IMG/VR virus record: IMGVR_UViG_3300015171_000002
Location: 44,529-108,528 of that record
DNA: 64,000 nucleotides
Strand: one strand, 5' to 3'
Source of the DNA: a virus
In this document: one piece after another, positions 1-64,000 of the stretch
Layout: each line of letters starts with the position of its first letter
How positions within the stretch are numbered: position 1 is the stretch's first letter
The notes under the pieces: model-generated
What the model saw: only the letters and a program-made list of their open reading frames with translations
The model's database searches: none
Told to the model about the DNA's origin: nothing
Position numbers and translations under genes: made by a program

Positions 1-11
1 GTAATATCTGT

Positions 12-482
12 TTGGAAATTCTAACAGACCTTTTATCACGAAAATATGAGAATGTAGATCATTATCTAAGAATAATAAACCGAGAAAAAGATAAACTTGC
101 GAATGGTAAAGTAGATTGGCATGGATTATTAATATCTGCTAGGATTGGTAAAGCTCTGAGTGAGTATCAAAATGAAAATGCTTTATGTCATGTGCGTATA
201 GCAAGACGCCTCGCCGCCAGTGGTAAATATATTCCGGCTTATTCCACAATATCTTATCTGATTACAGATGCGAGTGCCGACCCAATGGAAGGAATTGCCG
301 ACGATGAAGTTAATGAAAATTCTGAATATGACGCAACTTATTATTGGAATCAGATTCTCATTAAACAGTTGGAAAGTTTATTAAGTCCAGTATTCAAAGA
401 GATAGATTGGGAAACAATTAAGTTTCCACGTTATTTGAAACGAACAAACTATTTCACACTTAAATCGAAAGTGAGTTTATAA
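12..482 (+). CDS. Hypothetical protein, probably the 3' part of a gene starting upstream of the window
   Basis: ORF at the window edge; no recognisable motif. Confidence 0.5.
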   Translation: MEILTDLLSRKYENVDHYLRIINREKDKLANGKVDWHGLLISARIGKALSEYQNENALCHVRIARRLAASGKYIPAYSTISYLITDASADPMEGIADDEVNENSEYDATYYWNQILIKQLESLLSPVFKEIDWETIKFPRYLKRTNYFTLKSKVSL

Positions 483-483
483 A

Positions 484-825
484 ATGAATGCCAGAGAGAA
501 ACTTTGTGATTTATTTGATTTACCATATATTACTGATGATGAAACTCTTTTTGATTGCGCTTTGAAATATACAGAAGATTCTACTGAAGATTCTGATATT
601 GAAATCGAAGAATTAGAAGAAAAGAATGAAAAATTATCAGATGATAAAATAGATTTATTATATTCTAATAAAAAATTACAAATGGAATATAATGAACTGA
701 GTGCAAATTATAAATTAATCGCGTTTACATTTCAGCGATATGTAAGTGGTGATTCGGATATTATAGATGAAAAAGTTTGGGAACTACCGATTTGGGAAGA
801 ACTAAGAAAAGAGAGTGAAGAATAG
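484..825 (+). CDS. Hypothetical acidic/coiled-coil protein
   Basis: 113-aa ORF tightly coupled to its neighbours. Confidence 0.6.
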   Translation: MNAREKLCDLFDLPYITDDETLFDCALKYTEDSTEDSDIEIEELEEKNEKLSDDKIDLLYSNKKLQMEYNELSANYKLIAFTFQRYVSGDSDIIDEKVWELPIWEELRKESEE

Positions 826-839
826 TAGGAGTAAAAATT

Positions 840-1844
840 ATGGAAAATATTGACCGTTTAGTAGTTGATTTGAATAAAAGTTATGTGGGAACTGGTCTGA
901 CACAAATGATTAGAAAAGGTTCTGAGATGCCGCCACTTCGAACATTTCCCACTGGAATTCCTACATTAGATTATGATTTAGGTGGTGGAGTCCTCTGGGG
1001 CCGAACATTAGTAGTAGCCGGTAACGCTGGAACTGGTAAGACTTCATTAGCCTATCAGACTCTAGCGCAAGCTCAAAAATTAGGAATTATGGGTTTTTGG
1101 TTTGATACTGAAAAAGCTTTCGACCGGGATAGAGCCGCTAAATTTGGTGTAGATATTAATAATCTATATGTAATTAATAATGATGAACTAACCGCAGAAA
1201 CCATGTTTGCCTTATTGAGAGATACTATTCGAAGTGTAAAAGCTCAACAAGATACTAGGGCGATTTTTATTGTAGATAGTTTAGCTGGTATTCAAATTGA
1301 AAATATGTATGAAACCGATGCAGGTCACGTTATGGCTGGAAATGCTAAAGCTATTAATCAGAGTGTAACGGTTTGGAATATTTTACTTGCGGAAAACCAG
1401 ATTTTATTTTTAATAAATGAATTACGAGATACAATGAGTTCAATGGGTGAACAAGATGTAATGCCTGGGGGCCGCGCCCAAGAATATTTTTCCAGTCAAA
1501 CGCTTTGGACAAGAGCCGGTCAAACATTAAAAGAAGGTACGACTCCCGTGGGTCAAGAAATGAAATGGACTATTAAAAAGAGTAGAAGTAGTCCACCAAA
1601 AGAAGTTGGTTTGATTAATTATAATTATAGAACTGGGTTTCAACTCGGTGAAAATTTAGTAAGTGTGGCTTTGGAAATGCAACTATTAGAACAATCTGGG
1701 GCATGGTTTACTGCTCCAAATGGTGAGCGTTTTCATGGTAAGGAAAAGTTAGTTGAAAAACTTATGGAAGATGCTGCTTTTATGGAAGATTTAAAAATTA
1801 GAGTTTATTCATTAATGCCCATCAAGAATTGGGATGGTAAATAG
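840..1844 (+). CDS. recA: RecA/UvsX-like recombinase
   Basis: Walker A GNAGTGKT, FDTEKAFD, IVDSLA, LINELRD, PGGRAQEYFSS and SGAWF motifs; AGGAG SD upstream. Confidence 0.95.
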   Translation: MENIDRLVVDLNKSYVGTGLTQMIRKGSEMPPLRTFPTGIPTLDYDLGGGVLWGRTLVVAGNAGTGKTSLAYQTLAQAQKLGIMGFWFDTEKAFDRDRAAKFGVDINNLYVINNDELTAETMFALLRDTIRSVKAQQDTRAIFIVDSLAGIQIENMYETDAGHVMAGNAKAINQSVTVWNILLAENQILFLINELRDTMSSMGEQDVMPGGRAQEYFSSQTLWTRAGQTLKEGTTPVGQEMKWTIKKSRSSPPKEVGLINYNYRTGFQLGENLVSVALEMQLLEQSGAWFTAPNGERFHGKEKLVEKLMEDAAFMEDLKIRVYSLMPIKNWDGK

Positions 1845-2391
1845 TACCAAAGTCCTATTGACGATAATCAAAAATTATAGTATTATGTCTAATAGAGGTG
1901 ATGATATGCCAAGTGAAGAATATTATAAAAAAGAAATTATCAGAGTCCGACAACTATTAAATGATGCATGGTATGATAGGCCAGATTATACAGGATCAAC
2001 GGAGAAAAAAATGCCAGATAGTTTACAACCCATAAAAGAAAATTATTTTCAAACCATGAAAAGAATAAATCCAACTTTATATAATTTGTTTGAAAAATGT
2101 GCTGAAAAAATAGTAAAAAAGAATCATGACTACGCCGGAGAAGGCGATTTTTATAAGAACTTTCGAAAATCAGAAAGAACTAAAGTTCCAGCGTGGCATG
2201 GTATTTTTCTGCGTTTTCAAGATAAAGAAAGTCGTATTGAACAATTTATTAATACTGGTATTCTAAAAGTTGAAGATGAGAGTATTGTAGATACTCTGGT
2301 CGATGGTGCTAATTATCTTTTGCTTATGTGCGCCTGTTATTTAGATGATAAAAAAACTAAGGAAGTTGTAGATCAACGAGATGCCGCGTAA
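1834..2391 (+). CDS. DUF1599/Nmad1-like nucleotide-modification-associated protein (true start probably ATG at about 1906)
   Basis: KNHDYA...NF...RFQDKESRI...ESIVDTLVDGANY pattern. Confidence 0.6.
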   Translation: MVNSTKVLLTIIKNYSIMSNRGDDMPSEEYYKKEIIRVRQLLNDAWYDRPDYTGSTEKKMPDSLQPIKENYFQTMKRINPTLYNLFEKCAEKIVKKNHDYAGEGDFYKNFRKSERTKVPAWHGIFLRFQDKESRIEQFINTGILKVEDESIVDTLVDGANYLLLMCACYLDDKKTKEVVDQRDAA

Positions 2392-2695
2392 ACTATCGGA
2401 TAGAGAAGAGAAGTATCTAAAAATATTAGGTGCTGATCCAACTATAAATAGTGGTGCAACATTTGGTGATGGTGATGGTGTTATTCATGGTGACTGGAAT
2501 TCCTATGGTATAGAAGTAAAAGCTACAGATGCTAAATCCTTTTCTATAAAATTAGATATCTGGAAAAAGATTGAACATGAGGCCAATAGAATAAATTTAG
2601 AGCCTATTCTAGCCATTGACATTCAGGGTAAAAGATTAATAATTATGGACGTAAATGAATTTAGAAAGTTAGAGGAATATTATAATCATAGATGA
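2381..2695 (+). CDS. PD-(D/E)XK Holliday-junction-resolvase-like nuclease
   Basis: SGATFGDGD...IEVKAT motif; follows recA. Confidence 0.7.
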   Translation: MPRKLSDREEKYLKILGADPTINSGATFGDGDGVIHGDWNSYGIEVKATDAKSFSIKLDIWKKIEHEANRINLEPILAIDIQGKRLIIMDVNEFRKLEEYYNHR

Positions 2696-3081
2696 CAGAT
2701 TTAATTATACCTAAACGTAAAATAACCAGACGTTCAGCTAAAGGTAAAGGACGTGGTTTTCAAAAGGATGTGGCGAGACAGATTAGAGAATATTTTGGAT
2801 TATCTGATAGTGATGTTAGAAGTACTGCCGCCAGTGTTGGTGGAGAAGATATTCTATTTTCTGAACTGGCTAGAAATACATTTCCTTTTAGTGTGGAATG
2901 CAAAAACCAAGAGCGTGTAAATATTTGGGCCGCAATTGAGCAGGCAAATAAAAATTCTAAAAAATATACTCCACTTGTAGTTTTCAAAAAAAATCATTCA
3001 GAAACATATGTTACCATAGACTTCGAAGCATTTCTAGCTTTGGTAAAACATGGTGTAGAAAGCATGAAGCCAATAGAATAA
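2692..3081 (+). CDS. Second PD-(D/E)XK resolvase-like nuclease (T5 D14-like)
   Basis: KGKGRGFQKDVA...GEDI...SVECKNQE...PLVVFKKN. Confidence 0.75.
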   Translation: MTDLIIPKRKITRRSAKGKGRGFQKDVARQIREYFGLSDSDVRSTAASVGGEDILFSELARNTFPFSVECKNQERVNIWAAIEQANKNSKKYTPLVVFKKNHSETYVTIDFEAFLALVKHGVESMKPIE

Positions 3082-3339
3082 TATGCTAAATTATACAATA
3101 AAACAAATGATGATAGCTGTGGGGCTGGCTAAGGGTTTGACAAGAATTGAAATTTGTCGAGTAGGTGGTTGTGATAATTCTTATATTACAAAAAGTCTAA
3201 AACGTGACGAATTTAATTATTTAATTAAAAAATTCAAAAATCTTCCCGAAGATAAAGATACAAAAGAATATAAAGGTATTAGTACACTTTATATGGAAAT
3301 TGGAAGATTACTTTATACCGAGGGAGAAAACAGAAAATA

Positions 3340-3981
3340 ATGAAAAATAAATATTGTGTTCATCGACATACTATTGATAGTCACCCCAATTGTTTTTCTA
3401 CACTTTGGTATAAGAAACCTAATCAAAGATTGGGGTATTTAGATATTGAGTCGAATGGTTTAGATGCTAATAATGGGCGTATGTTATCCTGGGCTATTAA
3501 ACCTTATAGAGAAAATCAAATCAGTTCAGACTATGTTAAATGGGATGATATTTTTGAAAAACCTGGATTGGTAAATAGAGAATTTGATAAACGTCTTGTT
3601 ATGAGTTTATTAGCTGAAATGCAGAATTATACTGGTTTTGCTACATATTATGGAACAGGTTTTGATATAAAATATATTCGTGCCAAAGCTATGCAATACG
3701 GATTACAATTTCCCCGATTTGGTGAAATGGGACATATAGATTTATATTATCAAGTTGTCGGCAAAATGAAATTATCTAGAAATTCTCTAAAGGTTTCTAC
3801 TAAATTTTTAGGTATTAGTGGTAAAACAGATTTAGATTTTGAATACTGGCAACTGGCATGTTTAGGTGATAAAGAAGCTATGTCGGAATTATTAGAACAT
3901 AATAAACAAGACGTTATAATTCTTGAAAAACTTCACCGTGAGTTGGAGCCTTACGGTAAATTTGATCGTAAATCATTATGA
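3340..3981 (+). CDS. RNase H-fold 3'-5' exonuclease (RNase_H_2/DnaQ-like)
   Basis: LDIES, YYGTGFDIKYI, HIDLY and HNKQDV catalytic motifs. Confidence 0.85.
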   Translation: MKNKYCVHRHTIDSHPNCFSTLWYKKPNQRLGYLDIESNGLDANNGRMLSWAIKPYRENQISSDYVKWDDIFEKPGLVNREFDKRLVMSLLAEMQNYTGFATYYGTGFDIKYIRAKAMQYGLQFPRFGEMGHIDLYYQVVGKMKLSRNSLKVSTKFLGISGKTDLDFEYWQLACLGDKEAMSELLEHNKQDVIILEKLHRELEPYGKFDRKSL

Positions 3982-4193
3982 GTAATTTAAAATATGAGTG
4001 TAATGAAAGCTATTTTTCAGTACCCAATATTGAAAATTCCTATTGGGCTGGATTTATAGCGGCAGATGGATATATTAATGATAGGTATGATTCATCTATC
4101 TCTTTATCTGGAAAATATGCTGAGAATATTTTAAAATCTTTGCTATTAGTTAATGTGCCAAGAATGGAGAGAAAATGGAATCAGATACAATAA
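3978..4193 (+). pseudogene. Truncated LAGLIDADG homing-endonuclease remnant
   Basis: SYWAGFIAADGYI first helix motif, but only 71 aa. Confidence 0.65.
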
Positions 4194-4409
4194 ATCTATC
4201 TAGAGAACAAATACTAAAAATATTAGAATTTTGGTCAGATGTAGGTGTTATAATAATAGATGTGACCAATAATGAGAAAATATATCCTGGCGGCACACTA
4301 AAATATATTTATGATAAAGAAACTGATATCATAAATATAAAAGGATTATCTAATCAAGATATGAATTATATTGGAACATTATCAGATTTTCTAAAAGGAC
4401 ATACTTTTT

Positions 4410-4838
4410 ATGTTACTAAAAGTCAAGAAATTGATAAAAGAAGCAATTATACCAACACGCGCAAAACATGGTGATGCTGGATTTGACTTATTTGCCTTAT
4501 CAATGGGATTTAATTCTAATTTCGTTGAATATTTTACTGGATTAGCGATAGAAATAGAATACGGCTATGTCGGGCTAATATTTCCGAGAAGTTCACAAAG
4601 TAAATATGATCTAGTTCTAGCTAATTCTGTCGGAGTGGTGGATAGTGGTTACAGAGGAGAAATATCTGTTCGTTTCAAGATGATAGAAAGTAAAGGTGAA
4701 CGAGCTAAAATTTATAATGTGGGTGACAGAATAGCTCAACTCGTTATTTTAGAATTACCGGGTGTTGTCTTACAAGAAGTAGATAAATTATCTGAATCAG
4801 AACGTGGTATTAATGGATATGGTTCAACCGGTCGCTAA
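4410..4838 (+). CDS. dut: Trimeric dUTPase
   Basis: GDAGFDL, RSS, GVVDSGYRGEI, IAQL and RGINGYGSTG motifs. Confidence 0.97.
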   Translation: MLLKVKKLIKEAIIPTRAKHGDAGFDLFALSMGFNSNFVEYFTGLAIEIEYGYVGLIFPRSSQSKYDLVLANSVGVVDSGYRGEISVRFKMIESKGERAKIYNVGDRIAQLVILELPGVVLQEVDKLSESERGINGYGSTGR

Positions 4839-4893
4839 TTTATAATAAATTCAACTATTTGACAAAAATCATAATTTGTGGTATAATATAAAA

Positions 4894-5430
4894 ATGACGC
4901 AAGAAATAGCCAAAATAGATGAAATTTCCGAAGAATCGGTCAAATTTTTTGATTTAGTTACCAGACAGGGGATTAAACCTGTCGAAATAGCTAATTCTAC
5001 TGGTTATTCTCTTAAAACAATCTATAATAGAATAAATCGTGGTCGTGAGATTGTAAATGAAGAAATTCGTAAAAATAAACCACAAATTTTAGCCGATCTT
5101 TGGAATAAATATGAGTATCTTTGGGAACAAGCTGATACGGAATGGAAAGCTAGTAAAGACCCTGCATTTCTAAAACAAATGCAATCCGTATTAGAAGCTT
5201 ACAGAAAGATGTTAGCCGTAGATGATGCACCGAAAGCACCGGTCAATGAAAAGGGTGAAACTGTTCAAAATACAATGGTTCTAGTTTTCTCTGAAGATGC
5301 TTATGCTAAAAAAGAAGCTGAATTAATTGAGTTGGAAAAAGAAGAAAAAGAAAAAGCAATTGATGGCACTTTTACCGTAACTGAAACTAGTACTAAAGTA
5401 CCATTGTCAAATGATGAAAACGGTTTATAA
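4894..5430 (+). CDS. HTH protein, candidate terminase small subunit
   Basis: N-terminal HTH-like segment (PVEIANSTGYSLKTIYNR), helical middle and acidic tail; its promoter resembles the TerL promoter. Confidence 0.45.
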   Translation: MTQEIAKIDEISEESVKFFDLVTRQGIKPVEIANSTGYSLKTIYNRINRGREIVNEEIRKNKPQILADLWNKYEYLWEQADTEWKASKDPAFLKQMQSVLEAYRKMLAVDDAPKAPVNEKGETVQNTMVLVFSEDAYAKKEAELIELEKEEKEKAIDGTFTVTETSTKVPLSNDENGL

Positions 5431-5453
5431 TGTTGTCAAGTTCGAAAATTTAT

Positions 5454-5531
5454 GTGGGCGTAATTGCACACGCTTCTAACGTGTACGCGAATAATTGGAT
5501 GTAAATGCGGGTTCAACTCCTGCCGCTCACA
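5454..5531 (+). tRNA. Atypical tRNA-Arg(UCU)-like gene with no D-arm in the normal position
   Basis: Acceptor GTGGGCG/CGCTCAC; stem ACACG/CGTGT with loop CT-TCT-AA; T-arm GCGGG-TTCAACT-CCTGC. Confidence 0.75.
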
Positions 5532-5534
5532 CTA

Positions 5535-5614
5535 TCTAGGTATATTAGAATTGTCTTCGAAACAATACTCGTATAACGGAATGAAAATGTGGGTTCAAAT
5601 CCTACTACCTAGAC
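5535..5614 (+). tRNA. Atypical tRNA-Arg(UCG)-like gene with no D-arm in the normal position
   Basis: Acceptor TCTAGGT/ACCTAGA; ATTGT-CTTCGAA-ACAAT; T-arm GTGGG-TTCAAAT-CCTAC. Confidence 0.75.
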
Positions 5615-5757
5615 AGAATTATATTCTCGCATTTGTGCGATAAACAAACCGTCTGTCTGCTTACGGGATATGGACAAATCTATAAAAACAGATTGGCCTA
5701 GACTGAGCCAGGAAAGAAGTCGTGTCCTATCTTATCGGTGGAAGGATAAACCGATAT

Positions 5758-5830
5758 GTACCTATAGCTCAAATGGCAGAGCAAGAATCTTTTAAATTCG
5801 AGGTTGTGGGATCATGGCCCATTAGGTACA
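5758..5830 (+). tRNA. tRNA-Lys(UUU)
   Basis: GTACCTA/TAGGTAC acceptor, canonical D-arm, loop CTTTTAA; degenerate T-loop. Confidence 0.85.
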
Positions 5831-5832
5831 CT

Positions 5833-6225
5833 ATGTTACCAAAACAAAAAGGTGAAATTACCGAAGCTATTATTTTAGCCAAGTTTATCGAACGTGGTGA
5901 AGTAGTTTTATTGCCGTGGGGCGATAATCAACGTTTTGATATGGTTCTATATAGAAATAATAAATTTATTAGAATTCAATGTAAAACTGGTAAAATAGTA
6001 AATGGTACAATAAGATGTAATGCAAAAAGTACTAATTGGAATACATTAGAACATTATGATTATAAGGGACAGATAGAATTTTTTGCTATTTATTGTCCAG
6101 ATAATAAAAAATGTTATATGATATCTGTAGATGACGTTGGAATAAGTCAAATTTCTTTAAGAATAGATATTCCTAAACATGGAAATCAATATTCTTTCAA
6201 ATGGGCAAAAGATTACGAAATATAA
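5833..6225 (+). CDS. PD-(D/E)XK homing endonuclease (I-Ssp6803I-like)
   Basis: KQKGEITEA...PWGDNQRFDM...RIQCKTG motif; the ATG follows the tRNA directly, and the ORF-track extension to 5722 overlaps that tRNA. Confidence 0.85.
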   Translation: MLPKQKGEITEAIILAKFIERGEVVLLPWGDNQRFDMVLYRNNKFIRIQCKTGKIVNGTIRCNAKSTNWNTLEHYDYKGQIEFFAIYCPDNKKCYMISVDDVGISQISLRIDIPKHGNQYSFKWAKDYEI

Positions 6226-6229
6226 GTAT

Positions 6230-6302
6230 GTACCTATAGCTCAATTGGTGGAGCAGATTACTCTTAATAATAAGGATATGAGTTCGAGACTCATTAGGTA
6301 CA
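6230..6302 (+). tRNA. tRNA-Lys(CUU)
   Basis: Cloverleaf with loop CTCTTAA and T-loop TTCGAGA. Confidence 0.85.
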
Positions 6303-6306
6303 CTAT

Positions 6307-6377
6307 GTTTTATTGGTCTACTGGAAGGACGATAAACTCTCAATTTATAGGCGGCAGTTCAATTCTGCCATAAAACA
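6307..6377 (+). tRNA. tRNA-Glu(CUC)
   Basis: GTTTTAT/ATAAAAC; ATAAA-CTCTCAA-TTTAT; GGCAG-TTCAATT-CTGCC. Confidence 0.85.
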
Positions 6378-6487
6378 CTATGTTATTTACTGGATTAATT
6401 ATTTTATTTTGTGCAATTGGTTATAAAAGTTGGATATTATTTTTAGTTGGTTTATATGTTATAACTAGAACAGATAAGAAATAGAAC

Positions 6488-6558
6488 GCGACATTCTTCT
6501 ATAGGTAGGAATTCTGACTTTCAATCAGATAGATAGGGTTCGAGTCCCTAATGTTGCA
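6488..6558 (+). tRNA. tRNA-Glu(UUC)
   Basis: TCTGA-CTTTCAA-TCAGA; T-loop TTCGAGT. Confidence 0.9.
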
Positions 6559-6744
6559 CTAGAGAGTGTTTTTCTAAACTCTTGAATCGGGCCAAAAGGT
6601 GAAATCGTAGGCTGTGGGGTTATCATGTGAAATAACCGGCTTTATCTTGTTTTACCAGAATAAACGAGCGTTATAGGTCAAATAAATTCGATAATGGGAT
6701 ATTGACTTTCTTCATAGAATGGTAAGATTAAATTCTATAAATAT

Positions 6745-6816
6745 CAGGGTGAGGGAAAAATGGTAATCCGTTGCGTTTGGGGCGCGAAGAAGCTGGATCG
6801 TTGCCAGCCACCTTGA
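6745..6816 (+). tRNA. tRNA-Pro(UGG)
   Basis: CAGGGTG/CACCTTG; loop TTTGGGG; T-loop ATCGTTG. Confidence 0.8.
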
Positions 6817-7607
6817 CCTATCAGATAATCTAGAATATTCTGAAAATGTATCTAATCATACCAAAATTAGCGGTTATCGTTTTCTCGAAAATAAACGAGG
6901 TTTGTCTACCAGCTTGTCAACGATAGACTATCTTAACTAATCAAAGTGGAAGGATAAACTTTAGATTTTTTATAAGGAATAATATGTTACCAGAACGAAA
7001 ATTAAATGCTCAACAGAACGCTATACTACAACTTTCTGCAATTATAGCAGCCGTACATTTCGAGACAAATGATGCAGTTACTAAACAGTTTATTACTATG
7101 ATGGCTAGTCAAGTAGCGGCAGAATATCAACAGGATAGCCAAGACCCATTAGCTCCATCTTTATTTTTGCCGGTTAAACTAACTGAAGTTTTTAGGGATG
7201 CAATGGCTAAGATGCGAACAGGTTATGAACTTGATTTAAAATCTCAAAAACTGGTGCATACCATATCTAAAAATGGCAAAGGAAAAAATGACTAGACGTT
7301 GTAGTAAATGTGGTTTTGAGTGGGATGGTAAAGATACAGAATGTTATAATTGTGAATCAGAAGAAACTTATATCCTACCAGACAGTATTGATTTAGAAGT
7401 TTCATTCGGTAATATAAAAGATAATAAAATTTTAACTAAGAATTTATTAACTGGTGATAGTTTAAAACGTAAACTAAAAGAAAGAAAATGATATTCTCAA
7501 TTTGTTTTATTTTATTAGGTTGGTTATTTGTTGGTTCTTATAAAATAATGATGGGAATATTAGAGGGAATATTATTTGCAGGTTTATTTGTTTTGAATAG
7601 AATATTC

Positions 7608-7703
7608 GGGTAGATGGCTGAGTCCGGCTGAAAGCGCCTGTCTTGAAAACAGATAATCGTATTGAATAAATATGGTTCGTTGGTTCAAATCCAACTTTAC
7701 CCG
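7608..7703 (+). tRNA. tRNA-Ser(UGA)
   Basis: Loop CTTGAAA, long variable arm, T-loop TTCAAAT, G73. Confidence 0.9.
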
Positions 7704-7708
7704 CCTTT

Positions 7709-7795
7709 GGAGAGTTGACAGAGTGGTAATGTGCTAATTTGCTAAATTAGAGCCGCCCGTAAAAGGGTGCATAAGTTCGATACTTATACCCTCCG
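7709..7795 (+). tRNA. tRNA-Ser(GCU)
   Basis: CTAAT-TTGCTAA-ATTAG, long variable arm, G73. Confidence 0.9.
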
Positions 7796-8363
7796 CTGAA
7801 AGGAAATATTATCATGGGAAAACTAAAATTTTGTTCCTGTTGGATGTGTAGAAGTGGAAAACATACTCCATATGGAAAATGTCTTATAAAACAAGCCGTA
7901 CATTCCTGGCGGCAAGAAGTAAGAATAAAATTAAAAATGGGTGATTACGATAATATTCCTGAATATAAAGCAGTTGGATATACAGATTAGTTATATAATA
8001 TGTCAAAAAATAATGAAGAAGCTGAACATGAAGCCGGTGAGCATGTAGATAGTATTCTTACCTTTTTTCGTAAAAGAGAAAAAATGTTAAATTTCTATGG
8101 TTTAGAAATGCAAGACTTTCTTTTTATGGAAGCTATGGTAAAAGATACTGAATCTTTACCATTACATAATTTATATGCTATGGCTATGATTAATAATGAA
8201 TCTCTTGAAATAGCAGATATTAGTGATGCTAGACATTTTATTAGGGGTGCAATTCTAGGATATGCGTTAGGTCTAAAAAATACTTGGCCGGATTTAAATG
8301 GTGATGATGGAAAAGAATTACCTGGAAGTGATGAATTAATTCCAACTTAATGATTGGATATAC

Positions 8364-8434
8364 AGACTGATACGATAACGGTAGTCATTCAAACTCCAAA
8401 TCTGAAGGTGTAGGTTCAAATCCTACTCGGTCTG
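8364..8434 (+). tRNA. tRNA-Trp(CCA)
   Basis: Loop CTCCAAA; GTAGG-TTCAAAT-CCTAC. Confidence 0.85.
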
Positions 8435-8962
8435 CCTATGTTTTTTGAACAATTACCACAATATATACATATTATAATAAGTTTTTTGACCTTTTTACCA
8501 ATTATATTAAAGCCTGTTCTAACACTTTTAGCAGTTGCTTTATTTGGTATTCATGCATATAAAAAAAGAGATTGGGAAAGTTTTGCCTGGTTTGTTATAA
8601 TAATTGTGTGGGCTATTTAGGAATATAAAATGTCTTGTCAATATGATAATACCAGAGTTGGAGCAATAATAATATTAAGTAATGCTGGTGCGACTTGTTT
8701 CGAATGTAATACACACTATGATTTACCAGATGGAACTATAGCTAAATATGTAGGACATTTCGAAGAAAGCGTAAAAGTAGCCAAATTAGAATTATATCCA
8801 CCTTATAAAAATTGTTCGGGTTGTGGCAAAGAAATATATGGTTTACAGATTATTTGTGATAGTGGTAGTTTAGAAGAATTGTTCTCTAAAAAAGAAGTTG
8901 AACAGGATATTACAAGTGCAATATCCAAAGAAATGTTATAAAAAATATAGTAAAATAATTAT

Positions 8963-9033
8963 GCGCGTGTTCGAACAAAGTAAGTTCATCATTCTGTGAA
9001 AATGAAAATGGTGCCTCGAACGCCCACATGCGA
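8963..9033 (+). tRNA. tRNA-His(GUG) with degenerate T-arm
   Basis: CGCGTGT/ACATGCG; D-arm GAAC/GTTC; TCATT-CTGTGAA-AATGA. Confidence 0.7.
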
Positions 9034-9360
9034 CTAAAAACAATATAAAAAAGGATAAAACGTGAAAATTATAGTTAGAGCAAGCAATGGTGAGAATATG
9101 TGGCTTGATTATAGAAAATCTCTGGAAATAAAAATCTCAGAAGAAGATAAAATAACAAGACGATTAAGTTTTTACGATGGTGAGCCAGAGGATAATAACT
9201 TAAATAGAAATTTTAGTGATGTTTATTCTATTCCTGGCCTGATGCAATTAGCCTTTGAAGCCGGTAAAGCCGGTCAAACTTTTGAAATTGTAGAAGAAGA
9301 GCCTGAAAAGTAGTACTACGGTACTATAGACAAAACTGAATATCTGAGTAAAATAAAAGA

Positions 9361-17298: not shown

Positions 17299-18840
17299 AT
17301 GACAAAATTTAATAAATTAAATGTATCTGAAAAAGTTGGAATTGGTAATAAAGTAACTGTAAATAAAGCCGGTGGGCCAGCAATTACACTTTCTGATCGA
17401 ATGGAATTAGCTACTCTTTTATTGACTTCTTTTGTAGATGATAAATATTACGAAACTGCATCAGAACAATTAAAACGATTAAGTTCTATTTTTGATCGAT
17501 TAAATAGTAATGGTGATGCTAAATTCGCAGCTAAAGCGGCTATTTATGCTAGACATACAATGGGAATGCGTTCTATTTCTCAAGCTCTTTCGGCTAATAT
17601 TGCTGCTAAAGTAAGTGGGCAGGACTGGACTCGTTCATTTTTTGAGAAATTTCCACGGCGAGTAGATGATATGACTGAATTAGTTAGTTTCTTTCAGTCT
17701 AATTTCTCAACTGGTAAGAATAAATCAGGATATCCAAGAGCATTACCAAATGCTATGAAATATGGATTACGAAATGCTTTTGGTAAATTCAATGAATATC
17801 AGCTTGCTAAGTATCGGGCCGAGGGTAAAGAAGTTAGTCTATTAGATTTAGTAAATATTCTACATCCAGTTCCAAATGATAATAATAAAATAGCTTTAAA
17901 TAAGTTAGTTAATGGAACTTTGACAAGTACTGAAACTTGGGAAAGTCAGATTTCAAATGCTGGACAAGTAGGAGAAAATAAGGAAGAAGTAGACGAATTA
18001 AAGGGACAAGCTTTCGATAACTTAATTAGAACTAAGAAAATTGGTTATTTTGCCCTATTAAAGAATTTACGAAATATTCTACAATTATCACCAGAAAGTA
18101 TTGATGCAGCAGTAGAAATGCTAACCGATAAGAAAATGATTGAAAAAAGTTTAGTATTTCCTTTTAGATTTTTAGATGCTTATGAAGCTATTCAAGCAGA
18201 AGCGGTTGGAGGACATAGTAATAAAAATGTTCAAAAGCTTTATGCTGGTATCAACAAGGCATTAGAATTATCATTTAGTAATGTGCCTGAATTCAACGGT
18301 ACTAATTTAATTGCTGTAGATAGTTCTGGTAGTATGAGTGGTAGACCTTTCCGAATTGCGGCACTTTTCGGAGTTATTCTACTAAAACAAAACCCGGATA
18401 GTGATTTCATGCTATTTGATGATGATGCCAGATATGTAAAGAATGTCAATCTAGGTGATACTACTCTAAGTCTTGTGGAAAGTTTATATAAGTCTCAAGG
18501 TGGTGGAACTAATCTAGCTGATGTTTTCGTAAAAGCAAATAAGAAATATGATCGAGTATTTATTTTTTCTGATTGTCAGTCATGGATGGTAGCCGATAAC
18601 TATTCTAATTATTATAAAGGTGCAGTAGGAACAGTAAAAAATACATTCGCGGCATATTCAAAGAAATATGGTAAGCCGAGAGTATATAGTATAGATTTAG
18701 CAGGTCATGGAAGTGCGGAATTTAGTTCTAATGATGTAAGTACTGTAGCTGGATTTTCTGACAAAACTATAACATTACTATCTAGGATGGAGCAGGATAG
18801 AAATGCTCTAGTAAATACTATCGAAGCTGTAGAACTATAA
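17299..18840 (+). CDS. rsr: Ro60/Rsr TROVE-vWA RNA-binding protein
   Basis: NKAGGPA...LLTSF...YYET; ARHTMGMRS; YQLAKYR; L.DLVNILHP; TWES; ALLKNLRNI; FPFRFL.AY; vWA DSSGSM, GGT and SDCQ. Confidence 0.93.
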   Translation: MTKFNKLNVSEKVGIGNKVTVNKAGGPAITLSDRMELATLLLTSFVDDKYYETASEQLKRLSSIFDRLNSNGDAKFAAKAAIYARHTMGMRSISQALSANIAAKVSGQDWTRSFFEKFPRRVDDMTELVSFFQSNFSTGKNKSGYPRALPNAMKYGLRNAFGKFNEYQLAKYRAEGKEVSLLDLVNILHPVPNDNNKIALNKLVNGTLTSTETWESQISNAGQVGENKEEVDELKGQAFDNLIRTKKIGYFALLKNLRNILQLSPESIDAAVEMLTDKKMIEKSLVFPFRFLDAYEAIQAEAVGGHSNKNVQKLYAGINKALELSFSNVPEFNGTNLIAVDSSGSMSGRPFRIAALFGVILLKQNPDSDFMLFDDDARYVKNVNLGDTTLSLVESLYKSQGGGTNLADVFVKANKKYDRVFIFSDCQSWMVADNYSNYYKGAVGTVKNTFAAYSKKYGKPRVYSIDLAGHGSAEFSSNDVSTVAGFSDKTITLLSRMEQDRNALVNTIEAVEL

Positions 18841-19722
18841 TAAAAATAGACCATAGAAATATGGTCTATTCCTATTAAAGAATAAAAAAAAATGTATAAT
18901 CCATACGATTTATTACCGAGTGAATTTGATAATGCTGTTTTTCCAGAATTATATAAAGATTATAATTATGGTGAATATGATTATAAAACATATAAAAAAG
19001 AAGTTAAAAAATTAGTAGATAAGAGAGAAAAAATGACAAATAAATTTAATGTAACCAATAGAACAGGCAACCAAATAGTAGTAAAATTAGATGATGGTAC
19101 AACAGTATCAGGAACAGTTGTACAAGTAACAAAAACATTAAAGGCATTGGGTTATGATGCTAATTTAGAAAAAACATATAAATCTAGTACAAATGGAACG
19201 GTTTTAATTAGTAGTATGCCGACTCCACATATTCGAAATGCTGTAGCAAAACAAATTCAGGTCTGGTTAGATGGACTAAAGAAACTAGATAATGCTGATT
19301 TTTATGAAGAAGTTTATAATAAATTAGATATGCCGTTTTGGGATAATGAATTTATAAATTTAGTAGAAGAATTACAAGATCGTGACGATTAGTTTTGGAA
19401 AATAATAAATTTGGGGTGCAAATTCAAGTAAATAGCGATGATTTATTTGATGAACGTAGAAAAGAATATATTCTCCGAAATTTGAGAGAACAAGCTGTAG
19501 AAAAATTAGCCGAGCAGATTACAGATGGAAATTTCTATATCATTAGATTAAAACAATCTATTTTACAAAATTATATGGATGTAATGCTTAGATATGAATG
19601 GGAAGTTAGTGCTGTTCAATCTAAAAAAATTACTATGTGGGAAACCCCTAAATATGGAGATATGCCTTTTCTAGTTTTATCAAGTAGCGCCATAGAAGAA
19701 ATAAAAAATAGGATAAAACAAC

Positions 19723-20169
19723 ATGGATATAGATTACGTCAAAAATTATCTAAGAAATTCTCTTGGATTAAAAATAGGAGTAATCGGCAGTAGGGATTTT
19801 AATGATACCGTTTTATTAAATAAATGGATAACTTCTTGTTTACATTATTATAATGTCTGGATGATAATTAGTGGGGGTAAGCGTTCTGATGGTCTTGGAG
19901 CAGATACTTTAGCAGAAATTTGGGCAGATGAACATAATTTCACTAAACTTATTTTTCCACCACGTTATGATTTATATCCTGGGAACGTAGCACCATTAAA
20001 ACGTAATACTCAAATAGCAAACGAATCTGATTTTTTATTAGCATTTTGGGATGGTAAGAGTAGGGGAACTAAGGATACAATAGATAAAGCCTGGAATATT
20101 AATAAAATAACATTTATTGTAGATTATAAAGATAAGGCATGGATTTATAATCCAGAAGATTATTTATGA
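19723..20169 (+). CDS. YspA/DUF2493-like SLOG protein
   Basis: IGSRDF, ISGG, GADTLA, APLKRN, AFWDGKSRGT motifs. Confidence 0.8.
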   Translation: MDIDYVKNYLRNSLGLKIGVIGSRDFNDTVLLNKWITSCLHYYNVWMIISGGKRSDGLGADTLAEIWADEHNFTKLIFPPRYDLYPGNVAPLKRNTQIANESDFLLAFWDGKSRGTKDTIDKAWNINKITFIVDYKDKAWIYNPEDYL

Positions 20170-20843
20170 CAGAAACTAATGAAGCAGTTATTCAAAAAAA
20201 GAAATATTATATTGGCGGCACAACGGTAGAAACAGATAAACCTTTCAGAGAGCGAAGTAAAGCAGATTTTTATCCCACTGAGCAAGCCCTTATAGACGCC
20301 TATATTCAAAAAGAAAGATGGCAGATTTTAGATTATGCCGCTAAATCTGAAGTTGTAGTAGCTGATTTAGGTGCTGGTGATGGTCGTTGGGGACTCTCTC
20401 TAAAAAAGAAATATCCAGATGTATATATTTTAGGTTTAGATATTAGAGATTTACCCGATCCTGGATTTGATTATTGGTATCCGAATAGAAACTTTTTAGA
20501 AACCATAAATCCTAAAACATGGGACGTTATTCTAGGAAACCCGCCTTATAATATCGCTATGGAATGGCTTAATAAATGTTTAGAAAAAATAAATAAACGA
20601 TATGGTGAAATTCATTTATTACTACCGTTATCTTTTTTATCAGGTGAAAAACGTTATAATGAATTTTATTCTAACAAAATAGTTCCAGATGTAACGATTT
20701 GTAGTACCAGACCATCATTTAGTGAAGATGGTAAAACTTATCCTAGTCGAGAATATGGCATGTTTAAATGGGAGTTTCGCGGAGGATTTTGTATTACCAG
20801 TGGTCAACTATCCTGGCTAAGTTATGAAAGAAATAAAAAATGA
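20166..20843 (+). CDS. DNA N6-adenine methyltransferase-like protein
   Basis: DFYPT, DLGAGDG motif I, GNPPY motif IV. Confidence 0.82.
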   Translation: MTETNEAVIQKKKYYIGGTTVETDKPFRERSKADFYPTEQALIDAYIQKERWQILDYAAKSEVVVADLGAGDGRWGLSLKKKYPDVYILGLDIRDLPDPGFDYWYPNRNFLETINPKTWDVILGNPPYNIAMEWLNKCLEKINKRYGEIHLLLPLSFLSGEKRYNEFYSNKIVPDVTICSTRPSFSEDGKTYPSREYGMFKWEFRGGFCITSGQLSWLSYERNKK

Positions 20844-21036
20844 AAGTTCATATTATTACTGATTTATATGGTGATTGGATCGCTTTATATAAAGACGGTA
20901 GTAAAGTAGCTGAAGGACATTCTTTAGATGAAAAACAAGTCCTAGACGCTTTAGGAATTGAATATACTGAATCTGAAATAAGTAATGATGAATATGATAC
21001 TGGAATTCATGAAGATTTCTTTCCGAAAGTTTTACC

Positions 21037-21210
21037 ATGAAAGAGTTTGAATATACCTGTGCTAACTGCCATACTCTTTCAACGTGGAAACATACTGTAA
21101 ATGTAAAAACAAAACGTTGTCCAAATTGTAAAAGAAAGAAACTTTCTAGGGTTTGGATAATTGCCGGAATACATTTTCATGGAGCCGGTTACACTAGAAA
21201 GTTAGGTTAG
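21037..21210 (+). CDS. Small FmdB-like zinc-ribbon protein (not in the ORF track)
   Basis: Translates as MKEFEYTCANCH...CPNC...IHFHGAGY. Confidence 0.6.
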   Translation: MKEFEYTCANCHTLSTWKHTVNVKTKRCPNCKRKKLSRVWIIAGIHFHGAGYTRKLG

Positions 21211-21211
21211 A

Positions 21212-21874
21212 ATTTTTAAGAATGAAAAAGAATTATTCGATATCTTTATTCCACGTGTAGAACAATTAGGATTTGATGTTTTTCCTGAGTACGAAAATTG
21301 GGATTTGGTTATTCGAAGAAATAAAATAATTATTGGAGTTGAAGGCAAACTCAAGAAAAATCTACATCTCCTGGCCCAATTGGTTCAGAAAGATGATGTT
21401 TTCTTCAAAATTGCTTTGTTACCATTCGAAAAGTTTACCAAACTCGAAGAGGACTGGATATTAATTTCTAAACGTCTAAAGATATTACCTGTTATGGTAA
21501 GACCCATAGATAAATATAATCCCACTGGTAATATTTATTTTCATTGGAATGTAAAGAATTTATTATATTATAGATGGCATCCAAGACATTTATTAAAGGT
21601 TCCAGATTTTAAATATACTACCCCTGCTGGTGTACCAAGTCCAAGAAAAGTATCAGAAAAAAATATAGCTTTTGTTAGATTGGAACAGATAGCATTAAAT
21701 AATGGTGGATTTATTACTATAAAAGATTGTCGTAGCTTAGGACTAGAACGTATTCCAAGATTTTTTTATATTTATAATCCTAAACTGAATAGATGGGAAC
21801 TAGATAAAGATAGATTAGCCAGTAAATTATATCCCCATATATATAAAGGAATTTTAGAAAATGCTAAAAAATGA
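21212..21874 (+). CDS. PD-(D/E)XK-like nuclease-fold protein, probable non-AUG start
   Basis: Open frame extends upstream of the TTG at 21305 to ATT at 21212; E...WD.V...VEGK pattern. Confidence 0.45.
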   Translation: MFKNEKELFDIFIPRVEQLGFDVFPEYENWDLVIRRNKIIIGVEGKLKKNLHLLAQLVQKDDVFFKIALLPFEKFTKLEEDWILISKRLKILPVMVRPIDKYNPTGNIYFHWNVKNLLYYRWHPRHLLKVPDFKYTTPAGVPSPRKVSEKNIAFVRLEQIALNNGGFITIKDCRSLGLERIPRFFYIYNPKLNRWELDKDRLASKLYPHIYKGILENAKK

Positions 21875-22077
21875 TTGTTTAATAACAAGTTTAACCAGTA
21901 AACATTACGATATTCAGATAGCATTATCCAAAGTAAATATTCTATTTAATGATATTATGAATAAATATAAATATGTGAATGTGGTTGGTCACAATATTCT
22001 TCTAAATAATAATGGTGAATATGAAGTTGCTTTAACCTTTGTTTATGATTCTATGGAAAAATATGAGGATATAGCAG

Positions 22078-22659
22078 ATTAGTAACGGCAAGATTCACGA
22101 TGAGTTATCTAAAGATTTAGAGATACCAGTCACTATTATTAGTACACTGGTAGCTTATTCTATTTCTCATCAAATTATTTATTCTGGAATTGTTGGAATA
22201 TTAGTTCTTATAGGAATAACATGTCAACGTTTTATGACACCAGATTTAGATGTAATCGAAAAAAAAGAATATCGTTATGGTTATTATCCCTTTTATGTGA
22301 TTTATAAATCTTTCGGACACTGGCCTTATATTATTTCTAGATATTATTGGTGGCCCTATGCTAGAGTTACTAAACATAGGTCTATATTTTCTCATGGTCT
22401 AATTATAGGTACACTGGTTAGAATGTTTTATTTTTTTCTGCCATTTATCGCAGTTGGGTTATATTTTGCGATAAATACAGGCACTAATGCCCAAAATTGG
22501 GCTGTTGTAGCCTTTTTACTGCCTTACTTGGTATATTTTACGTTAGGCTGGCTAATTGCTGATTTTGGACACCTTTTATTAGACTACATTTTTCCTTTTA
22601 GAAGATGGTATGAAAATCTACTTGGCCCATCATATCAGTACCATCATAATAAATTATAA
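22078..22659 (+). CDS. DUF2227-like membrane metal-binding protein, probable AUU start
   Basis: In-frame SNGKIHD...TPDLD...YWWPY...HRS..SHG..IGT; GAGGA SD before ATT at 22078. Confidence 0.7.
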   Translation: MSNGKIHDELSKDLEIPVTIISTLVAYSISHQIIYSGIVGILVLIGITCQRFMTPDLDVIEKKEYRYGYYPFYVIYKSFGHWPYIISRYYWWPYARVTKHRSIFSHGLIIGTLVRMFYFFLPFIAVGLYFAINTGTNAQNWAVVAFLLPYLVYFTLGWLIADFGHLLLDYIFPFRRWYENLLGPSYQYHHNKL

Positions 22660-22669
22660 GAAAATACAA

Positions 22670-23122
22670 ATGTCAAACTTTGATAAAAATAGATTTGCAA
22701 GCAATAAACAAGAATATGTTACACCAGATAAACTATTTAAAGTATTAGATAATGAATTTCATTTTACCTTTGATTTATGTGCGGATAACAATAATGCGAA
22801 AGTAAATCGTTTCTATACAATAGATGATAATGCGTTAGAACGGCCCTGGAATGGTATTTGTTGGATGAATCCACCATATAAAGATATGAAAAAATGGATT
22901 ATTAAAGCATATGAACAAACAAGAAAAGAAAATATAGTAGTATGTCTTATTCCAGCTAGAACGAATACTAATTGGTGGCACGAATATTGTATGAAAGGTG
23001 AAATTCGTTTTATAAAAGGTAGACCTAAATTTGAAGGTTGTATTCATGGTTTACCACAACCATTAGCTATAGTTATTTTTGGAATAAATTATCATAATAA
23101 TTATAAATCTGTAAATTTTTAA
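22670..23122 (+). CDS. Phage Dam-family DNA N6-adenine methyltransferase
   Basis: EYVTP, FDLCA, WMNPPY, LIPART.T.WW and IRFIKGR motifs. Confidence 0.9.
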   Translation: MSNFDKNRFASNKQEYVTPDKLFKVLDNEFHFTFDLCADNNNAKVNRFYTIDDNALERPWNGICWMNPPYKDMKKWIIKAYEQTRKENIVVCLIPARTNTNWWHEYCMKGEIRFIKGRPKFEGCIHGLPQPLAIVIFGINYHNNYKSVNF

Positions 23123-23171
23123 CCATGACTAGAGTACTACTTGACAAATTTTAGTTTTCATGGCATAATAA

Positions 23172-23300
23172 TAAAAGTGGACGATAAATAACCGATTAGC
23201 TATCACAATTGCTAGTAGGATGCAGAGACAATAGTTGAGAAATCAACCGTCTAAACTCCTGAAACTGCTTATCGTGGGCTGACGAGCCTTACCACTTTTA
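23172..23300 (+). ncRNA. Promoter-driven multi-branched small RNA of unknown family
   Basis: Follows TTGACA-17-CATAAT; ends pair (TAAAAGTGG/CCACTTTTA); internal helices; T-rich tail. Confidence 0.55.
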
Positions 23301-24447
23301 TTTTTTTATTATTAGGATAAATTATATGAAAATTACAATGACGCAAGAAGATATTAATGAAACTTTAGCCTGTTTTAGAAATGGTGAACGGCGTGGGCCT
23401 TGTCCTATTGAAAGAGCCTTTAAGCGTAATGGAATTGATGCTGTAGTCGGTACAAGTATTATGCATATTAATGGTGATTTTAAAGATAAATATGGTTTTA
23501 AAGTTCATTTTAAACAAATGATGACACCCAAAGAATTTGATAATTTTCCTTACGAATTTGACCGTAATCCAAAATTTAGACGGAACTGTAAACCATTTAG
23601 TTTTCAATTTGAAATGCCAGAATAATGTATATATATTGTCGGTATTGTGGCGCTAAAAATAATAATGATACCCTGTATTGTCGGGGTTGTTCAGCACCTT
23701 TTCATGACGAATATAATCAGCCACAAAAAGAATATATACCAGAACTATATAATGATTATGGTATAACAGGTTCATATTCTTTTTATGGTATGGGAGCTTA
23801 TCTACCATCGGGAAGTGCTATTTATACTCCGGATATGTTACATGAAACTATTCGTTTAGGAATTATTGAGCCAGATGAAGCCAGAGAAATGTTAGAAATT
23901 CCACAATATCAAAGTCCAGAACGTACCAGAATAGAAGATTTACCAGATATAAAGTTATTGGATAAAATAAAGAATAGAATAATGGATTGGCGCAAATAAA
24001 GGAGAAATAAAATGAAAAACGCAGATATCAAGAAAATGCTAAAAAATGATGTGCTTTGGGCTGCAAAGAATGGTCATAAGATTCAAATGAATACTTTTGG
24101 AACTACAATAGATTGTGAAACCGGTTTGGTTGATAAATATGTACAAGTTTCTGCTAAATGTGGAGTTTGTGCTATCGGTTCTAATTTAATTAGAAATCAG
24201 ACAAAAGCATTATCGGGAATGGAATCTAATGATTTTAGTAGAGTAATTAGACGTTCAGAATGTTTTACATCCGGTCTGGTTAGTGGTACTGATCCAGAAT
24301 ATTCTAAATCTGAAGCTTTAGATGAAGCCGGGTGGTTTGATAATAGTTCACAAAAGAAAGCATTTATGGATGGTTTTAATACTGGCCGAGAAGTTTTAGA
24401 TTGGGTCAGGGAACAAAAGAAATCTGGTAAGATAAAATAAGAAATAT

Positions 24448-24518
24448 TCCCTTGTCGTTTAATAGTAGGACAAATGGCTGTTAACCATAGAATATTGGTG
24501 CGAATCCAGTTGAGGGAG
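24448..24518 (+). tRNA. tRNA-Asn(GUU)
   Basis: ATGG-CTGTTAA-CCAT; G73. Confidence 0.85.
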
Positions 24519-25682
24519 CCTCATGAATACAAAATGGATTGAATATAAATTAGAATTAAAGAAATTAAGACAATATAATGTTTTATTAAAAGAACTACCC
24601 ACATTTGAATATTTTGTTGTTCAAATCTTACTTCTAATTGCAAATATGGTTTTCGATATTTATTATAAAGATATAAAATGATAGAAATATTTACGCACAA
24701 TTTAGACAAAATCGAAGGAGATGGTAGAGAATTACCTACTTATCAGCGTCATTGGTTTAGATTGGCTATTCTAGCACTTAGAGTTTTTATTTATTTTGTT
24801 GAGCGATATAACAATGAAAATAAAACAGAAACGTAATTGGTGTCTTTATAGTAATATAAGATTGCCAAGTGATTATAAACCTAAGTATTATCGTTGCCAA
24901 TGTGGTAAAAGAATGAAGGTTCTTCCTTTTCTGGATTGGCCCGATGCTTACACCGCTTATGATAGATTTACTGGTAAACCTTATTTGAAAACTGATACAC
25001 TTTGGAAATATATTGCACCACATAAAACTAAGGTAAAATATAAAAATGAAAATTAAATATCCCGATATCACGGTAAAACTAATTGGAAATGATGAAAATG
25101 CATTTGCAGTTATGGGGGCTGTCAAAAAGGCACTTCGAAATAATAATATTGCTAAAACAGAAATAGATAAATTTCTAGCCGATGCTATGAGTTCTGATTA
25201 TAATAATCTATTAAGAACTTGTATGGAATGGGTAAATGTAGAATAATGGACGATAAATTTGATTTTAGTTGTGAATGTGATAATACGGAATGTCAAGAAA
25301 AAGTATTATTATTCTTCGATGAATTTAGAGAAATAGCGGATAGACGACCAAGAGTTTATTTCCGTTCTGATAAATGTTCCTGTACAGATGGAGAAGTAAT
25401 AGAAATTAGGAATGGCTATAAATTAATATTCTATAAGGATGAAGAATGAAACCTAGAATTCATGTTATTTATGGACAAGGTGAATTAGATATTACTTGTT
25501 CTTATAGTATTAGTGGGCCACAGGTTTTAGAAGAACAACCAGAATATATTAAAAAGCTATTTGAAAGAGAAAATATAAATAGAGTTAGTATAGAATATTC
25601 TACTGATATTCCAGATTTAAAAGGTTTTACTATTTATACTAAAATGAAAGATTTAAACTAGATCGGAGAGTACATAAATTAT

Positions 25683-26057
25683 ATGGCGCATCCTTTCCAT
25701 CATTCAATTAGTTCTGTAAAAAAATGGGGTGGGGTATGGCAGGATTATATTAAAATTCATTCCTGGTTTGACCAGACTAAAGGTTTAATGGCTGATGCAA
25801 GACATAGGGCTATTTTACATTCCAGTTTTGGAATTATGCTTTGTGAACAAGTTTTTGGAACAGTCCTTACTAGAGAATCGGATAATAAAATATTGCCGGT
25901 ACGTTGGATTGGAGAACAACACGTTATTGAAGATTTAGGTAAAATTCCAAGTGTTGAAAAATGGTTTGAGAAAATGCCCGTAGAAGATTGGATGTATAAA
26001 CGTAGTCGTAAATTATCAGAAGAATTAGAGATTCCACAGGAGCTAAAAAATGTATAG
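25683..26057 (+). CDS. DUF6915-like conserved phage protein
   Basis: HPFHHS.SS.KKWGG...IHSWFD...HRAILHSSFGI...EQHVIEDLG. Confidence 0.65.
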   Translation: MAHPFHHSISSVKKWGGVWQDYIKIHSWFDQTKGLMADARHRAILHSSFGIMLCEQVFGTVLTRESDNKILPVRWIGEQHVIEDLGKIPSVEKWFEKMPVEDWMYKRSRKLSEELEIPQELKNV

Positions 26058-26396
26058 AGAATTAAATCCAAATGAATTATCTAAAGTCGCACAACAGTTA
26101 AATGAAATGGCAATTTGGTATGCTTATAAAGCTTTTGCAGATAAATATTTTCCACTTGCGGTTTCATTAAGTGTTGAAATTGAAGGTGAAAGTGATGATG
26201 AAGGTGGAACAGATTATCGTATTACTGGAATTTATGGAACAGATAAAGACGGTGATTCAATTAGTTTATCCGATGAAGTACTTAGGAATTATGATAAAGA
26301 TAAATACAATTTACCAACTGACCATTATGAGCCGAGTGAAATTAATCTATTAAATAAACCGGGTGGCAAGTTTCATATTGTAGTAGAAGATAATTA

Positions 26397-26927
26397 ATGA
26401 TTATTATTGTTGATATAGAAAGTGATGGGCCTTGTCCTGGTATTTATTCCATGATACAATATGGAGCAGTTTGTATCTATAATAATCAAATTATGGGTAA
26501 AGTGAGCCGTTCACTGAAAGCTATTACTGATAATTTTGTTCCCGAAGCTTTAAATGCTATTGGTGTCAGCCGAGAACAAACATTGAATTTTGGTAATGTA
26601 AATATAGCTATACAGGATTTGGAAGAATTCGTTGTAAGACATATGCAAAATTCTAAAAGTAAGGCTAAATTTTATAGTGATAATAATGGTTTTGACTGGC
26701 AATTTATAAATTATTATTTTCATAAATTTGGTAGTGGGAGTGGTAATCCATTTGGATTTAGTTCAAATAATATCAGTAATTTCTATGGTGGTTTGAATAA
26801 AAAACTTGTCGATTATGATTGGAAAAAATATAGAATTACATCCCACAGCCATGATGCTCTTTCCGATGCTTTGGGAAATGCCGAAGCTTTATTAACTATT
26901 TGTAAACAATACGGAATAAAACTATGA
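26397..26927 (+). CDS. DEDDh 3'-5' exonuclease-like protein
   Basis: VDIESDG, GFDWQF and H.ALSDA motifs. Confidence 0.8.
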   Translation: MIIIVDIESDGPCPGIYSMIQYGAVCIYNNQIMGKVSRSLKAITDNFVPEALNAIGVSREQTLNFGNVNIAIQDLEEFVVRHMQNSKSKAKFYSDNNGFDWQFINYYFHKFGSGSGNPFGFSSNNISNFYGGLNKKLVDYDWKKYRITSHSHDALSDALGNAEALLTICKQYGIKL

Positions 26928-28034
26928 GAAAACTAATCAATCTTTCATTGGGAACGAAATGAAAAAAATTAAAATTGTTGTCAACGATGGTTTGACCAGT
27001 TTTGGATTAAATGAAGCCGCTTATAAACAAATGGGACTTGATTTCGAAAAAGAAGTTATCTGGCCCGTTCAAAGATTATTTCCAGATTATACAGGTTTAT
27101 ATGCGGGAATGGCTTATAAAAATGATAGAAGTAATCCTAAACTTGTTAGTTGTGTTGAAACTCTGGGGCCGGAGGGTTGTGGTATTCCTGGCACTTATTT
27201 TATTATTGTTCAGATTCCAGCTAAATCTAAATGGGAAATTATTCCTAGAATAATGGGGGGCGAGGATTTGATCGTTTCAAGTAAATAAGCTCGGTAGATT
27301 ATTTATTATTCATATTTATAAAAAGGAATACGGGATAGGTAATAATAAATATTATGAATTATTCTGAGTGTATGATTGAACTAATAAAGACTTGTCCACT
27401 AAAAGAATATCCAGATAATAAAATAAATTGGTCACTGGCTGAAATCAATAGAGATTATATTCTGTCCTGTTGGGATAGTGAACTGCTAACAATGGCTAAC
27501 ATAGCACTTTTTGAAACTGAATTAAATACTGATTATATGCTCATCGTTGGTTCCAGATATGGCACAATGAACGTTTTAGATAATACTAGATTGGTGCAGG
27601 TACGTTCTTATTATCTTTGGACTGGACTAATGTTTGGGCCATCTACACAAAAGAAAAGACAATTCAGTTTTGAAATAAGTGCTGTTGCCAATAAAAAAGG
27701 TATTAGTTTTCAGAATAGCATAGATAAAAGAACACATCGTGGCGAAACTGGAATTATTTTTTCAAAACTGAGTCAGGTTTTGAATTCTTTCTATTCCAGA
27801 CCAGAAATAGAAAAACTTGAGTCTGAGTCCTGATTTAGATAATATAACCAAAACTGGATATACTTTTATTATGTAAAATACCCTAAAAATTTCGGTTAGA
27901 ATCGCGTTGGGAAACGGTTAGAAAAACTGGAAATATTATTCGCTTTCGTGAAATTAGTCACAACCCGGTCAGGTCGGAAAATTCAAACCATTTTCTAACT
28001 TGACAATTTTTTTATTTTGTGGGATACTTTCGAA

Positions 28035-28418
28035 ATGGAAATTAATTTGTTGCGCCCATTTGAAATCTGTAGAAAACTCTCTTATCTTAGTGAATTCGAT
28101 AAGAGATTCAAAATGTCAGCAATTATAATGCGGCGTGGTCATATTATCGGAATGGGAATAAATAAACTAAAAACTCAGGGAGCTAAATATCCTAATCTTT
28201 TTAGTTGTCATGCCGAATTGTCAGCTATTATAAATTCTAAACCATATAAAAATGATTTGAACGGAACAGAAATATTTATTTATCGGGAAACGGCTGATTT
28301 TGTTCCTGCTATGGCTAAACCCTGTAATACTTGTTTTGGGGCAATTCTGGAAGCTGAAATAAAAACTATTTGGTATTCTATAAATATTTGGCCTTATTAC
28401 GATAGAATGGAAATCTAA
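28035..28418 (+). CDS. Zn-dependent cytidine/dCMP-deaminase-fold protein
   Basis: HAE and KPCNTC motifs. Confidence 0.8.
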   Translation: MEINLLRPFEICRKLSYLSEFDKRFKMSAIIMRRGHIIGMGINKLKTQGAKYPNLFSCHAELSAIINSKPYKNDLNGTEIFIYRETADFVPAMAKPCNTCFGAILEAEIKTIWYSINIWPYYDRMEI

Positions 28419-28739
28419 AATGGAATATATATATAAAGTTGGAGATAAAGTTTATTTCGAAGCAGATAACGGAGTGAATGATTCTTTCTATATTGATACC
28501 ATAGATTATATTACTCCAAAAGGAAAAATTCGTCTGGTAAAGAATAACCAGAGTCTATTTTCAAATGATGGTTGGGAAATTAAAAACAGTTATCATCGGA
28601 GTAGATTTGTGCTTCTAACACCAGAATTAGCTATTCGATATAATAATTGGTATCGTCGGAGTAAGGTAACGAGAACTGATTTTACTAAATTATCAGATGA
28701 AATTATTCAAGAAATTTATAATATTCTAAAGAGGAAAGA

Positions 28740-29819
28740 ATGAAACTGCCTTTTTTGCCGTCTGAAGATGAATTTTATATAAAGGATGTGATGATTGGTG
28801 AAACAGCCTGTATTCTGATTACTCCTAAAATCAGCGCACATTGGGATTCTGAGAATGTTATTTTTCGTTCTAGTGTTTGGAATAAAGAAACTGGTGAATT
28901 AGTTAGTCCATCTTTCAAGAAATTTCATAATTTAGGTGAAGCACCGGATTTATTTCCTTTACCATCTAATTTAAATAAATCATCTTTTATTGAAAAGATT
29001 GATGGTTCAACATTGATTGTTTCTTGGTATAGTTATAATCAGATTATTCGGACTAGGGGTACTGTAGATGCTAGACAAATGGACAACGGCGCTGAAATAG
29101 ATTTATTGATTGAAAAATATCCACTGGCATTCAAGTTTCATAATGGGCAAAATACTTTTATTTTTGAATGGGTTACTCCTGCTAATCGAATTGTAGTGGA
29201 TTATAAAGAGCCAGATATGATTTTTATCGGCGCAATTAATCACCGTGATTATTCTTACTGGACACAAGCACAATTAGATTATTTAGCCCAAGAAAATGGT
29301 TATAAACGTCCACAACGCTATTTTGTAAAAAATAGTACTGAACTAATCGATTTAGTTACTGATTTTCAGGATAAAGAAGGTATTGTAGTTTATTATAATA
29401 ATGATCAAAACATGCGGAAAGTAAAGAGTCCACGTTATCTTGCACTTCATACGCTAAAGAATATGGCCGATAGTGATAAAGCTATGGTAGATTTATTCAT
29501 GGAATATCAGATGCCGGTTTATTCTGATTTTATGAAAATGCTGGAAGGTGATTACGATTATGAAATCGCACAATTTCTAATTGGAAAAGTTTCTAAAATC
29601 TGTGATTCATTCAAAGAGTACCAAAAATTTTATAATCATATTGTCGGTTTTGTAGATAATATTCGTTCTATGCCAACACGAAAGGAACAGGCATTAAAAA
29701 TTCAATCTGCTTATGGAAATACTATTCGTTCTGGTATGGCTTTTTCTATTCTGGATAATAAAGAAATTGATCAAAGAAAAATAAAACAGATTCTTTTACA
29801 GATGATGGCGAAGGTGTAG
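28740..29819 (+). CDS. RNA ligase 1 (T4 RnlA-like)
   Basis: KKFHNLGE, EKIDGS motif I, TRG, FEW, EGIVV and KVKS motifs. Confidence 0.88.
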   Translation: MKLPFLPSEDEFYIKDVMIGETACILITPKISAHWDSENVIFRSSVWNKETGELVSPSFKKFHNLGEAPDLFPLPSNLNKSSFIEKIDGSTLIVSWYSYNQIIRTRGTVDARQMDNGAEIDLLIEKYPLAFKFHNGQNTFIFEWVTPANRIVVDYKEPDMIFIGAINHRDYSYWTQAQLDYLAQENGYKRPQRYFVKNSTELIDLVTDFQDKEGIVVYYNNDQNMRKVKSPRYLALHTLKNMADSDKAMVDLFMEYQMPVYSDFMKMLEGDYDYEIAQFLIGKVSKICDSFKEYQKFYNHIVGFVDNIRSMPTRKEQALKIQSAYGNTIRSGMAFSILDNKEIDQRKIKQILLQMMAKV

Positions 29820-31044
29820 TACTAGAGTACTATTGCACCAATAGCGGTTTTATAATAAAATGTTTTCAACGGTAAAGAACATCTAGCTACTATAGGAGAA
29901 ATAAAATGCGTGACGAATTTGAAAGTTCACATTTCCTAGATGGTACTCCTATTCCAGATAATTATTTTGATATTCTGGCGCTGTTTACTGAAGGAATGGA
30001 TTCTATCAGTGAGCAGGATGAATATAATGATATGTATTTTGATCCTATTCTAAATCGATATCGGCCAATTCCTAGTGTAGAATATGATGGAGATTAGAAA
30101 TGCGTAATGATAATTGGGAAAAAGTAGGCAAGGTTATTATAATTCTAGTCGTGATTTTTGGATTTACTTTTATGCTTGTTGCCGGAAGTGATAGCTTAAC
30201 ATATAATGATTTTTCAGCTAACTGTTCCAGTGTCATGAAAGTTTCTAAATATCCTGCTAAAATGGAAATTGATTTTTGGGATTATCATAATAACCATTGT
30301 TGGTTAGAAGTAGCACCGGGAATTTGGGCTGATAGTAATTATATTCAATACGATAAGGCACAATAAAATGTCAAATGTTGCTGATGCTCTGCAAGGTGAT
30401 TTGAATAATATTCAAAACAAAGAAGTTTCTAAATGGGAGAATACTTCGGAAACAAATGAAATTGTACTCCCATTTGAAATTCGAAGTCAATTTCGTCCTA
30501 AACTGATGGAATTCTTTGAAATGACAAATAAGCGACACGGTGCATATCTTTGGGCAGAGCAAAAAACAAAAGATTATTTTGAAACCGCTTTGGGAATTCC
30601 CCAAAAAGCTTGGGTATATCGGACTCGTCATTCAGGATAATATAAAATGGCTAGAGATTTGACTAAAATTATTGATTTGATGATTGCTGAAATTCCCGCT
30701 GGAAACGATGATTTTATTTCTAATTTAAAATCTAATCGGACAAGTGTTGAATATAGTTCTCCCGAAACAATGGGTTTACGTTGGGAAACAGTAGCAGAAA
30801 CTTTAATGGATTTTATTGGAATAGATGAAAATAGTTTTACAGACTGGCAGAAACGAATTATTAATATCTGGATGGATAAAGAGATATTTGAATTAAATGT
30901 GTAAACATCCACCAGAAAGATATTATACAGTAAATTTCTTTGGGCCGATTGATCCTGAAGATATAAATACTATCTGGTGTAATCAGATTTGGGTAGGTTG
31001 TTTAGATTGTGGAAAAGAAATAGGAATTATTATTCCTAAAAAAT

Positions 31045-31129
31045 CGGGTAGTGGTGGAACGGAATACATAACAGACTTAAAATCTGTGGGATTGAAAAAT
31101 CCATGAGAGTTCGAATCTCTCCTGCCCGA
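31045..31129 (+). tRNA. tRNA-Leu(UAA) with long variable arm
   Basis: CGGGTAG/CTGCCCG; ACAGA-CTTAAAA-TCTGT; GAGAG-TTCGAAT-CTCTC. Confidence 0.9.
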
Positions 31130-31155
31130 CTATTTATAATAAAAGGATAAATAAA

Positions 31156-31836
31156 ATGAAATTTTATAAGGTTGGTGGTTTTGTACGTGATCAAATTATG
31201 GGAATAAAATCTCACGATTTAGATTATGCCGTGGAAGCCGAATCTTATGATGAGATGAGAGATTATATTAGTTCTCATGGTAAGATATATCTCGAAACAC
31301 CGGAATTCTACACAATCCGGGGGAAAATGCCTGGAATGGGTGATTGTGATTTTGTTTTATGTCGTAAAGAAAGTGATTATACTGATGGTCGGCATCCTGA
31401 TAAAGTAGAAGTAGGAACTATTCTGGATGATTTGGCTAGACGTGATTTTACTATGAATGCCATTGCTATTGATGAAGATGGTAATTATATTGATCCATTT
31501 GAAGGTATCGCGCATATTAAAAATAAAGCAATTATTTGTGTGGGTGATACTGAAACACAATTAAAACAAGATGCTTTAAGAATGATTCGTGCTGTTCGCC
31601 TTTCTGTAACTAAAAGAATGAATATCGGTTATGAAATTGATCATTTTTTGAGAAATGGTTATAATTCTTTGTTACTGGATAATATTTCAAACGATAGAAT
31701 TAAAGATGAAATAAATAAAATGTGGGAATTCGATCCATTTAATGCCTTTATTGCCATGCGACGTTATAGTACTATGTTTGAATATATTTTCCAAACAAAA
31801 GATATTTGGATGAAAGCGACATTAGAAAAGAGATAA
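31156..31836 (+). CDS. cca: Class II tRNA nucleotidyltransferase (CCA-adding/poly(A) polymerase head domain)
   Basis: VGGFVRD, DLD, DDLARRDFTMNAIA, DPF.G and DALRMIRAVR motifs. Confidence 0.92.
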   Translation: MKFYKVGGFVRDQIMGIKSHDLDYAVEAESYDEMRDYISSHGKIYLETPEFYTIRGKMPGMGDCDFVLCRKESDYTDGRHPDKVEVGTILDDLARRDFTMNAIAIDEDGNYIDPFEGIAHIKNKAIICVGDTETQLKQDALRMIRAVRLSVTKRMNIGYEIDHFLRNGYNSLLLDNISNDRIKDEINKMWEFDPFNAFIAMRRYSTMFEYIFQTKDIWMKATLEKR

Positions 31837-31837
31837 T

Positions 31838-32875
31838 ATGGCAAGTGCAACTATTCAACGAATTAAAGATATTCAACCTATTCCCGATGCTGATAAAATT
31901 GAATTAGCAACAGTAATGGGTTGGCAACTTGTAACTGCTAAAGAAAATAATTTCAAAGCAAATGATTTTGTTATATATGTAGAAATCGACTCTATCACTG
32001 AGGATAGACCAGAATACGAATTCTTGCGTGATCGAAATTTCAGAATAAAAACAATTAAATTGCGTGGTCAGATTAGTCAGGGATTAATTCTACCTGTTAG
32101 TTTATTGGGTGATGCCTGGATTGATTATACTGAAAATGGCATAGATATGCTTTATCCTGTTGGAAATGGATTATGGGCGAATGTACCTTATCCACATTAT
32201 AATGAAGGTGATGATGTTTCTGAGATTCTAGGTATTAAACATTATGAAAAACCATTACCATTAGAATTATCTGGAATGGCAATTGGGAGTTTTCCTAGTT
32301 TCTTATCTCGAACAGATGAAGATATGGTACAATCTTGTTTGCGAAAATTAGATGCTTTGCAAGGTAAGCCATATTATATTACTGTCAAAGTTGATGGTAT
32401 GTCTGCAACGTTCTATAAATGGGAGGAAAGATTCGGGGTTTGTTCGCGTAATTTGGAACTAAAAGAGCATGAAAATAATGTATTCTGGAAATTAGCTCAT
32501 AAATATAGTCTGGAAACGATAAAGGATGGTATCTATCTACAGGGTGAGGTAGCAGGCCCAGGCATACAAAAAAATAAACTAGGATTAAAAGAGCCAGATT
32601 TATTTATTTTCAATGTAAAACATATTCAAGGCAATAAACAAATTTCTTTTACTGAAATGGTGCAAACCTTAGAATATCCCGGCAAATGTAAAATGGTTCC
32701 AGTTTTAGCATCTGGTGATAATTTCTCATTGAAATTAAATGATTTAATTGAATTAGCCAATCATGTAAAATATGATAATGGAGCCGCCGCAGAAGGTATT
32801 GTAGTCAGATCACAAGATGGATTGATTAGTTTTAAATGTATGAATAATAATTATTTACTGAAAAATGGAGAATAA
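31838..32875 (+). CDS. RNA ligase, DRB0094/Rnl2-like family with N-terminal OB domain
   Basis: IQPIPDADKIELA...RIKTIKLRGQISQGL; KVDG motif I, QGE, GPGIQKN, EGIV and FK motifs. Confidence 0.92.
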   Translation: MASATIQRIKDIQPIPDADKIELATVMGWQLVTAKENNFKANDFVIYVEIDSITEDRPEYEFLRDRNFRIKTIKLRGQISQGLILPVSLLGDAWIDYTENGIDMLYPVGNGLWANVPYPHYNEGDDVSEILGIKHYEKPLPLELSGMAIGSFPSFLSRTDEDMVQSCLRKLDALQGKPYYITVKVDGMSATFYKWEERFGVCSRNLELKEHENNVFWKLAHKYSLETIKDGIYLQGEVAGPGIQKNKLGLKEPDLFIFNVKHIQGNKQISFTEMVQTLEYPGKCKMVPVLASGDNFSLKLNDLIELANHVKYDNGAAAEGIVVRSQDGLISFKCMNNNYLLKNGE

Positions 32876-35800
32876 AATGAATTTAGGAGAGATAAAATTA
32901 GATTGGGATAGAAAAGGTTATTCGGCAGAACAAGTAATTGAATTACAAAAGTTATTTACTTTGCGTGGTGGTAGTGATAAAGCAAAAATAAAAGCTCAAC
33001 GCAATATTGTTCGAAATATGGGATTTTTGAGCCTACCTTTCTCTTTAAACAAGAAAAAGTTTTAGTAGTACCAATGTCCTATTGCGCGTTTTGGGATTTT
33101 GGAATAGAATTATTAAATGTTCATCGTATTCACTAGAGAAAAAGGATAAAATAATGTCAGAACTAATTACGTTTGTTGTAAAGAATGGAAATGGTCAGGT
33201 TTATAAGTTTAGTAAATTAGAACGTGGATTTACTTATGGTTCTCCATTGACTGATGGAGTAGCTAAACGTGGTCGACCGAGTAAATTTCCTACTGAAACC
33301 GTTATTATGTCACATCCTGTTACTGAAACAAGTTCTAATAAGGTTGTAAAGCCAGTTAAAAAGACTAATTTTCTAAAGGTTGTCAATACCGAAACATCCG
33401 AAAATGTAAATAAGCCGGAATTAGTTCCCGCTGGTGGTGGTAATCATGTTGAAGAAGAACGTGTAAAGGGTGACAATTTTTTAAAGCTCGACTAGTCGAT
33501 AAAAACAATAATTTATTACCCTGGAAAAAAATAAAAACAACTAAAATAAAATTGAATAAAGTTTTATGGTGCGGGAGTCATTTTTTGGTACAAATTTAAT
33601 TGTTTACAAAAAAACTTGATTTTTTCTAACCAGATTCTAACTTGACAAGTGTTGGTTTTTCCAGTAAGATAAACGCAGGATTGAAGATTAAAACAGCCGA
33701 CAAATAAATGTTGTCGTTTGAAATAGTTTTCAATCCAGCGTTTTTCTTATTTTAGGAGAGATAAAATGTCTTTTCAAACTGAAAATAATAAAACTGCTCG
33801 GTTTATCCGAGAAAACAGGAAAATATTTGTTGATATGTATAATAATAAACATTATTTACCGGGGCCATATACATATCATCCTGTAAAAAATGTAGTATCG
33901 GTTAAACCAGTAGATCAATATTCTAAAAAGCGTAAAACTGGTGTTTTATTTTTAGTGGATAATGAGCCGATTTGTGTTATGACATTTACTCATGCGATGG
34001 ATTTAGTAAAAAAGGATATTGAAAATGTCTAAACCAGTTGAATTTCAAACTACGGCACTCCTGGATAATAAATTTGATTTATATACCGTTCGTGGTTATC
34101 CTGTAGAAATTCCGGGTTATCCTTATATTACTGCCTATAAAGGATATTATAATATTAATACTCCTATTCATCGGGGTACAAAGAAGTGGTATATTGTGGA
34201 TGCGAATGCTCATTTTATTATTGGGCAGGGTCAGCGTAAAATTGAAGATGCTATGCAATCCACTATTGAATATTTGAAAGTTCATAATTGTACCGAATTG
34301 AACTATTGGGAAGCTATTCAATCTAGTTTGATGGTTGTCTTAAAAGGATTTGCAAAATGAATGATTTAGATGAATTTCTCAAACTAAATAATGAATTAAA
34401 AAAGCTTTTAAAAACATATACCGATGTTTATCAGTATCAAGAAAAAATGATGATCGCGGAATGGTTTGGATTGCGGCCAGATATTTATTTTTATTTTGAA
34501 TATAGTGAATGGGCTGATATCCGCGATGCCTTTCATCAGTTAGTTCTTTATGAAATTGATAATAATTTTTCTGCAATTCGTAGTTTCCATCATATTTCTA
34601 TTCGTGATGGTGTCAGTCTAAATTATAATGATATGCGAGATTTATATTATATTTGGGCTAAAGAAACTGGTCATAAAGTTTGGACTCCACAACAAATTGA
34701 GAATAAGGATAAGTGGCTAAATGGCTAATTCAGACTCTAATCTAATTGCTGTTCATAATCTCTGTTCAGATCAAATCTGGCATTATGATAGTCGGTATTG
34801 TACTCCCAAAGAGGCTTTAATTAATTGTTACGAGCAGTATATGAATAATAATTGGAATACTTGGCAATATGATTATACCCGGTATGATACTAAGATTTGT
34901 GAGGGTTCTCGAACATTAGCCATTGATAACTTTTGTGTTTTGAAAGAAGTTCCACATGCGTGAGCTAATTATTGCTAAACTGAATAAAATGATGGACAAA
35001 TATACCAGTATTGAATGGCAATATTGGTTTGGCACACAAAAACCAGATACTTTTAAATATATGACAGATCAACAAATTCTAAATTTTTATACAGATTTTA
35101 TTCGTAAAACTTCAATGCCAAGAGCCGGATAATAAAATGTCTGAAATATCTGAAAGTATGCAGGAACAATTTAATAGAATTATGCGAATAGCTATTGATA
35201 TTGGTTATAATGATAATGGTGGCTGTTCTGATTATTCTTATTATTTGTGTGCATTTTATCCGGAAAAAGATAATCATCTATGGAATATTATTGATGGATT
35301 GCCCACTTATATTTGGCGTTGGTTGAATAATAAAGGTTCTATAAGTTGGATTCTAGAAAATACTCCCGAAGTGGTGGAAAAACGAATTGGTGACGAATTA
35401 GATTTTATTATTCTTTTAGAAAAAGAATTTTTTGAATGGAAAAAACTTCAGGGTTAGAATCTTCTAACTTGACAGCGACACAAATTCTGTTATAATACTT
35501 GTATATCGGGCAGAAAAACTAATTTATAGGAGAAACTGTAATGAATGTTTTGGTCGGACATAATTCAGAAGAGAATGGTTATGTGGTGCATAATTATCCC
35601 TATGGTGGCCGCAGAACTGATATTCGCTATTGGATTGAATATAAACTGATTACTAAGATTCATTCATGGCGGTTTTGTAGTCAAACTCTTAATCCTAAAA
35701 CTAATCGTTGGAACGCGCCTAAATGCTCAACTTATGTGGATAAGCCTTTGCTGATGGGAATTAATCCAGAAAATAATCATGTTGAGCGAATTGATACGCC

Positions 35801-37644
35801 ATATAATGATAAAATTTCTGATTTGAAAGTATTTTATCAGACGTATAGTAATTATTTCAATCTGGAACAATTAGAAGCTTTTCGTGCTTATTTTATCGGT
35901 AAGGTAGCGCGGATTAATAAGGCTGATATGTGGGATAAGTGCTATAAAGGCGAAATTCCATTTGCTGAACATAGTAGGGCTGTTACTCTGGAATATATTA
36001 GTTTGAATAATCTTGTAAAAGCTGATGGCCTAGATGAATTTGTAGAGACGGTCTGATATGAATATTTTTGGTTTATTTCAAAAGAAACATAAGCATAAGC
36101 ATATTATTATTCCAATCGAGCAATATAAACCAGTTAAGACATTTACAACTCAAGTAAATTGTCCAAATTGTCGTAATTTTATTAGTTTAAATTTTCCAGT
36201 TGGAACAAATGTTAGACTAGCTCATAAAACTTGTTCTATTTGTGAATATAATTGGGAATAATGAAATGGATAATGTCAGCGTCAAGCATGATAAACTAAG
36301 TTTTGATTTTTTCGGTGTTAATGGTTATTCGAATGATGGAGATAGTTATTCTGTTCGAATTGCTAAAATGAATATACCGCCTGAAAACTGGATAAATCAT
36401 CCACCTTATCATATTCCTAATCCTGATTACAATTATTTTGGTCGTTTGTTTGAGAAGTCACCAGAAATGCTTAAAATGCTTAAAGAATATCTTTATCTAA
36501 TCATGACAATGGATTTACCGCTTACCGAAAAGGAAATTCGTGATTTGATTAAATATATTGAAAAGGGGACAGAATGAATTTACCAGTTGCAGCTATTCTT
36601 GATTTTCTTTTAGTTTTGTTTATTTTCTTTAGGTGGCTATTAGTATTGTATCAATTACTAACTAAATCTATTACACTTGTTGTAGGCAGTTTCGATTTTA
36701 TTGCTTATCTTTTTGTTCTTTTTTGGGCAGTTTCATTACTAATTGGTATTGTCCTAGCAGGAGTAGTAAAATGATGGATGCAATTGAAAAACCGACTAAT
36801 CAGGAATTTATTGATTGGTTTCGTAATATTTGGAGTGAACGTATTATTAATGGTAATCTAAATTCTGATCCATTGGATATTCTTTCTGAGACTGTTACTG
36901 ATATTCTTTGGGGATTTGAAGAATTTGGTGATGTCAAGGATTGGCTAGAATATGGTAGTCTGACTCATCATTCTCGGCGTGGTTATCCGGTAACTAAAAC
37001 GTTAGTCAAAACCGCGATTTATTTGTGGTATAATTGGAGCGAATAAAATGTTAATTATTGAATATGTTCCAGACGAAAATAAAGTAGCTGTAGCTGATGG
37101 AAATGTAGACCGATATGTAGATGATATCCTACGTTTAGGTCTTTTGTCTGGTTATAAGAATTTTATTCATAATGGTGGAGATATCGAACTACAATATTCT
37201 ACTTCTAATATTTTTACTGCCTTTCGAGTAGCAATAAAGGAAGGTCGAATTAGTAGGGTTATTATTCGTTTCAAGTTCAATGGTAAACTAATTGAATATG
37301 ATAAAGATGGTAGGTCGGAAAACTGGCCGGATGGTTTCTTAGATTATGAGCATAAACTATTAGAACGTTTGTTGACAAGAAATAAATAAAATGTTAGAAT
37401 ATCTCGGAATTGATAATTTTAAATCAGTTGGGGATGATGTTTTTGATTTGTTTTTTATTACCGCTGAGAATGAAGCAGAAGCTTTTAATAAAATGCGGAT
37501 TGCTACAGGTTTGGTAGATACTAAATTTGATAAGTATTGTGAACAAAATTTTAGTTTTCAGCTTATTCCAGTCCGCACTAATAAAGAATTAGAATTGGAT
37601 TGTGTTGCATTGGGAGAAATCAGAAGTTCTAGATAATATAATAA

Positions 37645-37729
37645 CGGGCATTATGCACTTTACTCTTATAAGGTAAGCTCATCATAAGGTGCTATGGTTG
37701 CAACGAAAGTTCGATTCTTTCATGCCCGA
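37645..37729 (+). tRNA. Atypical tRNA-Ile(UAU)-like gene with no D-arm in the normal position
   Basis: CGGGCAT/ATGCCCG; TTACT-CTTATAA-GGTAA; GAAAG-TTCGATT-CTTTC; A-CTA trailer like the other tRNAs. Confidence 0.72.
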
Positions 37730-39572
37730 CTATTCAAATATAAAAGGATAATAAAAATGGACGATGATGATAGAATTATTTTAGGCTTACAGAATAGAAT
37801 TCGTAGTCTGGAACATGATTTAGGCGCTAGAAGTCTTTCTGTTAAAATGTATGTGGAACAGATTTGGAGATTAGATTCTTATTATAATCAAGTTAAAGCT
37901 GGAACAATAAAATTCGATTTAGAAGTTTTACATGATTTGATTAAAAATCGTAAATATTATGGTTTCAAATTTTTTGCAAAGGATAAATAAAATGCAATTA
38001 GAAATTAGTCAAGACGATGTTGATAAAGCTAATAGTTTTACTACTCGCTATTGTCCCACAGAATATGCTATGTTACGGGCCGGATATATTAATCCTAATG
38101 TTGGATTTCATTATGCTACAGCCATTTTGAATAATGAACAAAAACATTTCGACTGTTCAGATAGTTTAACTGAACAAATTAATAATTGGTGTCAAGATGA
38201 AACTGGTATTTTTGTACCCGGTATTTATGAATTAATAGAATACGATTAATAATATGACACCCAACCAATTAGAAAAACTTATTCAAGAAATAAAAGATTT
38301 ATGTGTGAAATATAAATGTAATATTGTGCCTGTCACCAGTCGGGAATTTAAAGAAACGACTAATAGTTCTGGGCTACCCGATTTTCAATTAAGTTTAGTG
38401 AATTGGCCGGGAGATTTACAACCAATTGTTTTAGTAAGTTATGTGAAACAAATGATTTCTGACGGTAAGAGATTGAATGTAGAATATAATGGCGATAAAT
38501 GGCGTTCTTTTTAAAGGATAATATGATATGTATCATAAACTAACTTATAAAATTCCGGTAATTGTTCGTGTTGAGGATGAAAATGGAGAAGATAATATTG
38601 ATAGTTCTTTATCTAATTCTGTTGCCGTTTTACAGATTTGTTGTGATGCCTTTAATGATGCTGATGTGGGTCAATATCTGAATATTCCACTAAAATCCTG
38701 TCGTATGGTTTTTCATACGGATACTTTATTAGTAGAATGTTATCTATCCGATAATACTTATAATAACTGGCCGGGTGATGTTTCTAAATTTCTTTTAGAT
38801 GAACTAAATGGACAAATGAGCGATGGTTGGGGAGAAGGATTTGAGCAGTTTAGTTATGATCTTTCTCGTTATCCCGGTAATGATATTGGAGAGGTTTATA
38901 TATCTTGTTGGGGTCATGATGCTGACCAAAAGGTGACATTTCTAGACTATCATCCTACTACTCGCCTAAGGTAAATAATATGATATTTTATAAAACTGAT
39001 GGTACAGCCGAAATTGGTCGTAAAATTTGTAATTGTAAGAATCATGTGGAGCCACATTGGTTATATCTAATCAATAAAGAAAAGAAATTAAACGAATCCT
39101 TTACCAGTGCTGATCGAATTATTAGAGACTTAAATACATTAAAAAATTTCCATAAAGAAATGGAAAAACGTGGTATTCTAGAAATTTTCCGAGGATAAAT
39201 ATAATGTCAAAACGAAATATTGCACTAACACTAGAAAAAAACTATCTAAATGGTTATGATATTTCTGTATTTCAGCGTATCTGTAAAGAGTCTGGTATTG
39301 AAACTGGTCAGTGGACAATGGGATTATCGGAAGAATTACAATCTAGTAACGTTGAAAAATTTGATTATTTTATTATTCTGAATGTAAACGAAAAAGATTT
39401 TGAATTTATTCAAGGTTTATTTGCCGGTCGGTGTCAAGAAAAACCTAAAGTATTTATTATTGGCTTGCTAGGCTGAAAACTCTAACCGGATTCTAACTTG
39501 ACTTCTCACTCGTTGACACTATAATACATACATAGGCGAGACGGAAAACATCTATTTTCGGGAGAAAATAAA

Positions 39573-40283
39573 ATGGAAACTGAAAACGTAATCAATAAAA
39601 TTCGTGGCGCATTGGCATTATCTCAGAATGCTGGAACTAAGGCAGAAGCAGAACAAGCTACTCGTATGGTTCAAATGCTACTGCATAAATATAATTTGGA
39701 ATTGTCTGATATTGCTCGGTCAGATAATATTCCAGTGGTGACTAAGCACTATTATTCGAATGGTAAGAATAATTCGAATATTTTAGGTAGACTGGCCGGT
39801 GTTCTTTCTGAATTCAATTTTGTGCATGTTTATATGACGCATAAGGCAATTGAAGTCGATGGAAATAAATTGGTTGTGGCCGCAATTGCTTTTGTTGGCA
39901 GGGAAGTGAATGTGGATACTGTTTTAGATTTGTTTTATAAAATGAAACTGGTTATTGAGCGTACATCTGCTATTGAATTCCGTTTGGCTCAAACCGGGCG
40001 GCATGGTAAGGCATGGAAAGCAAGTTTTGAAATGGGCATGGTGGAAGGTATTTATCAGAATTTGGCGCGAGAAAATAATGAATTTCTGAAGATGAAGTCA
40101 ATTGCTAATGGCCGAACTGGTATGGAATTGACTATCAATCTAAATGCGGAAAATGAAACCTATTTGGTAAATTCTGGATTGAAATTTCATAAGCGCCCTG
40201 CACCACGAATTCGAGACTCTCAGGCTTATTATTCTGGTGTTGAGCATGGTAAGGATATGTCAACAAAGGATAAGGTAAACTAA
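39573..40283 (+). CDS. DUF2786-domain protein
   Basis: INKIRGALALS...EAEQA...LLHKYNL N-terminus; SF..G in the C-terminal part. Confidence 0.7.
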   Translation: METENVINKIRGALALSQNAGTKAEAEQATRMVQMLLHKYNLELSDIARSDNIPVVTKHYYSNGKNNSNILGRLAGVLSEFNFVHVYMTHKAIEVDGNKLVVAAIAFVGREVNVDTVLDLFYKMKLVIERTSAIEFRLAQTGRHGKAWKASFEMGMVEGIYQNLARENNEFLKMKSIANGRTGMELTINLNAENETYLVNSGLKFHKRPAPRIRDSQAYYSGVEHGKDMSTKDKVN

Positions 40284-43200
40284 TATGTATCCTTTACGAT
40301 TTCTACGAATTATTTATTCTTTGTTGGAAGCAGAGATTAATGCGTGGTATTCTCAACGTATTGATAATAATAATTTTCATAAGGGAACATATGATTTTGA
40401 TACAATTCGTATGATGGAATTCCAGTCTGAACAGATGCAAAAAGAAATTGAACGCCGGGAAAAGGATGGAGAAAACTAAAATGGATATCAATATCCGATT
40501 TCATACCGCTCTTGGAAATGTTAATTTTCAAACCAGTAACGATTATTCTAAGGCTGGCGATCAAGAAAATCTAGATAATCTGTTTCTTTTGTTTGGTATG
40601 GGTTTACCCTGGAAAACATTTGATCGGTTTTGTGAAAGTTTGAAATTGACGCCAGAGCAAACAGAAAATTTTCGTAAATTGAATAGTGATACTTGGAATA
40701 AATATCGTGAACTTATTTTGATGAATAAGAAAAATGTGGGTTGGGAGGGCTAATATGCTAATTATCCGACACACAACCAAACAAATTCCTGATACGGTTT
40801 GGCATATTGGTTATCCTTTGCATTCAGAAAAGAAAAACATTTTTGTTATCCAAGATATTCAGGCTGATGGTGATGAACTGAATGAGATTTATGATACTTG
40901 TCCTATTCCACTAAATAATAATTGTAGAAATTTAGTTCAAAGTTTTTATGGTGATATTGCCCGAACTATTGTGCTTAATTTGAAAGGTTAACATGGAATT
41001 TCCTGACGAAATTGTTTTAGAAATTACTAAAAAAGATACTGAAATTGGCTTGCAGGGTGATTGTTCTAAATGCCCAACAGCATTAGCTCTTTGGCGGCTT
41101 TATCCTGATTTAGAAGATATGCTCGTAGATTATCTTACCATTTCTCTTGCAGAAGGGAATGATAATTATATGGTTTATCTACCATCTAAAGATTTGACAG
41201 TAGAAATGCATTTGTTTGATAGCTCACCGTCTAATTGGGTTAATTTTCGGCCCGGTAAATATACTTTGAAACTAAGTAAAATTGTAAATACAGAAGGACG
41301 GTAGGATTAAAGTACTATTGATTTTATTATTCGTTTCTGTATAATAAATAAAACATGGCCGGTGCGGTGACGAGCCGGGAAAAATTAGTTTATTCTGATC
41401 ACAAAAGGAAAATAAGATGGGCAATCCAAAAGGTTTAGCTGCTGGTGATATTCGCAGGATTCATTTTACGCAAAAACATACCTGTTCTGATCGTTCTTTT
41501 GAATCGGTATATGATTTTGAAGTCAATTTCAAATATGAATTTAATTATCCGGTATTGGTTAATGATAAACATATTGAATTCAGGGATGTGACGTTTTGTT
41601 TTGTTCGAGAAAATCATTTAGATAATACCGTAACTAGTTATACAGGAATGGCGGTATTACATCCTGGCGAAGATTTTAGTCGGCCACAAGGAAGAAAAGA
41701 AGCTTTGAATAAGGTAATGGTACAATCACTGGATTTGACAGAACTGGAACAGGTAAGATTCAAAATTGAATTAGCATGTATTGAAAATGGTGTGCATGAT
41801 TGTAAATAATAAAAACTATAATAATATTGATAATAGTAAATGAAAAATAAGTTTACTGCACAGCGGTATTGATTAAGAATTTACTATTATCAATATTATT
41901 ATTTTGGATAAAAAGATTTACAAAACTTACAAGGATAATAAAATGAAAATAAATGGTGAAAGTTTTTCAGTTTTTGAACTTGAATTATGGCATGAGTCAG
42001 AAAAAACAAAGCGTCCAGTAAAGAATTATAATCTATTTATGAAAATTATTAGCGCGATGGCGAGTGCTATTCTGGGATGGCATATTTAGGATAATAAACA
42101 ATGGAATTCATAGATTATGTGGGTATTTTAGATGATAGTGCCATTACTAATGCTGAAAGAGAAATACTAAAAAACACCAGTGATAGAATAAAAGAAATGA
42201 TAGATAATGGGCCACATATGCATATCATGGTTGTGGATAGTGCTAAACTAAAACAAACCGGAAAGTATTATTGGAAATGTAGTTGTGGTCTAGAAATACT
42301 GCATGAGGAATAATAAAATGTCTAATAATGATAATATTTTTTCGATTTATATTTTTGGGGTGACTATATTAACATTGGGAAGCTTTATTCATTTGGGATT
42401 TCTGGCTAGATATATGGGGGATAAGACCAGATTAGGAGATAATATTTATAATCTGACTCTTAGTTTTGTGTATCTAATGGCATTGTTTTATACGATGGCA
42501 AAATTTTATTTATTTTTGCGTGGGATACAGTGATGAATAATAAAGTAAAATTTTGGTTGGGATTAGCAGTAATCATTATTATAAATGAGATTATTATTTT
42601 CAGGATAGGAATTACTGGATTAGCATCGATTGTTGAAGCTTTATTAGTTGGTATTTTATACGGTTTGGTTTCAAAATTTGAATTCGGATGGGATATTTTC
42701 GGAGATGAGTAGAATAAGACAGTTAGCAATGATACGAGATAGTTTACGATTAGAGACTGATGATACCGCTATAATAAATAAAGAATTATATCTGGCGGCA
42801 TGGGAATTACTAAACGGATGGTTAGGAAGTGTAAAATGGGATTGGGCTTACTTTCTTTCATAAAACGCATAAAAAAGATTTATGTGTGGGGATTGGAAAA
42901 CACAGATAATAATTATATTCTGGTGACAGGAATACTAATAAAAGCATTGGTAGATGAATTATACGATACATTTTTATACGATACACTTTATTATGATACA
43001 TTTTATTACGATATTCTAGGAATATTAGAATTTTTCGAGTAAATAACCATGATAATTATAGTTCTTATTTGCCATGTTACATTAATTGTGTTTGGTAGTG
43101 ATAATTAACCATGTTTAGAGAAATTATTCATGCAATAAAGTTTAGTATAGTTTTTATAGCTGTCTTATCTGTAATGTTCAATATAGATAGATGGATATTA

Positions 43201-44521
43201 GGATTTATTGTACTAAAATAACCGTCATCGTGCGGCGTTGGTCTGGTCAAGGAAATAATTTTATTATATTCAATACTGGTTTCACGTGAAACATTCTAAA
43301 TGTATTTTAACACTTGTCACAAACCGATACCATTAAAAATAAATAAAAATTTCTCAATATGGGGGAATATAATAAATTAAACAATCCTGGATAGATTATT
43401 TCAGTAGATTATTTTTAAATCAAATCGTATTGGGCAGTTATGGGGGATATAAGGATTAGAGATGTCAAAGCATAGCAAGAATAATAAAACAGAAGATTTC
43501 CAGACAGGTTATACCAAAGCTGAATGGTATGGACAATCACGCAAACAACGTACTAAAAAGCGTGGCAGTAAAAAGAATTTATATAAGAAAAATCAGCCGG
43601 ATTCGAACGCTATAAACGAGCGGGATAGTTTACACCAAAGCGACAAAATAAACACGTGGCGGCCACTTTCTGAGCGTTTAGACGGCAGCATAGACGACAA
43701 TCGGGAAAATAAACCCCATTAATGCCGCTCAATTCGTTAACATAGGACATAACATACTACTAATCATTGTTATTATCTATATTTTTCTAGTATTATGGAA
43801 TACTGCGGCAGCGGTAAAAAATTAGGAAATAAAATAATTCGCGGCTAGCATCTGGGGTTGTCAAAATTAAATCTAATCGGAAAAGGTAAATTGAAACAAA
43901 ACGATTTGTAATTCTAAAACTAAAAAACTTGAGTCTGAGTCCTATATTAGTTAATATAGGATTTTTTTATTTTCTATTTTAATAATTCTAGTCGCGGCTG
44001 TGTTGACATAATCCAGGTATTGACATAATACTATTGCTTTCGTGTATTTATTCACAACCCGCGCTTTCGTGCTTATTATCACAACACAATTTTTCTGGTT
44101 AGAATTTTGACGAAATGCCGGAAAACGAGCCGGTTTTTTTCGTTTGAAAAACTTTATGTCAACCATGATTCCAGCGTAACATGACGGGCAGCAGGAGTCA
44201 AGGTTGTGATTATTTTCACGATGGCGCATAACTTTACAATTAGAAATTTTATTATTTGCCTTAGTGTAAATAAGCACAAACCTTATTTACAGTTATGTCA
44301 ACTACCATTATCTGCTTTCGTGAAAATAAGAACAAATAGAACATTTGTTCTACTCAGATAGGTTGTGAATAATGGCACGAAAGAAAATATAAAACTAAAA
44401 AATTCTAACCAAACTCTAACCAGATTCAAACAAGAAAGTATTGACAAGTTTTTTTGTTTGGTTTATAGTATTTGAAGTTGAGCGGGCAAATCGGCCCATT
44501 AGAATGCAAAGGATAAATAAA

Positions 44522-45544
44522 ATGTCTCTCAAAGCTAAGGGAAATGCGGTTAAAGTAACAGGTTTAGGATTTGGTAAGCAGAAAGATATGGCGTCTCAGA
44601 ATTTTATCGGAGGCGAGCGTTGGATGCAACATATTGAAAGAGGTACACTTAAGATTAATCCCGAATTGGCTACGATGTCATTAGATGATATCCTAACCAG
44701 TGGTGGCCTAAATTTTGGTGTACTTAAATCTCAAACATTTTATAAATCCGCTGTTTCTGGATTAGAAATTCCTAGCCGGGGTTATTCTGTTTATCGGACT
44801 GATACTGATGTAGAATTGGGACATGGATTTAGTGATGGTTATCAGCCTATTTCCTATCCCGATATTCTTTCTCAGTTCTTTCAAAATGCTTTGGATTTGG
44901 GTAATATCCCGACTCGTGCAATTAGTTTTGATAATGGGGCCAAAGGTGCCATTCAGTTTGCAATGCCGCAGGAATATCTAATTGCGGATCGACCACATAA
45001 GACATTTTTGAATTTTTATTCCAGCCATGATGGTACTTATGGCGTTACCATGAATGAATGTGATATTTGTATTCTTTGTGGTAATACCTTTGCTTATTCT
45101 TTCCGCGATACAAGTGCAAAGTGGACGGTAAAGCATACCGTAAATATGCAATCTAAGATTAATGATATTCGGGAAAAGATTCTTATTAGTACGGAATCTC
45201 AACAAGGATATTATTTCAATCTGGATAAGATGGCAGCCAAGAAGGTTAGTTTTCAGGATAAGAATAATTTCCTGATGGCTATGTTTCCAGATGGCGATAT
45301 CAAAGAAAGTGGTAAAGTAAATCAAGGCCCGGCTAATCAGCGTATTCAATTAGATGATGCAATTAGTACCACGGTTAATGAGCGGAATAGCGCCGATACT
45401 ACATTTTATGATCTATTGCAGGGTGCATTTCGCCAGCAAAGTTATAAGACTCAAAATCGTGGCGGTGATGCTCAATTCGGTTATGTGATGAAGTCAATAG
45501 TAAATCAAAACGCTTATGATTACGTCACGGAGGCTATGAAATAA
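44522..45544 (+). CDS. DUF932 (TIGR03299-like) phage protein
   Basis: YRTDT..ELG....YQP, SHDG, CGN and HT motifs; SD before ATG at 44522. Confidence 0.75.
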   Translation: MSLKAKGNAVKVTGLGFGKQKDMASQNFIGGERWMQHIERGTLKINPELATMSLDDILTSGGLNFGVLKSQTFYKSAVSGLEIPSRGYSVYRTDTDVELGHGFSDGYQPISYPDILSQFFQNALDLGNIPTRAISFDNGAKGAIQFAMPQEYLIADRPHKTFLNFYSSHDGTYGVTMNECDICILCGNTFAYSFRDTSAKWTVKHTVNMQSKINDIREKILISTESQQGYYFNLDKMAAKKVSFQDKNNFLMAMFPDGDIKESGKVNQGPANQRIQLDDAISTTVNERNSADTTFYDLLQGAFRQQSYKTQNRGGDAQFGYVMKSIVNQNAYDYVTEAMK

Positions 45545-45572
45545 TCTAGAATAAAAACAGATTTAAAATAAA

Positions 45573-45603
45573 ACCTGGATTAGAAATAGTCCAGGTTTTT
45601 TTA
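45573..45603 (+). terminator. Intrinsic terminator
   Basis: AAAACCTGGA/TCCAGGTTTT followed by a T-run. Confidence 0.8.
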
Positions 45604-46839
45604 TTTAATTATTTTTATTATGTGGTTTAGTGAAATTAGTCACAATGGCTCAACGCTGATTTTATTATTTGCTTTTGTACCAGTATTCACAATACCACTT
45701 GACATAACGAGGTTAGAATTTTCATACAGCTTTCTAACTTGACACTGTATAAAATCCGACTATAATAAAAACATGGGCGGCAGAAAATAAGACTAGTTTT
45801 GGAGAATAAAAGATGACATTTGACGAAGCTAAAACATTGAAAATTGGGGATATTTTCCACGTTCTAGGCGAGAATAAGCGCGATGGTAAACCGCAGAATT
45901 GGCGCGTAACTGGTAAAACGAAATTGTGGAAAACTAATCCAAATAGAATTAAAATTCCATGTGCGCATGGAATGTATGAGCATGGCTATATCGAAACTGA
46001 TAATCTTCATTTAGTTTATTTGCCAAAAGGAAAATAACATGCCAGAAGAAATTGGAATGCCAATGGTAAAGAATCATTTCAATCATGTTCTTACACCAGA
46101 ACAAGAAGAATTGATTTGTTTTCTTGTGAATTGTGAAATGGAATTGTGGGAGAGTCATGCTGATATTCCCACTAATTATCTCAAGCGGCTGGAAGCTATC
46201 AAAGCTGAAATGCAAAATCATTCCAATATGCTTTATCGTAGCCTTTAAAGGATAATAAAATGAAAAGTGAAATAATCCATTACGGTATGTGGCAAATTCC
46301 AGTAAAGGCAATAAATGTTTACTGCCCCGATGGTATTTATCGGACTTGTAGAATTACTGGCGAAGCTGATACCTTTTTTACTTTACCGGCACAATGTCAG
46401 GTTAGGGGTAAAACGGTAACTGGATTTATTTCTAATCGATATGATGCTCCTGAGGGTGAAATGTATTTTTGGGGATTTGGTCGAAATATGGCTGCTTTCT
46501 TTCCAGATTTTGATAAAGCCTATGATTTTATTAGTAATGAAATTGCCACAGATAGCAGAATCGATGATTATGAGTTACGCGATATTTTCAAGGGTAAGTG
46601 GATTATTACTTTCAAACGTAATCAAAAAGATTGGACTGGACAGGATTATGAAATTCATGGGCATAAATATCCTGATAATACCAGTCATGGACGCTAAAGG
46701 ATAATAAAATGTTGGATATAAATGTTTTCCTTATCATTGTATTAACTTTTAGTTTAGGATTTATTTTAGGGCGACTGACTGGAAATTCTAACCAAAATCT
46801 AACTTGACAATTGGGCGTAGTAGCGGTACAATGTTTTCA

Positions 46840-47081
46840 AGGTTAGGGATTAATTGAACGCGACGGTTTCTGAAATGAAAAACAGAGTAAGCGACCAATG
46901 GACGATTTTAATTCCTAGCCTAAAATTCCAGTCGCCACAATAGGTTCAAATATCGGATGAAGAGTAGGGCGAGATTATCCGAACTGGAATAATAAAATAA
47001 AGTGGGCGGTGCTTTATAAATAAATAAGCGTCCACAAATAAAATAACCCCCAAATTATATCATAGGGGGTTATTTTATTTA
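46840..47081 (+). ncRNA. Noncoding transcription unit with its own promoter and intrinsic terminator
   Basis: TTGACA(46804)-17-TACAAT; 14-bp closing helix; pseudoknot module; terminator AAATAAAATAACCCCC/GGGGGTTATTTTATTT; no ORF. Confidence 0.6.
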
Positions 47082-47145
47082 TAACTCGATAGTTTGTCGA
47101 TAGATTATTTTTAAACAGAATAATAGGGGATGGTATAGGGGGGGA

Positions 47146-47233
47146 TTCTAACCACCTAAACACGATTAGCTAGTTAGTATCAATTCTAACCACCTAAACA
47201 CGATTTGACAGTAACAAAATTTTGTGGTATAAT
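47146..47233 (+). promoter_or_regulatory. Consensus promoter preceded by a duplicated 22-bp element
   Basis: TTCTAACCACCTAAACACGATT twice, then TTGACA-17-TATAAT with TGTGG. Confidence 0.75.
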
Positions 47234-47642
47234 TGCCGCTGTCCTACCGCTCTGGTACGGGAAATAAATTATTAGATTATTAGTTTTAGAAAAGAAAAAA
47301 TAATCTAATAAAATTTCGCTGAAAGCGAACGCGATAGCGTGGTTTTAGGGGTTACTTTTGCTACTTTTATTTGTCTTATGGGGGAAAAGAAAAAAAGAAA
47401 TTTGAGGCACGTCATGGCCCGTATAGGATGATAAAATCGACAAGCCGCGAAGCTGGCTTAAAGATTGGAGATTTAATAAAATGAAAAATTATAAAAGTAG
47501 AGATAAAAAATTGAATAAGAAAAAGAATGGGATGAGAATAAGTGGAAAGAGTTTATTTTTGCTTAATTATTTGACTCAGAAAAAAGCGGAAAAAATAAAG
47601 CAGGAAAATAAAAAAACTTGAGTCCTGATTTGAGTCCTAAAA

Positions 47643-47676
47643 ACAATATACATATATAATTATATATGTATATTGT
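47643..47676. repeat. Perfect 34-bp AT-rich palindrome
   Basis: ACAATATACATATATAA|TTATATATGTATATTGT. Confidence 0.9.
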
Positions 47677-48236
47677 CTTATTTTGCGCCTAGCACTATTG
47701 TTCTATAGAACAAGTGTTCTATTGACATAACATTATTGCTTTCGTGCATATATTCACAATCGGTAATTCGCCGGGTGAATATTATGTAAACTTGGGGGAG
47801 ATATGCTCGCCGCATGGCAATATGATAAATCTCTATCCTATGCGGAGTCAATAGTACTTAAGTACCGTTCATTTGTTCTATATGTGATAACTTTCACGAA
47901 AACAAATATCTGAAATTTCAATGATTTAAATTATCTACTTTCGTGAAATTAGCCACAAAGCAGTATTATGTCAACCCTGCCCATAGAGGAGATTTTCTAA
48001 TGTATTTATTTTCGTGCTTTTATTCACAAACAAAAAAATTCTTGAATTGTGAATAAAAGAACTAAAGTATCTAATCCCATAATGCAGCCCCGAATAAGTG
48101 ACAAATAGCACTAAAGTATAGAAAATAGGCGTGAAAATTCTAACCAAACTCTAACCAGATTGGGTATTGACTCCTATCTCGAATTGACTATAATAAGCAC
48201 ATACCGGCGAAAGACTAGCGCAAAGGAAAAGTTGAA

Positions 48237-48491
48237 ATGCCCGAAATGACCACAGCACAGTTGAAGCAGCGTATCGCAGAGATGGAAGCCGCTGAAGCCG
48301 CCCGCAAAGAGGCGAACAATAAAATCAGTTTTAAAATTGGTGACAAAGGAGGTCTTTCGGTGTATCATGGAAGCCGTTTTCCGACTACACTGTATTACTC
48401 GCAATGGCTGAAGGTGTTGACTCACGCCGATGAGATTCTTACCTATCTTGAGGCGCATAAAGCACAATTGGCACACAAGGAAAATGAATAA
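48237..48491 (+). CDS. Small conserved phage protein (early gene)
   Basis: ISFKIGDKGGLSVY..RFPTTLY..QW; own sigma70 promoter and SD. Confidence 0.7.
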   Translation: MPEMTTAQLKQRIAEMEAAEAARKEANNKISFKIGDKGGLSVYHGSRFPTTLYYSQWLKVLTHADEILTYLEAHKAQLAHKENE

Positions 48492-48579
48492 AATTCAAAC
48501 CAGACTCTAACTTGACTCCGCATAGTAAAGCAGTATAATCAAAACATGGCCGCGCAGGACTAGAGAAAAGGAAAATAAA

Positions 48580-48996
48580 ATGCCCAAGAATACGAAGTTG
48601 GCGAAGGATACCGAAATTTTTGATGCTGCCGCGAAAGCTCAGGGTATGGCCCATGTTGCGGAATTGAACGCTGCCGTTGACGCCGCGCCCGAAGCCGTGA
48701 AGCGTGGTCGGAAGCCCTCCAACAAACTGACGTTCGCGAAGTTTGTTGCCGCTGTAAAATCCGGCGAAATGTTGCCCGGTATGATTGTGACCGAAGAGAA
48801 GCGTGAGGGCAATCGGATTATCTCATTTGCCGGTGTCAAGGCCGAGAATCCGGTTATCGGCCTGGACGAAGAGGGCAATCTGACTCTGTCCGAATTGACC
48901 ACGGACAATAGCACGTGGAAGCGAACGCCAATTGAGAAGGTTGTCAAGACCGTCAGCGCGGCTGAGGTTATGGCGCTTTTGAATAGCGCGGAATAG
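48580..48996 (+). CDS. Early protein with a KRGRKP AT-hook-like motif
   Basis: Own promoter, SD and terminator; higher GC than the rest of the window. Confidence 0.65.
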   Translation: MPKNTKLAKDTEIFDAAAKAQGMAHVAELNAAVDAAPEAVKRGRKPSNKLTFAKFVAAVKSGEMLPGMIVTEEKREGNRIISFAGVKAENPVIGLDEEGNLTLSELTTDNSTWKRTPIEKVVKTVSAAEVMALLNSAE

Positions 48997-49039
48997 AATA
49001 CCTCTCCCGCCCATAATGGCGTAAAAGCCTACATAATCC

Positions 49040-49084
49040 GAAAATTCCAGACATAGAAAATATGTTCTGGAATTTTCGTTTTTG
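49040..49084 (+). terminator. Intrinsic terminator
   Basis: GAAAATTCCAGA/TCTGGAATTTTC followed by a T-run. Confidence 0.75.
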
Positions 49085-50269
49085 CCGTCAGTTTTTATTA
49101 TACGCTTTAGTGCATTTATTCACAATCAAACCCGTCTGCCATATTATATGCTTTCGTGTTATTTATCACAATCGCTAATTATCCGCTTTCGTAAATTTAA
49201 TCACTAATGATATTATGTCAACCCTGCCCATAGAGGAGATTTTATTATTTCTTTTCTTTCGTCCAAATAATCACAATCAGAAAATTCTAGACGTTTTCTA
49301 ACCAGACTCTAACTTGACAATGCCGGTACTAATGGACTATACTTGATTATATTCTAGTCTAGTATAAGGAAAATAAAATGACCGGAAATGAAGTTTGGAA
49401 TAAGCTAGCCGAACAAGGCGCAACAAGCATAAATGTTTCTGATAATGGCGATGTCTATGCTACCAAACCAGCAAGTATTCTAACTGGTTATACAGCTTTC
49501 AAATGGGCCATAAAAACGGGCGAAAACCAGTATCGATTTTTCTGTGATTTATGGGTACTGACAGATAATAAAAACATAGCCTAAAACGGCTCTAGGACGG
49601 TCTAGGATAGATGGGAAATGATAAAACGTATATTATCACCCCATTTTTATTCTAGACCGTCCTAGACGGTTTTTAATTATTTTGTTGATTATTGTCATCG
49701 AAATTGTGGCTATTTTCACGATAATAAATATTAATAAAAACGTCGAATATAATTCTGCGCTTTCGTGAAAGTAAGAATAATCATAACCTGTGAATAACTA
49801 CACGAAACTATAGAATACTGGAATAAAACTCTAACCAGATTATAACCAAACTGGGCTTGACTCAATTTCCAGAATAGGATATTATCTTGTCTATAGGCAA
49901 ATGAAATTCTAGCGAAAAGGAAAACGAAATGGCTATCAATTTGAACGTTACTCCGGCTGAAATTGAAGGCGAAGATTATGCGAATGGCAATTCGAATCGC
50001 GCCGTTCGTGTTTTGAATATCGTCAAAGTGATTGATGCCTTGGGTATCGATATGGGCTATGTTAGGTTTGATCTGGGCAATGGACACAATACGTATAGCG
50101 TTGAGTCTACCATCATGTTAGACTGGGCCAAATTGAATAACTGCGATTATTATGCCGCCAGTCGCGAAGATTTTAACATTTGGGAAGCCGTTAGCAATGC
50201 GCGGCAGGGTTTTTATGATGCCGTGATTGTCGAGGATCTGTCATAGAAGAAAATTACGCAAGCAGCAAC

Positions 50270-50311
50270 AAATACCAGAACAAAAAAATTTGTTCTGGTA
50301 TTTTTTTATTT
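50270..50311 (+). terminator. Intrinsic terminator
   Basis: AAATACCAGAAC/GTTCTGGTATTT followed by a T-run. Confidence 0.8.
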
Positions 50312-50760
50312 GTCTGCATTGCATTGTGATTAAACGTACTAAACCAGATATAAAATTATTAAAATAATTGAATTATACGCTTTAGTGTAATTAGTCACAA
50401 TAAAACAAATGTTCTATATAGAATAAATGTTCTAATTCTAAGCGATCCACGCGAAAAACTCAAAATAAAAAACGTCTGCTAACACGGTTTAGCAAGCCCT
50501 ACAATCGTTCTTCTTTTTTACCAATACATTGATACCCATTTTTCTGTAGCGTTGACTGGCGGTGCCTTTTTACGCGATGTTATTGTAAAGTAAATTAATC
50601 AGTTTAGAACAAACATTCTACCAATTTATTTTATTCCACGCTTTTGTGCATATATTCACAAATGATTGTGCATAAAAGTACAAAAGTAAATAAATAATCA
50701 GTTAAAACTATAACCAGAATCTAACTTGACAATGAAATGAAAATAGAATAATATATAACT

Positions 50761-51027
50761 ATGAACGCAAAAAAGAGCGCCTCAAACAAAACTTATCGGA
50801 ATGGCTTACGTGAATTATGCCTAGAAATTTTAGGCCACAAATGCAATAATTGTGGCGAAACCCGTTCAGAATTTTTAGATTTTCATCATACCAACCCTTG
50901 CAATAAAGTTGCTAGTATCGCTAAACTGATTAGAACTAATCCGGCATTATTGGTGACAGAGATTCAGAAGTGTGTGCTACTCTGCAAGAATTGTCATAAA
51001 GCAGAACACTATGGGAAGAAAATCTAA
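50761..51027 (+). CDS. Small HNH endonuclease
   Basis: CNNCG...LDFHH...KC.LLCKNCH...H. Confidence 0.85.
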   Translation: MNAKKSASNKTYRNGLRELCLEILGHKCNNCGETRSEFLDFHHTNPCNKVASIAKLIRTNPALLVTEIQKCVLLCKNCHKAEHYGKKI

Positions 51028-51578
51028 CCAGACTCTAACTTGACAATACCGCAAAAATAAAGTATCATGTTTATATAGGGTTGGATGACAGAAGAAGAGA
51101 AAATAAAATATGCTCGCCCAACCTATAAAATAAATATGCACTGGTATAGGGGATTGTTAGATATTCCGGTGTCCAGAACTATCGGATGTGAGGGCGTAGG
51201 TTATAATTAGGATAATGCCTAATTAGCCGACAATTCCGAGCCGGAAAAACAAATGTTCTAGCCCACCACATTATTGTGGGATGACGACTAGAACATTTGT
51301 TTTATTTTTTATTTGTGAATAAAATAACTAAAACAAATAAATAGAATAATTATTATGCGCTTTCGTGAATATATTCACAAACAGAATACAATAGGATATT
51401 GTGAATAACTACACAAAAGCAAATATCGGTAGATTACATAATTCTCGATAGGTCAGAAATGGTTAGGATGGGGATAGGATTTCAATAGGGGGTAGGTAAA
51501 TTCTAACCAAACTATAACTTGACTATTTAGAATAAATCGACTAATATATAACTACATCGGCGATACAGGAGAAATGAA

Positions 51579-51875
51579 ATGGATACCACTTATCTTCAGC
51601 AATGGAACGGCGAACACTACATTCGGCAAGTTGTTTATCTGGATTCTCAGTTTGATATCACGAAGCCGGTTTTGTTCGTGGTCGATAAATCCTATAATTG
51701 GGACAATTTCAAAACGGATTATCGCCCCAACGAAATTTTCACGGATGCCGAACAAGCGAAACGGCTGATTACTTTCGAGTACCAGACGCGGAAAATTGAG
51801 GCTATCAAGCTTGTTCGAAAGCTGACCGGATGGGGATTGAAGGAATCGAAAGATTTTGTGGATTCCAATTGCTAG
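51579..51875 (+). CDS. Protein with a ribosomal L7/L12 C-terminal-like domain
   Basis: RKIEAIKLVRKLTGWGLKESKDFVD closely matches the bL12 CTD signature. Confidence 0.8.
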   Translation: MDTTYLQQWNGEHYIRQVVYLDSQFDITKPVLFVVDKSYNWDNFKTDYRPNEIFTDAEQAKRLITFEYQTRKIEAIKLVRKLTGWGLKESKDFVDSNC

Positions 51876-54376
51876 AATAAAGAAATAGGGCATTTCTGCC
51901 CTATTTCTATTTAAGCTGAAATTATTATTTGTTTTAGTAAATATAATCACAATATCTGAGTCCTGAGTCCGAATCTGAGTCCTGAGTCGAGTCTATATAA
52001 TATAATACAATTTCCAATTAGAATAAAAATTCTATTAGAATGGATGTTCTATAGCACATCTGTTCTAGTACCGGCCCTGACCCTCCATTATACCATTAAA
52101 CATGATTAGTTGTCAATGGGTTTTGGTTAGATTCTTCTAACTTTAAGGTTAGAGTTTTCTAACCAGAATCTATTGACAAAACGGTTTTTTAAGGATTGTA
52201 AAATTTTGCGCCTGCCAGCCGCGCCGGGTGAAAGTTAGAAGATTCTAACTTGACAAATCAGATTATAACGCGACTCAAACCTAAAATATTTTACAATCCT
52301 TAAGTTTTGGAAATGTCAACAATTCTAACCAAACTCTCATAATTCAAGCCTGGGCTATTACGTGCTTTCGTGAAATTAGTCACAATACAGATGTCGAGCC
52401 TACTCCTGCCTTTACATAATGCTAATCCACTTAAAAGTAATTAGATGCCTAACAAATACGCATGTTCTATACTGGTATGATGCCTTGTACTATTTTCACG
52501 AAGCCGAATAACCTTGTTTTATAGGCTATTTTTGCCCTATTGCGCGGCATTCTAGAATGCCTTATATTGTTGCTATGGGACAGAACAACCCAACGAAGGA
52601 CAGAGACATACGCGGCGCGATGTTTTCTGACAAAAAATCCGGCCTTTTCTCCCATTTTTCGGCCCATAGACTCGGCGTTCTATCAAAACGCTAATTTGGC
52701 CCGTGGCCGACCCGATAATGGCGTTGGAAATTGACCCGATTTTTTGATTTTAGGTTGTAATTTTCGGGCGTTATCTCTGCCCGTTATGGCGCAATTCCAC
52801 TATAACGAAATGAGGATATTGTGAACGAATCAATTTGGAAATTAGCAGACGGGTTTAATCATGGGATGGAAATTGAGTATCAAGAGGGCGCAATAGCATA
52901 TGAGTCAACGGATGACGGAATTGTGCTTGACACACGGCGCGCATCTCTCAATAGGGCGCACAAAAACGGCAATCAGCGTTTTTTCTCTGAATTCTGGCAA
53001 TCACGCGGAATTCAGATAGAGGATATATGCGCCTTACAATTTTGTCGGTTTTTGGTGGGGGGCGAAATTGAAGTTTGTGGGCGTGATATTTTCTTGCGAA
53101 AATATGAAATTGACCCGGCGACTATCTGGGCGTTGGTTGCCAATAGTCGCAATTCTGATTATTTTGTGGTCGCAGAGTCAGATTGTGGCAAGTTGACGTG
53201 TTGGAAAACTGAAACGGGCAAACGCACTAATGGAGGCCACGCAAAGCGGAAAGTAACAGAAGCAAAGAAGTATAAGCGGAATCGCCGCCCGCTGTATTAG
53301 GTTATAGACTGTTAGCAGACAGAATTGATTAATCTCAATTCTGTCTGCAATAGAGTCTAAAACTTGAGACTCTCACCTATCGTAAAGGAAAATTGAAATG
53401 TCAGATGTGAAGCCTACCATGCTAGAAGTAGCAAAATTCAGCGCCATAAAAAACGCTGAATCGAACGCACGTAACATGCTAGCCAATATGGCTGAATTGT
53501 TGGATTGTCCACTATCCGATAGTGACAAGGAAGCCGTAAAGGAATTACGCGCCTTGTTTTATCATCTAACTGATGCCGGATATCAGTTAGACAAGAAAAT
53601 CGGAATCAAGCATTAAACCGCGCCGCGCTATACCATTAGACTGTTGAAGGGATAATGACGAAATGACTCAGTTAATCGCAAGTCTCACCGTCAATGATTC
53701 AGTTAATACATTTTTGTTTTTGCGAGATTCTGAAGAGCTTCCAGAATTTCGAGTTTACATCGACCCCGATTTTGTTACGACAACACTTGTAATAAATACG
53801 GGCCATTTTTCGTTGAGGATATTTTCTCAATTTCGTGATTTAACCGCTCAGGGTGAATCGAAAATCAAACTCAAGGAAGATGATTGGTATAGTTTCTATG
53901 CGGTATATGACGAATTGATTATCATGGCACAAGGGCCACGAAGCCGCGCATGGTCTTTTGAGACTATGATAAACGAAATGAAGAAAATAGAATCAATCGA
54001 TCCCATATTTGAGACATTGAGGAAAATGATTCAATCATATGCGAAAGCGTATGATGTATGGGCGCATGATATGGGTGAAGAGATTAACCTATGGGAGTCA
54101 GAATATAAAGACTAGTAATATGTATAACAGTTTGATTGTGTTCTGTTGAAAAACACAATAGTTGTTATTCGCTGCTTCATCTATCTTAAAGGAAAAATAA
54201 AATGCTTGCAATGCTTCTGCTGGTACTGGCCGCAATTGTGATAATGATAATGGTATCATGCGCCATTATTAAGTTGTTTGTTACGCATGATAATAACGGG
54301 TTGGTTGGATACCATGATAACTATCGTGGTATTGTGACGTATACTCAAAACGGAAAGATGCGAAAATAACCTTAAC

Positions 54377-54419
54377 AAAAAAAACGCTGACGCTCACAAT
54401 AGGTCGGCGTTTTTTTTAT
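54377..54419 (+). terminator. Terminator ending the plus-strand early block
   Basis: AAAAACGCTGAC/GTCGGCGTTTTT; A- and T-runs on both sides suggest it is bidirectional. Confidence 0.75.
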
Positions 54420-54628
54420 CTTAATAGATAGTGTATGATATACACTAATGTCATGAGATAATATAATAGTTGCATCCGCTTAACTATTAAGCGGGGTTAA
54501 TTATTATTAAATCTAATGAATCTGAGTCGGGGAGATGTTTTGTGTAGAAAATACACTAAATAACTCGGTCGAATTTTGACTTGACATAACGGGGCATTTT
54601 CTTAGCATGGTGTTTTCGAGTTGAGACA

Positions 54629-54831
54629 AAAAATAAAGATAGTTTACAATAGTAAACGTCGTGTCCATGCGATGCGTCCATGTGTTCACGAGCGTCTAAT
54701 TGCGTCAAGAAGTAGTATTATAATACTACTAATACTGCTAAAAATACTAATAATAAATACAAGTCAACTTGTATTGAATAATATAAAATTTTAGATTATT
54801 TCCAAAAATAAAGATAGTTTACAATAGTAAA
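54629..54831 (+). repeat. 28-bp direct repeat flanking two palindromes
   Basis: AAAAATAAAGATAGTTTACAATAGTAAA at 54629 and 54804; palindrome AGTAGTATTATAATACTACT at 54711-54730. Confidence 0.85.
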
Positions 54832-55288
54832 TGTTATTTTAAGGGAATGATTTATTTATCTTATTTATACATCGAATAGCATAGATACCAAAGATTGTAA
54901 ACCCTATCAATCCTACGATATCTATCCAGAATAATATATCTGCTATCAGTTCTAGTCCCTGTTTTAGTTCCATGTTTTTCCTTTTATATTATCTCGGTCG
55001 AATAAATAGACCGGTTAGGAGTCCCATGATAAGCCCTACAATGGCTACTCCTATCAGTTTTATTATCGTCAGTAAGAAATCATCTTCTCGCATTATGCTT
55101 CGCTCTCGGCCAAAAAATCAAATAACCAAAATATCACTTTTGTATACCAAATAACGTTATCTATCCAGTAGAGCCGCAATAAATATAAAGAAACTACCGC
55201 ATAATAATCCCACTACTACGCCTATCCAAAACATTTCCATTTTTTATACGTCCTTTTATGATATGAAATCTTCCCCCCACTATCTTTT

Positions 55289-56953
55289 TTAATAGGGATC
55301 ATTTTCATCATCATCTCTAATATCTTGTAAAAATTTAATAAGTTCGGGTATTTCTTTTAAATAAATATATATAAAATGATCTGTGTTATATTTTCGAGTT
55401 AGAGAAATACCGGGATAATTTTCATTTAGTTCAGCTAAATAATTACCATCTTCACTAAATACTTTTCTACTTTCTAGTATCATTCGTCTATCTCCTCATC
55501 CCAATTTTCCCACGGTGTAGGAAAATTACCATAATCTATTAAGTTATTATCATAACTTTTGGCAAATAGACGTTTTAGGGTATCATAATCCTGTTCAAAT
55601 ATTTCAGTTACTTTATAATTACTTAATAAATCATCGGCATCCATATATTCGTTTTCTTCGTTTGTGCCGAAATGAGCGTCAAAACCACCACCATAATTCT
55701 TTACTCTAGTAACAATTCTTTGCCAAACTTCTTTATCATAAACGTGAAAACCGTCTATATCCATTTCATCGGCCCAATCATCATTAAATTTTACTAAAAA
55801 ATATGACATTAGAAACCTATTAATTCTTTCTGGTTAAAACTATAATTCTGTTCATTGAAAATTGCCCAATATCTATGACTGTTTATTCCATAAAAGTTCC
55901 ATTGAATATCATTTACCGTTACTATCGTTCCTTGTGGAAGTTCTGGATATTTATTCTTAACCACTATTGCGTTTTTATTTAGTTCTGGTTTAACTTTAAA
56001 TAGATTAAACATTTTATTATTCCTTTAATATCAGAAATATTATTACCAATATACCTGAATAAGATAATTACCTTCTGGTAGGTTATGATTATTTACCATA
56101 TCCTGTAGAAGTCCGCGTAACATCCAGTTATCAAATTTCTTTATTCCTAACCAGCTAATAACCCGTTCTCGGTTATATTCTTCATTTATTTCTAGTTCAT
56201 AGGATAGATTAGACCCATTACCTAATTCCTCACTGGCAACAATATCATAATGCTGACCATAAATCTTTTCTATAATATCTTCCATCTCTAAATAAGTATA
56301 AACATTGTAAGTTCGGGTTTCCATTTTATTCTCCACTATTCTTTACTTGGCTATCTGGTAAACAACTTAATGCGCGGGATTGATAACCGACAATATACCA
56401 ACATGAAACTTTATGCATATCATCGTGATAAAATGCAATATTACCACTAAAATCCATCTTCGAAGGAACTGGCGATGCACAACCGGCAACAAACAATAAA
56501 CCGACTAGAATTAATTTTTTCATATTGTTATATCTACAAATTCATAATTACGAGTAAAAATAGTATTTATACGAGTTGTTATCAATGGTAGTTTTCTATG
56601 TGGCTGAAATACTAATGTATTATTATTAGCTGCCAGTTGACTCAATAGTTCCTCCATAAAAGTATCTTCTTTTTCTAAATAACTATCAGGTATATTTAAT
56701 TCAACTGCGATTAGTTTTTTCATCTATTCTCCTCTGCAAATTTTATTAGTTCTCGGAATTTCAAATAATCATCTGCACGCATAAATATATTAATACTATC
56801 TTTACCCGATGGATTTGAAAAGAATATAACATGAGTTAGATTACCCTGATTATAAAACATTTCAAAAACATAAGGATTATCCTCATATCGGTGCTGTTCT
56901 AGTTTACTTTTCTCCATATTATCCTTTCTGATAAAAAATTCTGCCCCTAACAC
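55289..56953 (-). other. Minus-strand operon of small hypothetical genes, including a lipoprotein-like ORF at 56326-56523
   Basis: Consecutive coupled ORFs; promoter at about 56950-57000; LFVAGC lipobox-like sequence. Confidence 0.65.
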
Positions 56954-57011
56954 TTATTATAGTGCGGAGCAGAAAAATGTAAATGGTACTTTGGTACTAT
57001 ATATTTAAGAT

Positions 57012-58700
57012 TTATCCTATTTCACATTTAGAAAATTCACATTTTGAACAATGTTTACAACCAGATTCATCTATTAAATTGGAACTGCATAATGGACATT
57101 TTTCAGTAGATTTATTAGTAATCGGGGATAAAACTTCTAATTGTCGGCTTCCATTTCTATAAATAGTTATACCCTTAATATATTCACTATTCCATGCATA
57201 TAAATATGCGTCTCTCACATCGTCTTTTGTAGAATTATTTGGCATATTAATAGTTTTACTAACACCACTATCAATATATTTTTGGGCTGTATTCTGAGTA
57301 TCAATATGCTCTTTCCAAGTTACTTCTTTACAATTACCATTTGTTACAGCACAACGAAAATAAGATTCTTGATAATGAGAATTAAAGAATTCATATTCAC
57401 CTGTTTTATCTTTTCTATGAATAGTTTCTGAAAAAACAGGCTCAATACTACTGTTACAACCTGCCAATAAAGATATACTGCCTGTTGGAGCAATAGATAG
57501 AACGGTAATATTTCTTCTGGGCGTAGGTAATTTTCTACATTCTACTGGAAATCCCTTTATTTTTCCGATATTTTCCGATTCATTATAACCAATTTTTTCC
57601 ATAAATTCCAATATATCAGAAAGTTCATTTAGAGATTCAACCGATCCATAGGCCATCTTTTTCTCTAATAAATAATCTGCATATCCCATTATTCCTAACC
57701 CAATAGGTCGATTATTTTTAGCCCATTCAGTTATATCATCTGTTGGATAAGTGTTTCTATCAATTAAATCGTCTAAAAATCTGACAGATAATCGGATAGA
57801 TTTTTCAAATAATTCCCAATTAAACTCTTTATCCTGATCTAAAAATTTAGATAAATCTAAACTTCCTAAATTACAAACACCGTTGGCTGGAAGGGGTTGC
57901 TCACCACAGGGATTCGTAGCAAATATTTCTTGATTAGTATATTTATAGGGGCCACTGTTTATTCTTTCCTGAAATAATAATCCAGGCTCCCCATTTTTCC
58001 AGGCTCCATCTACAATCATATCGAATATTTCTCTGGCATTATATTCATAATATTTTTGATCATTAAATTCAGTCCAATAATTCTCGTTATTTATAACTTT
58101 TCTCATAAAAGAATCATCGACTACCACGGAAATATTAGTTGTATGCATGACACCCTCAATAGTTTTAGCATTAATAAACTTTATAATATCGGGGTGATAA
58201 ACTGTCATAGTTCCCATCATTGCCATTTCCCGAAAACCGCCCTGAGTTAATACTTTCATATCATGGCAAATAGTATCATAAAATCTAATCGGGCCTCCGG
58301 CATGACCATGAGTAGAACCATTTACGATATCATTTTCCGGTCTAACTTTAGATAAAGTAGTACCACAGCCTCCACCTTTTTTAGCAATTAAAGCAAAATC
58401 TAATTTTGTTTTATAAATACCAAGAATAGTATCCGGCATATCTACAACAAAACATGCTGATAATCCCATATTATTTCTACCCGAATTAACTATAGTCGGA
58501 CTATTGGGTAAGAAATAACGATTATAAATCATATCATAGGTTTCTTTATCTCCATCAGATATGAAATCTACAATTCTCTTAGAAACTTGTTTCCACTTGG
58601 TTTCTCCATCGTGGAAATATCTTTTCTTTAGAATATTTTTTGATGGTAAATCTAATCTACGTTGGGGTGTAAAAGTTGAAAGCATAAATTCTCCGTTCAT
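57012..58700 (-). CDS. nrdJ: Class II (adenosylcobalamin-dependent) ribonucleotide reductase
   Basis: FLPNSPT, LSACFV, GGGCG, NPCGEQPL, CNLGSL.L, RPIGLGIMG, IAPTGSIS, VSKTINMP, GITIYR and a C-terminal Zn ribbon; no beta subunit nearby. Confidence 0.9.
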   Translation of the reverse strand: MNGEFMLSTFTPQRRLDLPSKNILKKRYFHDGETKWKQVSKRIVDFISDGDKETYDMIYNRYFLPNSPTIVNSGRNNMGLSACFVVDMPDTILGIYKTKLDFALIAKKGGGCGTTLSKVRPENDIVNGSTHGHAGGPIRFYDTICHDMKVLTQGGFREMAMMGTMTVYHPDIIKFINAKTIEGVMHTTNISVVVDDSFMRKVINNENYWTEFNDQKYYEYNAREIFDMIVDGAWKNGEPGLLFQERINSGPYKYTNQEIFATNPCGEQPLPANGVCNLGSLDLSKFLDQDKEFNWELFEKSIRLSVRFLDDLIDRNTYPTDDITEWAKNNRPIGLGIMGYADYLLEKKMAYGSVESLNELSDILEFMEKIGYNESENIGKIKGFPVECRKLPTPRRNITVLSIAPTGSISLLAGCNSSIEPVFSETIHRKDKTGEYEFFNSHYQESYFRCAVTNGNCKEVTWKEHIDTQNTAQKYIDSGVSKTINMPNNSTKDDVRDAYLYAWNSEYIKGITIYRNGSRQLEVLSPITNKSTEKCPLCSSNLIDESGCKHCSKCEFSKCEIG

Positions 58701-59371
58701 GGGGGACTAAAAAAGCCACCCTAAAAAAATGGCGGCTTTTGTAAATTTCAAGATAGTCTACCACAAAATCAAAAATTTGTCAACTTGATAATAGGCAAAC
58801 AGTACTTACGTACTACCCGAAATTGGCACTTGACAAGTCGGTAAAAGTTTGATAGACTGTTGAAACGAAAGGAAATAAAAATGAATAAAGTAAAGGCTTA
58901 TGATTTAGATGATATAGATTTATTGGATAATATAGAAGAAATTACTGGAATGTCACAACCCGTTTTTCTTTATATTTACGAAGATGACCTACCATATTTA
59001 ATCGTTTCAACCGCAGAGATTGATTCGGATGATTTAGAAAATGTAGCCAGAGACGCTATTTCAATTCTAGAGGATGATGAAGATGACATTTACGACGATC
59101 AGACCTAAGTGCCAGGTTTGGTATTTCAAGCAAAATGATAAACAGAGTCATGAAGATTTCTTTTTATTAGCTTTGGAAAGCTACGAAATAAAATATGGTC
59201 TTATTCCGATTAGAATTGTATGTAATATAAAAGATATTGAATTCCTAAAAGGAAAACGTGGTGTGAGTTATAAAGGCCATAAAATCCCAATTGATACGGT
59301 TAAAAATTGTGGAATTCATAATATCCAGATGTGGCAAACTGCTAAATAATAGTATCCCCTAACTTAGCTAT

Positions 59372-59400
59372 TTGACAAAATCCAATATTTGTGGTATAAT
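59372..59400 (+). promoter_or_regulatory. terL promoter
   Basis: TTGACA-17-TATAAT with TTTGTGG extended -10. Confidence 0.8.
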
Positions 59401-59430
59401 ATGACTCCATAAGGAGTCTTTTATATTTAA

Positions 59431-60783
59431 GTGACTTACATAACTTTATTACCCAAACAAAAAGCGGGTATGGAAAGTGCCAAAGCCGAAATTATTTTAT
59501 CAGGAGCTTTCGGTAGTGGAAAAAGTCGGTGGTTATGTTATAAAATTGTTTATTTACTAAATAAATATCCCCGAAATAGAGGTTTTCTATGTAGAAAAAC
59601 CTTACAATCCCTAAAATCTACTACGCTCAAAACCCTTTTAGATGGTGATGGTAGCCAACCCGCAGTTCTCCCAAAAGAATATATCGCTTCTCATAATAAA
59701 CAAGATCGTGTCATTACCTTGAAAAATGGTAGTGAATTGTGGTACGGAAACATGGATAAAGAATTTATTAAATCCATGAATTTAGGATTTGCCGCAGTAG
59801 ATGAGCTTTCTGAATTAACAGAAGAAGATTGGAATTTCCTGAGTGGTCGTCTGAGACTGGCAGGTATTCCAGTTCGTCAATTAATAGCCGCAACAAACCC
59901 CGCAAGTGAACAACATTGGATTTGGCATAGAGCCAATGTAGCCCCTCCCAAAGATAATAAAGGTCAGATAAAGATTGACTTTTTTACATCATCCACATTA
60001 GAAAATAAATTCCTACCAACAGAATATATTGAAAATCTAAAAAGTATTCTATTTGGATTTTATTATGATAGATATGTTTTAGGTAAATGGGTAGGTAGTG
60101 ATGAAGTCGTTTATGATAATTTTACTCAGAAAAAACATGTTATTCCAGATTTTCGAATCCCTAAACACTGGAAAAGATATAGAGCTTTCGACTTTGGATA
60201 CCGCGCCCCATTCTTTTGTGGTTGGTTTGCCGTAGCCGGTAATGATGCAGATGAATTTGGATATAATAAAGATGATTTGTTTCTTTATCGAGAAATGTAT
60301 TATACTCAAAGAACAGCCGGTGTCAATGCAGAAAGAGTTATAGAATTCTCTAAATATTACGATGGTAGTCCAGAAAAGTATGTTTGGAGTGTATCAGATT
60401 GGGATAGTGGAGATAGAGCCGATTTAGAATCGAAGGGTATTTTTACTCAACCGGCTAATAAAGATATTACTTTTGGTATTCAAAAAGTAAGAGAACGTCT
60501 TGGAAATGATGATCCAACTAAGGGTAAAATAATTCCACCTCGATTTTTTATATTTGAAAATGCTCTTGTAGACCCCGATATTAAAATTAGATTAAATTTA
60601 GAATCGGGTGATAAGAATAATAATCCGATGAGAGCAGCAGAAGAATTTCAAGTTTATAGTTGGAAAGCAAATAAAGAAGAACCAATGGACGAATATAATC
60701 ATGCTCTGGATGGTATTCGTTATGCAATTATGCAATTAGATGGTGCTTTTACATGGGCAGATGTACCATTTTTAGCGGTGTAG
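59431..60783 (+). CDS. terL: Terminase large subunit
   Basis: SGAFGSGKS Walker A, VDELSE Walker B, ATNP, FDFGY, D..NHALDGIRY nuclease motif. Confidence 0.95.
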   Translation: MTYITLLPKQKAGMESAKAEIILSGAFGSGKSRWLCYKIVYLLNKYPRNRGFLCRKTLQSLKSTTLKTLLDGDGSQPAVLPKEYIASHNKQDRVITLKNGSELWYGNMDKEFIKSMNLGFAAVDELSELTEEDWNFLSGRLRLAGIPVRQLIAATNPASEQHWIWHRANVAPPKDNKGQIKIDFFTSSTLENKFLPTEYIENLKSILFGFYYDRYVLGKWVGSDEVVYDNFTQKKHVIPDFRIPKHWKRYRAFDFGYRAPFFCGWFAVAGNDADEFGYNKDDLFLYREMYYTQRTAGVNAERVIEFSKYYDGSPEKYVWSVSDWDSGDRADLESKGIFTQPANKDITFGIQKVRERLGNDDPTKGKIIPPRFFIFENALVDPDIKIRLNLESGDKNNNPMRAAEEFQVYSWKANKEEPMDEYNHALDGIRYAIMQLDGAFTWADVPFLAV

Positions 60784-60792
60784 GAAATAAAT

Positions 60793-61224
60793 ATGAAAAT
60801 AGTAAAAACAGGTGAAACAAACAAATCGAAAGAATTAATGACCGTTGAAAGTTTATATACTTTACGTTATTTTTCCATTGTAGAAATACTGATGGGATTA
60901 TGGTTATTATTTCCTTATTTTGTATTTGCAAATATTATAACTATTGCAGAAAAATATCTATCTTTAAATATTTTTAGTATAATTTTAATAAGTGGAGGGG
61001 TAATAAATCTATTATTTCCAAAGCATTTTAAATTATATATATTATTTGTTTCAATTCCCTTTATGTTACTGGGGGTTATTTTCTTTCAAGTTGGACTTCT
61101 AACTAATAATCTATCGCCGGGAACTATCCTATTATTTTCTATGGGAATCTATAGCAGTATTCATGCTGGTATAGTTTTCAATAGAAGAGGACATTGGTTT
61201 CCCTGGCCGGGCGATAAAAAATGA
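60793..61224 (+). CDS. Four-TM membrane protein
   Basis: Hydrophobic helices; located between terL and the portal gene. Confidence 0.65.
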   Translation: MKIVKTGETNKSKELMTVESLYTLRYFSIVEILMGLWLLFPYFVFANIITIAEKYLSLNIFSIILISGGVINLLFPKHFKLYILFVSIPFMLLGVIFFQVGLLTNNLSPGTILLFSMGIYSSIHAGIVFNRRGHWFPWPGDKK

Positions 61225-61709
61225 ATGAATTAAAGACATTTTTAGAAAATAATATAATTGGTATTTTGACAATATTTATTGCACCTCTCCTAGCGTGGTT
61301 TTTTAATAGACGTAAAGATAAGGCTGAAATAGATAATAAAGATGCTAATTCCACCAGTATTATAGCTACAAGTTCAAGTAATTTGGCCTTGTCATGGGAA
61401 ACTTTTGCTAGAGAAATGCGTCTAGAATATTCCGAATGTGTAACTAAAACTAATATTCTAGAACAAAAGATAGATATGGTAACTAATAGAAATAATGAAT
61501 TAGAACTAAAATTTAGAGAAACACAATATTTAAATAAGAATCTAAAAGATTATACAGAAAAATTAGTAGGGTTTGTTGAAGATTTACTTGTACAAATAGA
61601 AGTTATATCACATGATCTTGCACAAGTAAATAAAGAAAAATTGATTAGAATAAAAAATCAATTTGAAAATGAATCAGTAGTTCCGAAGGAATTAGATCAT
61701 AATGGATAG
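61221..61709 (+). CDS. Single-TM coiled-coil protein (holin-like is possible)
   Basis: N-terminal TM segment followed by RRKDKAE and a coiled coil. Confidence 0.55.
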   Translation: MNELKTFLENNIIGILTIFIAPLLAWFFNRRKDKAEIDNKDANSTSIIATSSSNLALSWETFAREMRLEYSECVTKTNILEQKIDMVTNRNNELELKFRETQYLNKNLKDYTEKLVGFVEDLLVQIEVISHDLAQVNKEKLIRIKNQFENESVVPKELDHNG

Positions 61710-61905
61710 AAAACTTTATTTACAAGAATATAATAAGAAATATAGAGAAGAACATAAAGATTATTTTAAGAAAAAATATGATTTATGGTATTCGGAAAAT
61801 AAAGATTCTTCGAGTCTTCGTAATAAAGAGTGGAGATTACACAACAGTAATTTACAGCCTTTATCTTGTCATGAAAATAGAAGTAAACAGGATAAGGTGA
61901 TTTAA
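61702..61905 (+). pseudogene. Probable N-terminal remnant of an HNH homing endonuclease
   Basis: YNKKYREEHKDY...WYSENKD basic/aromatic repeats with no nuclease core. Confidence 0.4.
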
Positions 61906-64000
61906 TGTCACGGCAACCTCAACAAAAAACCGTCGATAATCCGAGAATGCTTGGTGGAATGGATATGTTATATAATAACGTCATTCCCTATGATGTTCCT
62001 AGATATACCGATGGTGATTTATGGAGATATATCGCTGGTAAACAGCCAGTAGTTCAGGACTGTATTACCAGTATGGTAATGTATGCTCAATCCCTTCCCT
62101 GGGATGTCCGAGCTAAAAAAGCCAAAGATAATAAGAAAAATGAAAAAGATATAGATTATCATAAAAATATATTTAATGAAGCTAACGATTCGGGCCGATT
62201 AAATCATATCGACTTTTTAGTACAAGATTATTATACAGTTCCTTTTGGTGGAGCAAGTGAAGCAGTTCGATATTCAGATGGTCGTTTATTTAAAATTGTT
62301 AATATTGATGCCGCTACTTTATATCCTACTAATAATCCAACAATGCCAGTTATGCAGAGAGTCGGTGTAAGAGAGCCTATTTTCTATAAACCAGATGAGA
62401 TAAATAGAATGTTCCAAACCCCTAGACCAGAAATATCTAGAGCGGGATGGGGAATGAGTCCCACAGAAAAAGTTTATCTAGCCGTTGAATTACTAAGTCG
62501 TGGCGATAAATATTATGCTCAACTCCTATTAGATACACCGGAAGCCGGTTTATTAGACCTGGGAGATATGAGTCAAGAATCTGCTTTGAAATGGTTAGAA
62601 AGTTTTAAAAATTTAGTAAGTGGTATTGATGCCTTTAAAATTCCAGTATTATATCAGCATACCGTTCCAGCTAAATTTATTCCTTTCGGTCGGCCTCCAA
62701 CCGAATTAATGTTTAATGATATTACTTATAAATATGCAGAACTGGTTTGTGCTGCTTTTGGTATTTCAACTGGTGATATCGGATTAAAACATTCTGGTGG
62801 AGGAAGTGGTTTATCAGCTCAAATGCGAGATGAAAGACATGCTAGAGCAACTGGTTATGCTAGTTTGAAAGCACATCTAACTGAATATTTTAATAAATTT
62901 CTACCCGAACAATTAGAATTTGTATTTATTGATACAGACGATGAATTATTAGTTGCTAAAGGTCGTGCCAGAAGTGCTAACGGTGTTGGTTTAAGAAACT
63001 TAGTAGAAGCCGGTATGATTACGCCAAAAGAAGGTAGGGATCAGCTAATAGCTGACGGTCTACTAACCATCCCATTAGATGATGAGCCTAATCCAGCCGA
63101 TTTTGAAATTCTAAATGATATTAGTGGTCTAAATGATCAAATTGATATTCAACAGCAACAAGTAAATCTACAAAAGAAACAATTACAATTACAAGCCGCT
63201 GCTCCTACTAATACTCCAATTGGAAAACCCGGAATAAGTAAACCCGGTGGAAATTCTAAAGGAAAATTCAAAGGTCAGGGTGGACAGGGATTAAATAAAC
63301 AAAGAAATCTAAGGGGTGGTAAACTTGAAAGTGTTCAAGGTAAGGATAATGTTCCAGCTAGTGCAGGTGGACAAGGTGAGATAAAATCAGATTATTCGGA
63401 ACCACTGTCTGAATATATAAATATGGTTTATGAGCCTGTAAAAACTGGATTATCAGTCGTTAGAAGTCGAAGATTAATAAAAGCCGCACTAAAAAAGAAT
63501 TTCTCTATGGTACAAACCGCTTCACACGCCGAAAATTTTCTAGATTGGAGAACAACATATTTAGAACAATTATTTACTTTACGTTCTGATAGTGATTTGC
63601 AGAAAATGGTAGATTCTCAAATAGATGACTTTACCGCTTTCGTAAAGATGGATAATTGGTATAATGTGAGTTTTGATAAAGAAAAAGTAGCACAAATCTT
63701 ATCTGATTATTATAAAGATGGTGTTATGTTAGCTGCCAGAGAAATACAAACTAATCTTTATGAGAACGGCGAAGCAAATACTTTTGAAATCCGATCTGAT
63801 TATTCAATACCAGATAATCACGAAAATATAAATTTGAATGTAAATTTATTACAAGATTTTATAAATAATAGTTCTGAATTTTATCTAACACGTCTATCAT
63901 TAGGCTCTATTATCGAAATTGTTTCAGAATTTCAAGAAAAGATTCAAACATCTACACTTGAAGAAATACTAAACGATGAAGAAATTATTGAAAAAGCTTC
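61905..64000 (+). CDS. Portal protein with long C-terminal extension, incomplete at the window end (absent from the ORF track)
   Basis: Frame from ATG 61905 (MSRQPQQK...) appears open to the window end; follows terL; IDAATL, GMSPTE and AAFGIS..DIG portal-like segments. Confidence 0.8.
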   Translation, partial: MSRQPQQKTVDNPRMLGGMDMLYNNVIPYDVPRYTDGDLWRYIAGKQPVVQDCITSMVMYAQSLPWDVRAKKAKDNKKNEKDIDYHKNIFNEANDSGRLNHIDFLVQDYYTVPFGGASEAVRYSDGRLFKIVNIDAATLYPTNNPTMPVMQRVGVREPIFYKPDEINRMFQTPRPEISRAGWGMSPTEKVYLAVELLSRGDKYYAQLLLDTPEAGLLDLGDMSQESALKWLESFKNLVSGIDAFKIPVLYQHTVPAKFIPFGRPPTELMFNDITYKYAELVCAAFGISTGDIGLKHSGGGSGLSAQMRDERHARATGYASLKAHLTEYFNKFLPEQLEFVFIDTDDELLVAKGRARSANGVGLRNLVEAGMITPKEGRDQLIADGLLTIPLDDEPNPADFEILNDISGLNDQIDIQQQQVNLQKKQLQLQAAAPTNTPIGKPGISKPGGNSKGKFKGQGGQGLNKQRNLRGGKLESVQGKDNVPASAGGQGEIKSDYSEPLSEYINMVYEPVKTGLSVVRSRRLIKAALKKNFSMVQTASHAENFLDWRTTYLEQLFTLRSDSDLQKMVDSQIDDFTAFVKMDNWYNVSFDKEKVAQILSDYYKDGVMLAAREIQTNLYENGEANTFEIRSDYSIPDNHENINLNVNLLQDFINNSSEFYLTRLSLGSIIEIVSEFQEKIQTSTLEEILNDEEIIEKA

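Follow-up and report, generated by a model that had tools for sequence, protein, structure and literature searches.

Layout of two tRNA-Arg-like genes

The window analysed in this study is a stretch of 64,000 nucleotides from a virus record (IMGVR_UViG_3300015171_000002, positions 44,529 to 108,528), and the full record contains 112,017 bases, is 93% complete and has a G+C content of 33%. Two tRNA-Arg-like genes with the anticodons UCU (gene 1) and UCG (gene 2) were read within positions 5300-5800 of the window, where they lie head-to-tail, 4 nt apart, and head a tRNA array (Table 1). The -10 box of a candidate promoter ends 22 nt 5' of gene 1. An earlier note on this DNA had described a 7-bp acceptor stem, a canonical T arm and a canonical 7-nt anticodon loop, and all of these were seen in both genes; the anticodon loops have U33 and a purine at position 37 and the T loops fit the form UUCRANY. 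The anticodon stem begins 7 nt past the acceptor strand in both genes and therefore leaves no space for a D hairpin, so that the lack of a D arm stood as previously described while the spacing of about 8 nt was corrected to 7. A GG-containing D-loop-like segment was likewise located between the anticodon and T arms, in a stretch of 22 nt in both genes, and the motif 3' of the anticodon arm reads UAAUUGGA ... AAAU in gene 1 and UAACGGA ... AAAU in gene 2.

Table 1. Positions in the window of the two predicted tRNA-Arg genes, their parts and a candidate promoter
Feature	Position	Strand	Description
Sigma-70-like candidate promoter	5404..5431	+	TTGTCA, 16-nt spacer, TATAAT; 11/12 consensus match only
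Gene 1, predicted rewired tRNA-Arg(UCU)	5454..5531	+	78 nt including discriminator A; no encoded CCA; Rfam tRNA 31.1 bits
Gene 1 acceptor stem	5454-5460/5524-5530	+	7 bp, one G-U
Gene 1 linker UAAUUGC	5461..5467	+	U8, A9, putative strand replacing D-stem 22-25, position 26
Gene 1 anticodon arm	5468..5484	+	Stem 5468-5472/5480-5484, loop CUUCUAA, anticodon TCT 5475-5477
Gene 1 putative D-stem partner strand GAAU	5489-5492	+	5' of D-loop-like AAUUGGA
Gene 1 D-loop-like AAUUGGA	5493-5499	+	A14-, A15-, G18-, G19- and A20-like bases; span 5489..5499 with partner strand
Gene 1 connector UGUAAAU	5500..5506	+	Conserved A-U end before T stem; final U in place of position 48
Gene 1 T arm	5507..5523	+	GCGGG / UUCAACU / CCUGC
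Gene 2, predicted rewired tRNA-Arg(UCG)	5536..5613	+	78 nt including discriminator A; Rfam tRNA 37.5 bits
Gene 2 acceptor stem	5536-5542/5606-5612	+	7 bp
Gene 2 linker UAUUAGA	5543..5549	+	U8, A9, putative strand replacing D-stem 22-25, position 26
Gene 2 anticodon arm	5550..5566	+	Stem 5550-5554/5562-5566, loop CUUCGAA, anticodon TCG 5557-5559
Gene 2 putative D-stem partner strand GUAU (5571-5574), then D-loop-like AACGGA (5575-5580)	5571..5580	+	
Gene 2 connector AUGAAAAU	5581..5588	+	Conserved A-U end before T stem
Gene 2 T arm	5589..5605	+	GUGGG / UUCAAAU / CCUAC

The Rfam tRNA model RF00005 aligned end to end with both genes at the scores listed in Table 1 against a gathering cut-off of 29 bits. 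Both alignments have 4 nt in place of 15 D-arm positions and a 19-nt insertion in the variable region, and neither gene has the D hairpin between acceptor and anticodon arms of the four-arm cloverleaf of RF00005. ARAGORN, which had been expected to miss the pair, called 19 tRNAs in the window at default settings with neither gene among them, and in relaxed mode it called gene 2 wrongly, assigning it a 4-base anticodon.

Genomic context

The absence of an ordinary tRNA-Arg from the window, as reported previously, extends to the whole record after searches with ARAGORN and Rfam. The previous figure of 18 other amino acids covered was too high, since the same programs counted 16 in the window and 17 with a tRNA-Gln outside it; tRNA-Ala and tRNA-His were undetected by ARAGORN and Rfam in the whole record. 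A weak tRNA-like match of 20.8 bits was located at 17118-17181. Codon counts over 86 long open reading frames gave AGA as 49%, CGU as 21% and CGA as 15% of Arg codons, and the UCU and UCG anticodons therefore cover the main Arg codons of the phage. Most tRNAs of the phage do not carry an encoded CCA, and a 226-aa CCA-type nucleotidyltransferase is encoded.

RNA-related proteins are encoded at window positions 9361-10242, 17299-18840, 28017-28418, 28740-29819, 31156-31836 and 31838-32875, and their products include a polynucleotide kinase-phosphatase (Pnkp), a Ro60-like TROVE protein, a zinc deaminase, a T4 Rnl1-type RNA ligase, the head domain of a CCA-type nucleotidyltransferase and a second RNA ligase. 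Judged from these predicted products, the set amounts to a tRNA repair and maturation kit. Downstream of the pair and between two tRNA-Lys genes is an open reading frame with a PD-(D/E)XK endonuclease domain (5722-6225, plus strand; E 1e-32), the true start of which is probably later because the listed start overlaps tRNA-Lys(UUU).

The terminase of the phage is at most 32% identical to that of any cultured phage. A megablast of window positions 5000-6400 against cultured phages returned no match, nor did a search of viral contigs with the upstream open reading frame (4876-5430). The sequencing runs containing the window sequence were all of soil metagenome DNA, and it was found in no RNA run.

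A family of tRNA-Arg genes with the same layout

Viral contigs were scanned for an Arg anticodon loop located 26-36 nt 5' of a T loop with the stems checked by script, and further members came from another scan that used the D-loop-like motif as its anchor. At least 57 unique family members with a linker of 7 or 8 nt were gathered among the matches listed, and 36 of the 57 have an encoded CCA. The anticodons of these 57 are all Arg anticodons (UCU 31, UCG 15, ACG 9 and CCU 2). A covariance model (R2) trained on 37 homologs from other contigs, the window genes being left out, scored gene 1 at 63.7 bits (E 2e-15) and gene 2 at 64.5 bits (E 1.2e-15) while ordinary tRNAs of the window reached at most 26 bits.

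An alignment of 39 sequences (A2), restricted to those with a set T-loop pattern and an Arg anticodon loop, had 98.9% of cells paired in the acceptor stem, 96.4% in the anticodon stem and 99.5% in the T stem. Changes on both sides were found at 14 of the 17 pairs of these three stems. The possibility raised earlier that the genes are simple decaying deletions of ordinary tRNAs did not hold up, as the stems were kept by compensatory change across homologs and the held-out model scored both genes at about 64 bits. On the aligned sequences the existence of the family and of its conserved pairing is not in doubt.

Distribution in viruses and cellular genomes

Among the matches listed, family members made up 66 of 123 in viral contigs versus about 8 of 121 in bacterial and archaeal genomes. 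Several of the members in cellular genomes were located in arrays of 10-25 tRNA genes on contigs of metagenome-assembled genomes, which may be prophage or cellular DNA. By these counts the family is mainly viral, and it is not claimed to be phage-only. One Blastocatellia contig contains 25 tRNA genes within 3 kb (L233:2000-5100), where a rewired Arg(UCU) gene at 4746-4822 sits at regular spacing between a tRNA-Thr and a 92-nt tRNA-Ile(UAU), and ordinary Arg(UCG) and Arg(GCG) genes are present in the same array.

Two Klebsiella phages also carry the layout. One family member (L024) is identical to a sequence of Klebsiella phage KNP2, and a relative of KNP2, the cultured Klebsiella phage vB_KpnM_KB57 (NC_028659.1), has a rewired tRNA-Arg(UCU) gene at about 64096-64174 (L464:1459-1537, minus strand; 72.8 bits with the family model). 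The KB57 gene lies between an annotated tRNA-Cys and an annotated tRNA-Leu and is itself unannotated in the RefSeq record. If the family consists of working tRNAs, phage tRNA totals would be underestimated; ARAGORN misses rewired genes and the KB57 copy went unannotated. The 'RNA' runs matching the KNP2 region were wastewater libraries stored as contigs, with even cover across the whole 600 bases; this even cover looks like DNA and therefore indicates presence rather than transcription.

Pairing between the 5' linker and the segment 3' of the anticodon arm

The conserved pairing of the middle segment was found to be long-range. In A2 the linker position 4 pairs in 39 of 39 sequences (pair 11-45; CG 28, UA 6, GC 5) and linker position 5 in 37 of 38 (pair 12-44; GC 17, CG 14, UA 4, AU 2), and their partners are the two bases directly 5' of the UAA motif. 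The flanking pairs are weaker, with the inward pair 13-43 formed in 18 of 39 sequences and the outer pair 10-46 in 9 of 39, so that the helix is short and only two pairs are always kept across A2. A motif-anchored count made without an assumed structure gave the same diagonal of pairing. In an all-versus-all scan of 3,486 column pairs using mutual information with average-product correction, 11-45 and 12-44 ranked 6 and 10, and the rest of the top 15 consisted only of pairs in the acceptor, anticodon and T stems. The conserved pairing joins the 5' linker to the bases before UAAnnGGA, and the D-stem it forms would therefore enclose the anticodon arm.

Gene 1 has the long-range pairs A5463-U5492, U5464-A5491 and U5465-A5490 with a mismatch of G5466 and G5489, and in an alternative register shifted by one it can form UUGC/GCGA (4 bp). 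Gene 2 has U5546-A5573 and A5547-U5572, with U5545/U5574 and G5548/G5571 unpaired. The two genes therefore differ by a double change at pair 12-44, which is U-A in gene 1 and A-U in gene 2, and they share a G/G mismatch at the 10-25-like position; the U/U of gene 2 falls at the 13-22-like position. Energy folding of the single RNAs recovered the three classical stems with an unstable and varying middle segment (z-scores -1.6 to -2.0), and the long-range helix was absent from the predictions for both RNAs.

The local D-like hairpin proposed in the earlier note can be drawn in gene 2 as UCGU/AUGA (4 bp, one G-U) and in gene 1 as a weaker version of 3 bp with two G-U pairs. As a conserved feature it was rejected: its four pairs were formed in 33% of cells across the 39 homologs, and the scan of 3,486 column pairs gave none of the covariation anticipated for it. 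The proposed 'arm-swapped' order was accordingly retained in part, as the rearranged chain is borne out by the GG segment lying 3' of the anticodon arm and the local D-like arm is not.

Core positions and arginine identity

Core positions were counted in a neutral subset of 37 unique sequences chosen by anticodon loop, spacing, T loop and stems only. The linker begins with UA in 37 of 37 of these sequences, the motif UA(A/G/U)N0-4GGA is present in 37 of 37 and A-U stands directly before the T stem in 31 of 37. In the family as a whole the near-invariant positions are U8, A9, U-A-A, the GG with the A that follows it, and the A-U preceding the T stem. The D loop of the E. coli tRNA-Arg is AGCUGGAUA.

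In ordinary tRNAs positions 15 and 48 form the Levitt pair. The 15-like and 48-like bases of the family covary in the same manner, with A found together with U in 51 Arg genes (two motif mis-reads were corrected by hand) and G together with C in 4 Arg and 5 rewired Ile genes, with 3 exceptions to the rule. Perhaps two lineages account for the G-C cases, which therefore represent few independent events, and as a sign of a rebuilt core the covariation is suggestive, not conclusive.

The main determinants of bacterial ArgRS are A20 and C35, with U or G at position 36, and U20 is a listed Ile determinant (PMC9976931). The Arg family keeps an A20-like A after GG together with C35 and U/G36, and in rewired Ile(UAU) relatives GGU takes the place of the GGA seen in the Arg genes.

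Other unusual tRNA genes

A third gene without a D hairpin is located in the window at 37645-37729 (plus strand) and has the anticodon UAU (Ile, codon AUA). It scored 30.8 bits with the Rfam tRNA model and 27.1 bits with the Arg family model, and no close homolog was found among 118 scanned loci. Its linker is 8 nt (UAUGCACU), in which GCAC can pair with GUGC just 5' of a UAUGG motif, and the resulting long-range stem, at 4-5 bp, is stronger than its counterpart in those for Arg. A sequence resembling a CAU anticodon loop, AUCAUAA, occurs in the intervening 12 nt.

Rewired tRNA-Ile(UAU) genes with the layout of the Arg family were found in viral contigs (L381, L377, L400, L435, L398, L404 and L427), and the design is therefore not limited to arginine. 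Their linkers are UAUCGGC or UAUCCCC and pair with CCG or GGG before GUAGCGGU. A different arrangement was seen in phage tRNA-Ile(UAU) genes at L350, L356, L358, L370, L380 and about 25 more loci, which combine a normal D arm with an additional hairpin in the variable region; the sequence looped out by this hairpin, CAGAUUAG, resembles the anticodon loop of ordinary tRNA-Ile(GAU).

A second type of gene for Arg(UCU) that lacks a D hairpin was found at L007, L043, L071, L030, L081, L045 and other loci. It has a linker of 9-10 nt that starts with G and contains CCC, an apparent 4-bp T stem and an 8-bp acceptor stem, and its long segment is a covarying hairpin (for example UGGC/GCCA versus UGAC/GUCA) with a loop carrying GGG-A-GGA. 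If the CCC pairs with the GGG, the fold would be a pseudoknot. One rewired member at L114 (plus strand, gene starting GCCTTAG) has the anticodon stem CCUGU/ACAGG around a loop of 8 nt, UGUUCUAA, rather than 7.

Proposed structure and function

The two window genes are best explained as functional tRNA-Arg isoacceptors in which the D-stem is split and pairs at long range, and we put the probability of this reading at roughly two in three from the sequence comparisons described above. The pairing and the conserved positions are observed directly in the alignments. In the proposed chain order the acceptor strand, U8, A9 and a strand replacing positions 22-25 would be followed directly by the anticodon arm, and the 10-13-like strand and the D loop (UAAnnGGA, corresponding to 13, A14, A15, G18, G19 and A20) would lie 3' of the anticodon arm, with a connector ending in A-U48 joining the D loop to the T stem. 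The anticodon arm would thus be nested inside the D-stem, and the secondary structure would be a three-way junction, not a four-arm cloverleaf. The usual L-shaped core would be rebuilt through U8-A14, 15-48 and the contact of G18G19 with the T loop. In ordinary tRNA the strand 10-13 stacks as a continuation of the anticodon-stem strand 39-43, which makes direct joining at this point, and of position 9 to 22, geometrically plausible. The available evidence suggests a normal tRNA core rebuilt with an altered chain order.

Such tRNAs would probably be charged by the host ArgRS via the retained A20 and C35 and would supply the commonest Arg codon of the phage. The UCU anticodon would read AGA and AGG, and the UCG anticodon CGA and CGG and possibly more of the CGN codons. 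The earlier note had offered the decoding of AGA/CGA alongside a role as a decoy or an anticodon-nuclease-resistant mimic; decoding is the best-supported predicted role, given the Arg anticodons and identity bases and the lack of an ordinary tRNA-Arg in the phage. The Arg codon usage, the candidate promoter and the CCA-type enzyme are, as circumstantial evidence, in keeping with working tRNAs.

Alternative explanations

It is conceivable, if rather unlikely, that the genes encode truly D-armless, flexible tRNA-Arg molecules of the mitochondrial type that translate with a slightly extended anticodon stem, the long segment being a floppy connector and the L-shaped core not being rebuilt. The conservation of only 2-3 long-range pairs and the absence of a helix there in folding programs are consistent with this, as is the activity of an engineered tRNA without a D arm in E. 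coli as well as in a purified translation system (PMC11551756). A loose connector would, however, have no need to conserve U8, A9, UAA, the GG with its following A and the AU 5' of the T stem so strictly, or to keep the 15-like base covarying with the 48-like base, and the T loop is fully canonical, unlike those of mitochondrial armless tRNAs. A four-arm molecule with a local D-like hairpin between the anticodon and T arms would keep the pairs that can be drawn in genes 1 and 2. Relatives able to form a small hairpin use a different register, however, and together with the low fraction of paired cells and the missing covariation signal this makes such a molecule very improbable.

The remaining possibilities concern whether the RNAs decode. 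A tRNA-shaped, non-decoding RNA that serves as a decoy, diverting an anticodon nuclease or defence sensor of the host, or as a regulatory tRNA mimic, would fit a conflict over tRNAs of the kind that the tRNA repair set of the phage (Pnkp, two RNA ligases and a CCA-type enzyme) brings to mind. We consider it unlikely, as the gathered family combines only Arg anticodons with Arg identity bases and the phage, whose most used Arg codon is AGA, has no other tRNA-Arg; a decoy would also have no need for four Arg anticodons or for a 7-bp acceptor with, in many members, an encoded CCA. Decay of ordinary tRNA-Arg genes after a deletion of the D arm would account for the low Rfam scores and for the standard finders missing or mis-calling both genes, and is almost certainly wrong: dozens of distinct sequences occur on unrelated viral contigs with stems kept by compensatory changes, invariant core motifs and very high family-model scores, a degree of conservation that refutes it.

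A tentative suggestion, which we regard as doubtful, is that the rewiring is adaptive rather than neutral, a counter-defence in which half of the D arm is moved to yield tRNAs that the host ArgRS can still charge via A20 and C35 and that escape host or phage factors reading the ordinary D arm or core. The evaded factor could be, for example, a defence nuclease that cuts tRNAs, a modification enzyme or a decay pathway. The Arg, Ile and other tRNAs would then be natural non-cloverleaf tRNAs acting on bacterial ribosomes, with the phage repair kit alongside.

Comparison with known tRNAs

Circularly permuted tRNA genes of Cyanidioschyzon merolae also have a rearranged order of parts, and their transcripts are processed back to an ordinary cloverleaf. 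In contrast, there is no sign of re-joining in the phage family, in which the altered order would persist in the mature chain itself. The likeness to ordinary class I tRNA-Arg (RF00005) includes the 7-bp acceptor, the 5-bp anticodon stem with the loop CU-NCK-AA, the 5-bp T stem, the T loop UUCRANU, U8, a D-loop-like A-R-Y-Y-G-G-A with A20 and the Arg anticodons. The phage family differs from it in having the 5' strand of the D-stem and the D loop 3' of the anticodon arm, no D hairpin and a 'variable region' of 19-26 nt.

The D-armless mitochondrial tRNA-Ser (AGY/UCU) of mammals and nematodes is similar in having a connector of 5-7 nt between acceptor and anticodon and no D hairpin (PMC7609411, PMC9427863). 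These tRNAs have no G18G19/T-loop elbow, degenerate T loops, short variable regions and a flexible Y or boomerang shape (PMC7609411, PMC9427863), whereas the window genes keep the GG motif and a canonical T loop and have a segment of 22 nt. Every core motif is kept in the phage family, which, unlike the mitochondrial type, would serve the bacterial translation apparatus. The engineered D-armless 'mini HisT' was accepted by the bacterial synthetase, EF-Tu and the ribosome in E. coli (PMC11551756), and it differs in being artificial, with the D arm deleted without replacement, unstable and dependent on a host pnp mutation (PMC11551756).

Class II tRNAs and allo-tRNAs, the latter also found in phages, resemble the window genes in having a long insertion between the anticodon and T arms (PMC5389517). 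In those molecules the insertion is a self-contained hairpin and the D arm is normal, and allo-tRNAs have an 8/4 or 9/3 split of acceptor and T stems (PMC5389517), whereas the window genes have a 7/5 split, no D arm and a non-hairpin insertion that pairs with the 5' linker. All known bacterial tRNAs have been called cloverleaves, with natural armless tRNAs restricted to mitochondria (PMC11551756), and phages are unmentioned in a 2020 review of non-canonical tRNAs. A description of the present layout was not found in the full-text literature on D-armless, rearranged or unusual phage tRNAs, in a search that was not exhaustive of print.

Implications

The window represents a clean case, in which tandem rewired isoacceptors are the only predicted Arg tRNAs in a phage with a nearly full tRNA set. 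If the proposed reading is true, the cloverleaf would not be required for translation in bacteria. Such genes would also be a natural means of finding out on which tRNA contacts ArgRS, RNase P, EF-Tu and the ribosome depend, and they would provide new scaffolds for engineered tRNAs.

What the first reader, a model, noticed from the sequence alone, without database searches (positions are those of the whole stretch)
37645..37729. Third arm-swapped tRNA-like gene with a UAU (Ile-AUA) anticodon, isolated 32 kb away
Seen: perfect acceptor CGGGCAT/ATGCCCG, 8-nt linker, arm TTACT-CT-TAT-AA-GGTAA, a long segment containing the D-like hairpin TGC-TATGGTT-GCA, a canonical T-arm, and the same A-CTA trailer as the ordinary tRNAs. 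Its sequence differs from the two Arg-like genes but the architecture is the same, which argues against random decay. Established: most bacteria read AUA with lysidine-modified CAU (TilS), and UAU anticodons are rare. Inference: all three odd genes carry U34 anticodons for A-ending codons (AGA, CGA, AUA) that favour AT-rich genes, suggesting a dedicated class that supplements codons poorly served by the host.
Basis: partly seen in the sequence, partly recalled or inferred. Interest (0 to 1): 0.85.

Follow-up and report, generated by a model that had tools for sequence, protein, structure and literature searches.

The report
Rewired phage tRNA with UAU anticodon
This 85-base gene in an uncultured soil phage is most likely an isoleucine tRNA for the codon AUA whose D-arm is wired differently from the textbook cloverleaf: it is a divergent, so far unique member of a phage-only class of arginine and isoleucine tRNAs that gene finders miss and that I could not find in print.

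Summary
Window 37645-37729 has a perfect 7-bp acceptor stem, a canonical T-arm, discriminator A with a CTA trailer, and a 5-bp hairpin with loop CU-UAU-AA only 8 nt after the acceptor strand. ARAGORN and Rfam do not call it.

The "arm-swapped" picture needs correcting. Searching from the two Arg-like genes, I recovered two families in other phages. One is a "rewired" tRNA-Arg family (17 sequences). The other is a rewired tRNA-Ile family (GAU and UAU anticodons) found in Streptomyces phages, crAss-like phages and huge phages.

In both families a short helix forms between the linker and the segment after the anticodon arm, so it encloses that arm. A single-stranded D-loop-like GG tail follows. 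This helix covaries; the local D-like hairpin does not.

The window's gene fits the Ile layout: UAU, GCACU/GGUGC helix, tail UAUGGUUGCAAC. It differs in having an 11-nt bulge instead of 5 nt, and no close relative was found. The covariance-model score is inconclusive.

The likely role is decoding AUA, which makes up 29% of the phage's Ile codons. Expression and charging are untested.

The class is not U34-specific: GAU and CCU members exist. Earlier notes of this scan already report the class on other phage DNA.

The parts
37645..37651 (+). acceptor stem, 5' strand (CGGGCAT)
   Evidence: 7 of 7 Watson-Crick pairs with 37722-37728
37652..37654 (+). UAU, the start of the linker (positions 8-10)
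   Evidence: The same UAU opens the linker in all 5 rewired Ile genes of other phages
37655..37659 (+). helix X, 5' strand (GCACU)
   Evidence: Pairs with GGUGC at 37688-37692 (4 Watson-Crick pairs plus U-G). It is the centroid fold. Model R2 aligns GCA/UGC to the family's helix X
37660..37676 (+). anticodon arm: stem TTACT/GGTAA, loop CTTATAA, anticodon TAT at 37667-37669
   Evidence: Sequence. The loop has C32, U33, A37 and A38, as does the UAU member in crAss-like phage cr130_1
37677..37687 (+). 11-nt bulge (GCUCAUCAUAA) between the anticodon stem and the 3' strand of helix X
   Evidence: The family has 5 nt here (WGAAA). This is the main departure from the family
37688..37692 (+). helix X, 3' strand (GGUGC)
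37693..37704 (+). relocated D-loop-like tail UAUGGUUGCAAC, with GG at 37696-37697
   Evidence: Aligns with the family tail UAAUYGGUYACAU. The GG is the presumed partner of the canonical T-loop (inference)
37705..37721 (+). T-arm GAAAG / TTCGATT / CTTTC
   Evidence: 5 of 5 pairs and a canonical T-loop. The stem is the same as in this phage's tRNA-Leu(UAG) and tRNA-Leu(CAA)
37722..37729 (+). acceptor stem, 3' strand, and discriminator A
37730..37759 (+). CTA trailer and 3' flank up to the ATG of the next ORF
   Evidence: ACTAT follows 7 tRNA genes of this phage. The flank is about 84% identical to the one behind tRNA-Leu(UAA) at 31131-31158, and ATAAAAGGATAA occurs exactly only at these two places in the window
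5454..5531 (+). rewired tRNA-Arg(UCU), same class
   Evidence: Rfam tRNA 31.1 bits with the D-arm deleted. It was one of the eight sequences model R1 was built from, so it matches R1 by construction (87.3 bits)
5536..5613 (+). rewired tRNA-Arg(UCG), same class
   Evidence: Rfam 37.5 bits. Also one of R1's eight seed sequences, so its R1 match is by construction (84.1 bits)
31045..31130 (+). ordinary class II tRNA-Leu(UAA), whose 3' part and flank are paralogous to those of the element
31156..31835 (+). phage nucleotidyltransferase (CCA-adding type), needed because CCA is not encoded
   Evidence: Pfam PolyA_pol head domain, 8.4e-23

Best explanation
The element is a gene for a non-cloverleaf ("rewired") phage tRNA with anticodon UAU.

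Structure. The acceptor stem and T-arm are ordinary. Instead of a D hairpin, linker bases GCACU pair with GGUGC on the far side of the anticodon arm. This makes a D-stem-like helix that encloses the anticodon arm, so the junction is three-way. The strand that follows, UAUGGUUGCAAC, carries the D-loop GG and probably docks on the T-loop, restoring an L-shape.

Family. It is a divergent member, by layout and probably by descent, of a phage-only class of rewired tRNA-Ile and tRNA-Arg genes.

Likely working (all inferred):
1. It is co-transcribed with the flanking small genes.
2. RNase P cuts it at the acceptor/T minihelix.
3. The CTA trailer is removed and CCA is added by the phage's own nucleotidyltransferase.
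4. The host IleRS charges it through A73 and A35-U36-A37-A38.
5. It reads AUA.

Shown: the sequence layout, its fit to the family, and covariation within the family.
For: - All stems are intact: acceptor 7/7, T 5/5, anticodon 5/5 (one G-U), helix X 4 Watson-Crick pairs plus one U-G.
- The layout arises by chance in about 4.5e-5 of shuffled interiors.
- Rewired Ile genes occur in Streptomyces phages (79 records cover at least 80% of the query), two crAss-like phages and a 462-kb phage. They share the layout acc-UAU-X5'-C-anticodon arm-WGAAA-X3'-UAAUYGGUYACAU-T arm. One of them (cr130_1) has the UAU anticodon.
- Helix X in that family is 100% paired, with compensatory changes at 2 of 3 pairs.
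- In the Arg family, the two core helix X pairs covary: UA14/CG2 and GC14/AU1/UA1. Its acceptor, anticodon and T stems covary at 15 of 17 pairs.
- Model R2 was built only from the five foreign Ile genes. Run over the whole window without filters, its three best hits are the three odd genes. It aligns GCA/UGC as helix X and the tail to the family tail.
- The phage has about 24 ordinary tRNAs, with a U34 species for most boxes, but no other Arg or AUA reader.
- ATA makes up 29% of Ile codons, 620 in 136 ORFs.
- It has the same ACTAT trailer as other tRNAs of the phage, and the phage carries its own CCA-type enzyme.
- Compared with the paralogous tRNA-Leu(UAA) 3' half, acceptor pair 7-66 (G-C to U-A) and T-stem pair 51-63 (G-C to A-U) changed on both sides.
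Against: - It is a single sequence. No close relative was found in IMG/VR, JGI metagenomes, GTDB genomes or GenBank phages, so selection on this gene cannot be measured.
- The R2 score (25.4 bits, E 1.7e-4) is only 1.5 bits above the best ordinary tRNA in the window. It lies within the range of cloverleaf cross-hits elsewhere, up to 28 bits.
- The bulge is 11 nt against 5 nt in every family member.
- The anticodon stem is weak.
- Several folds lie within about 1.6 kcal/mol of the minimum, and the energy z-score is only -2.0.
- The 3' half looks recombined with a tRNA-Leu gene, which could mark a chimeric relic.
- No RNA run was listed.
- E. coli IleRS charges a UAU tRNA poorly, and on E. coli ribosomes the unmodified M. 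mobile tRNA-Ile(UAU) does not distinguish AUA from AUG (PMC3575796). Function therefore depends on an unknown host.
Confidence: 0.6

Rival explanations
1. It is a decaying relic: a formerly working rewired tRNA, or a chimera of such a gene with the 3' half of tRNA-Leu(UAA), that is no longer processed or charged.
For: - From the T-arm to the next ATG it is 84% identical to the tRNA-Leu(UAA) locus, while the interior is unrelated.
- It has 6 extra nt in the bulge compared with the family.
- Neither covariance model scores it above the range of ordinary tRNAs.
- No relative is known.
Against: - There is not one mismatch in 21-22 designed pairs, in a 32% GC genome.
- Changes relative to the Leu paralog are compensated on both strands.
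- The loop keeps C32, U33, A37 and A38.
- The trailer is kept.
- The gene fills the one Ile codon that the phage's tRNA set otherwise lacks.
Confidence: 0.2
2. It is a tRNA-shaped RNA with a non-decoding role. Examples are an RNase P/Z processing signal that punctuates the early transcript, or a decoy or spare for host tRNA-cleaving defences.
For: - It lies alone among small early ORFs, 22 kb from the main cluster.
- The phage carries a tRNA repair and quality-control set: a TROVE/Ro-like protein and a CCA-type enzyme.
- An acceptor/T minihelix alone is enough for RNase P and CCA addition (established knowledge).
Against: - A processing signal has no need for an intact 7-nt anticodon loop with U33 and A37, nor for a GG tail.
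- Family members in other phages sit inside tRNA clusters and supply otherwise missing anticodons. For example, the only UCU tRNA among the 36 of phage G001 is a rewired one.
Confidence: 0.1
3. One reading: acceptor, anticodon arm, then a true D hairpin (UGC-UAUGGUU-GCA), then the T-arm, that is, a four-way junction with swapped arms.
For: The three-pair hairpin can be drawn in this sequence. A similar local hairpin can be drawn in the window's Arg(UCG) gene.
Against: - The equivalent hairpin in the Ile family is paired in 47% of cells, with no covariation.
- In the Arg family, pair 37-49 fails in 2 of 8 sequences, while the competing linker pair 12-37 is 8/8 with two double changes.
- GUGC cannot pair with both partners at once.
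Confidence: 0.07
4. It is a working tRNA but is charged with another amino acid, such as Leu, because the acceptor end and T-arm resemble the phage's Leu tRNAs and bacterial LeuRS ignores the anticodon.
For: Acceptor pairs 1-4, A73 and the T-arm are shared with tRNA-Leu(UAA) and tRNA-Leu(CAA).
Against: - The GGUU tail and the UAU linker match the Ile family and not the Leu genes.
- Recoding AUA would damage the phage's own proteins, which contain 620 ATA codons.
Confidence: 0.03

Closest known systems
Rewired phage tRNA-Ile genes (Streptomyces phage Daubenski MN444876 74075-74151; crAss-like cr130_1 NC_055901 68445-68522, anticodon UAU; Kehishuvirus 'tikkala'; uncultured phage LR756500). They are unannotated in nearly all records, and I found no paper describing them.
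   Same: - 7-bp acceptor stem, canonical T-arm, A73.
- The linker opens with UAU.
- A helix from the linker to the far side of the anticodon arm.
- A GGUU-containing single-stranded tail before the T-arm.
- An Ile anticodon; UAU in cr130_1.
   Different: - Helix X is 4-5 bp instead of 3 bp.
- There is no 1-nt spacer before the anticodon stem.
- The bulge is 11 nt instead of the invariant 5 nt (WGAAA).
- The tail is 12 nt instead of 13-14 nt.
- The T-arm sequence is that of this phage's Leu tRNAs.
- The R2 score is 25 bits, against 89-96 bits for the genes the model was built from.
Rewired phage tRNA-Arg family (UCU, UCG, CCU): window 5454 and 5536, phage G001, Pseudomonas phage ventosus, Alishewanella phage Slicko01, Streptomyces phages
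   Same: The same three-way-junction layout with a covarying enclosing helix and an AANGGA tail. Two members lie in the same genome.
   Different: - Arg anticodons.
- A after the GG (the position of the ArgRS identity base A20), where the Ile genes have U.
- A different connector sequence.
Canonical bacterial and phage tRNA-Ile(UAU), e.g. Mycoplasma mobile tRNA-Ile2 (PMC3575796) and the cloverleaf UAU genes in phage clusters L006, L007 and L012
   Same: A UAU anticodon in a CU-UAU-AA loop and A73. The presumed job is TilS-independent reading of AUA.
   Different: Those are cloverleaves with a D hairpin at positions 10-25. This gene has none there, and ARAGORN and Rfam miss it.
Metazoan mitochondrial D-armless tRNAs, e.g. 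mt-tRNA-Ser(AGY) (cited in PMC11551756)
   Same: No D hairpin between the acceptor and anticodon stems. A short connector and an extended anticodon helix.
   Different: Mitochondrial forms have lost the D-loop/T-loop contact and have reshaped T-loops. Here the T-loop is canonical and a GG tail is kept, so an L-shape is probably restored. The setting is a bacterial-type system, where armless tRNAs are said not to occur.

Membership tests
Rewired phage tRNA-Ile/Arg class (defined here from alignments A4 and A5) | Canonical 7-bp acceptor stem, 5-bp T stem, T-loop UUCRANY, and no D hairpin at positions 10-25 | tested here: met
Rewired phage tRNA-Ile/Arg class (defined here from alignments A4 and A5) | Helix between linker bases and the segment 3' of the anticodon arm (helix X), enclosing that arm | tested here: met
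   GCACU/GGUGC can form. Covariation is shown only in the families, not for this single gene
Rewired phage tRNA-Ile/Arg class (defined here from alignments A4 and A5) | Single-stranded D-loop-like tail with GG between helix X and the T stem (Ile: UAAUYGGUYACAU) | tested here: met
   UAUGGUUGCAAC matches 9 of its 12 bases with two gaps
Rewired phage tRNA-Ile/Arg class (defined here from alignments A4 and A5) | 5-nt bulge (Ile WGAAA, Arg ACGUG) between the anticodon stem and the 3' strand of helix X | tested here: not met
   11 nt here
Rewired phage tRNA-Ile/Arg class (defined here from alignments A4 and A5) | Covariance-model score clearly above that of cloverleaf tRNAs | tested here: inconclusive
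   R2 25.4 bits against 23.9 bits for tRNA-Leu(UAA) in the window and up to 28 bits for cloverleaf tRNAs elsewhere. R1 22.6 bits
Canonical tRNA (Rfam RF00005 / ARAGORN) | Cloverleaf with the D-arm between the acceptor and anticodon arms, and a score above the gathering threshold | tested here: not met
   No RF00005 hit even at E up to 10. ARAGORN gives none at default or at ps90
TilS-independent AUA decoding by tRNA-Ile(UAU) (M. mobile type, PMC3575796) | Genomically encoded UAU anticodon in a tRNA-Ile | tested here: met
   TAT at 37667-37669 in the loop CTTATAA
TilS-independent AUA decoding by tRNA-Ile(UAU) (M. mobile type, PMC3575796) | An IleRS able to charge a UAU tRNA, and a ribosome or modification that prevents AUG misreading | not testable with these tools
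   The host is unknown; the record comes from a soil metagenome
Mitochondrial-type armless tRNA | Loss of the D-loop/T-loop interaction, with degenerate T-loops | tested here: not met
   The T-loop TTCGATT is canonical and the GG tail is kept

The most novel reading that the evidence does not exclude
A working, aminoacylated tRNA-Ile(UAU) that decodes AUA from a non-cloverleaf fold: the anticodon arm is nested inside the D stem and the D-loop is moved to the 3' side. Its enlarged 11-nt bulge would show that this rewired core tolerates large insertions. That would extend a phage-only alternative tRNA topology, absent from the literature I could search, to a third anticodon type within one genome. 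The fold might also let phage tRNAs escape host enzymes that recognise the normal D-arm.
Probability: 0.45. Interest if true: 0.85.

Novelty: new variant of a known kind. Interest (0 to 1): 0.7.

Why it matters
A 2024 paper states that all known bacterial tRNAs are cloverleaves and that natural armless tRNAs exist only in mitochondria (PMC11551756). Phage genes that keep the acceptor, anticodon and T arms but thread the D-stem around the anticodon arm would be a second natural solution to building an L-shaped adaptor in a bacterial-type translation system.

This gene adds three things to that picture:
- a UAU/AUA reader;
- a case of three rewired genes (two Arg, one Ile) in one genome;
- a variant with a much larger bulge, which helps define what the fold tolerates.

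There is also a practical consequence. Standard tRNA finders and GenBank annotation miss these genes or misname them (tRNA-OTHER, tRNA-Ser, tRNA-Leu). Phage tRNA repertoires and codon-supply analyses are therefore systematically incomplete for Arg and Ile.

Tried and rejected
- Close relatives sought through flanking genes: upstream and downstream ORFs, RNA ligase and RecA in IMG/VR gave nothing useful. TerL gave one 6-kb contig. The downstream ORF has no homolog among 5.8 billion proteins.
- DNA searches with the element itself: blastn against GenBank phages and three exact or degenerate patterns in IMG/VR and JGI metagenomes all found nothing.
- Re-ordering the modules into cloverleaf order in silico makes ARAGORN call Arg and Ile. 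Shuffled D segments are also called in 42-74% of trials, so this test does not discriminate.
- An intron or permuted-gene reading was rejected: no excision yields a cloverleaf, and the gene ends form the acceptor stem with the normal trailer.
- Simple duplication of tRNA-Leu(UAA) was rejected. Both genes are 85 nt, but positions 8-60 match at about 25% (my count from the two sequences).
- Origin from the Arg(UCU) scaffold by a C35-to-A change was considered, because CAUAAGG resembles the Arg connector and R1 aligns it there. I set it below the Ile-family reading after the Ile genes were found.
- Alternative helix A9-G11/C39-U41 is kept only as a minor possibility.
- Covariance-model scores as a membership test are inconclusive.
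- RNA evidence: no RNA run was listed for the window.
- Promoter and terminator scans near the gene gave nothing above the shuffle level.

Full report
WHAT IS THERE

The window is bases 44529-108528 of a 112,017-bp uncultured virus record from a soil metagenome, with 32% GC. At 37645-37729 the sequence reads as follows:
- acceptor CGGGCAT;
- linker TATGCACT;
- hairpin TTACT-CTTATAA-GGTAA;
- a 28-nt connector;
- T-arm GAAAG-TTCGATT-CTTTC;
- ATGCCCG, then A, then CTA.

It fills most of a 120-nt gap between two same-strand ORFs. ARAGORN and Rfam, even at E up to 10, do not call it. My own scan for an acceptor stem plus T-arm finds it together with two similar genes at 5454 and 5536.

With the acceptor and T-arm fixed, the full interior layout appears in about 4.5e-5 of shuffled interiors. 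The criteria for that test were chosen after the fact.

CONTEXT IN THE GENOME

The phage has about 24 ordinary tRNAs, with a U34 species for most codon boxes. It has no ordinary tRNA for Arg, His, Ala or the AUA codon. The three odd genes carry UCU, UCG and UAU.

In 136 crudely called ORFs, AGA is 46% of Arg codons, CGA is 15%, and ATA is 29% of Ile codons, 620 in all.

CCA is not encoded. ACTAT follows this gene and six other tRNA genes. The phage has a CCA-type nucleotidyltransferase.

RELATIVES OF THIS GENE

No close relative of this gene was found. Flanking-gene searches, blastn and three DNA patterns all came back empty.

RELATIVES OF THE ARCHITECTURE: THE ARG FAMILY

A degenerate pattern taken from the two Arg-like genes found homologs in these places:
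- a complete 171,836-bp phage, G001;
- ten further metagenome loci, several identical to one another, plus one false positive; an eleventh locus is G001 itself;
- by blastn, cultured phages of Streptomyces, Pseudomonas and Alishewanella and a 735-kb phage. There the gene is unannotated or is called tRNA-OTHER or tRNA-Ser.

Among GTDB genomes, only one 10-kb contig of a MAG carried it.

In 17 sequences, 15 of the 17 acceptor, anticodon and T-stem pairs show compensatory changes. In G001 the rewired gene is the only UCU tRNA among 36. One contig also has a CCU version.

RELATIVES OF THE ARCHITECTURE: THE ILE FAMILY

Earlier notes of this scan said that the class also contains isoleucine genes, and I tested that here.

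Searching the Streptomyces phage Daubenski genome with the Arg model gave an uncalled gene with anticodon GAU. Blastn from it found:
- 79 Streptomyces phage records, nearly all unannotated and one labelled tRNA-Leu;
- crAss-like phages Kehishuvirus 'tikkala' and cr130_1;
- a 462-kb phage.

The cr130_1 gene has the anticodon UAU.

The five distinct sequences share this layout:

acc - UAU - X5'(3 nt) - C - anticodon arm - WGAAA - X3'(3 nt) - UAAUYGGUYACAU - T-arm - acc - A

WHICH STRUCTURE

In the Ile family the helix between X5' and X3' is paired in 100% of cells.

In the Arg family the two core pairs of the same helix read UA14/CG2 and GC14/AU1/UA1. The rival local pair fails in 2 of 8 sequences.

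The class is therefore best described as follows. A D-stem-like helix encloses the anticodon arm, giving a three-way junction. A relocated, single-stranded D-loop follows, and its GG can still reach the canonical T-loop. That last step is inference. Geometrically, the helix plus the anticodon stem equals the usual D-stem/anticodon-stem stack, with the strand break moved to the other side.

HOW THE WINDOW'S GENE FITS

The window's gene reads:

acc - UAU - GCACU - anticodon arm (UAU) - GCUCAUCAUAA - GGUGC - UAUGGUUGCAAC - T-arm - acc - A

Model R2 was built only from the five foreign Ile genes and run unfiltered over the whole window. Its three top hits are the three odd genes. It aligns GCA/UGC as helix X and the tail to the family tail.

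The score, however, is 25.4 bits (E 1.7e-4). That is barely above tRNA-Leu(UAA) at 23.9 bits and within the range of cloverleaf cross-hits in other phages, up to 28 bits. The model alone does not prove membership.

Departures from the family are a longer helix X, an 11-nt bulge instead of 5 nt, and a T-arm identical to that of this phage's Leu tRNAs. Thermodynamics alone is ambiguous, with several folds within about 1.6 kcal/mol of the minimum.

ORIGIN

From the T-arm to the next ATG the locus is 84% identical to the tRNA-Leu(UAA) locus at 31045-31158. The interior is unrelated to it. This points to recombination between tRNA 3' halves.

Relative to that paralog, acceptor pair 7-66 and T-stem pair 51-63 changed on both strands, and U5-G68 became C-G. 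That argues for maintained pairing and against decay.

FUNCTION

The most likely function (0.6) is a working tRNA-Ile that reads AUA, processed through its ordinary acceptor/T minihelix and finished by the phage CCA enzyme.

Caveats:
- There are no RNA data.
- The host is unknown.
- E. coli IleRS charges UAU tRNAs poorly, and unmodified UAU can misread AUG (PMC3575796).

Rivals:
- a relic or chimera (0.2);
- a non-decoding tRNA-shaped RNA (0.1);
- charging with another amino acid (0.03).

COMPARISON AND NOVELTY

The literature I could search states that all known bacterial tRNAs are cloverleaves and that natural armless tRNAs occur only in mitochondria (PMC11551756). A review of non-canonical tRNAs does not mention phages. 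Two further full-text searches found no description.

The class is not new to this scan, since several earlier notes report it on other phage DNA. My Arg and Ile analyses were made on sequences I retrieved myself, and they agree with those notes.

The new points here are:
- a UAU member with an enlarged bulge;
- co-occurrence of two rewired Arg genes and one rewired Ile gene in one soil phage;
- the correction that the class is tied to Arg and Ile identity and not to U34.

Noticed in passing
window 14664-14738 and 14748-14822: tRNAs with Leu anticodons UAG and CAA are only 75 nt long and lack the long variable arm that bacterial tRNA-Leu normally has. Only Leu(UAA) at 31045 is class II.
   Followed up: no
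L012:5340-5432: A 93-nt tRNA with anticodon UAU, a normal D-arm and a 23-nt variable arm (class II-like), in a metagenome contig that also carries a rewired Arg(UCU).
   Followed up: no
L007:8826-8905 (- strand): A rewired tRNA with anticodon CCU (Arg, AGG), an 8-nt linker and a 23-nt connector. R1 scores it 41.4 bits. It lies in the same contig as a rewired Arg(UCU).
   Followed up: partly
L019:683-759 and L020:89-165 (Streptomyces phages Daubenski, Mildred21): A further 77-nt element with a perfect acceptor stem and T-arm that ARAGORN does not call. I could not find its anticodon arm by eye.
   Followed up: no
L020:1501-1575, L021:1496-1574, NC_055791.1 75265-75341: GenBank labels for rewired genes are inconsistent. 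Arg(UCU) is called tRNA-OTHER in Mildred21 and tRNA-Ser in Alishewanella phage Slicko01. Ile(GAU) is called tRNA-Leu in Streptomyces phage EGole. Most records have no feature at all.
   Followed up: partly
L037:1-477 and window 31045-31835: In Streptomyces phage Jollison the rewired Ile gene lies 10 nt after a nucleotidyl transferase gene. In this phage the flank shared by tRNA-Leu(UAA) and the Ile element leads into the CCA-type enzyme gene at the Leu locus.
   Followed up: no
L027:3918-3991: A rewired Arg(UCU) on a 10-kb contig binned into a Nitrosotalea (archaeal) MAG, 36% GC, with no other tRNA. It may be a viral contig mis-binned, or a hint about hosts. The nearest cultured relatives of this phage's terminase are haloarchaeal tailed viruses at 32% identity.
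   Followed up: no
window 12263-12338: The only CAU tRNA has a U1-U72 mismatch at the top of the acceptor stem. This recalls the 1-72 mismatch of bacterial initiators, but it has no GGG/CCC in the anticodon stem.
   Followed up: no
window 5758-5831, 6745-6818, 15340-15414, 15726-15799: Several ordinary tRNAs of this phage (Lys-UUU, Pro, Phe, Thr) have non-canonical T-loops, for example ATCGTTG.
   Followed up: no

Follow-up and report, generated by a model that had tools for sequence, protein, structure and literature searches.

Known systems with host-read boxes

The SOS repressor LexA of Gram-positive bacteria reads the motif GAAC-N4-GTTC (PMC3323433), and the form GAAC-N4-GTTT has been used in clostridial LexA searches (PMC4234289). 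In the tectivirus GIL01 of Bacillus thuringiensis, host LexA acts at tandem dinBoxes, one of them only a half-site, together with the co-repressor gp7, while gp6 is a LexA-domain activator centred at -43.5 (PMC4551915, PMC6182141). The lytic Bacillus phages phi29 and Nf carry boxes for the host regulator Spo0A in their early regions and origins (PMC2731898).

The DNA analysed here is a window of 64,000 nucleotides from the 112-kb record (about 93% complete) of a large soil phage. An early-type block of the window contained ten copies of a 16-bp palindrome, the E box. Like the Gram-positive-type LexA operator (the Cheo or SOS box, including its clostridial GTTT form), the E box has the GAAC/GTTC core, N4 spacing, A/T-rich spacers, dyad symmetry and tandem pairs. 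It differs from that operator in its 16-bp length with TA flanks, in the single core mismatch of most copies, and in its place, as a candidate operator, in a phage early block and not before repair genes. We lean, with modest confidence, towards reading the boxes as operators of the host LexA, in a 16-bp form of the Gram-positive-type motif; as unrelated phages have comparable clusters, the phage probably reads or soaks up the SOS repressor of its host.

The likeness to GIL01 extends to strong and weak boxes in tandem, to the proposed reliance on host LexA, and to a second palindrome class at a class II activator position, represented here by the GTAC box described below. GIL01, however, is temperate and has 2 + 2 boxes on its key promoters, whereas the present phage is of 112 kb and its ten boxes lie off the main promoters. 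Neither a gp6-like LexA-domain protein nor lysogeny genes were found in the record, and a partner such as gp7 was not recognisable from sequence. With phi29 and Nf the phage shares a lytic character and multiple sites for a host global regulator near early promoters (the former apparent and the latter putative here), which would couple development to host state. The signal would be DNA damage and not sporulation as with Spo0A, and the layout differs from that of phi29, where the Spo0A sites repress the main early promoters.

Repeat unit and enrichment

The window had three exact copies of GAAC-N4-GTTC (2177, 44339, and 47708). Sites with at most one mismatch numbered 26 against 14.4 expected, and 12 of the 26 were within 44.3-52.1 kb. 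The initial annotation had proposed LexA-type boxes in this region and had staked the proposal on their enrichment over background, which was borne out: the 9.1-kb block held 12 one-mismatch boxes, while 400 first-order Markov simulations gave 2.3 +/- 1.5 (maximum 7). The density was 1.32 per kb in the block versus 0.26 per kb across the other 103 kb of the phage. Among the 256 four-base/N4 palindromes, only GAAC-N4-GTTC was both enriched and numerous in the block. A GAAC-N4-GTTC-like box was present at every coordinate that the annotation had listed, with the exact form at 44339 and 47708 and one core mismatch at the rest, and the match that it had drawn to the LexA core of Firmicutes, Actinobacteria and Chloroflexi held, in that the Gram-positive-type core was present.

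The full repeat unit was the 16-mer palindrome TAGAAC-N4-GTTCTA. Counting sites with one heptad perfect and at most two mismatches in the other, ten E boxes were found between 44337 and 52067 (0.02 expected by chance) and none in the remaining 103 kb of the 112-kb genome. The core was exact in two, GAAC-N4-GTTT in three, and carried some other single mismatch in five. Sites with the sequence of a LexA operator (GAAC-N4-GTTC or GAAC-N4-GTTT with an A/T-rich spacer) were therefore present, and the spacers of both exact sites in the block were A/T-rich. The mismatch classes fitted two independent halves under equal constraint, as is expected of a symmetric dimer. Two features of the unit count against LexA, namely the core mismatch in 8 of the 10 boxes and the outer TA flank, which was conserved as strongly as the core and which, to our knowledge, is no feature of the Bacillus LexA-box consensus.

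Occurrence of the 16-mer in other phages

The perfect 16-mer was found in at least 119 IMG/VR loci. Its sites lay outside ORFs of at least 100 aa in 56% of cases versus 31% for a control palindrome matched in composition to the E box (Fisher p = 3e-4), and 20 loci had two or more sites of the 16-mer while none had two or more of the control. Random positions fell outside such ORFs in 15% of cases; the control palindrome was itself commoner there than random positions.

No protein detectably common with this phage was found in the loci carrying the 16-mer. In three of them (L088, L137, and L161) the E box stood in arrays together with the canonical TCGAAC-N4-GTTCGA. Arrays of 7 to 9 boxes were present in L118 and L089, which are phages of 58-61% GC, and in L078, L097, L118, and L089 arrays with a period of 19-21 bp and as many as nine boxes lay near terminase/portal genes. 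The phage G001 (190 kb, 94% complete) had nine boxes, all in a single 9-kb block, and neither a relative of this phage's TerL nor a LexA domain was detected in it.

Position of the boxes in the early block

The early-type block (43723..52820, plus strand) contained about 13 small genes pointing rightward. Most of them are ORFans, and each has a strong promoter and a terminator to itself. The main early promoter pattern consisted of two TCTAACC words 11 bp apart followed by TTGACA. Every copy of the E box, of the B-type promoter-like element (B element) and of TTGACATAA was inside this block. The intervals that the initial annotation had called gene-free were without credible ORFs, and other motif families did cluster there with the boxes; its term "repeated multi-operator cassettes" is a fair description, but no cassette duplicates another, as the motifs recur and the flanks do not.

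The top-scoring site of the promoter scan, and the sole perfect consensus in the block, was a sigma-A-type promoter on the minus strand (52087..52116) with 12/12 matches, a TG extension and upstream TCTAACC words. Its predicted transcript crosses three E boxes and ends at a bidirectional terminator (51908-51881), and the leftward strand under it showed no credible ORF. These three boxes (52019..52067; E boxes, being palindromes, are given without strand) start at 52019, 52036, and 52052, 17 and 16 bp apart, and occupy about +13 to +61 of that promoter; the outer member at 52019 is degenerate (GAAT/ATTC). On the far side of the run lie an AT-rich stretch (51994-52018) and five GAGTC words (51958-51993).

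A single perfect E box (44337..44352; PWM 23.7 bits) was flanked by two back-to-back B elements. Each element lies downstream of it in its own direction: the leftward one, ending at 44335, has its -35-like hexamer 1 nt away, and the rightward one, at 44363, is 10 nt away. The early promoter of the DUF932 gene follows about 100 bp downstream. Two abutting boxes of 16 bases each (starts 47690 and 47706; 47690..47721), the first with a GCAC variant half and the second perfect, begin right after an AT-rich bidirectional terminator hairpin (47643-47681) and directly adjoin TTGACATAA at 47722. Two leftward elements precede them: the boxes occupy about +4 to +35 of a B element (47759-47732) and, counted from a GTAC-box promoter (47851-47822), about +94 to +125. 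Another pair (starts 50401 and 50419, 18 bp apart; 50401..50434), with AAAC and GAAT variant halves, overlaps the -10/start region of a weak leftward promoter-like site (50463-50435, 9/12 matches) and abuts the -35-like hexamer of a leftward B element ending at 50400. A single box with one perfect half and two mismatches in the other (50605..50620) lies at about +6 to +21 of a leftward B element (50661-50633).

The last two boxes, 51245-51260 and 51289-51304, form the 16-nt arms of one terminator hairpin on the plus strand (51245..51304). The arms are exactly complementary (-25.2 kcal/mol, z -5.8) and a T run follows; this was the only place where boxes formed an intrinsic terminator, that is, a stable stem-loop and T run that close a transcription unit. 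The hairpin terminates the short transcript of a promoter at 51040, and its right arm lies 8 nt upstream of a rightward B element at 51313. The two boxes are therefore not independent singles as the initial annotation had listed them, although its single at 50606 stood; likewise its tandem pairs at 47691/47707 and 50402/50420 were real, while 52037/52053 belonged to the run of three whose member at 52019 it had missed.

The strong terminator made by 51245 and 51289, together with GAACA/TGTTC stems in two more terminators of the block (50270-50303 and about 49040-49080), is what would be seen if the boxes were by-products of hairpin-forming sequence or local word usage with no dedicated binding protein, and the enrichment of the control palindrome outside ORFs (31% versus 15%) fits this as well. 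We regard this explanation as highly improbable. The other eight E boxes fold weakly as RNA (-6 to -13 kcal/mol), a hairpin needs neither a fixed N4 spacing nor an invariant heptad, and word usage would have to account for ten sites in the block with none elsewhere in the genome and for an E box that lies outside long ORFs more often than the control.

Most E boxes coincided with leftward promoter-like elements or followed them closely. Their placement fits the promoter 52116-52087 and three weaker leftward sites, all of these being consensus matches. Several aspects of this placement count against LexA: the main early promoters, roughly ten in number, were all without an E box, the leftward promoters besides 52116-52087 are no more than matches to the consensus, and the position of the boxes varied between abutting a -35 hexamer, lying downstream of the start and forming a terminator stem (n=2).

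The surroundings of the arrays also recall replication origins. As in iteron origins of the ori-lambda type, short dyad-repeat arrays of two to three palindromes adjoin very AT-rich DNA (the AT-only palindrome 47643-47681; 51994-52018) and are crossed by transcription, in this case from non-coding leftward promoters that read into them, and the B elements contain a DnaA-box-like word. The arrays could accordingly be iterons of one or more phage origins, activated by leftward transcription through them as at ori-lambda or the T4 R-loop origins, or sites of another protein-DNA assembly such as packaging, for which the arrays of up to nine boxes near terminase/portal genes might speak. This is quite improbable in our judgement. 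Three separate arrays with scattered singles are unusual for an origin, in contrast to ori-lambda, and at a spacing of 16-18 bp adjacent sites face away from each other on the helix. Beside the arrays an initiator gene was not recognised, and a private initiator would leave unexplained both the same box in unrelated phages and its mixing with canonical LexA boxes.

The GTAC box and a possible phage-encoded regulator

A second palindrome of this phage, the GTAC box (TAGTAC-N4-GTACTA), was centred near -43.5/-44.5 at about 13 promoters. It has the same length, N4 spacing and TA flanks as the E box and differs from it by one base per half. In the one relative with a readable homologous block (L002), the E box upstream of the DUF932 gene was absent and the other motif families were retained, which counts against LexA.

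These observations bear on a rather unlikely alternative, in which a dimeric regulator encoded by the phage, or a host factor other than LexA, uses the boxes as its operators. Such a protein might be a small repressor or activator without a family match that times the B-type and the leftward promoters of the early block, maybe a relative of the protein that reads the GTAC boxes. The close similarity of the two boxes, the conserved TA flank and the loss of the E box in L002 agree with it. So does the activator-type position of the GTAC boxes, which is like that of GIL01 gp6, since several E boxes likewise abut a -35-like hexamer (44335, 50400, 47722, and 47882). Most early ORFs are ORFans and could conceal a small DNA-binding fold, but no DNA-binding family appeared among the domain matches listed for the phage. 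The regulator would also have to be reconciled with 16-mer arrays in many viral contigs, G001 included, that have no detectable protein in common with this phage, and with E boxes standing elsewhere in tandem with canonical CGAAC-type boxes. GTAC boxes showed no co-occurrence with the 16-mer in the IMG/VR loci; the presence of the one in unrelated loci and the absence of the other there argue that the E box behaves as a shared word read by the host and the GTAC box as a private one.

Gene content and host lead

The six frames of the 112-kb record gave no match to the LexA DNA-binding domain PF01726 at E <= 1, and PF01381 (HTH_3) and PF00717 (S24) were not found in the phage. A Pfam sweep of 144 small ORFs showed no HTH family among the best 25 of 51 matched families, and the early ORFs matched no DNA-binding family; this lack of a candidate among the phage's own proteins speaks for LexA. 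The record (about 93% complete) yielded neither an integrase or resolvase nor an S24 repressor, and the phage is apparently lytic. It is not obvious why a virulent phage should need to sense SOS, which weighs against LexA. So do the phage's genes for two DNA methylases and for glycosyltransferases, since its DNA may be modified.

The nearest Atlas clusters of the lysin were Chloroflexota. Hundreds of bacterial M23 peptidases shared 41-48% identity with its C-terminal 343 aa, and those bearing an organism name were all Anaerolineales or Chloroflexota. This agrees with the host clade hinted at by the initial annotation and gives a lead to a host in the Chloroflexota (Anaerolineales). No exact box was found in one replicon of that lineage, the megaplasmid of Thermomicrobium roseum (Thermomicrobia).

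Proposed role of the boxes

If LexA is the reader, its dimers would occupy the two perfect sites after infection and, less tightly, the variant sites in tandem. Bound LexA would silence leftward (antisense, non-coding) transcription while the rightward early genes run, as the location of most sites, at leftward promoter-like elements or a short way past them, suggests. A drop in LexA would then activate the leftward units. Damage to the host's DNA could cause such a drop, as could the RecA of the phage working on replication intermediates, or the dilution of LexA over many replicated phage copies, and the early region would thereby be tied to the SOS state of the cell. With about ten sites on each phage copy, the boxes could also titrate LexA, as a side effect or as the aim.

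Binding by LexA would mean that the early region of a large lytic phage is wired to the SOS repressor of a host from a phylum that has hardly been studied. Such wiring has so far been documented mainly for temperate elements, GIL01 among them; CTX-phi and coliphage 186 are further temperate elements wired to the host SOS repressor. The box block in an unrelated 190-kb phage and the dense arrays in others suggest that uncultivated phages make general use of LexA sites for sensing or titration, in a way not described to date. The boxes may also provide a practical marker of host clade for metagenomic phages, and they form a small set of fragments directly testable by gel shift.

A further, combined proposal, which we consider unlikely, is that unrelated large virulent phages of Chloroflexota-type hosts have each assembled a block of about ten operators as a decoy. 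Such a block would drain LexA during replication and switch on both the host SOS regulon and the LexA-gated antisense early promoters, so that the host repressor would serve as an early-to-middle timer. The examples to which this would apply are the present phage and G001, with denser arrays of 7-9 boxes seen in others.

Clustering and consensus of the E box

All ten copies of the E box, a 16-base palindrome (TAGAAC-N4-GTTCTA) matching the LexA-type core GAAC-N4-GTTC, were located in the early block of the phage genome (window positions, about 43.7-52.8 kb). The cluster of such boxes reported in the initial annotation was confirmed as real by counts, simulation and whole-genome comparison. The exact core occurred within the window at 2177, 44339 and 47708 only, and with one mismatch there were 26 matches in the window, 12 of them within 44.3-52.1 kb. 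Enrichment over background was evident, with 12 sites observed against 2.3 ± 1.5 simulated for the 9.1-kb block, and the box density in the block was five times that in the rest of the genome. Comparison of all four-base/N4 palindromes showed that GAAC-N4-GTTC was the sole one both numerous and enriched.

Alignment of the sites gave the longer unit TAGAAC-N4-GTTCTA, and a weight matrix made from them gave each of the ten distinct sites a score of at least 14.5 bits and the rest of the 112 kb 13.8 bits or less. Counted as mismatches per heptad (half-site), the block contained two sites of class (0,0), four of class (0,1) and four of class (0,2), with none of these classes found elsewhere. Ten such sites compare with 0.02 expected, and sites mismatched in both halves were at background level only. 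An asymmetric site, with an invariant right heptad and a degenerate left one, was ruled out because the mismatch distribution fits two independent halves, each about 60% perfect; among uneven tandem members, the weak half was on the left in five of five (chance about 1 in 16). Other lookalikes (CIRCE, ARG boxes, NrdR boxes and SinR sites) were dropped, as the invariant heptad does not fit them, and an identity as tRNA T-arm fragments was ruled out, there being no tRNA or Rfam match in 43-53 kb.

The E boxes comprised a single perfect box at 44337-44352, an abutting pair (16 + 16 bases) at 47690-47721, a pair with starts 18 bases apart at 50401 and 50419, a single box at 50605-50620, an inverted pair at 51245-51260 and 51289-51304, and a run of three at 52019, 52036 and 52052. 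The tandem first described at 52037/52053 was a true pair but an incomplete one, the member at 52019 having been overlooked, while the two sites described as singles at 51246 and 51290 were boxes but not singles, being the arms of one hairpin. These arms were exactly complementary over 16 bases and enclosed a small inner hairpin, followed by a T run (-25 kcal/mol), and the hairpin at 51245-51304 is predicted to terminate the short transcript that begins at the 51040 promoter. The remaining E boxes showed weak RNA folding. That the boxes are mere by-products of hairpins or word usage is highly improbable, an explanation that holds for 51245/51289 only.

Companion motifs in the early block

Co-occurrence of the boxes with other motifs in gene-free blocks was borne out, with four further families, all limited to this part of the genome. 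The idea of repeated cassettes stood as far as the motifs recur, but the blocks themselves are not duplicated, as their flanks are dissimilar.

The B element (the “Rex-like” motif of the initial annotation) is a 29-bp promoter-like element with about 30 copies in both orientations between 44037 and 52385, for example at 49097-49125, 50372-50400 and 51352-51380. The copies aligned as TTGTGA-N17-nATAAT with a conserved CACGAAAGCA in the spacer. About 19 were leftward and about 10 rightward, and they frequently formed back-to-back pairs about 100 bp 5' of each early promoter. The B element may represent a second class of promoter, or a composite operator instead. The second family, TTGACATAA, had nine copies in the 112-kb genome, all in or just past the early block, with eight within 44.0-49.2 kb (44003, 44020, 44154, 44293, 45699, 47722, 47966 and 49213). 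Runs of GAGTC, which is a GANTC site, preceded terminators in the gene-free blocks, and runs of two to five words lay beside terminators at transcription-unit ends at 43931-43941, 47620-47636 and 51958-51993. Comparable CTGAGA or CTCAGGAA runs adjoined the boxes of three other E-box phages (L078, L097 and L161).

The fourth family consisted of two TCTAACC words, 11 bp apart, immediately 5' of the -35 at about 10 strong early promoters, including those at 44404-44447, 46787-46809, 48139-48172, 49297-49319, 50709-50731, 51023-51045 and 51502-51524. The proximal word abutted the -35 TTGACA, and the two words occupied the positions of both UP-element subsites. This layout was kept 5' of the DUF932 gene in L002, a relative with a readable homologous block.

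A different palindrome, the GTAC box (TAGTAC-N4-GTACTA), ended 0-2 nt 5' of the -35 at about 13 promoters genome-wide, and was therefore centred near -43.5/-44.5. These promoters serve replication, RNA-repair and packaging genes, and examples of the box were found at 1843, 9312, 15801, 16851, 29818, 47854 and 58801. The half-site GTACTAT was preserved adjoining the -35 in the distant relatives L003 and L004. In its position, the GTAC box resembles a class II activator site, one that a phage-specific factor would read.

Recurrence of the E box in other phages

Whether the E box is a private or a shared word was tested by scanning IMG/VR for the perfect 16-mer, which was present in at least 119 loci. 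Among the matches listed, 70 of 125 E-box sites (56%) had no covering ORF of at least 100 aa. The share was 31% for a control palindrome of matched composition (97 loci; Fisher p = 3e-4) and 15% for randomly chosen positions. Among the matches listed, at least 20 loci had two or more E-box sites, and just one control locus had even one such site. No protein in common with this phage was found in the E-box loci among those matches.

Arrays in L088, L137 and L161 combined the E box with the canonical TCGAAC-N4-GTTCGA. The flanking TA bases had been counted against LexA, and this objection was dropped, as the same flanked box occurs in many unrelated phages, adjoining canonical boxes. In two phages of 58-61% GC (L118 and L089), 7-9 boxes were packed into 300-400 bp in the vicinity of terminase or portal genes; these TAGAAC-N4-GTTCTA-type arrays, at 6990-7300 and 1000-1300 respectively, were the densest observed, with a 19-21 bp period in part. 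The phage behind L067 (190 kb, 94% complete) had nine boxes, all inside one 9-kb block, and two of them were the identical variant to that at window position 47690. The same block had 11 copies of TTGACATAA, mostly directly after a G+C-rich hairpin, and TTGACATAA is a second motif common to the two phages. No detectable relative of the TerL of the present phage and no LexA domain were found in the L067 phage.

The GTAC box was not a companion of the E box in the IMG/VR E-box loci. Because the E box recurs in unrelated phages and the GTAC box does not accompany it, the E box shows the behaviour expected of a word that a host protein reads, and the GTAC box that of a signal private to the phage.

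Placement of the boxes and their probable reader

Promoters and terminators were pattern matches, and all promoters near boxes except 52116-52087 were predicted from consensus matches only. No E box was found on the main early promoters. The three boxes at 52019-52067 lay at about +13 to +61 of the leftward promoter 52116-52087, the sole 12-of-12 match in the block, from which a non-coding transcript of about 200 nt is predicted to end at a bidirectional terminator (51908-51881). The pair at 50401-50434 overlapped the -10/start region of a weak leftward promoter-like site (50463-50435) and abutted the -35-like hexamer of a leftward B element. The pair at 47690-47721 was at +4 to +35 of a leftward B element and also downstream of a leftward promoter carrying a GTAC box. 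Box 50605 was at +6 to +21 of another leftward B element, and box 44337 was flanked by two back-to-back B elements.

Occupancy of the boxes by host LexA is the leading reading and appears somewhat probable; LexA occupancy, the leftward transcripts and the consequences are all inferences. By box placement, LexA would chiefly keep leftward non-coding transcription of the early block switched off for as long as its level stays up; a fall could come about via DNA damage, the phage RecA, or dilution among the replicated copies of the genome. The boxes might also titrate LexA, as a side effect or as their purpose. That a phage uses host-repressor sites is an already known principle. In GIL01, host LexA acts at tandem boxes, including a half-site stabilised by gp7, and a LexA-domain activator is centred at -43.5 (PMC4551915, PMC6182141), a precedent for phage use of host LexA at tandem boxes. 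Phages phi29 and Nf have Spo0A boxes (PMC2731898), a precedent for host-regulator sites in the early region of a lytic phage. The point added here is a box layout common to unrelated large phages.

Several observations count against LexA: eight of the ten E boxes have a core mismatch, the geometry of boxes versus promoters is inconsistent, and L002 lacks the box 5' of the DUF932 gene but retains its B, TTGACATAA and TCTAACC motifs. The phage encodes Dam and one N6/N4 methylase, and its DNA may be modified, which would be a further point against LexA. A private phage regulator, perhaps related to the reader of the GTAC box, might read the boxes instead, which we consider doubtful. Domain searches showed no LexA DNA-binding domain, HTH_3, S24 peptidase or sigma region 2 in the phage, and no HTH family was among the top 25 of the 51 Pfam families matched in a sweep of 144 small ORFs. 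AT-rich DNA adjoins each tandem, as would suit origin iterons crossed by leftward transcription, an explanation rated as unlikely.

The lysin gives a lead to a candidate Chloroflexota (Anaerolineales) host. Its closest Atlas clusters were Chloroflexota; its C-terminal 343 residues shared 41-48% identity with bacterial M23 peptidases, which numbered in the hundreds and lay on contigs of up to 1.08 Mb, and the organism-named matches were all Anaerolineales or Chloroflexota. Scans of genome-collection contigs for the host gave no match, plasmid searches found no Chloroflexota SOS locus, and the exact E box was absent from one Chloroflexota-lineage (Thermomicrobia) replicon. Literature searches on LexA-box arrays in virulent phages or on a Chloroflexota SOS box found nothing relevant.

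Genome features and the early block

The virus record is linear (112,017 bp, about 93% complete, 32% GC), the window being its bases 44529-108528, and the plus strand holds nearly all genes. The genome encoded about 20 tRNAs, RecA, Ro60, Pnkp, two RNA ligases, a family B DNA polymerase, DnaB, primase, class II ribonucleotide reductase, ThyX, dUTPase, Cpn10 and a large terminase subunit with a best identity of at most 32% against the phage collection. The phage looks virulent, because no tyrosine recombinase, serine recombinase or S24 peptidase was found in the record. Phage records gave no megablast match, and neither protein comparison nor the DNA patterns of the TCTAACC promoter and the B element revealed an IMG/VR relative. 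Conservation was assessed on three short JGI contigs only; longer relatives were P0002 (DUF932 protein 83% identical, 11 kb) and P0006 (116 kb).

The early block contained about 13 small rightward genes, mostly ORFans, the others encoding a DUF932 protein, a small HNH protein and a protein with an L7/L12-C-like domain. Every gene had its own near-consensus promoter and its own terminator by pattern match. Early genes at 48237-48996, 49929-50246 and 52821-53300 had 44-54% GC, against 32% for the phage, and may be recent acquisitions or reflect host composition. Early genes of 46-54% GC, like the large tRNA set, would suit a host whose GC content is far above that of the phage.

The perfect leftward promoter was situated in a 250-bp ORF-free region (52087-52340) with large inverted repeats and additional TCTAAC-TTGACA words on both strands. 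This region may act as a hub of divergent control, or a non-coding RNA of about 200 nt, rich in GACUC repeats, may begin there. The C-terminal part of a 98-aa early protein (51579-51875) matched the ribosomal L7/L12 C-terminal domain (E = 7e-8). A 46-aa lysine-rich ORF (47481-47621) was kept in L003 (3113-3251) and L004 (2653-2799), where it follows the DUF932 gene and then a non-coding stretch.

What the first reader, a model, noticed from the sequence alone, without database searches (positions are those of the whole stretch)
46925..46990. Pseudoknot RNA motif, copy 1 of an apparent two-member family
Seen: closing helix ATTCCAGT/ACTGGAAT; inner helix CGCC/GGCG; the loop contains TATCGGATG, whose TCGGAT pairs with ATCCGA just before the closing strand. 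The element at 51164-51246 has the same topology with compensatory differences. I cannot match it to a known riboswitch or ribozyme. Inference: a candidate new structured ncRNA family expressed early.
Basis: partly seen in the sequence, partly recalled or inferred. Interest (0 to 1): 0.7.

Follow-up and report, generated by a model that had tools for sequence, protein, structure and literature searches.

The report
New pseudoknotted phage RNA family

Summary
A third copy lies at 17036-17096, in the leader of the phage's YrlA-like/Ro60 operon. Pattern scans of viral and metagenome contigs gave 48 further distinct members. They share this layout: closing helix P1 (6-14 bp, capped by G-C and U.G), then G(U)CCN, an A-rich linker ending in AAC, UAUCGG, a loop holding NGGC followed by a GNRA turn, four bases, then CCGA-G and the P1 return strand.

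Covariation supports all three helices. This includes the pseudoknot, tested in 24 sequences picked without any constraint on its bases (86/96 paired against 70 in shuffles). A profile built without the window's copies ranks them as the three best hits in the window. Seven Rfam searches, five of them over family members, found no match.

Carrier phages share no protein and range from 33 to 55% G+C. The motif sits just after stop codons, inside tRNA arrays, inside tRNA-like scaffolds, or, here, in dedicated promoter-to-terminator units.

My best guess is a portable RNA domain that binds a conserved host factor (about 40%). Self-cleavage or a processing signal is the main rival (about 25%). The function is untested.

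The parts
46804..46832 (+). Promoter of the copy 1 unit (TTGACA, 17-nt spacer, TACAAT), inside the phage-wide word TCTAACTTGACAAT
   Evidence: 11 of 12 consensus positions; the 14-mer occurs 12 times against 1.04 expected.
46840..46921 (+). Long 5' hairpin (14-bp terminal helix) that opens the copy 1 transcript
   Evidence: minimum-energy and centroid folds of 46840-47080 (-74 kcal/mol, z -6.0).
46925..46990 (+). Copy 1 of the motif. P1 is 46925-46932 with 46983-46990. Pseudoknot is 46934-46936 with 46968-46970. GNRA-type turn GAGA is 46971-46974. P3 is 46953-46960 with 46975-46982.
   Evidence: R3, 48.7 bits, E 7e-9; independent profile, E 3e-4.
47002..47080 (+). Hairpin GTGGGCG/CGTCCAC followed by the intrinsic terminator that ends the copy 1 unit
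   Evidence: fold. A T-rich tail is seen.
51040..51068 (+). Promoter of the copy 2 unit (TTGACA, 17-nt spacer, TATCAT)
51164..51246 (+). Copy 2 of the motif. P1 is 51164-51170 with 51240-51246. Pseudoknot is G51171, C51173 and C51174 with C51195, G51194 and G51193. P3 is 51182-51186 with 51235-51239. A 39-nt insertion carrying hairpin 51204-51225 lies where other members have 7 nt.
   Evidence: R3, 45.1 bits, E 5e-8; E 7e-4.
51246..51312 (+). Long hairpin terminator that ends the copy 2 unit
   Evidence: fold. A T-run is seen.
17036..17096 (+). P1 is 17036-17043 with 17089-17096. Pseudoknot is G17044, C17046 and C17047 with C17076, G17075 and G17074. GNRA turn GCAA is 17077-17080. P3 is 17060-17066 with 17082-17088.
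   Evidence: R3, 59.5 bits, E 2e-11; E 5.8e-10.
17125..18840 (+). Context of copy 3: a YrlA-like RNA (17125-17241) and the Ro60/TROVE gene (17299-18840) downstream, apparently on the same transcript
   Evidence: (YrlA, 29.7 bits, below Rfam's cut-off).

Best explanation
What is shown (about 97% sure): the window holds three paralogous copies of a previously uncatalogued phage RNA fold of about 52-90 nt.

The fold has these parts, 5' to 3':
- a closing helix P1 whose inner end is a conserved G-C pair followed by a U.G pair;
- directly after P1, the strand G(U)CCN, which pairs with NGGC in the loop of hairpin P3 to form an H-type pseudoknot with one bulged base;
- a GNRA-type turn right after the pseudoknot;
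- hairpin P3, whose invariant base is UAUCGG/CCGA and which stacks directly on P1.

What is inferred (about 40%): the fold is a portable, self-contained binding domain, a 'handle' or decoy for something conserved across bacteria. That partner could be a host protein, an RNP or a small ligand. Phages make the domain wherever a stable transcript is available. In this phage that means two dedicated units with strong promoters and terminators in the region of small genes that carries the recurring promoter word (copies 1 and 2), plus the leader of the Y-RNA/Ro60 operon (copy 3). The partner is unknown.
For: Family and fold:
- In the metagenome scan, 22 of 73 pattern hits carry a flanking P1 of 6 or more bp, where about 0.5 is expected. 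Each P1 sequence is different.
- The fifth pair of P3 is paired in 23 of 25 sequences against 10.8 in shuffles.
- For the pseudoknot, 24 sequences chosen without any constraint on its bases give 86/96 paired against 70.0 (p<5e-5). Pair e-x2 is paired in 24/24 with five pair types. Pair f-x1 is paired in 17/24 against 9.4.
- On the 51-row alignment, 93.5% of cells are paired. The covariation score is 0.49, against 0.11 in shuffles and at most 0.11 for slid partners.
- Model R3 recovers 24 distinct members it was not trained on.

A self-contained domain with a universal partner:
- Four carrier phages (33-55% G+C) share no protein by BLASTP.
- Flanking ORFs are unrelated to each other.
- Three other carrier records have no Ro60/TROVE gene.
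- About 20 bases, including a whole helix (UCGG/CCGA), are fixed in sequence rather than only in pairing.

The contexts differ but all give stable RNA:
- dedicated promoter-to-terminator units here;
- tRNA-sized slots in tRNA arrays;
- insertion in the D-loop of tRNA-like scaffolds.
Against: - No partner is known and no binding was tested.
- About half of the members sit 3-28 nt after a stop codon in operons. A cis role in processing, stability or translation fits that equally well.
- Invariant junction bases are also typical of ribozyme cores and riboswitch pockets.
- P1 pairing was a selection criterion for members, so the P1 statistics are partly circular. The P3 and pseudoknot tests are not.
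Confidence: 0.45

Rival explanations
1. It is an RNA-processing element. It could be a new class of self-cleaving ribozyme, or a signal for a host RNase (RNase P, Z, E or III). Either would cut phage polycistronic transcripts, tRNA arrays and the Y-RNA operon into separate stable pieces.
For: - Size of 52-70 nt, a compact pseudoknot and about 20 invariant bases at helix junctions.
- Intercistronic position right after stop codons, co-oriented with the upstream gene in 42 of 49 loci.
- Sits in tRNA arrays 1 nt after and 5 nt before tRNAs, and 25 nt upstream of the YrlA-like RNA.
- More than one copy per genome and no shared protein among carriers.
- Precedents: HDV-like theta ribozymes beside phage tRNAs (PMC10879173), and the RNase III sites between phage T7 genes (from my own knowledge).
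Against: - Copies 1 and 2 are dedicated units with nothing obvious to process.
- Three members lie inside the D-loop of tRNA-like scaffolds, where cleavage would split the scaffold.
- P1 length varies from 6 to 14 bp, which does not suit a measured tRNA-like RNase P substrate.
- There is no match to any ribozyme family in Rfam.
- From my own knowledge, most conserved phage motifs that have been tested for self-cleavage do not cleave.
Confidence: 0.25
2. It is a cis-acting mRNA element. A compact knot placed just behind a stop codon would protect the upstream cistron from 3' exonucleases, or block Rho loading, or tune translation of the next gene.
For: - In 26 loci the motif starts -3 to +28 nt (median about 8) after the stop of a co-oriented ORF of at least 70 codons.
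- The next gene's ribosome-binding site and ATG often follow within 10-25 nt.
- By ORF calls alone, several members appear to lie between convergent genes.
Against: - Copies 1 and 2 follow no ORF closely.
- Members in tRNA arrays and in tRNA-like scaffolds have no cistron to protect.
- Sequence invariance of a helix is not needed for a mere roadblock.
Confidence: 0.15
3. It is a riboswitch aptamer that senses a metabolite and controls the gene downstream.
For: It is a small H-type pseudoknot with invariant junction bases and an A-rich strand, as in several small aptamers. Some members lie 15-45 nt upstream of a start codon.
Against: - There is no recurring downstream gene family.
- There is no expression platform. 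P1 does not overlap a terminator or a ribosome-binding site.
- Some members sit in tRNA arrays, or are followed by independent terminators with no gene.
- No Rfam riboswitch family matches.
Confidence: 0.07
4. It is an additional Ro60 partner (a Y-RNA-type handle) specific to phages that encode Ro60.
For: Copy 3 lies in the same leader as the YrlA-like RNA and the Ro60 gene.
Against: - Twelve Ro60-encoding viral loci lack the motif, although these were searched only with the narrow early models R1 and R2, never with R3.
- Three other carrier records, one of them 100% complete, lack a TROVE gene.
- The Rfam YrlA model does not hit the motif.
Confidence: 0.04
5. It is a chance resemblance, a remnant of coding sequence, or a programmed read-through/frameshift pseudoknot.
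For: A 41-codon ORF (51085-51210) overlaps copy 2. Many members follow stop codons.
Against: - In copy 1 the same frame is closed by TAG at 46916-46918 and TGA at 46958-46960.
- Only 5 of 51 members are covered by an ORF of at least 100 aa.
- Extensions past the stop are short and share no frame, and all three stop codons are used.
- Covariation and profile E-values exclude chance.
Confidence: 0.02

Closest known systems
Phage T4 small stable RNAs, species 1 and 2 (rnaC, rnaD), in the T4 tRNA cluster (from my own knowledge; also named by earlier scan notes)
   Same: Phage-encoded small RNAs that are not tRNAs, are co-transcribed with tRNAs, are released as discrete stable molecules, and have no assigned function.
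   Different: No sequence or fold relation was tested or is expected. The T4 RNAs are 120-140 nt without this pseudoknot core. This motif is 52-90 nt and lies mostly between protein genes.
HDV-like theta ribozymes of gut phages (PMC10879173)
   Same: Small pseudoknotted RNAs with no protein partner, found in many unrelated phages, some directly beside tRNA genes.
   Different: The HDV-like fold is a nested double pseudoknot, with strand order P1-P2-P3-P3'-P1'-P4-P2'. Here the order is P1-PK-P3-PK'-P3'-P1'. No HDV-type Rfam family matches. Theta ribozymes sit within 5 nt of tRNA ends, whereas only 3 of about 50 members here are in tRNA arrays. Cleavage was not tested.
Bacterial Y RNAs, YrlA/YrlB (Rfam RF02553), with Ro60/Rsr
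   Same: Modular small RNAs that combine a protein-binding handle with tRNA-like parts. Copy 3 is co-transcribed with a YrlA-like RNA and Ro60. Three relatives are embedded in tRNA-like scaffolds.
   Different: The YrlA model does not match the motif. Three other carrier records lack Ro60. Ro60 loci elsewhere lack the motif.
Small H-type pseudoknot aptamers such as the preQ1-I riboswitch
   Same: A compact H-type pseudoknot with an A-rich single strand (often AAAAAAC-UA) and invariant junction bases.
   Different: Here the A-rich strand is loop 1, not loop 3. An outer closing helix and a GNRA turn are present. There is no associated gene family or expression platform, and no Rfam match.
RNase III processing sites between genes of phage T7 (from my own knowledge)
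   Same: Conserved structured elements placed right after stop codons between co-oriented phage genes. They are a functional analogy for the processing or stabiliser reading.
   Different: The T7 sites are long irregular hairpins cut by RNase III. This motif has helices too short for RNase III, and it has a pseudoknot.

Membership tests
Any Rfam 15 family (4227 models) | A covariance-model match at or near the family's gathering score | tested here: not met
   Whole window at gathering threshold: only tRNAs. E-value mode over 46700-51500, 15000-24000 and 28 loci holding members: no hit overlaps any copy of the motif.
YrlA / bacterial Y RNA | A match to RF02553 (Ro-binding stem plus a permuted tRNA-like domain) | tested here: not met
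   The only YrlA signal is at 17125-17241 (29.7 bits, below the cut-off of 69), beside copy 3 and not on it. There is no signal at copies 1 and 2.
YrlA / bacterial Y RNA | Co-occurrence with a Ro60/TROVE gene | tested here: not met
   Three other carrier records have no PF05731 match, including one that is 100% complete. Twelve Ro60 loci have no motif, but these were searched only with the narrow early models R1 and R2.
tRNA | A cloverleaf recognised by ARAGORN or RF00005 | tested here: not met
   No call overlaps any copy. There is no anticodon arm, and the linker between the pseudoknot and P3 is 4-45 nt and variable.
HDV-like / theta ribozymes | Nested double pseudoknot with P1.1 and a catalytic C in J4/2 | tested here: not met
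   The order of helix strands differs (by inspection of A8). No HDV-type Rfam family hits.
Self-cleaving ribozyme (any class) | Site-specific self-scission | not testable with these tools
   Needs in vitro transcription and a cleavage assay.
Riboswitch | A recurring regulated gene family and an expression platform that overlaps the aptamer | tested here: not met
   Downstream and upstream ORFs share no similarity and no common Pfam family. P1 does not overlap terminators or ribosome-binding sites.
Riboswitch | Specific ligand binding | not testable with these tools
   Needs in-line probing or ITC.
Programmed recoding pseudoknot (read-through or frameshift) | A long open extension past the stop codon in a fixed frame | tested here: not met
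   In 26 loci the 0-frame extension is mostly under 30 codons, no frame is consistently open, and TAA, TAG and TGA are all used.
Intrinsic terminator | A G+C-rich hairpin followed directly by a U-tract | tested here: not met
   The sequence after P1 is not U-rich as a rule. Copies 1 and 2 have separate terminators downstream.

The most novel reading that the evidence does not exclude
The fold is either a new class of self-cleaving ribozyme or an RNA 'sponge' or decoy. In the second case, unrelated phages would mass-produce it, from strong promoters presumed early, in tRNA arrays and on tRNA-like scaffolds, to capture a conserved bacterial enzyme or an immune signalling molecule. That would make it an RNA-only host-takeover or counter-defence device.
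Probability: 0.25. Interest if true: 0.9.

Novelty: categorically new. Interest (0 to 1): 0.68.

Why it matters
This is a compact RNA of about 60 nt with about 20 invariant bases and a pseudoknot supported by covariation. It is kept in phages that share no proteins and differ by 22 points in G+C. Such an RNA must meet something universal, or act on itself.

Motifs of this type have in the past turned out to be new ribozymes, riboswitch aptamers or protein-binding RNAs. The motif is small enough for immediate biochemical testing. It also adds to the evidence that phage tRNA clusters and early regions hide uncatalogued functional RNAs.

The 'new' label applies to the RNA family. It has no detectable relative among 4227 Rfam families. 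I searched the literature only by keywords, so I cannot exclude an earlier description in print. Whether its function is of a new kind is open.

Tried and rejected
- BLASTN of both units against 50,697 phage records found no match.
- A strict pattern taken from copies 1 and 2 found nothing in viral contigs.
- A neighbouring protein (44441-45544) has no relatives in viral contigs.
- Earlier scan notes list no look-alike stretch for this region.
- The third exact TATCGGATG, at 9809, lies inside the polynucleotide kinase gene and is unrelated.
- Model R1, built from copy 1 alone, misses copy 2 because of its 39-nt insertion. Model R2 ranks copy 2 only fifth, at E 0.22. Its hit at 35790-35850 lacks the core and is a false positive.
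- Ro60-linked loci were searched with R1 and R2 and hold no motif.
- Extending the pseudoknot in the no-bulge register does no better than shuffles, either as column pair 12/48 of A7 (9/22 against 9.0) or as the whole register (65/96 against 68.4).
- MY ERROR: the patterns had NNN where the family has NNNN between the GNRA turn and CCGA. The single genome-contig scan therefore tested only a rare variant with 6-nt spacing. It found no convincing member, and it says nothing about canonical members in bacterial genomes or prophages. One search did yield that variant (L246, L252).
- Proximity to tRNA genes is not significantly enriched, by my rough count of 3 of about 48 loci.
- ARAGORN calls no tRNA in the tRNA-like scaffolds of L356, L373 and L237, with or without the motif cut out.
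- Two keyword searches of the paper library found no description of this motif. Such searches cannot find a motif by its sequence.

Full report
THE OBSERVATION

The window is part of a 112-kb uncultured virus record from IMG/VR, 93% complete and 33% G+C. It carries 19 tRNA genes, a polynucleotide kinase, two RNA ligases and a Ro60/TROVE gene.

Each element lies about 85-90 nt downstream of a near-consensus promoter (46804-46832 and 51040-51068). Both promoters are embedded in the word TCTAACTTGACAAT, which occurs 12 times in the window against 1 expected. Each element is followed by a strong hairpin terminator. The two units of about 235 nt fold much better than shuffles, with z of -6.0 and -4.4. 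Outside the promoter and the motif the two units are not alike.

No conserved ORF explains the similarity. The 41-codon ORF over copy 2 has no counterpart in copy 1, where that frame is closed by stop codons on both sides.

A THIRD COPY

A covariance model built from copy 1 alone gave 17032-17100 as its best other hit in the window. That element has a different P1 (AUAGUGGU/GCCACUAU) and compensatory changes in P3 (UCGGUAU/AUACCGA). It keeps the same GUCCA, AAUAUCGG, GGGCG and CCGA-G.

This copy sits between a promoter and the YrlA-like RNA (17125-17241; sub-threshold Rfam hit) that precedes the Ro60 gene. The final model R3 finds exactly these three copies in the 112-kb record.

RELATIVES ELSEWHERE

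BLASTN and neighbour-protein searches found nothing. Degenerate patterns did:
- L029 and L048;
- L164 and L166;
- 22 of 73 metagenome hits with a flanking helix of at least 6 bp, where about 0.5 is expected by chance, each helix with a different sequence;
- 30 of 33 viral hits, from a pattern that leaves the pseudoknot bases free.

Model R3 was built before that last scan. It recovers all of the new members (E 5e-9 to 4e-3 in 340 kb) and none of the three hits I had judged false.

A sequence-only profile built from the 48 members outside the window ranks copies 3, 1 and 2 as the three best hits in the window, with E 5.8e-10, 3e-4 and 7e-4. The next hit has E 0.21.

THE FOLD

The consensus, 5' to 3', is:
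- P1, 6-14 bp, whose inner end is G-C (48/51) and then U.G (49/51);
- G, one bulged base (usually U), then C, C/U/A and N;
- a linker of 4-45 nt that usually ends in AAC;
- UAUCGG plus one or two variable pairing bases;
- a short loop;
- N, G/A/U, G and C;
- G-N-R-A;
- four bases;
- CCGA, then G, then the P1 return strand.

On the 51-row alignment A8, 93.5% of pair cells are standard pairs. The covariation score is 0.49, against 0.11 for shuffles and at most 0.11 for partners slid by 1-3 columns.

P1 pairing was a selection criterion, so its statistics are partly circular. The next two tests are not:
- The fifth pair of P3 is paired in 23 of 25 sequences against 10.8 expected, with all four Watson-Crick types.
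- For the pseudoknot I used 24 distinct sequences chosen without any constraint on the bases concerned. The register with one bulged base gives 86/96 pairs against 70.0 (p<5e-5). One position is paired in 24/24 (C-G 15, U-A 5, A-U 2, G-C 1, U.G 1). The next is paired in 17/24 against 9.4 (p about 0.001). The register without a bulge does no better than shuffles.

IS IT KNOWN?

Seven Rfam 15 searches found no family overlapping any copy. They covered the whole window, the three copies in sensitive mode, and 28 loci with members.

By strand order the fold is an H-type pseudoknot enclosed by a helix. It is not the nested double pseudoknot of HDV-like or theta ribozymes (PMC10879173). Its A-rich strand is loop 1, unlike preQ1-I. 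Those two topological comparisons rest on my own knowledge of the families. Two keyword searches of the paper library turned up no description, but a word search cannot find a motif by its sequence.

CONTEXT

Four carrier records (33, 55, 39 and 39% G+C) share no protein at BLASTP E<=1e-4. Flanking ORFs are unrelated to each other and have no common Pfam family. Three other carrier records have no TROVE gene. Twelve Ro60 loci from other viruses have no motif, although I searched those only with the early models R1 and R2.

The nearest upstream ORF is co-oriented with the motif in 42 of 49 loci. In 26 loci the motif begins -3 to +28 nt after that ORF's stop codon. The next gene's ribosome-binding site often follows within 10-25 nt. 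There is no consistent open extension past the stop, so it is not a recoding signal.

Other contexts:
- Three members occupy a tRNA-sized slot in tRNA arrays. In L364, for example, the motif lies 1 nt after tRNA-Arg(UCU) and 5 nt before tRNA-Arg(CCU).
- Three members are inserted in what looks like the D-loop of a tRNA-like scaffold with a T arm and an acceptor stem. ARAGORN and Rfam do not call these tRNAs.
- One contig has two copies 350 nt apart.

HOW IT MOST LIKELY WORKS

Shown: a conserved, independently folding RNA domain that needs no phage-specific protein common to its carriers.

Inferred: whole stretches, including a helix, are fixed in sequence across unrelated phages and hosts. The domain turns up wherever a stable RNA can be made. 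In this phage two strong promoter-to-terminator units exist only to make it. From this I favour a trans-acting binding domain, a handle or decoy for a conserved bacterial factor (about 40%).

A processing element, either self-cleaving or targeted by a host RNase, is the main rival (about 25%). It fits the intercistronic, tRNA-array and Y-RNA-operon positions. It fits poorly with the dedicated units and with the D-loop insertions. A cis stabiliser or translation element (about 15%) and a riboswitch (about 7%) fit fewer contexts. A Ro60 partnership (about 4%) and chance or recoding (about 2%) are largely excluded.

LIMITS

- I made an off-by-one error in two patterns.
- 'Early' expression is only a promoter-based inference.
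- No experiment was possible.
- Earlier notes from this scan had flagged copy 2, the element at 17038-17094 and the 5' hairpin separately, but had not joined them into one family. One note on another genome mentions a GGGCGAAAG element that may be a further member. I did not check it.

Noticed in passing
L356:3870-4040 (+), L373 (- strand, around 160-213), L237 (- strand, around 7380-7560): In three unrelated contigs the motif is inserted in what looks like the D-loop of a class-II tRNA-like molecule (..UGGCGGAAUU [motif] AUUGGUAGACG.., then a T arm with loop UUCAAAU or UUCGAGU, then an acceptor 3' strand). RNAfold closes the acceptor stem. ARAGORN and Rfam call no tRNA, with or without the motif removed.
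   Followed up: partly
L364:2106-2334: In a 19-tRNA array the motif fills a tRNA-sized slot, 1 nt after tRNA-Arg(UCU) and 5 nt before tRNA-Arg(CCU). L189 shows the same between tRNA-Asn and tRNA-Ala.
   Followed up: partly
L178, L193, L205, L169, L131, L348 (just 3' of the motif): A subgroup with P1 = UGCUGGU/GCCAGCA is followed at once by a second hairpin closed by GCCAGCU/AGCUGGC, the same words as P1. Alternative pairing between the two elements is therefore possible.
   Followed up: no
L368:2215-2269 and 2567-2625 (- strand): Two copies of the motif lie 350 nt apart in one noncoding stretch. They have identical P1 sequences but different pseudoknot sequences.
   Followed up: no
window 17125-17241 and 17299-18840: A sub-threshold YrlA (Y RNA-like) match lies directly upstream of a phage Ro60/TROVE gene. 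This was already the subject of other notes in this scan.
   Followed up: partly
window 16129-16200: A tRNA-like match to RF00005 (33 bits) that ARAGORN does not call.
   Followed up: no
window 27994, 33636, 35463, 45733, 46798, 49308, 50720, 51034, 52244 (+) and others: The 14-mer TCTAACTTGACAAT, a -35 box with a fixed upstream word, occurs 12 times with up to 2 mismatches against 1 expected. It is probably the phage's own class of strong promoters.
   Followed up: partly
window 50761-51027 (+): A short HNH endonuclease ORF (88 aa) ends 13 nt before the -35 box of the copy 2 promoter. In L210 the ORF just upstream of the motif is also an HNH endonuclease (Pfam HNH_3). Two cases may be coincidence.
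   Followed up: partly
window 46709-46807 (+): A 32-codon ORF for a hydrophobic peptide, whose last codons overlap the -35 region of the copy 1 promoter.
   Followed up: no
L246:8038-8093 (-), L252:1723-1775 (-): A variant subtype with GUCA..UUGC in place of GUCC..GGGC and one base fewer between the GNRA turn and CCGA.
   Followed up: partly
window 35790-35850 (+): A hit of the two-sequence model R2 (E 0.006). It is an A/U-rich hairpin without the UAUCGG, GGGCG or CCGA core. I judge it a false positive.
   Followed up: partly

Follow-up and report, generated by a model that had tools for sequence, protein, structure and literature searches.

The locus at positions 51164 to 51246 raises the question of whether the short complementary segments found there fold into a second copy of a structured RNA and, if they do, what such an RNA would do for the phage. 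It lies in a window of 64,000 nucleotides, the whole stretch of DNA that was analyzed, which is part of the IMG/VR record of an uncultured soil phage. This record is 112 kb long, has a G+C content of 33% and 19 tRNA genes, and is 93% complete according to CheckV. A sequence-only reading had described the locus as copy 2 of a pseudoknot RNA motif carrying an inserted hairpin, and every helix that it named is present there (Table 1).

Fold and predicted transcription unit of copy 2

The 5′ half of copy 2 consists of the segments TTCCGGT, GTCC, AGAACTA, TCGGA, TGTGA, GGGC, G and TAGGTTA, which are followed by the hairpin TAATTAGG-ATAATG-CCTAATTA and by GCCGACAAT, TCCGA and GCCGGAA. The conserved blocks GTCCA, ACTATCGG and GGGCG are all present, in this order. 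When copy 2 was folded alone, the minimum free energy (MFE) structure was composed of P1, PK and the extra hairpin, with a z-score of −2.9. The linker L3, which runs from GGGCG to the 3′ strand of PK, measures 39 nt in copy 2 versus 5–9 nt in the seven other solid members, and the extra length is made up of the 8-bp hairpin and its flanks. This hairpin was found in copy 2 alone among the members, so it is an insertion, as had been proposed. The long L3 makes copy 2 a variant form and gives no ground for excluding it from the family. In the MFE fold of the full-length transcript, GGGGAUUGU (51149–51157) pairs with ACAAUUCC (51230–51237), which spans L3 and the 3′ strand of PK, and this pairing would compete with PK. 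It is absent from the fold of copy 1, and it may be noise or may represent a switch or an alternative conformer.

The promoter of the copy 2 unit ends 95 nt before the module and is preceded by a TCTAACCAGACTCTAAC module, which is common to about 12 promoters of the region. Only three ORFs overlap the unit; they encode 30–54 aa, and none of them had a PHROG match at E < 0.1. The earlier description of an ORF-free unit between a promoter and an inverted repeat was thus borne out, the inverted repeat being part of an intrinsic terminator. The unit looks like a stand-alone transcript that runs from promoter to terminator, and from the consensus of these two elements alone we infer that it would be transcribed, with early timing.

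The DNA around the unit has several other features. A free-standing 88-aa HNH endonuclease ORF with its own promoter (50761–51027) lies directly upstream, and its only cross-phage relative among the ORFs of G001, another phage that carries the module, lies about 1.9 kb upstream of the module there, which is probably a coincidence. Downstream of the unit, the C-terminus of a 98-aa ORF (51579–51875) matches the C-terminal domain of ribosomal protein L7/L12 (PF00542, E 7e-8). Between 44000 and 52400, where the G+C content goes up from 32% to 35–38%, about 12 promoters have a tandem TCTAACCA...TCTAACTTGACA upstream module, and more than 20 copies of a GCTTTCGTG-N8-TCACAA / TTGTGA-N-type palindrome occur in gene-poor blocks around both RNA units, those of copies 1 and 2.

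Table 1. Features of the copy 2 locus and positions of the two other copies in the window
Feature	Position	Strand	Description
RNA module copy 2	51164–51246	+	83 nt; scored by R3 at 40 bits over the full model length 1–64
P1	51164–51170 / 51240–51246	+	TTCCGGT / GCCGGAA; 7 bp, terminal U.G
P2 (candidate pseudoknot-forming helix)	51171–51174 / 51192–51195	+	GTCC / GGGC
Conserved loop	51180–51188	+	TATCGGATG
PK	51182–51186 / 51235–51239	+	TCGGA / TCCGA; 0 nt to P1 3′ strand
Inserted hairpin, linker L3	51204–51211 / 51218–51225	+	TAATTAGG / CCTAATTA; 8 bp, loop ATAATG
Sigma-70-type promoter	51040–51068	+	TTGACA, 17 nt, TATCAT; 11 of 12 consensus positions
5′ hairpin domain	51078–51124	+	GGGUUGG... 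/ ...CCAACCU; begins at predicted transcript start
Intrinsic terminator	51246–51311	+	Inverted repeat 51246–51303 with 16-bp stem AAAACAAATGTTCTAG / CTAGAACATTTGTTTT, then T-run
Copy 1	46926–46989	+	Own promoter-to-terminator unit
Copy 3	17037–17095	+	In non-coding leader upstream of tRNA-like RNA and TROVE (Ro60) gene 17299–18840

Recurrence of the module and covariation of its helices

Both strands of the 112-kb genome were searched with a descriptor of topology only, which made no sequence requirement and specified P1, a 4-bp helix immediately following P1, and a 5-bp helix that runs up to the 3′ strand of P1. Five matches were obtained: copies 1, 2 and 3, the antisense of copy 1, and one stray. 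The loop sequence TATCGGATG occurs exactly three times in the window, namely in copy 2, in copy 1 (46951) and at 9809, where it lies inside a gene and is unrelated. In copy 3, P1 differs entirely in sequence (TAGTGGT/GCCACTA), and the inner helix (TCGGTA/TACCGA) is compensated; together with the further members in other phages, this copy extends the family beyond two members. In the leader that contains copy 3 (16900–17240), the module is preceded by a long-range hairpin domain and followed by a tRNA-like RNA that has sequences of a T-arm and a D-arm, and the gene that comes after this leader is of the TROVE/vWA (Ro60) type. A long 5′ hairpin domain precedes the module in all three units, as judged by eye for copy 3.

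A possible diverged fourth copy lies outside the window at G000:C1:664-721 (L397:664-721), with a score of 17.6 bits from the covariance model R3, which is within the range of the decoys. It follows a strong extended −10 promoter at a distance of about 10 nt and belongs to the 5′ leader of a gene that encodes at least 468 aa and has no PHROG match. Its P1 has 11 bp with one mismatch, its inner helix is UCGG/CCGA, and its P2 is swapped to CUGG/CCAG.

Besides this diverged candidate, there are eight solid members, three in this phage and five on other uncultured phage contigs. L087 is located on a 104-kb contig, 3 nt after a tRNA-Asp and inside an array of about 40 tRNAs, and L255 on an 84-kb contig, 13 nt after a tRNA-Gln. 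L135 and L224 are on short metagenome contigs; in L224, the module is flanked by a small ORF and a terminator. L409 (L409:100-240, − strand) belongs to a G+C-rich phage, where the module occupies the roughly 100 nt that separate two ORFs of the same strand; its P1 is shortened to 5 bp, and CGGCG replaces GGGCG. The sequence around L087 (G001:C1:1-50000) has 30% G+C, a CheckV completeness of 32% and about 40 tRNA genes over 50 kb; many isoacceptors are duplicated, and one of the tRNA calls has a four-base anticodon.

The three large carrier phages (G000, which is the phage studied here, G001 and G002) are all tRNA-rich. In an all-against-all ORF comparison they shared essentially no proteins, so the module was not simply inherited with the phage lineage, and the same comparison gave no partner gene common to the three. 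Ro60 and the terminase of this phage were not found in the examined parts of G001 and G002, and the DUF2201 protein that adjoins L135 is absent from G000, G001 and G002. The carriers range in G+C content from about 30% up to the clearly G+C-rich phage of L409, so the family spans hosts of very different base composition.

These members were obtained against a large background. IUPAC pattern scans of IMG/VR returned mostly chance matches in G+C-rich coding DNA, with L087, L255 and L409 as the only real ones, and the metagenome pattern scan gave two real members (L135 and L224) among at least 120 matches listed. The scan of bacterial and archaeal genomes gave no convincing member among at least 120 matches listed; its candidates L307 and L312 were rejected, as R3 scored them at 15–16 bits, the level of the decoys. 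BLAST of two members against 50,697 cultured-phage records yielded only noise at E of about 7–8, and megablast of the copy 2 locus against phages yielded no match.

The model R3 was trained on copies 1 and 3, L087, L224 and L255, with copy 2, L135 and L409 left out. The earlier models R1 and R2, built from one and two sequences, respectively, were too narrow and missed copy 2 and L087, and MAFFT misaligned two to three of the copies. R3 scored copy 2 at 40 bits, with a genome-wide E of 4.3e-8, so by sequence comparison copy 2 was confirmed as a genuine member of a recurring folded RNA module, and the earlier reading of it as a second copy of one structured RNA holds. The other left-out members, L135 and L409, scored 52 and 31 bits. 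As a hard control, we used 100 metagenome loci (646 kb), all of them selected for TATCGGWW...GGGCG...WWCCGARC; the two true members among these scored 58 and 52 bits, and the other 98 loci, which are decoys, scored 20.2 bits or less. Matches of R3 were on the sense strand only, and no conserved ORF was found across the module.

Covariation was evaluated on an alignment of nine rows, which includes the uncertain ninth copy and in which three of the solid members are paralogues of one genome. P1 is 95% paired in this alignment; all seven of its pairs vary, and six of the seven change on both sides. The inner helix UCGGW/WCCGA has four invariant pairs and two that covary (UA/AU; UA/AU/GC). The covariation score was 0.49 versus 0.16 in shuffles, none of 500 shuffles reaching 0.49, and it was 0.12 or less when the partners were slid. 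Within the limits of these nine rows, the alignment shows that selection acts on P1 and on the UCGGW/WCCGA helix. The earlier claim that changed base pairs indicate selection on structure is therefore upheld for these two helices, but not for GTCC/GGGC, which shows no covariation in its main register.

The GUCC/GGGC pairing

P1 and TCGGA/TCCGA are nested, so the word pseudoknot, which had been applied to the whole motif, rests only on the GTCC/GGGC pairing (P2). Every member can form at least four contiguous P2 pairs, although by our estimate this is not beyond chance for such short windows, as most random sequences would be expected to offer as much. In the main register, all four pairs are invariant or broken and never compensated. 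The CGCC of copy 1 pairs perfectly only with GGCG, in a register slid by one base, L087 uses another register (UCCA/UGGG), and L409 has CGGCG, or alternatively GACG, with one pair broken in the main register. The chance level, the missing compensation, the shifted registers of copy 1 and L087 and the lost pair of L409 all speak for a plain nested bulged hairpin, in which P1 would be stacked on UCGGW/WCCGA while GUCC and GGGCG would be single-stranded contact sites that never pair.

However, GUCC and GGGC are both conserved and are complementary to each other, the two substitutions of copy 1 (CGCC) restore perfect pairing with GGCG, and the diverged candidate G000:C1:664-721 alters all four pairs to CUGG/CCAG. 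The last is the only full compensation of P2, and it comes from a weak candidate whose score lies within the decoy range, so a GUCC/GGGC helix, and hence an H-type pseudoknot, is treated here as plausible. We regard the nested hairpin as possible but rather doubtful.

Possible functions of the module

Searches with Rfam 15 over the whole window returned only tRNAs at gathering scores, and searches around copies 1 and 2 at E up to 10 returned noise only (E > 1 for 51040–51330). As judged by these models, the module family is uncatalogued in Rfam and matches no listed RNA family. We consider it fairly probable that copy 2 is a stand-alone ncRNA unit and that the module is an uncatalogued, autonomously folding phage RNA family serving as a compact handle for a common host factor. 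Copy 2 would then be the third domain of an ncRNA of about 235 nt, in the order of the promoter (51040), the 5′ hairpin, the module and the terminator (51246–51311). The family core is about 60 nt long and closed by P1, which is free in sequence and has 7 bp in copy 2. The second helix, UCGGW/WCCGA, is 5–6 bp long, with a 3′ strand that runs into the 3′ strand of P1 with no spacer, and P1 and this helix are expected to form a single stacked rod of about 12 bp. The loop blocks are GUCC(A), A-M-UAUCGG and GGGCG, and GUCC/GGGC would tie the 5′ bulge to the hairpin loop. In copy 2, the 8-bp hairpin has been inserted into the one linker that tolerates it.

The module occurs in unrelated phages, at varied places on the sense strand that look transcribed. 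Presumably, the module is transcribed and works at the RNA level, where it would be a compact handle recognized by a factor that very different hosts have in common, and copy 2 would supply this handle on a small early transcript of its own. Since the carriers have no genes in common and range from low to high G+C, the partner would be universal or the RNA would be self-acting. A universal partner might be RNA polymerase, a metabolite, or a host factor of RNA processing or surveillance. The contexts, which include stand-alone units, a tRNA array, a 3′ UTR and an inter-ORF gap, are heterogeneous and indicate no single partner. The likeliest partners would belong to RNA processing or surveillance, since the neighbors of the module are tRNAs, a tRNA-like RNA with Ro60, and other structured RNAs. 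These RNA neighbors, together with the two dedicated promoter-to-terminator genes, make a trans-acting or processing-related handle our best guess.

Several other explanations have to be weighed against such a handle. The region of 44–52 kb is packed with DNA repeats and palindromes and an HNH endonuclease gene lies immediately upstream, so the module might resemble such an RNA by chance or might be a repeat at the DNA level, such as a protein-binding site or a mobile-element remnant, with no RNA function. This is extremely improbable: compensatory changes keep the RNA helices across unrelated phages, the match is strand-specific with an E of 4e-8, and none of the DNA repeat families of the region covers 51164–51246. 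A tRNA-like minihelix would be suggested by the positions of L087 and L255 (3 and 13 nt after tRNAs), by the tRNA richness of all three large carriers, and by copy 2 itself, in which 7 + 5 bp have a continuous 3′ strand. P1 (7 bp) and PK (5 bp) would mimic the acceptor/T-arm stack, and RNase P or other tRNA-processing enzymes would cut on the 5′ side, which would free an upstream tRNA or hairpin RNA. Such processing has been proposed for the small stable RNAs encoded beside the tRNA genes of T4. Pseudoknot RNAs can serve as RNase P substrates (PMC12710915). Variation in the length of P1 (5–11 bp) and the absence of a T-loop weaken this reading: P1 can be extended to 8–11 bp in copy 1, copy 3 and L135 (11 bp) and has only 5 bp in L409. 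In addition, there is no 3′ CCA, neither ARAGORN nor the Rfam tRNA model (RF00005) made a call on any copy, and R3 has no match to T4 rnaC or rnaD, so we consider tRNA mimicry unlikely. A new small self-cleaving ribozyme that trims polycistronic tRNA, ncRNA or mRNA transcripts, by analogy with theta ribozymes, would agree with the compact conserved core, the closing helix that is free in sequence, the sense orientation in varied transcribed gaps, the several copies per genome, and the positions adjoining tRNA 3′ ends in L087 and L255. RNA-repair enzymes of the phage, noted in the sequence-only reading and indicated by a PHROG match to an RNA ligase, could presumably handle the cleavage ends. 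HDV-like theta ribozymes are found within 5 nt of phage tRNAs (PMC10879173). However, searches at E up to 10 gave no match to any Rfam ribozyme model, the module cannot be threaded onto the HDV fold as judged by inspection, and no conserved candidate cleavage dinucleotide is evident at either border; self-cleavage is thus very unlikely.

A new self-processing or processing-directing RNA class, either a small ribozyme or a minimal mimic that recruits RNase P, would cut transcripts at defined points. The unrelated phages would then have placed the module behind tRNAs, small RNAs and genes, and the role of copies 1 and 2 in this phage would be to mature the hairpin RNAs upstream of them; we give this class little credence. 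A further explanation is a cis-acting transcription element, which would be either a put-like RNA that carries transcription past a strong terminator or a ligand aptamer that gates read-through to the L12-like gene at 51579. The order of promoter, module and terminator in copies 1 and 2, and of module and then terminator in L224, would be in keeping with such a role, and the put RNAs of HK022, which are about 70 nt long, are found shortly after early promoters and ahead of terminators (PMC9378689). However, put RNA is built from two side-by-side stem-loops, lacks a closing helix and contacts features of RNA polymerase that are specific to gamma-proteobacteria (PMC9378689). P1 and the terminator stem neither overlap nor offer an alternative pairing, the units downstream of copies 1 and 2 have their own promoters (47205 and 51517), other members lie in tRNA arrays or between ORFs with no terminator nearby, and no Rfam riboswitch class matches. 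A cis-acting role therefore appears highly doubtful.

Comparison with known systems gave partial likenesses. T4 rnaC (species 1) and rnaD (species 2), at NC_000866 70908-71171 next to tRNA-Arg, are likewise small ncRNAs beside phage tRNA genes and are co-transcribed with them. They are 139 and 119 nt long, and rnaC has a tRNA-type T-arm, whereas the module has a core of about 60 nt, lacks a T-loop and also occurs far from tRNAs. Identity with rnaC or rnaD was rejected, as R3 found nothing in NC_000866 69000-74000, and a full-text literature search on T4 species 1 RNA with RNase P found nothing. Like the module, theta ribozymes are compact multi-helix RNAs a few nucleotides from phage tRNA 3′ ends (as in L087 and L255), with a 7-bp P1 in which the 3′ strand comes immediately after that of the neighboring helix. 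In contrast to the HDV-like fold, the outer helix of the module encloses everything and the candidate crossing helix would pair into a hairpin loop, and the 3′-terminal P2 strand, P4 and the catalytic C of J4/2 are missing. The pistol ribozyme was also rejected, because threading by hand gave an incompatible topology.

Like copy 2, HK022 putL and putR are structured RNAs of about 70 nt between an early sigma-70 promoter and a terminator, and they act without a dedicated phage protein (PMC9378689). In a put RNA, two adjacent stem-loops form a V with a triplex, whereas the module has a closed P1 and a stacked inner helix; there is no sequence likeness, and unlike put RNA the module family is also found after tRNAs and between ORFs. 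YrlA and Ro60 (Rsr) resemble copy 3, whose leader has a tRNA-like RNA and lies directly upstream of a TROVE-domain gene, and both are modular structured RNAs. Unlike YrlA, copy 2 and most members have no Ro60 gene nearby, and the module has no bulged Ro-binding stem and no Rfam Y-RNA match.

Large tRNA-rich phages carry many small RNAs without assigned roles. A compact core that is conserved in phages sharing no genes is the pattern that preceded the discoveries of ribozymes, riboswitches and protein-sponge RNAs. Copy 2 adds to this in two respects. It reveals a linker that tolerates an insertion of 32 nt, which may be useful for probing, crystallization and engineering, and it suggests that a dedicated promoter-to-terminator gene can carry the module as its main cargo. 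Should the module prove to have a universal partner or to be catalytic, it would provide a new handle on phage RNA processing or on host RNA surveillance; otherwise, it would be a further phage RNA family that had not been catalogued.
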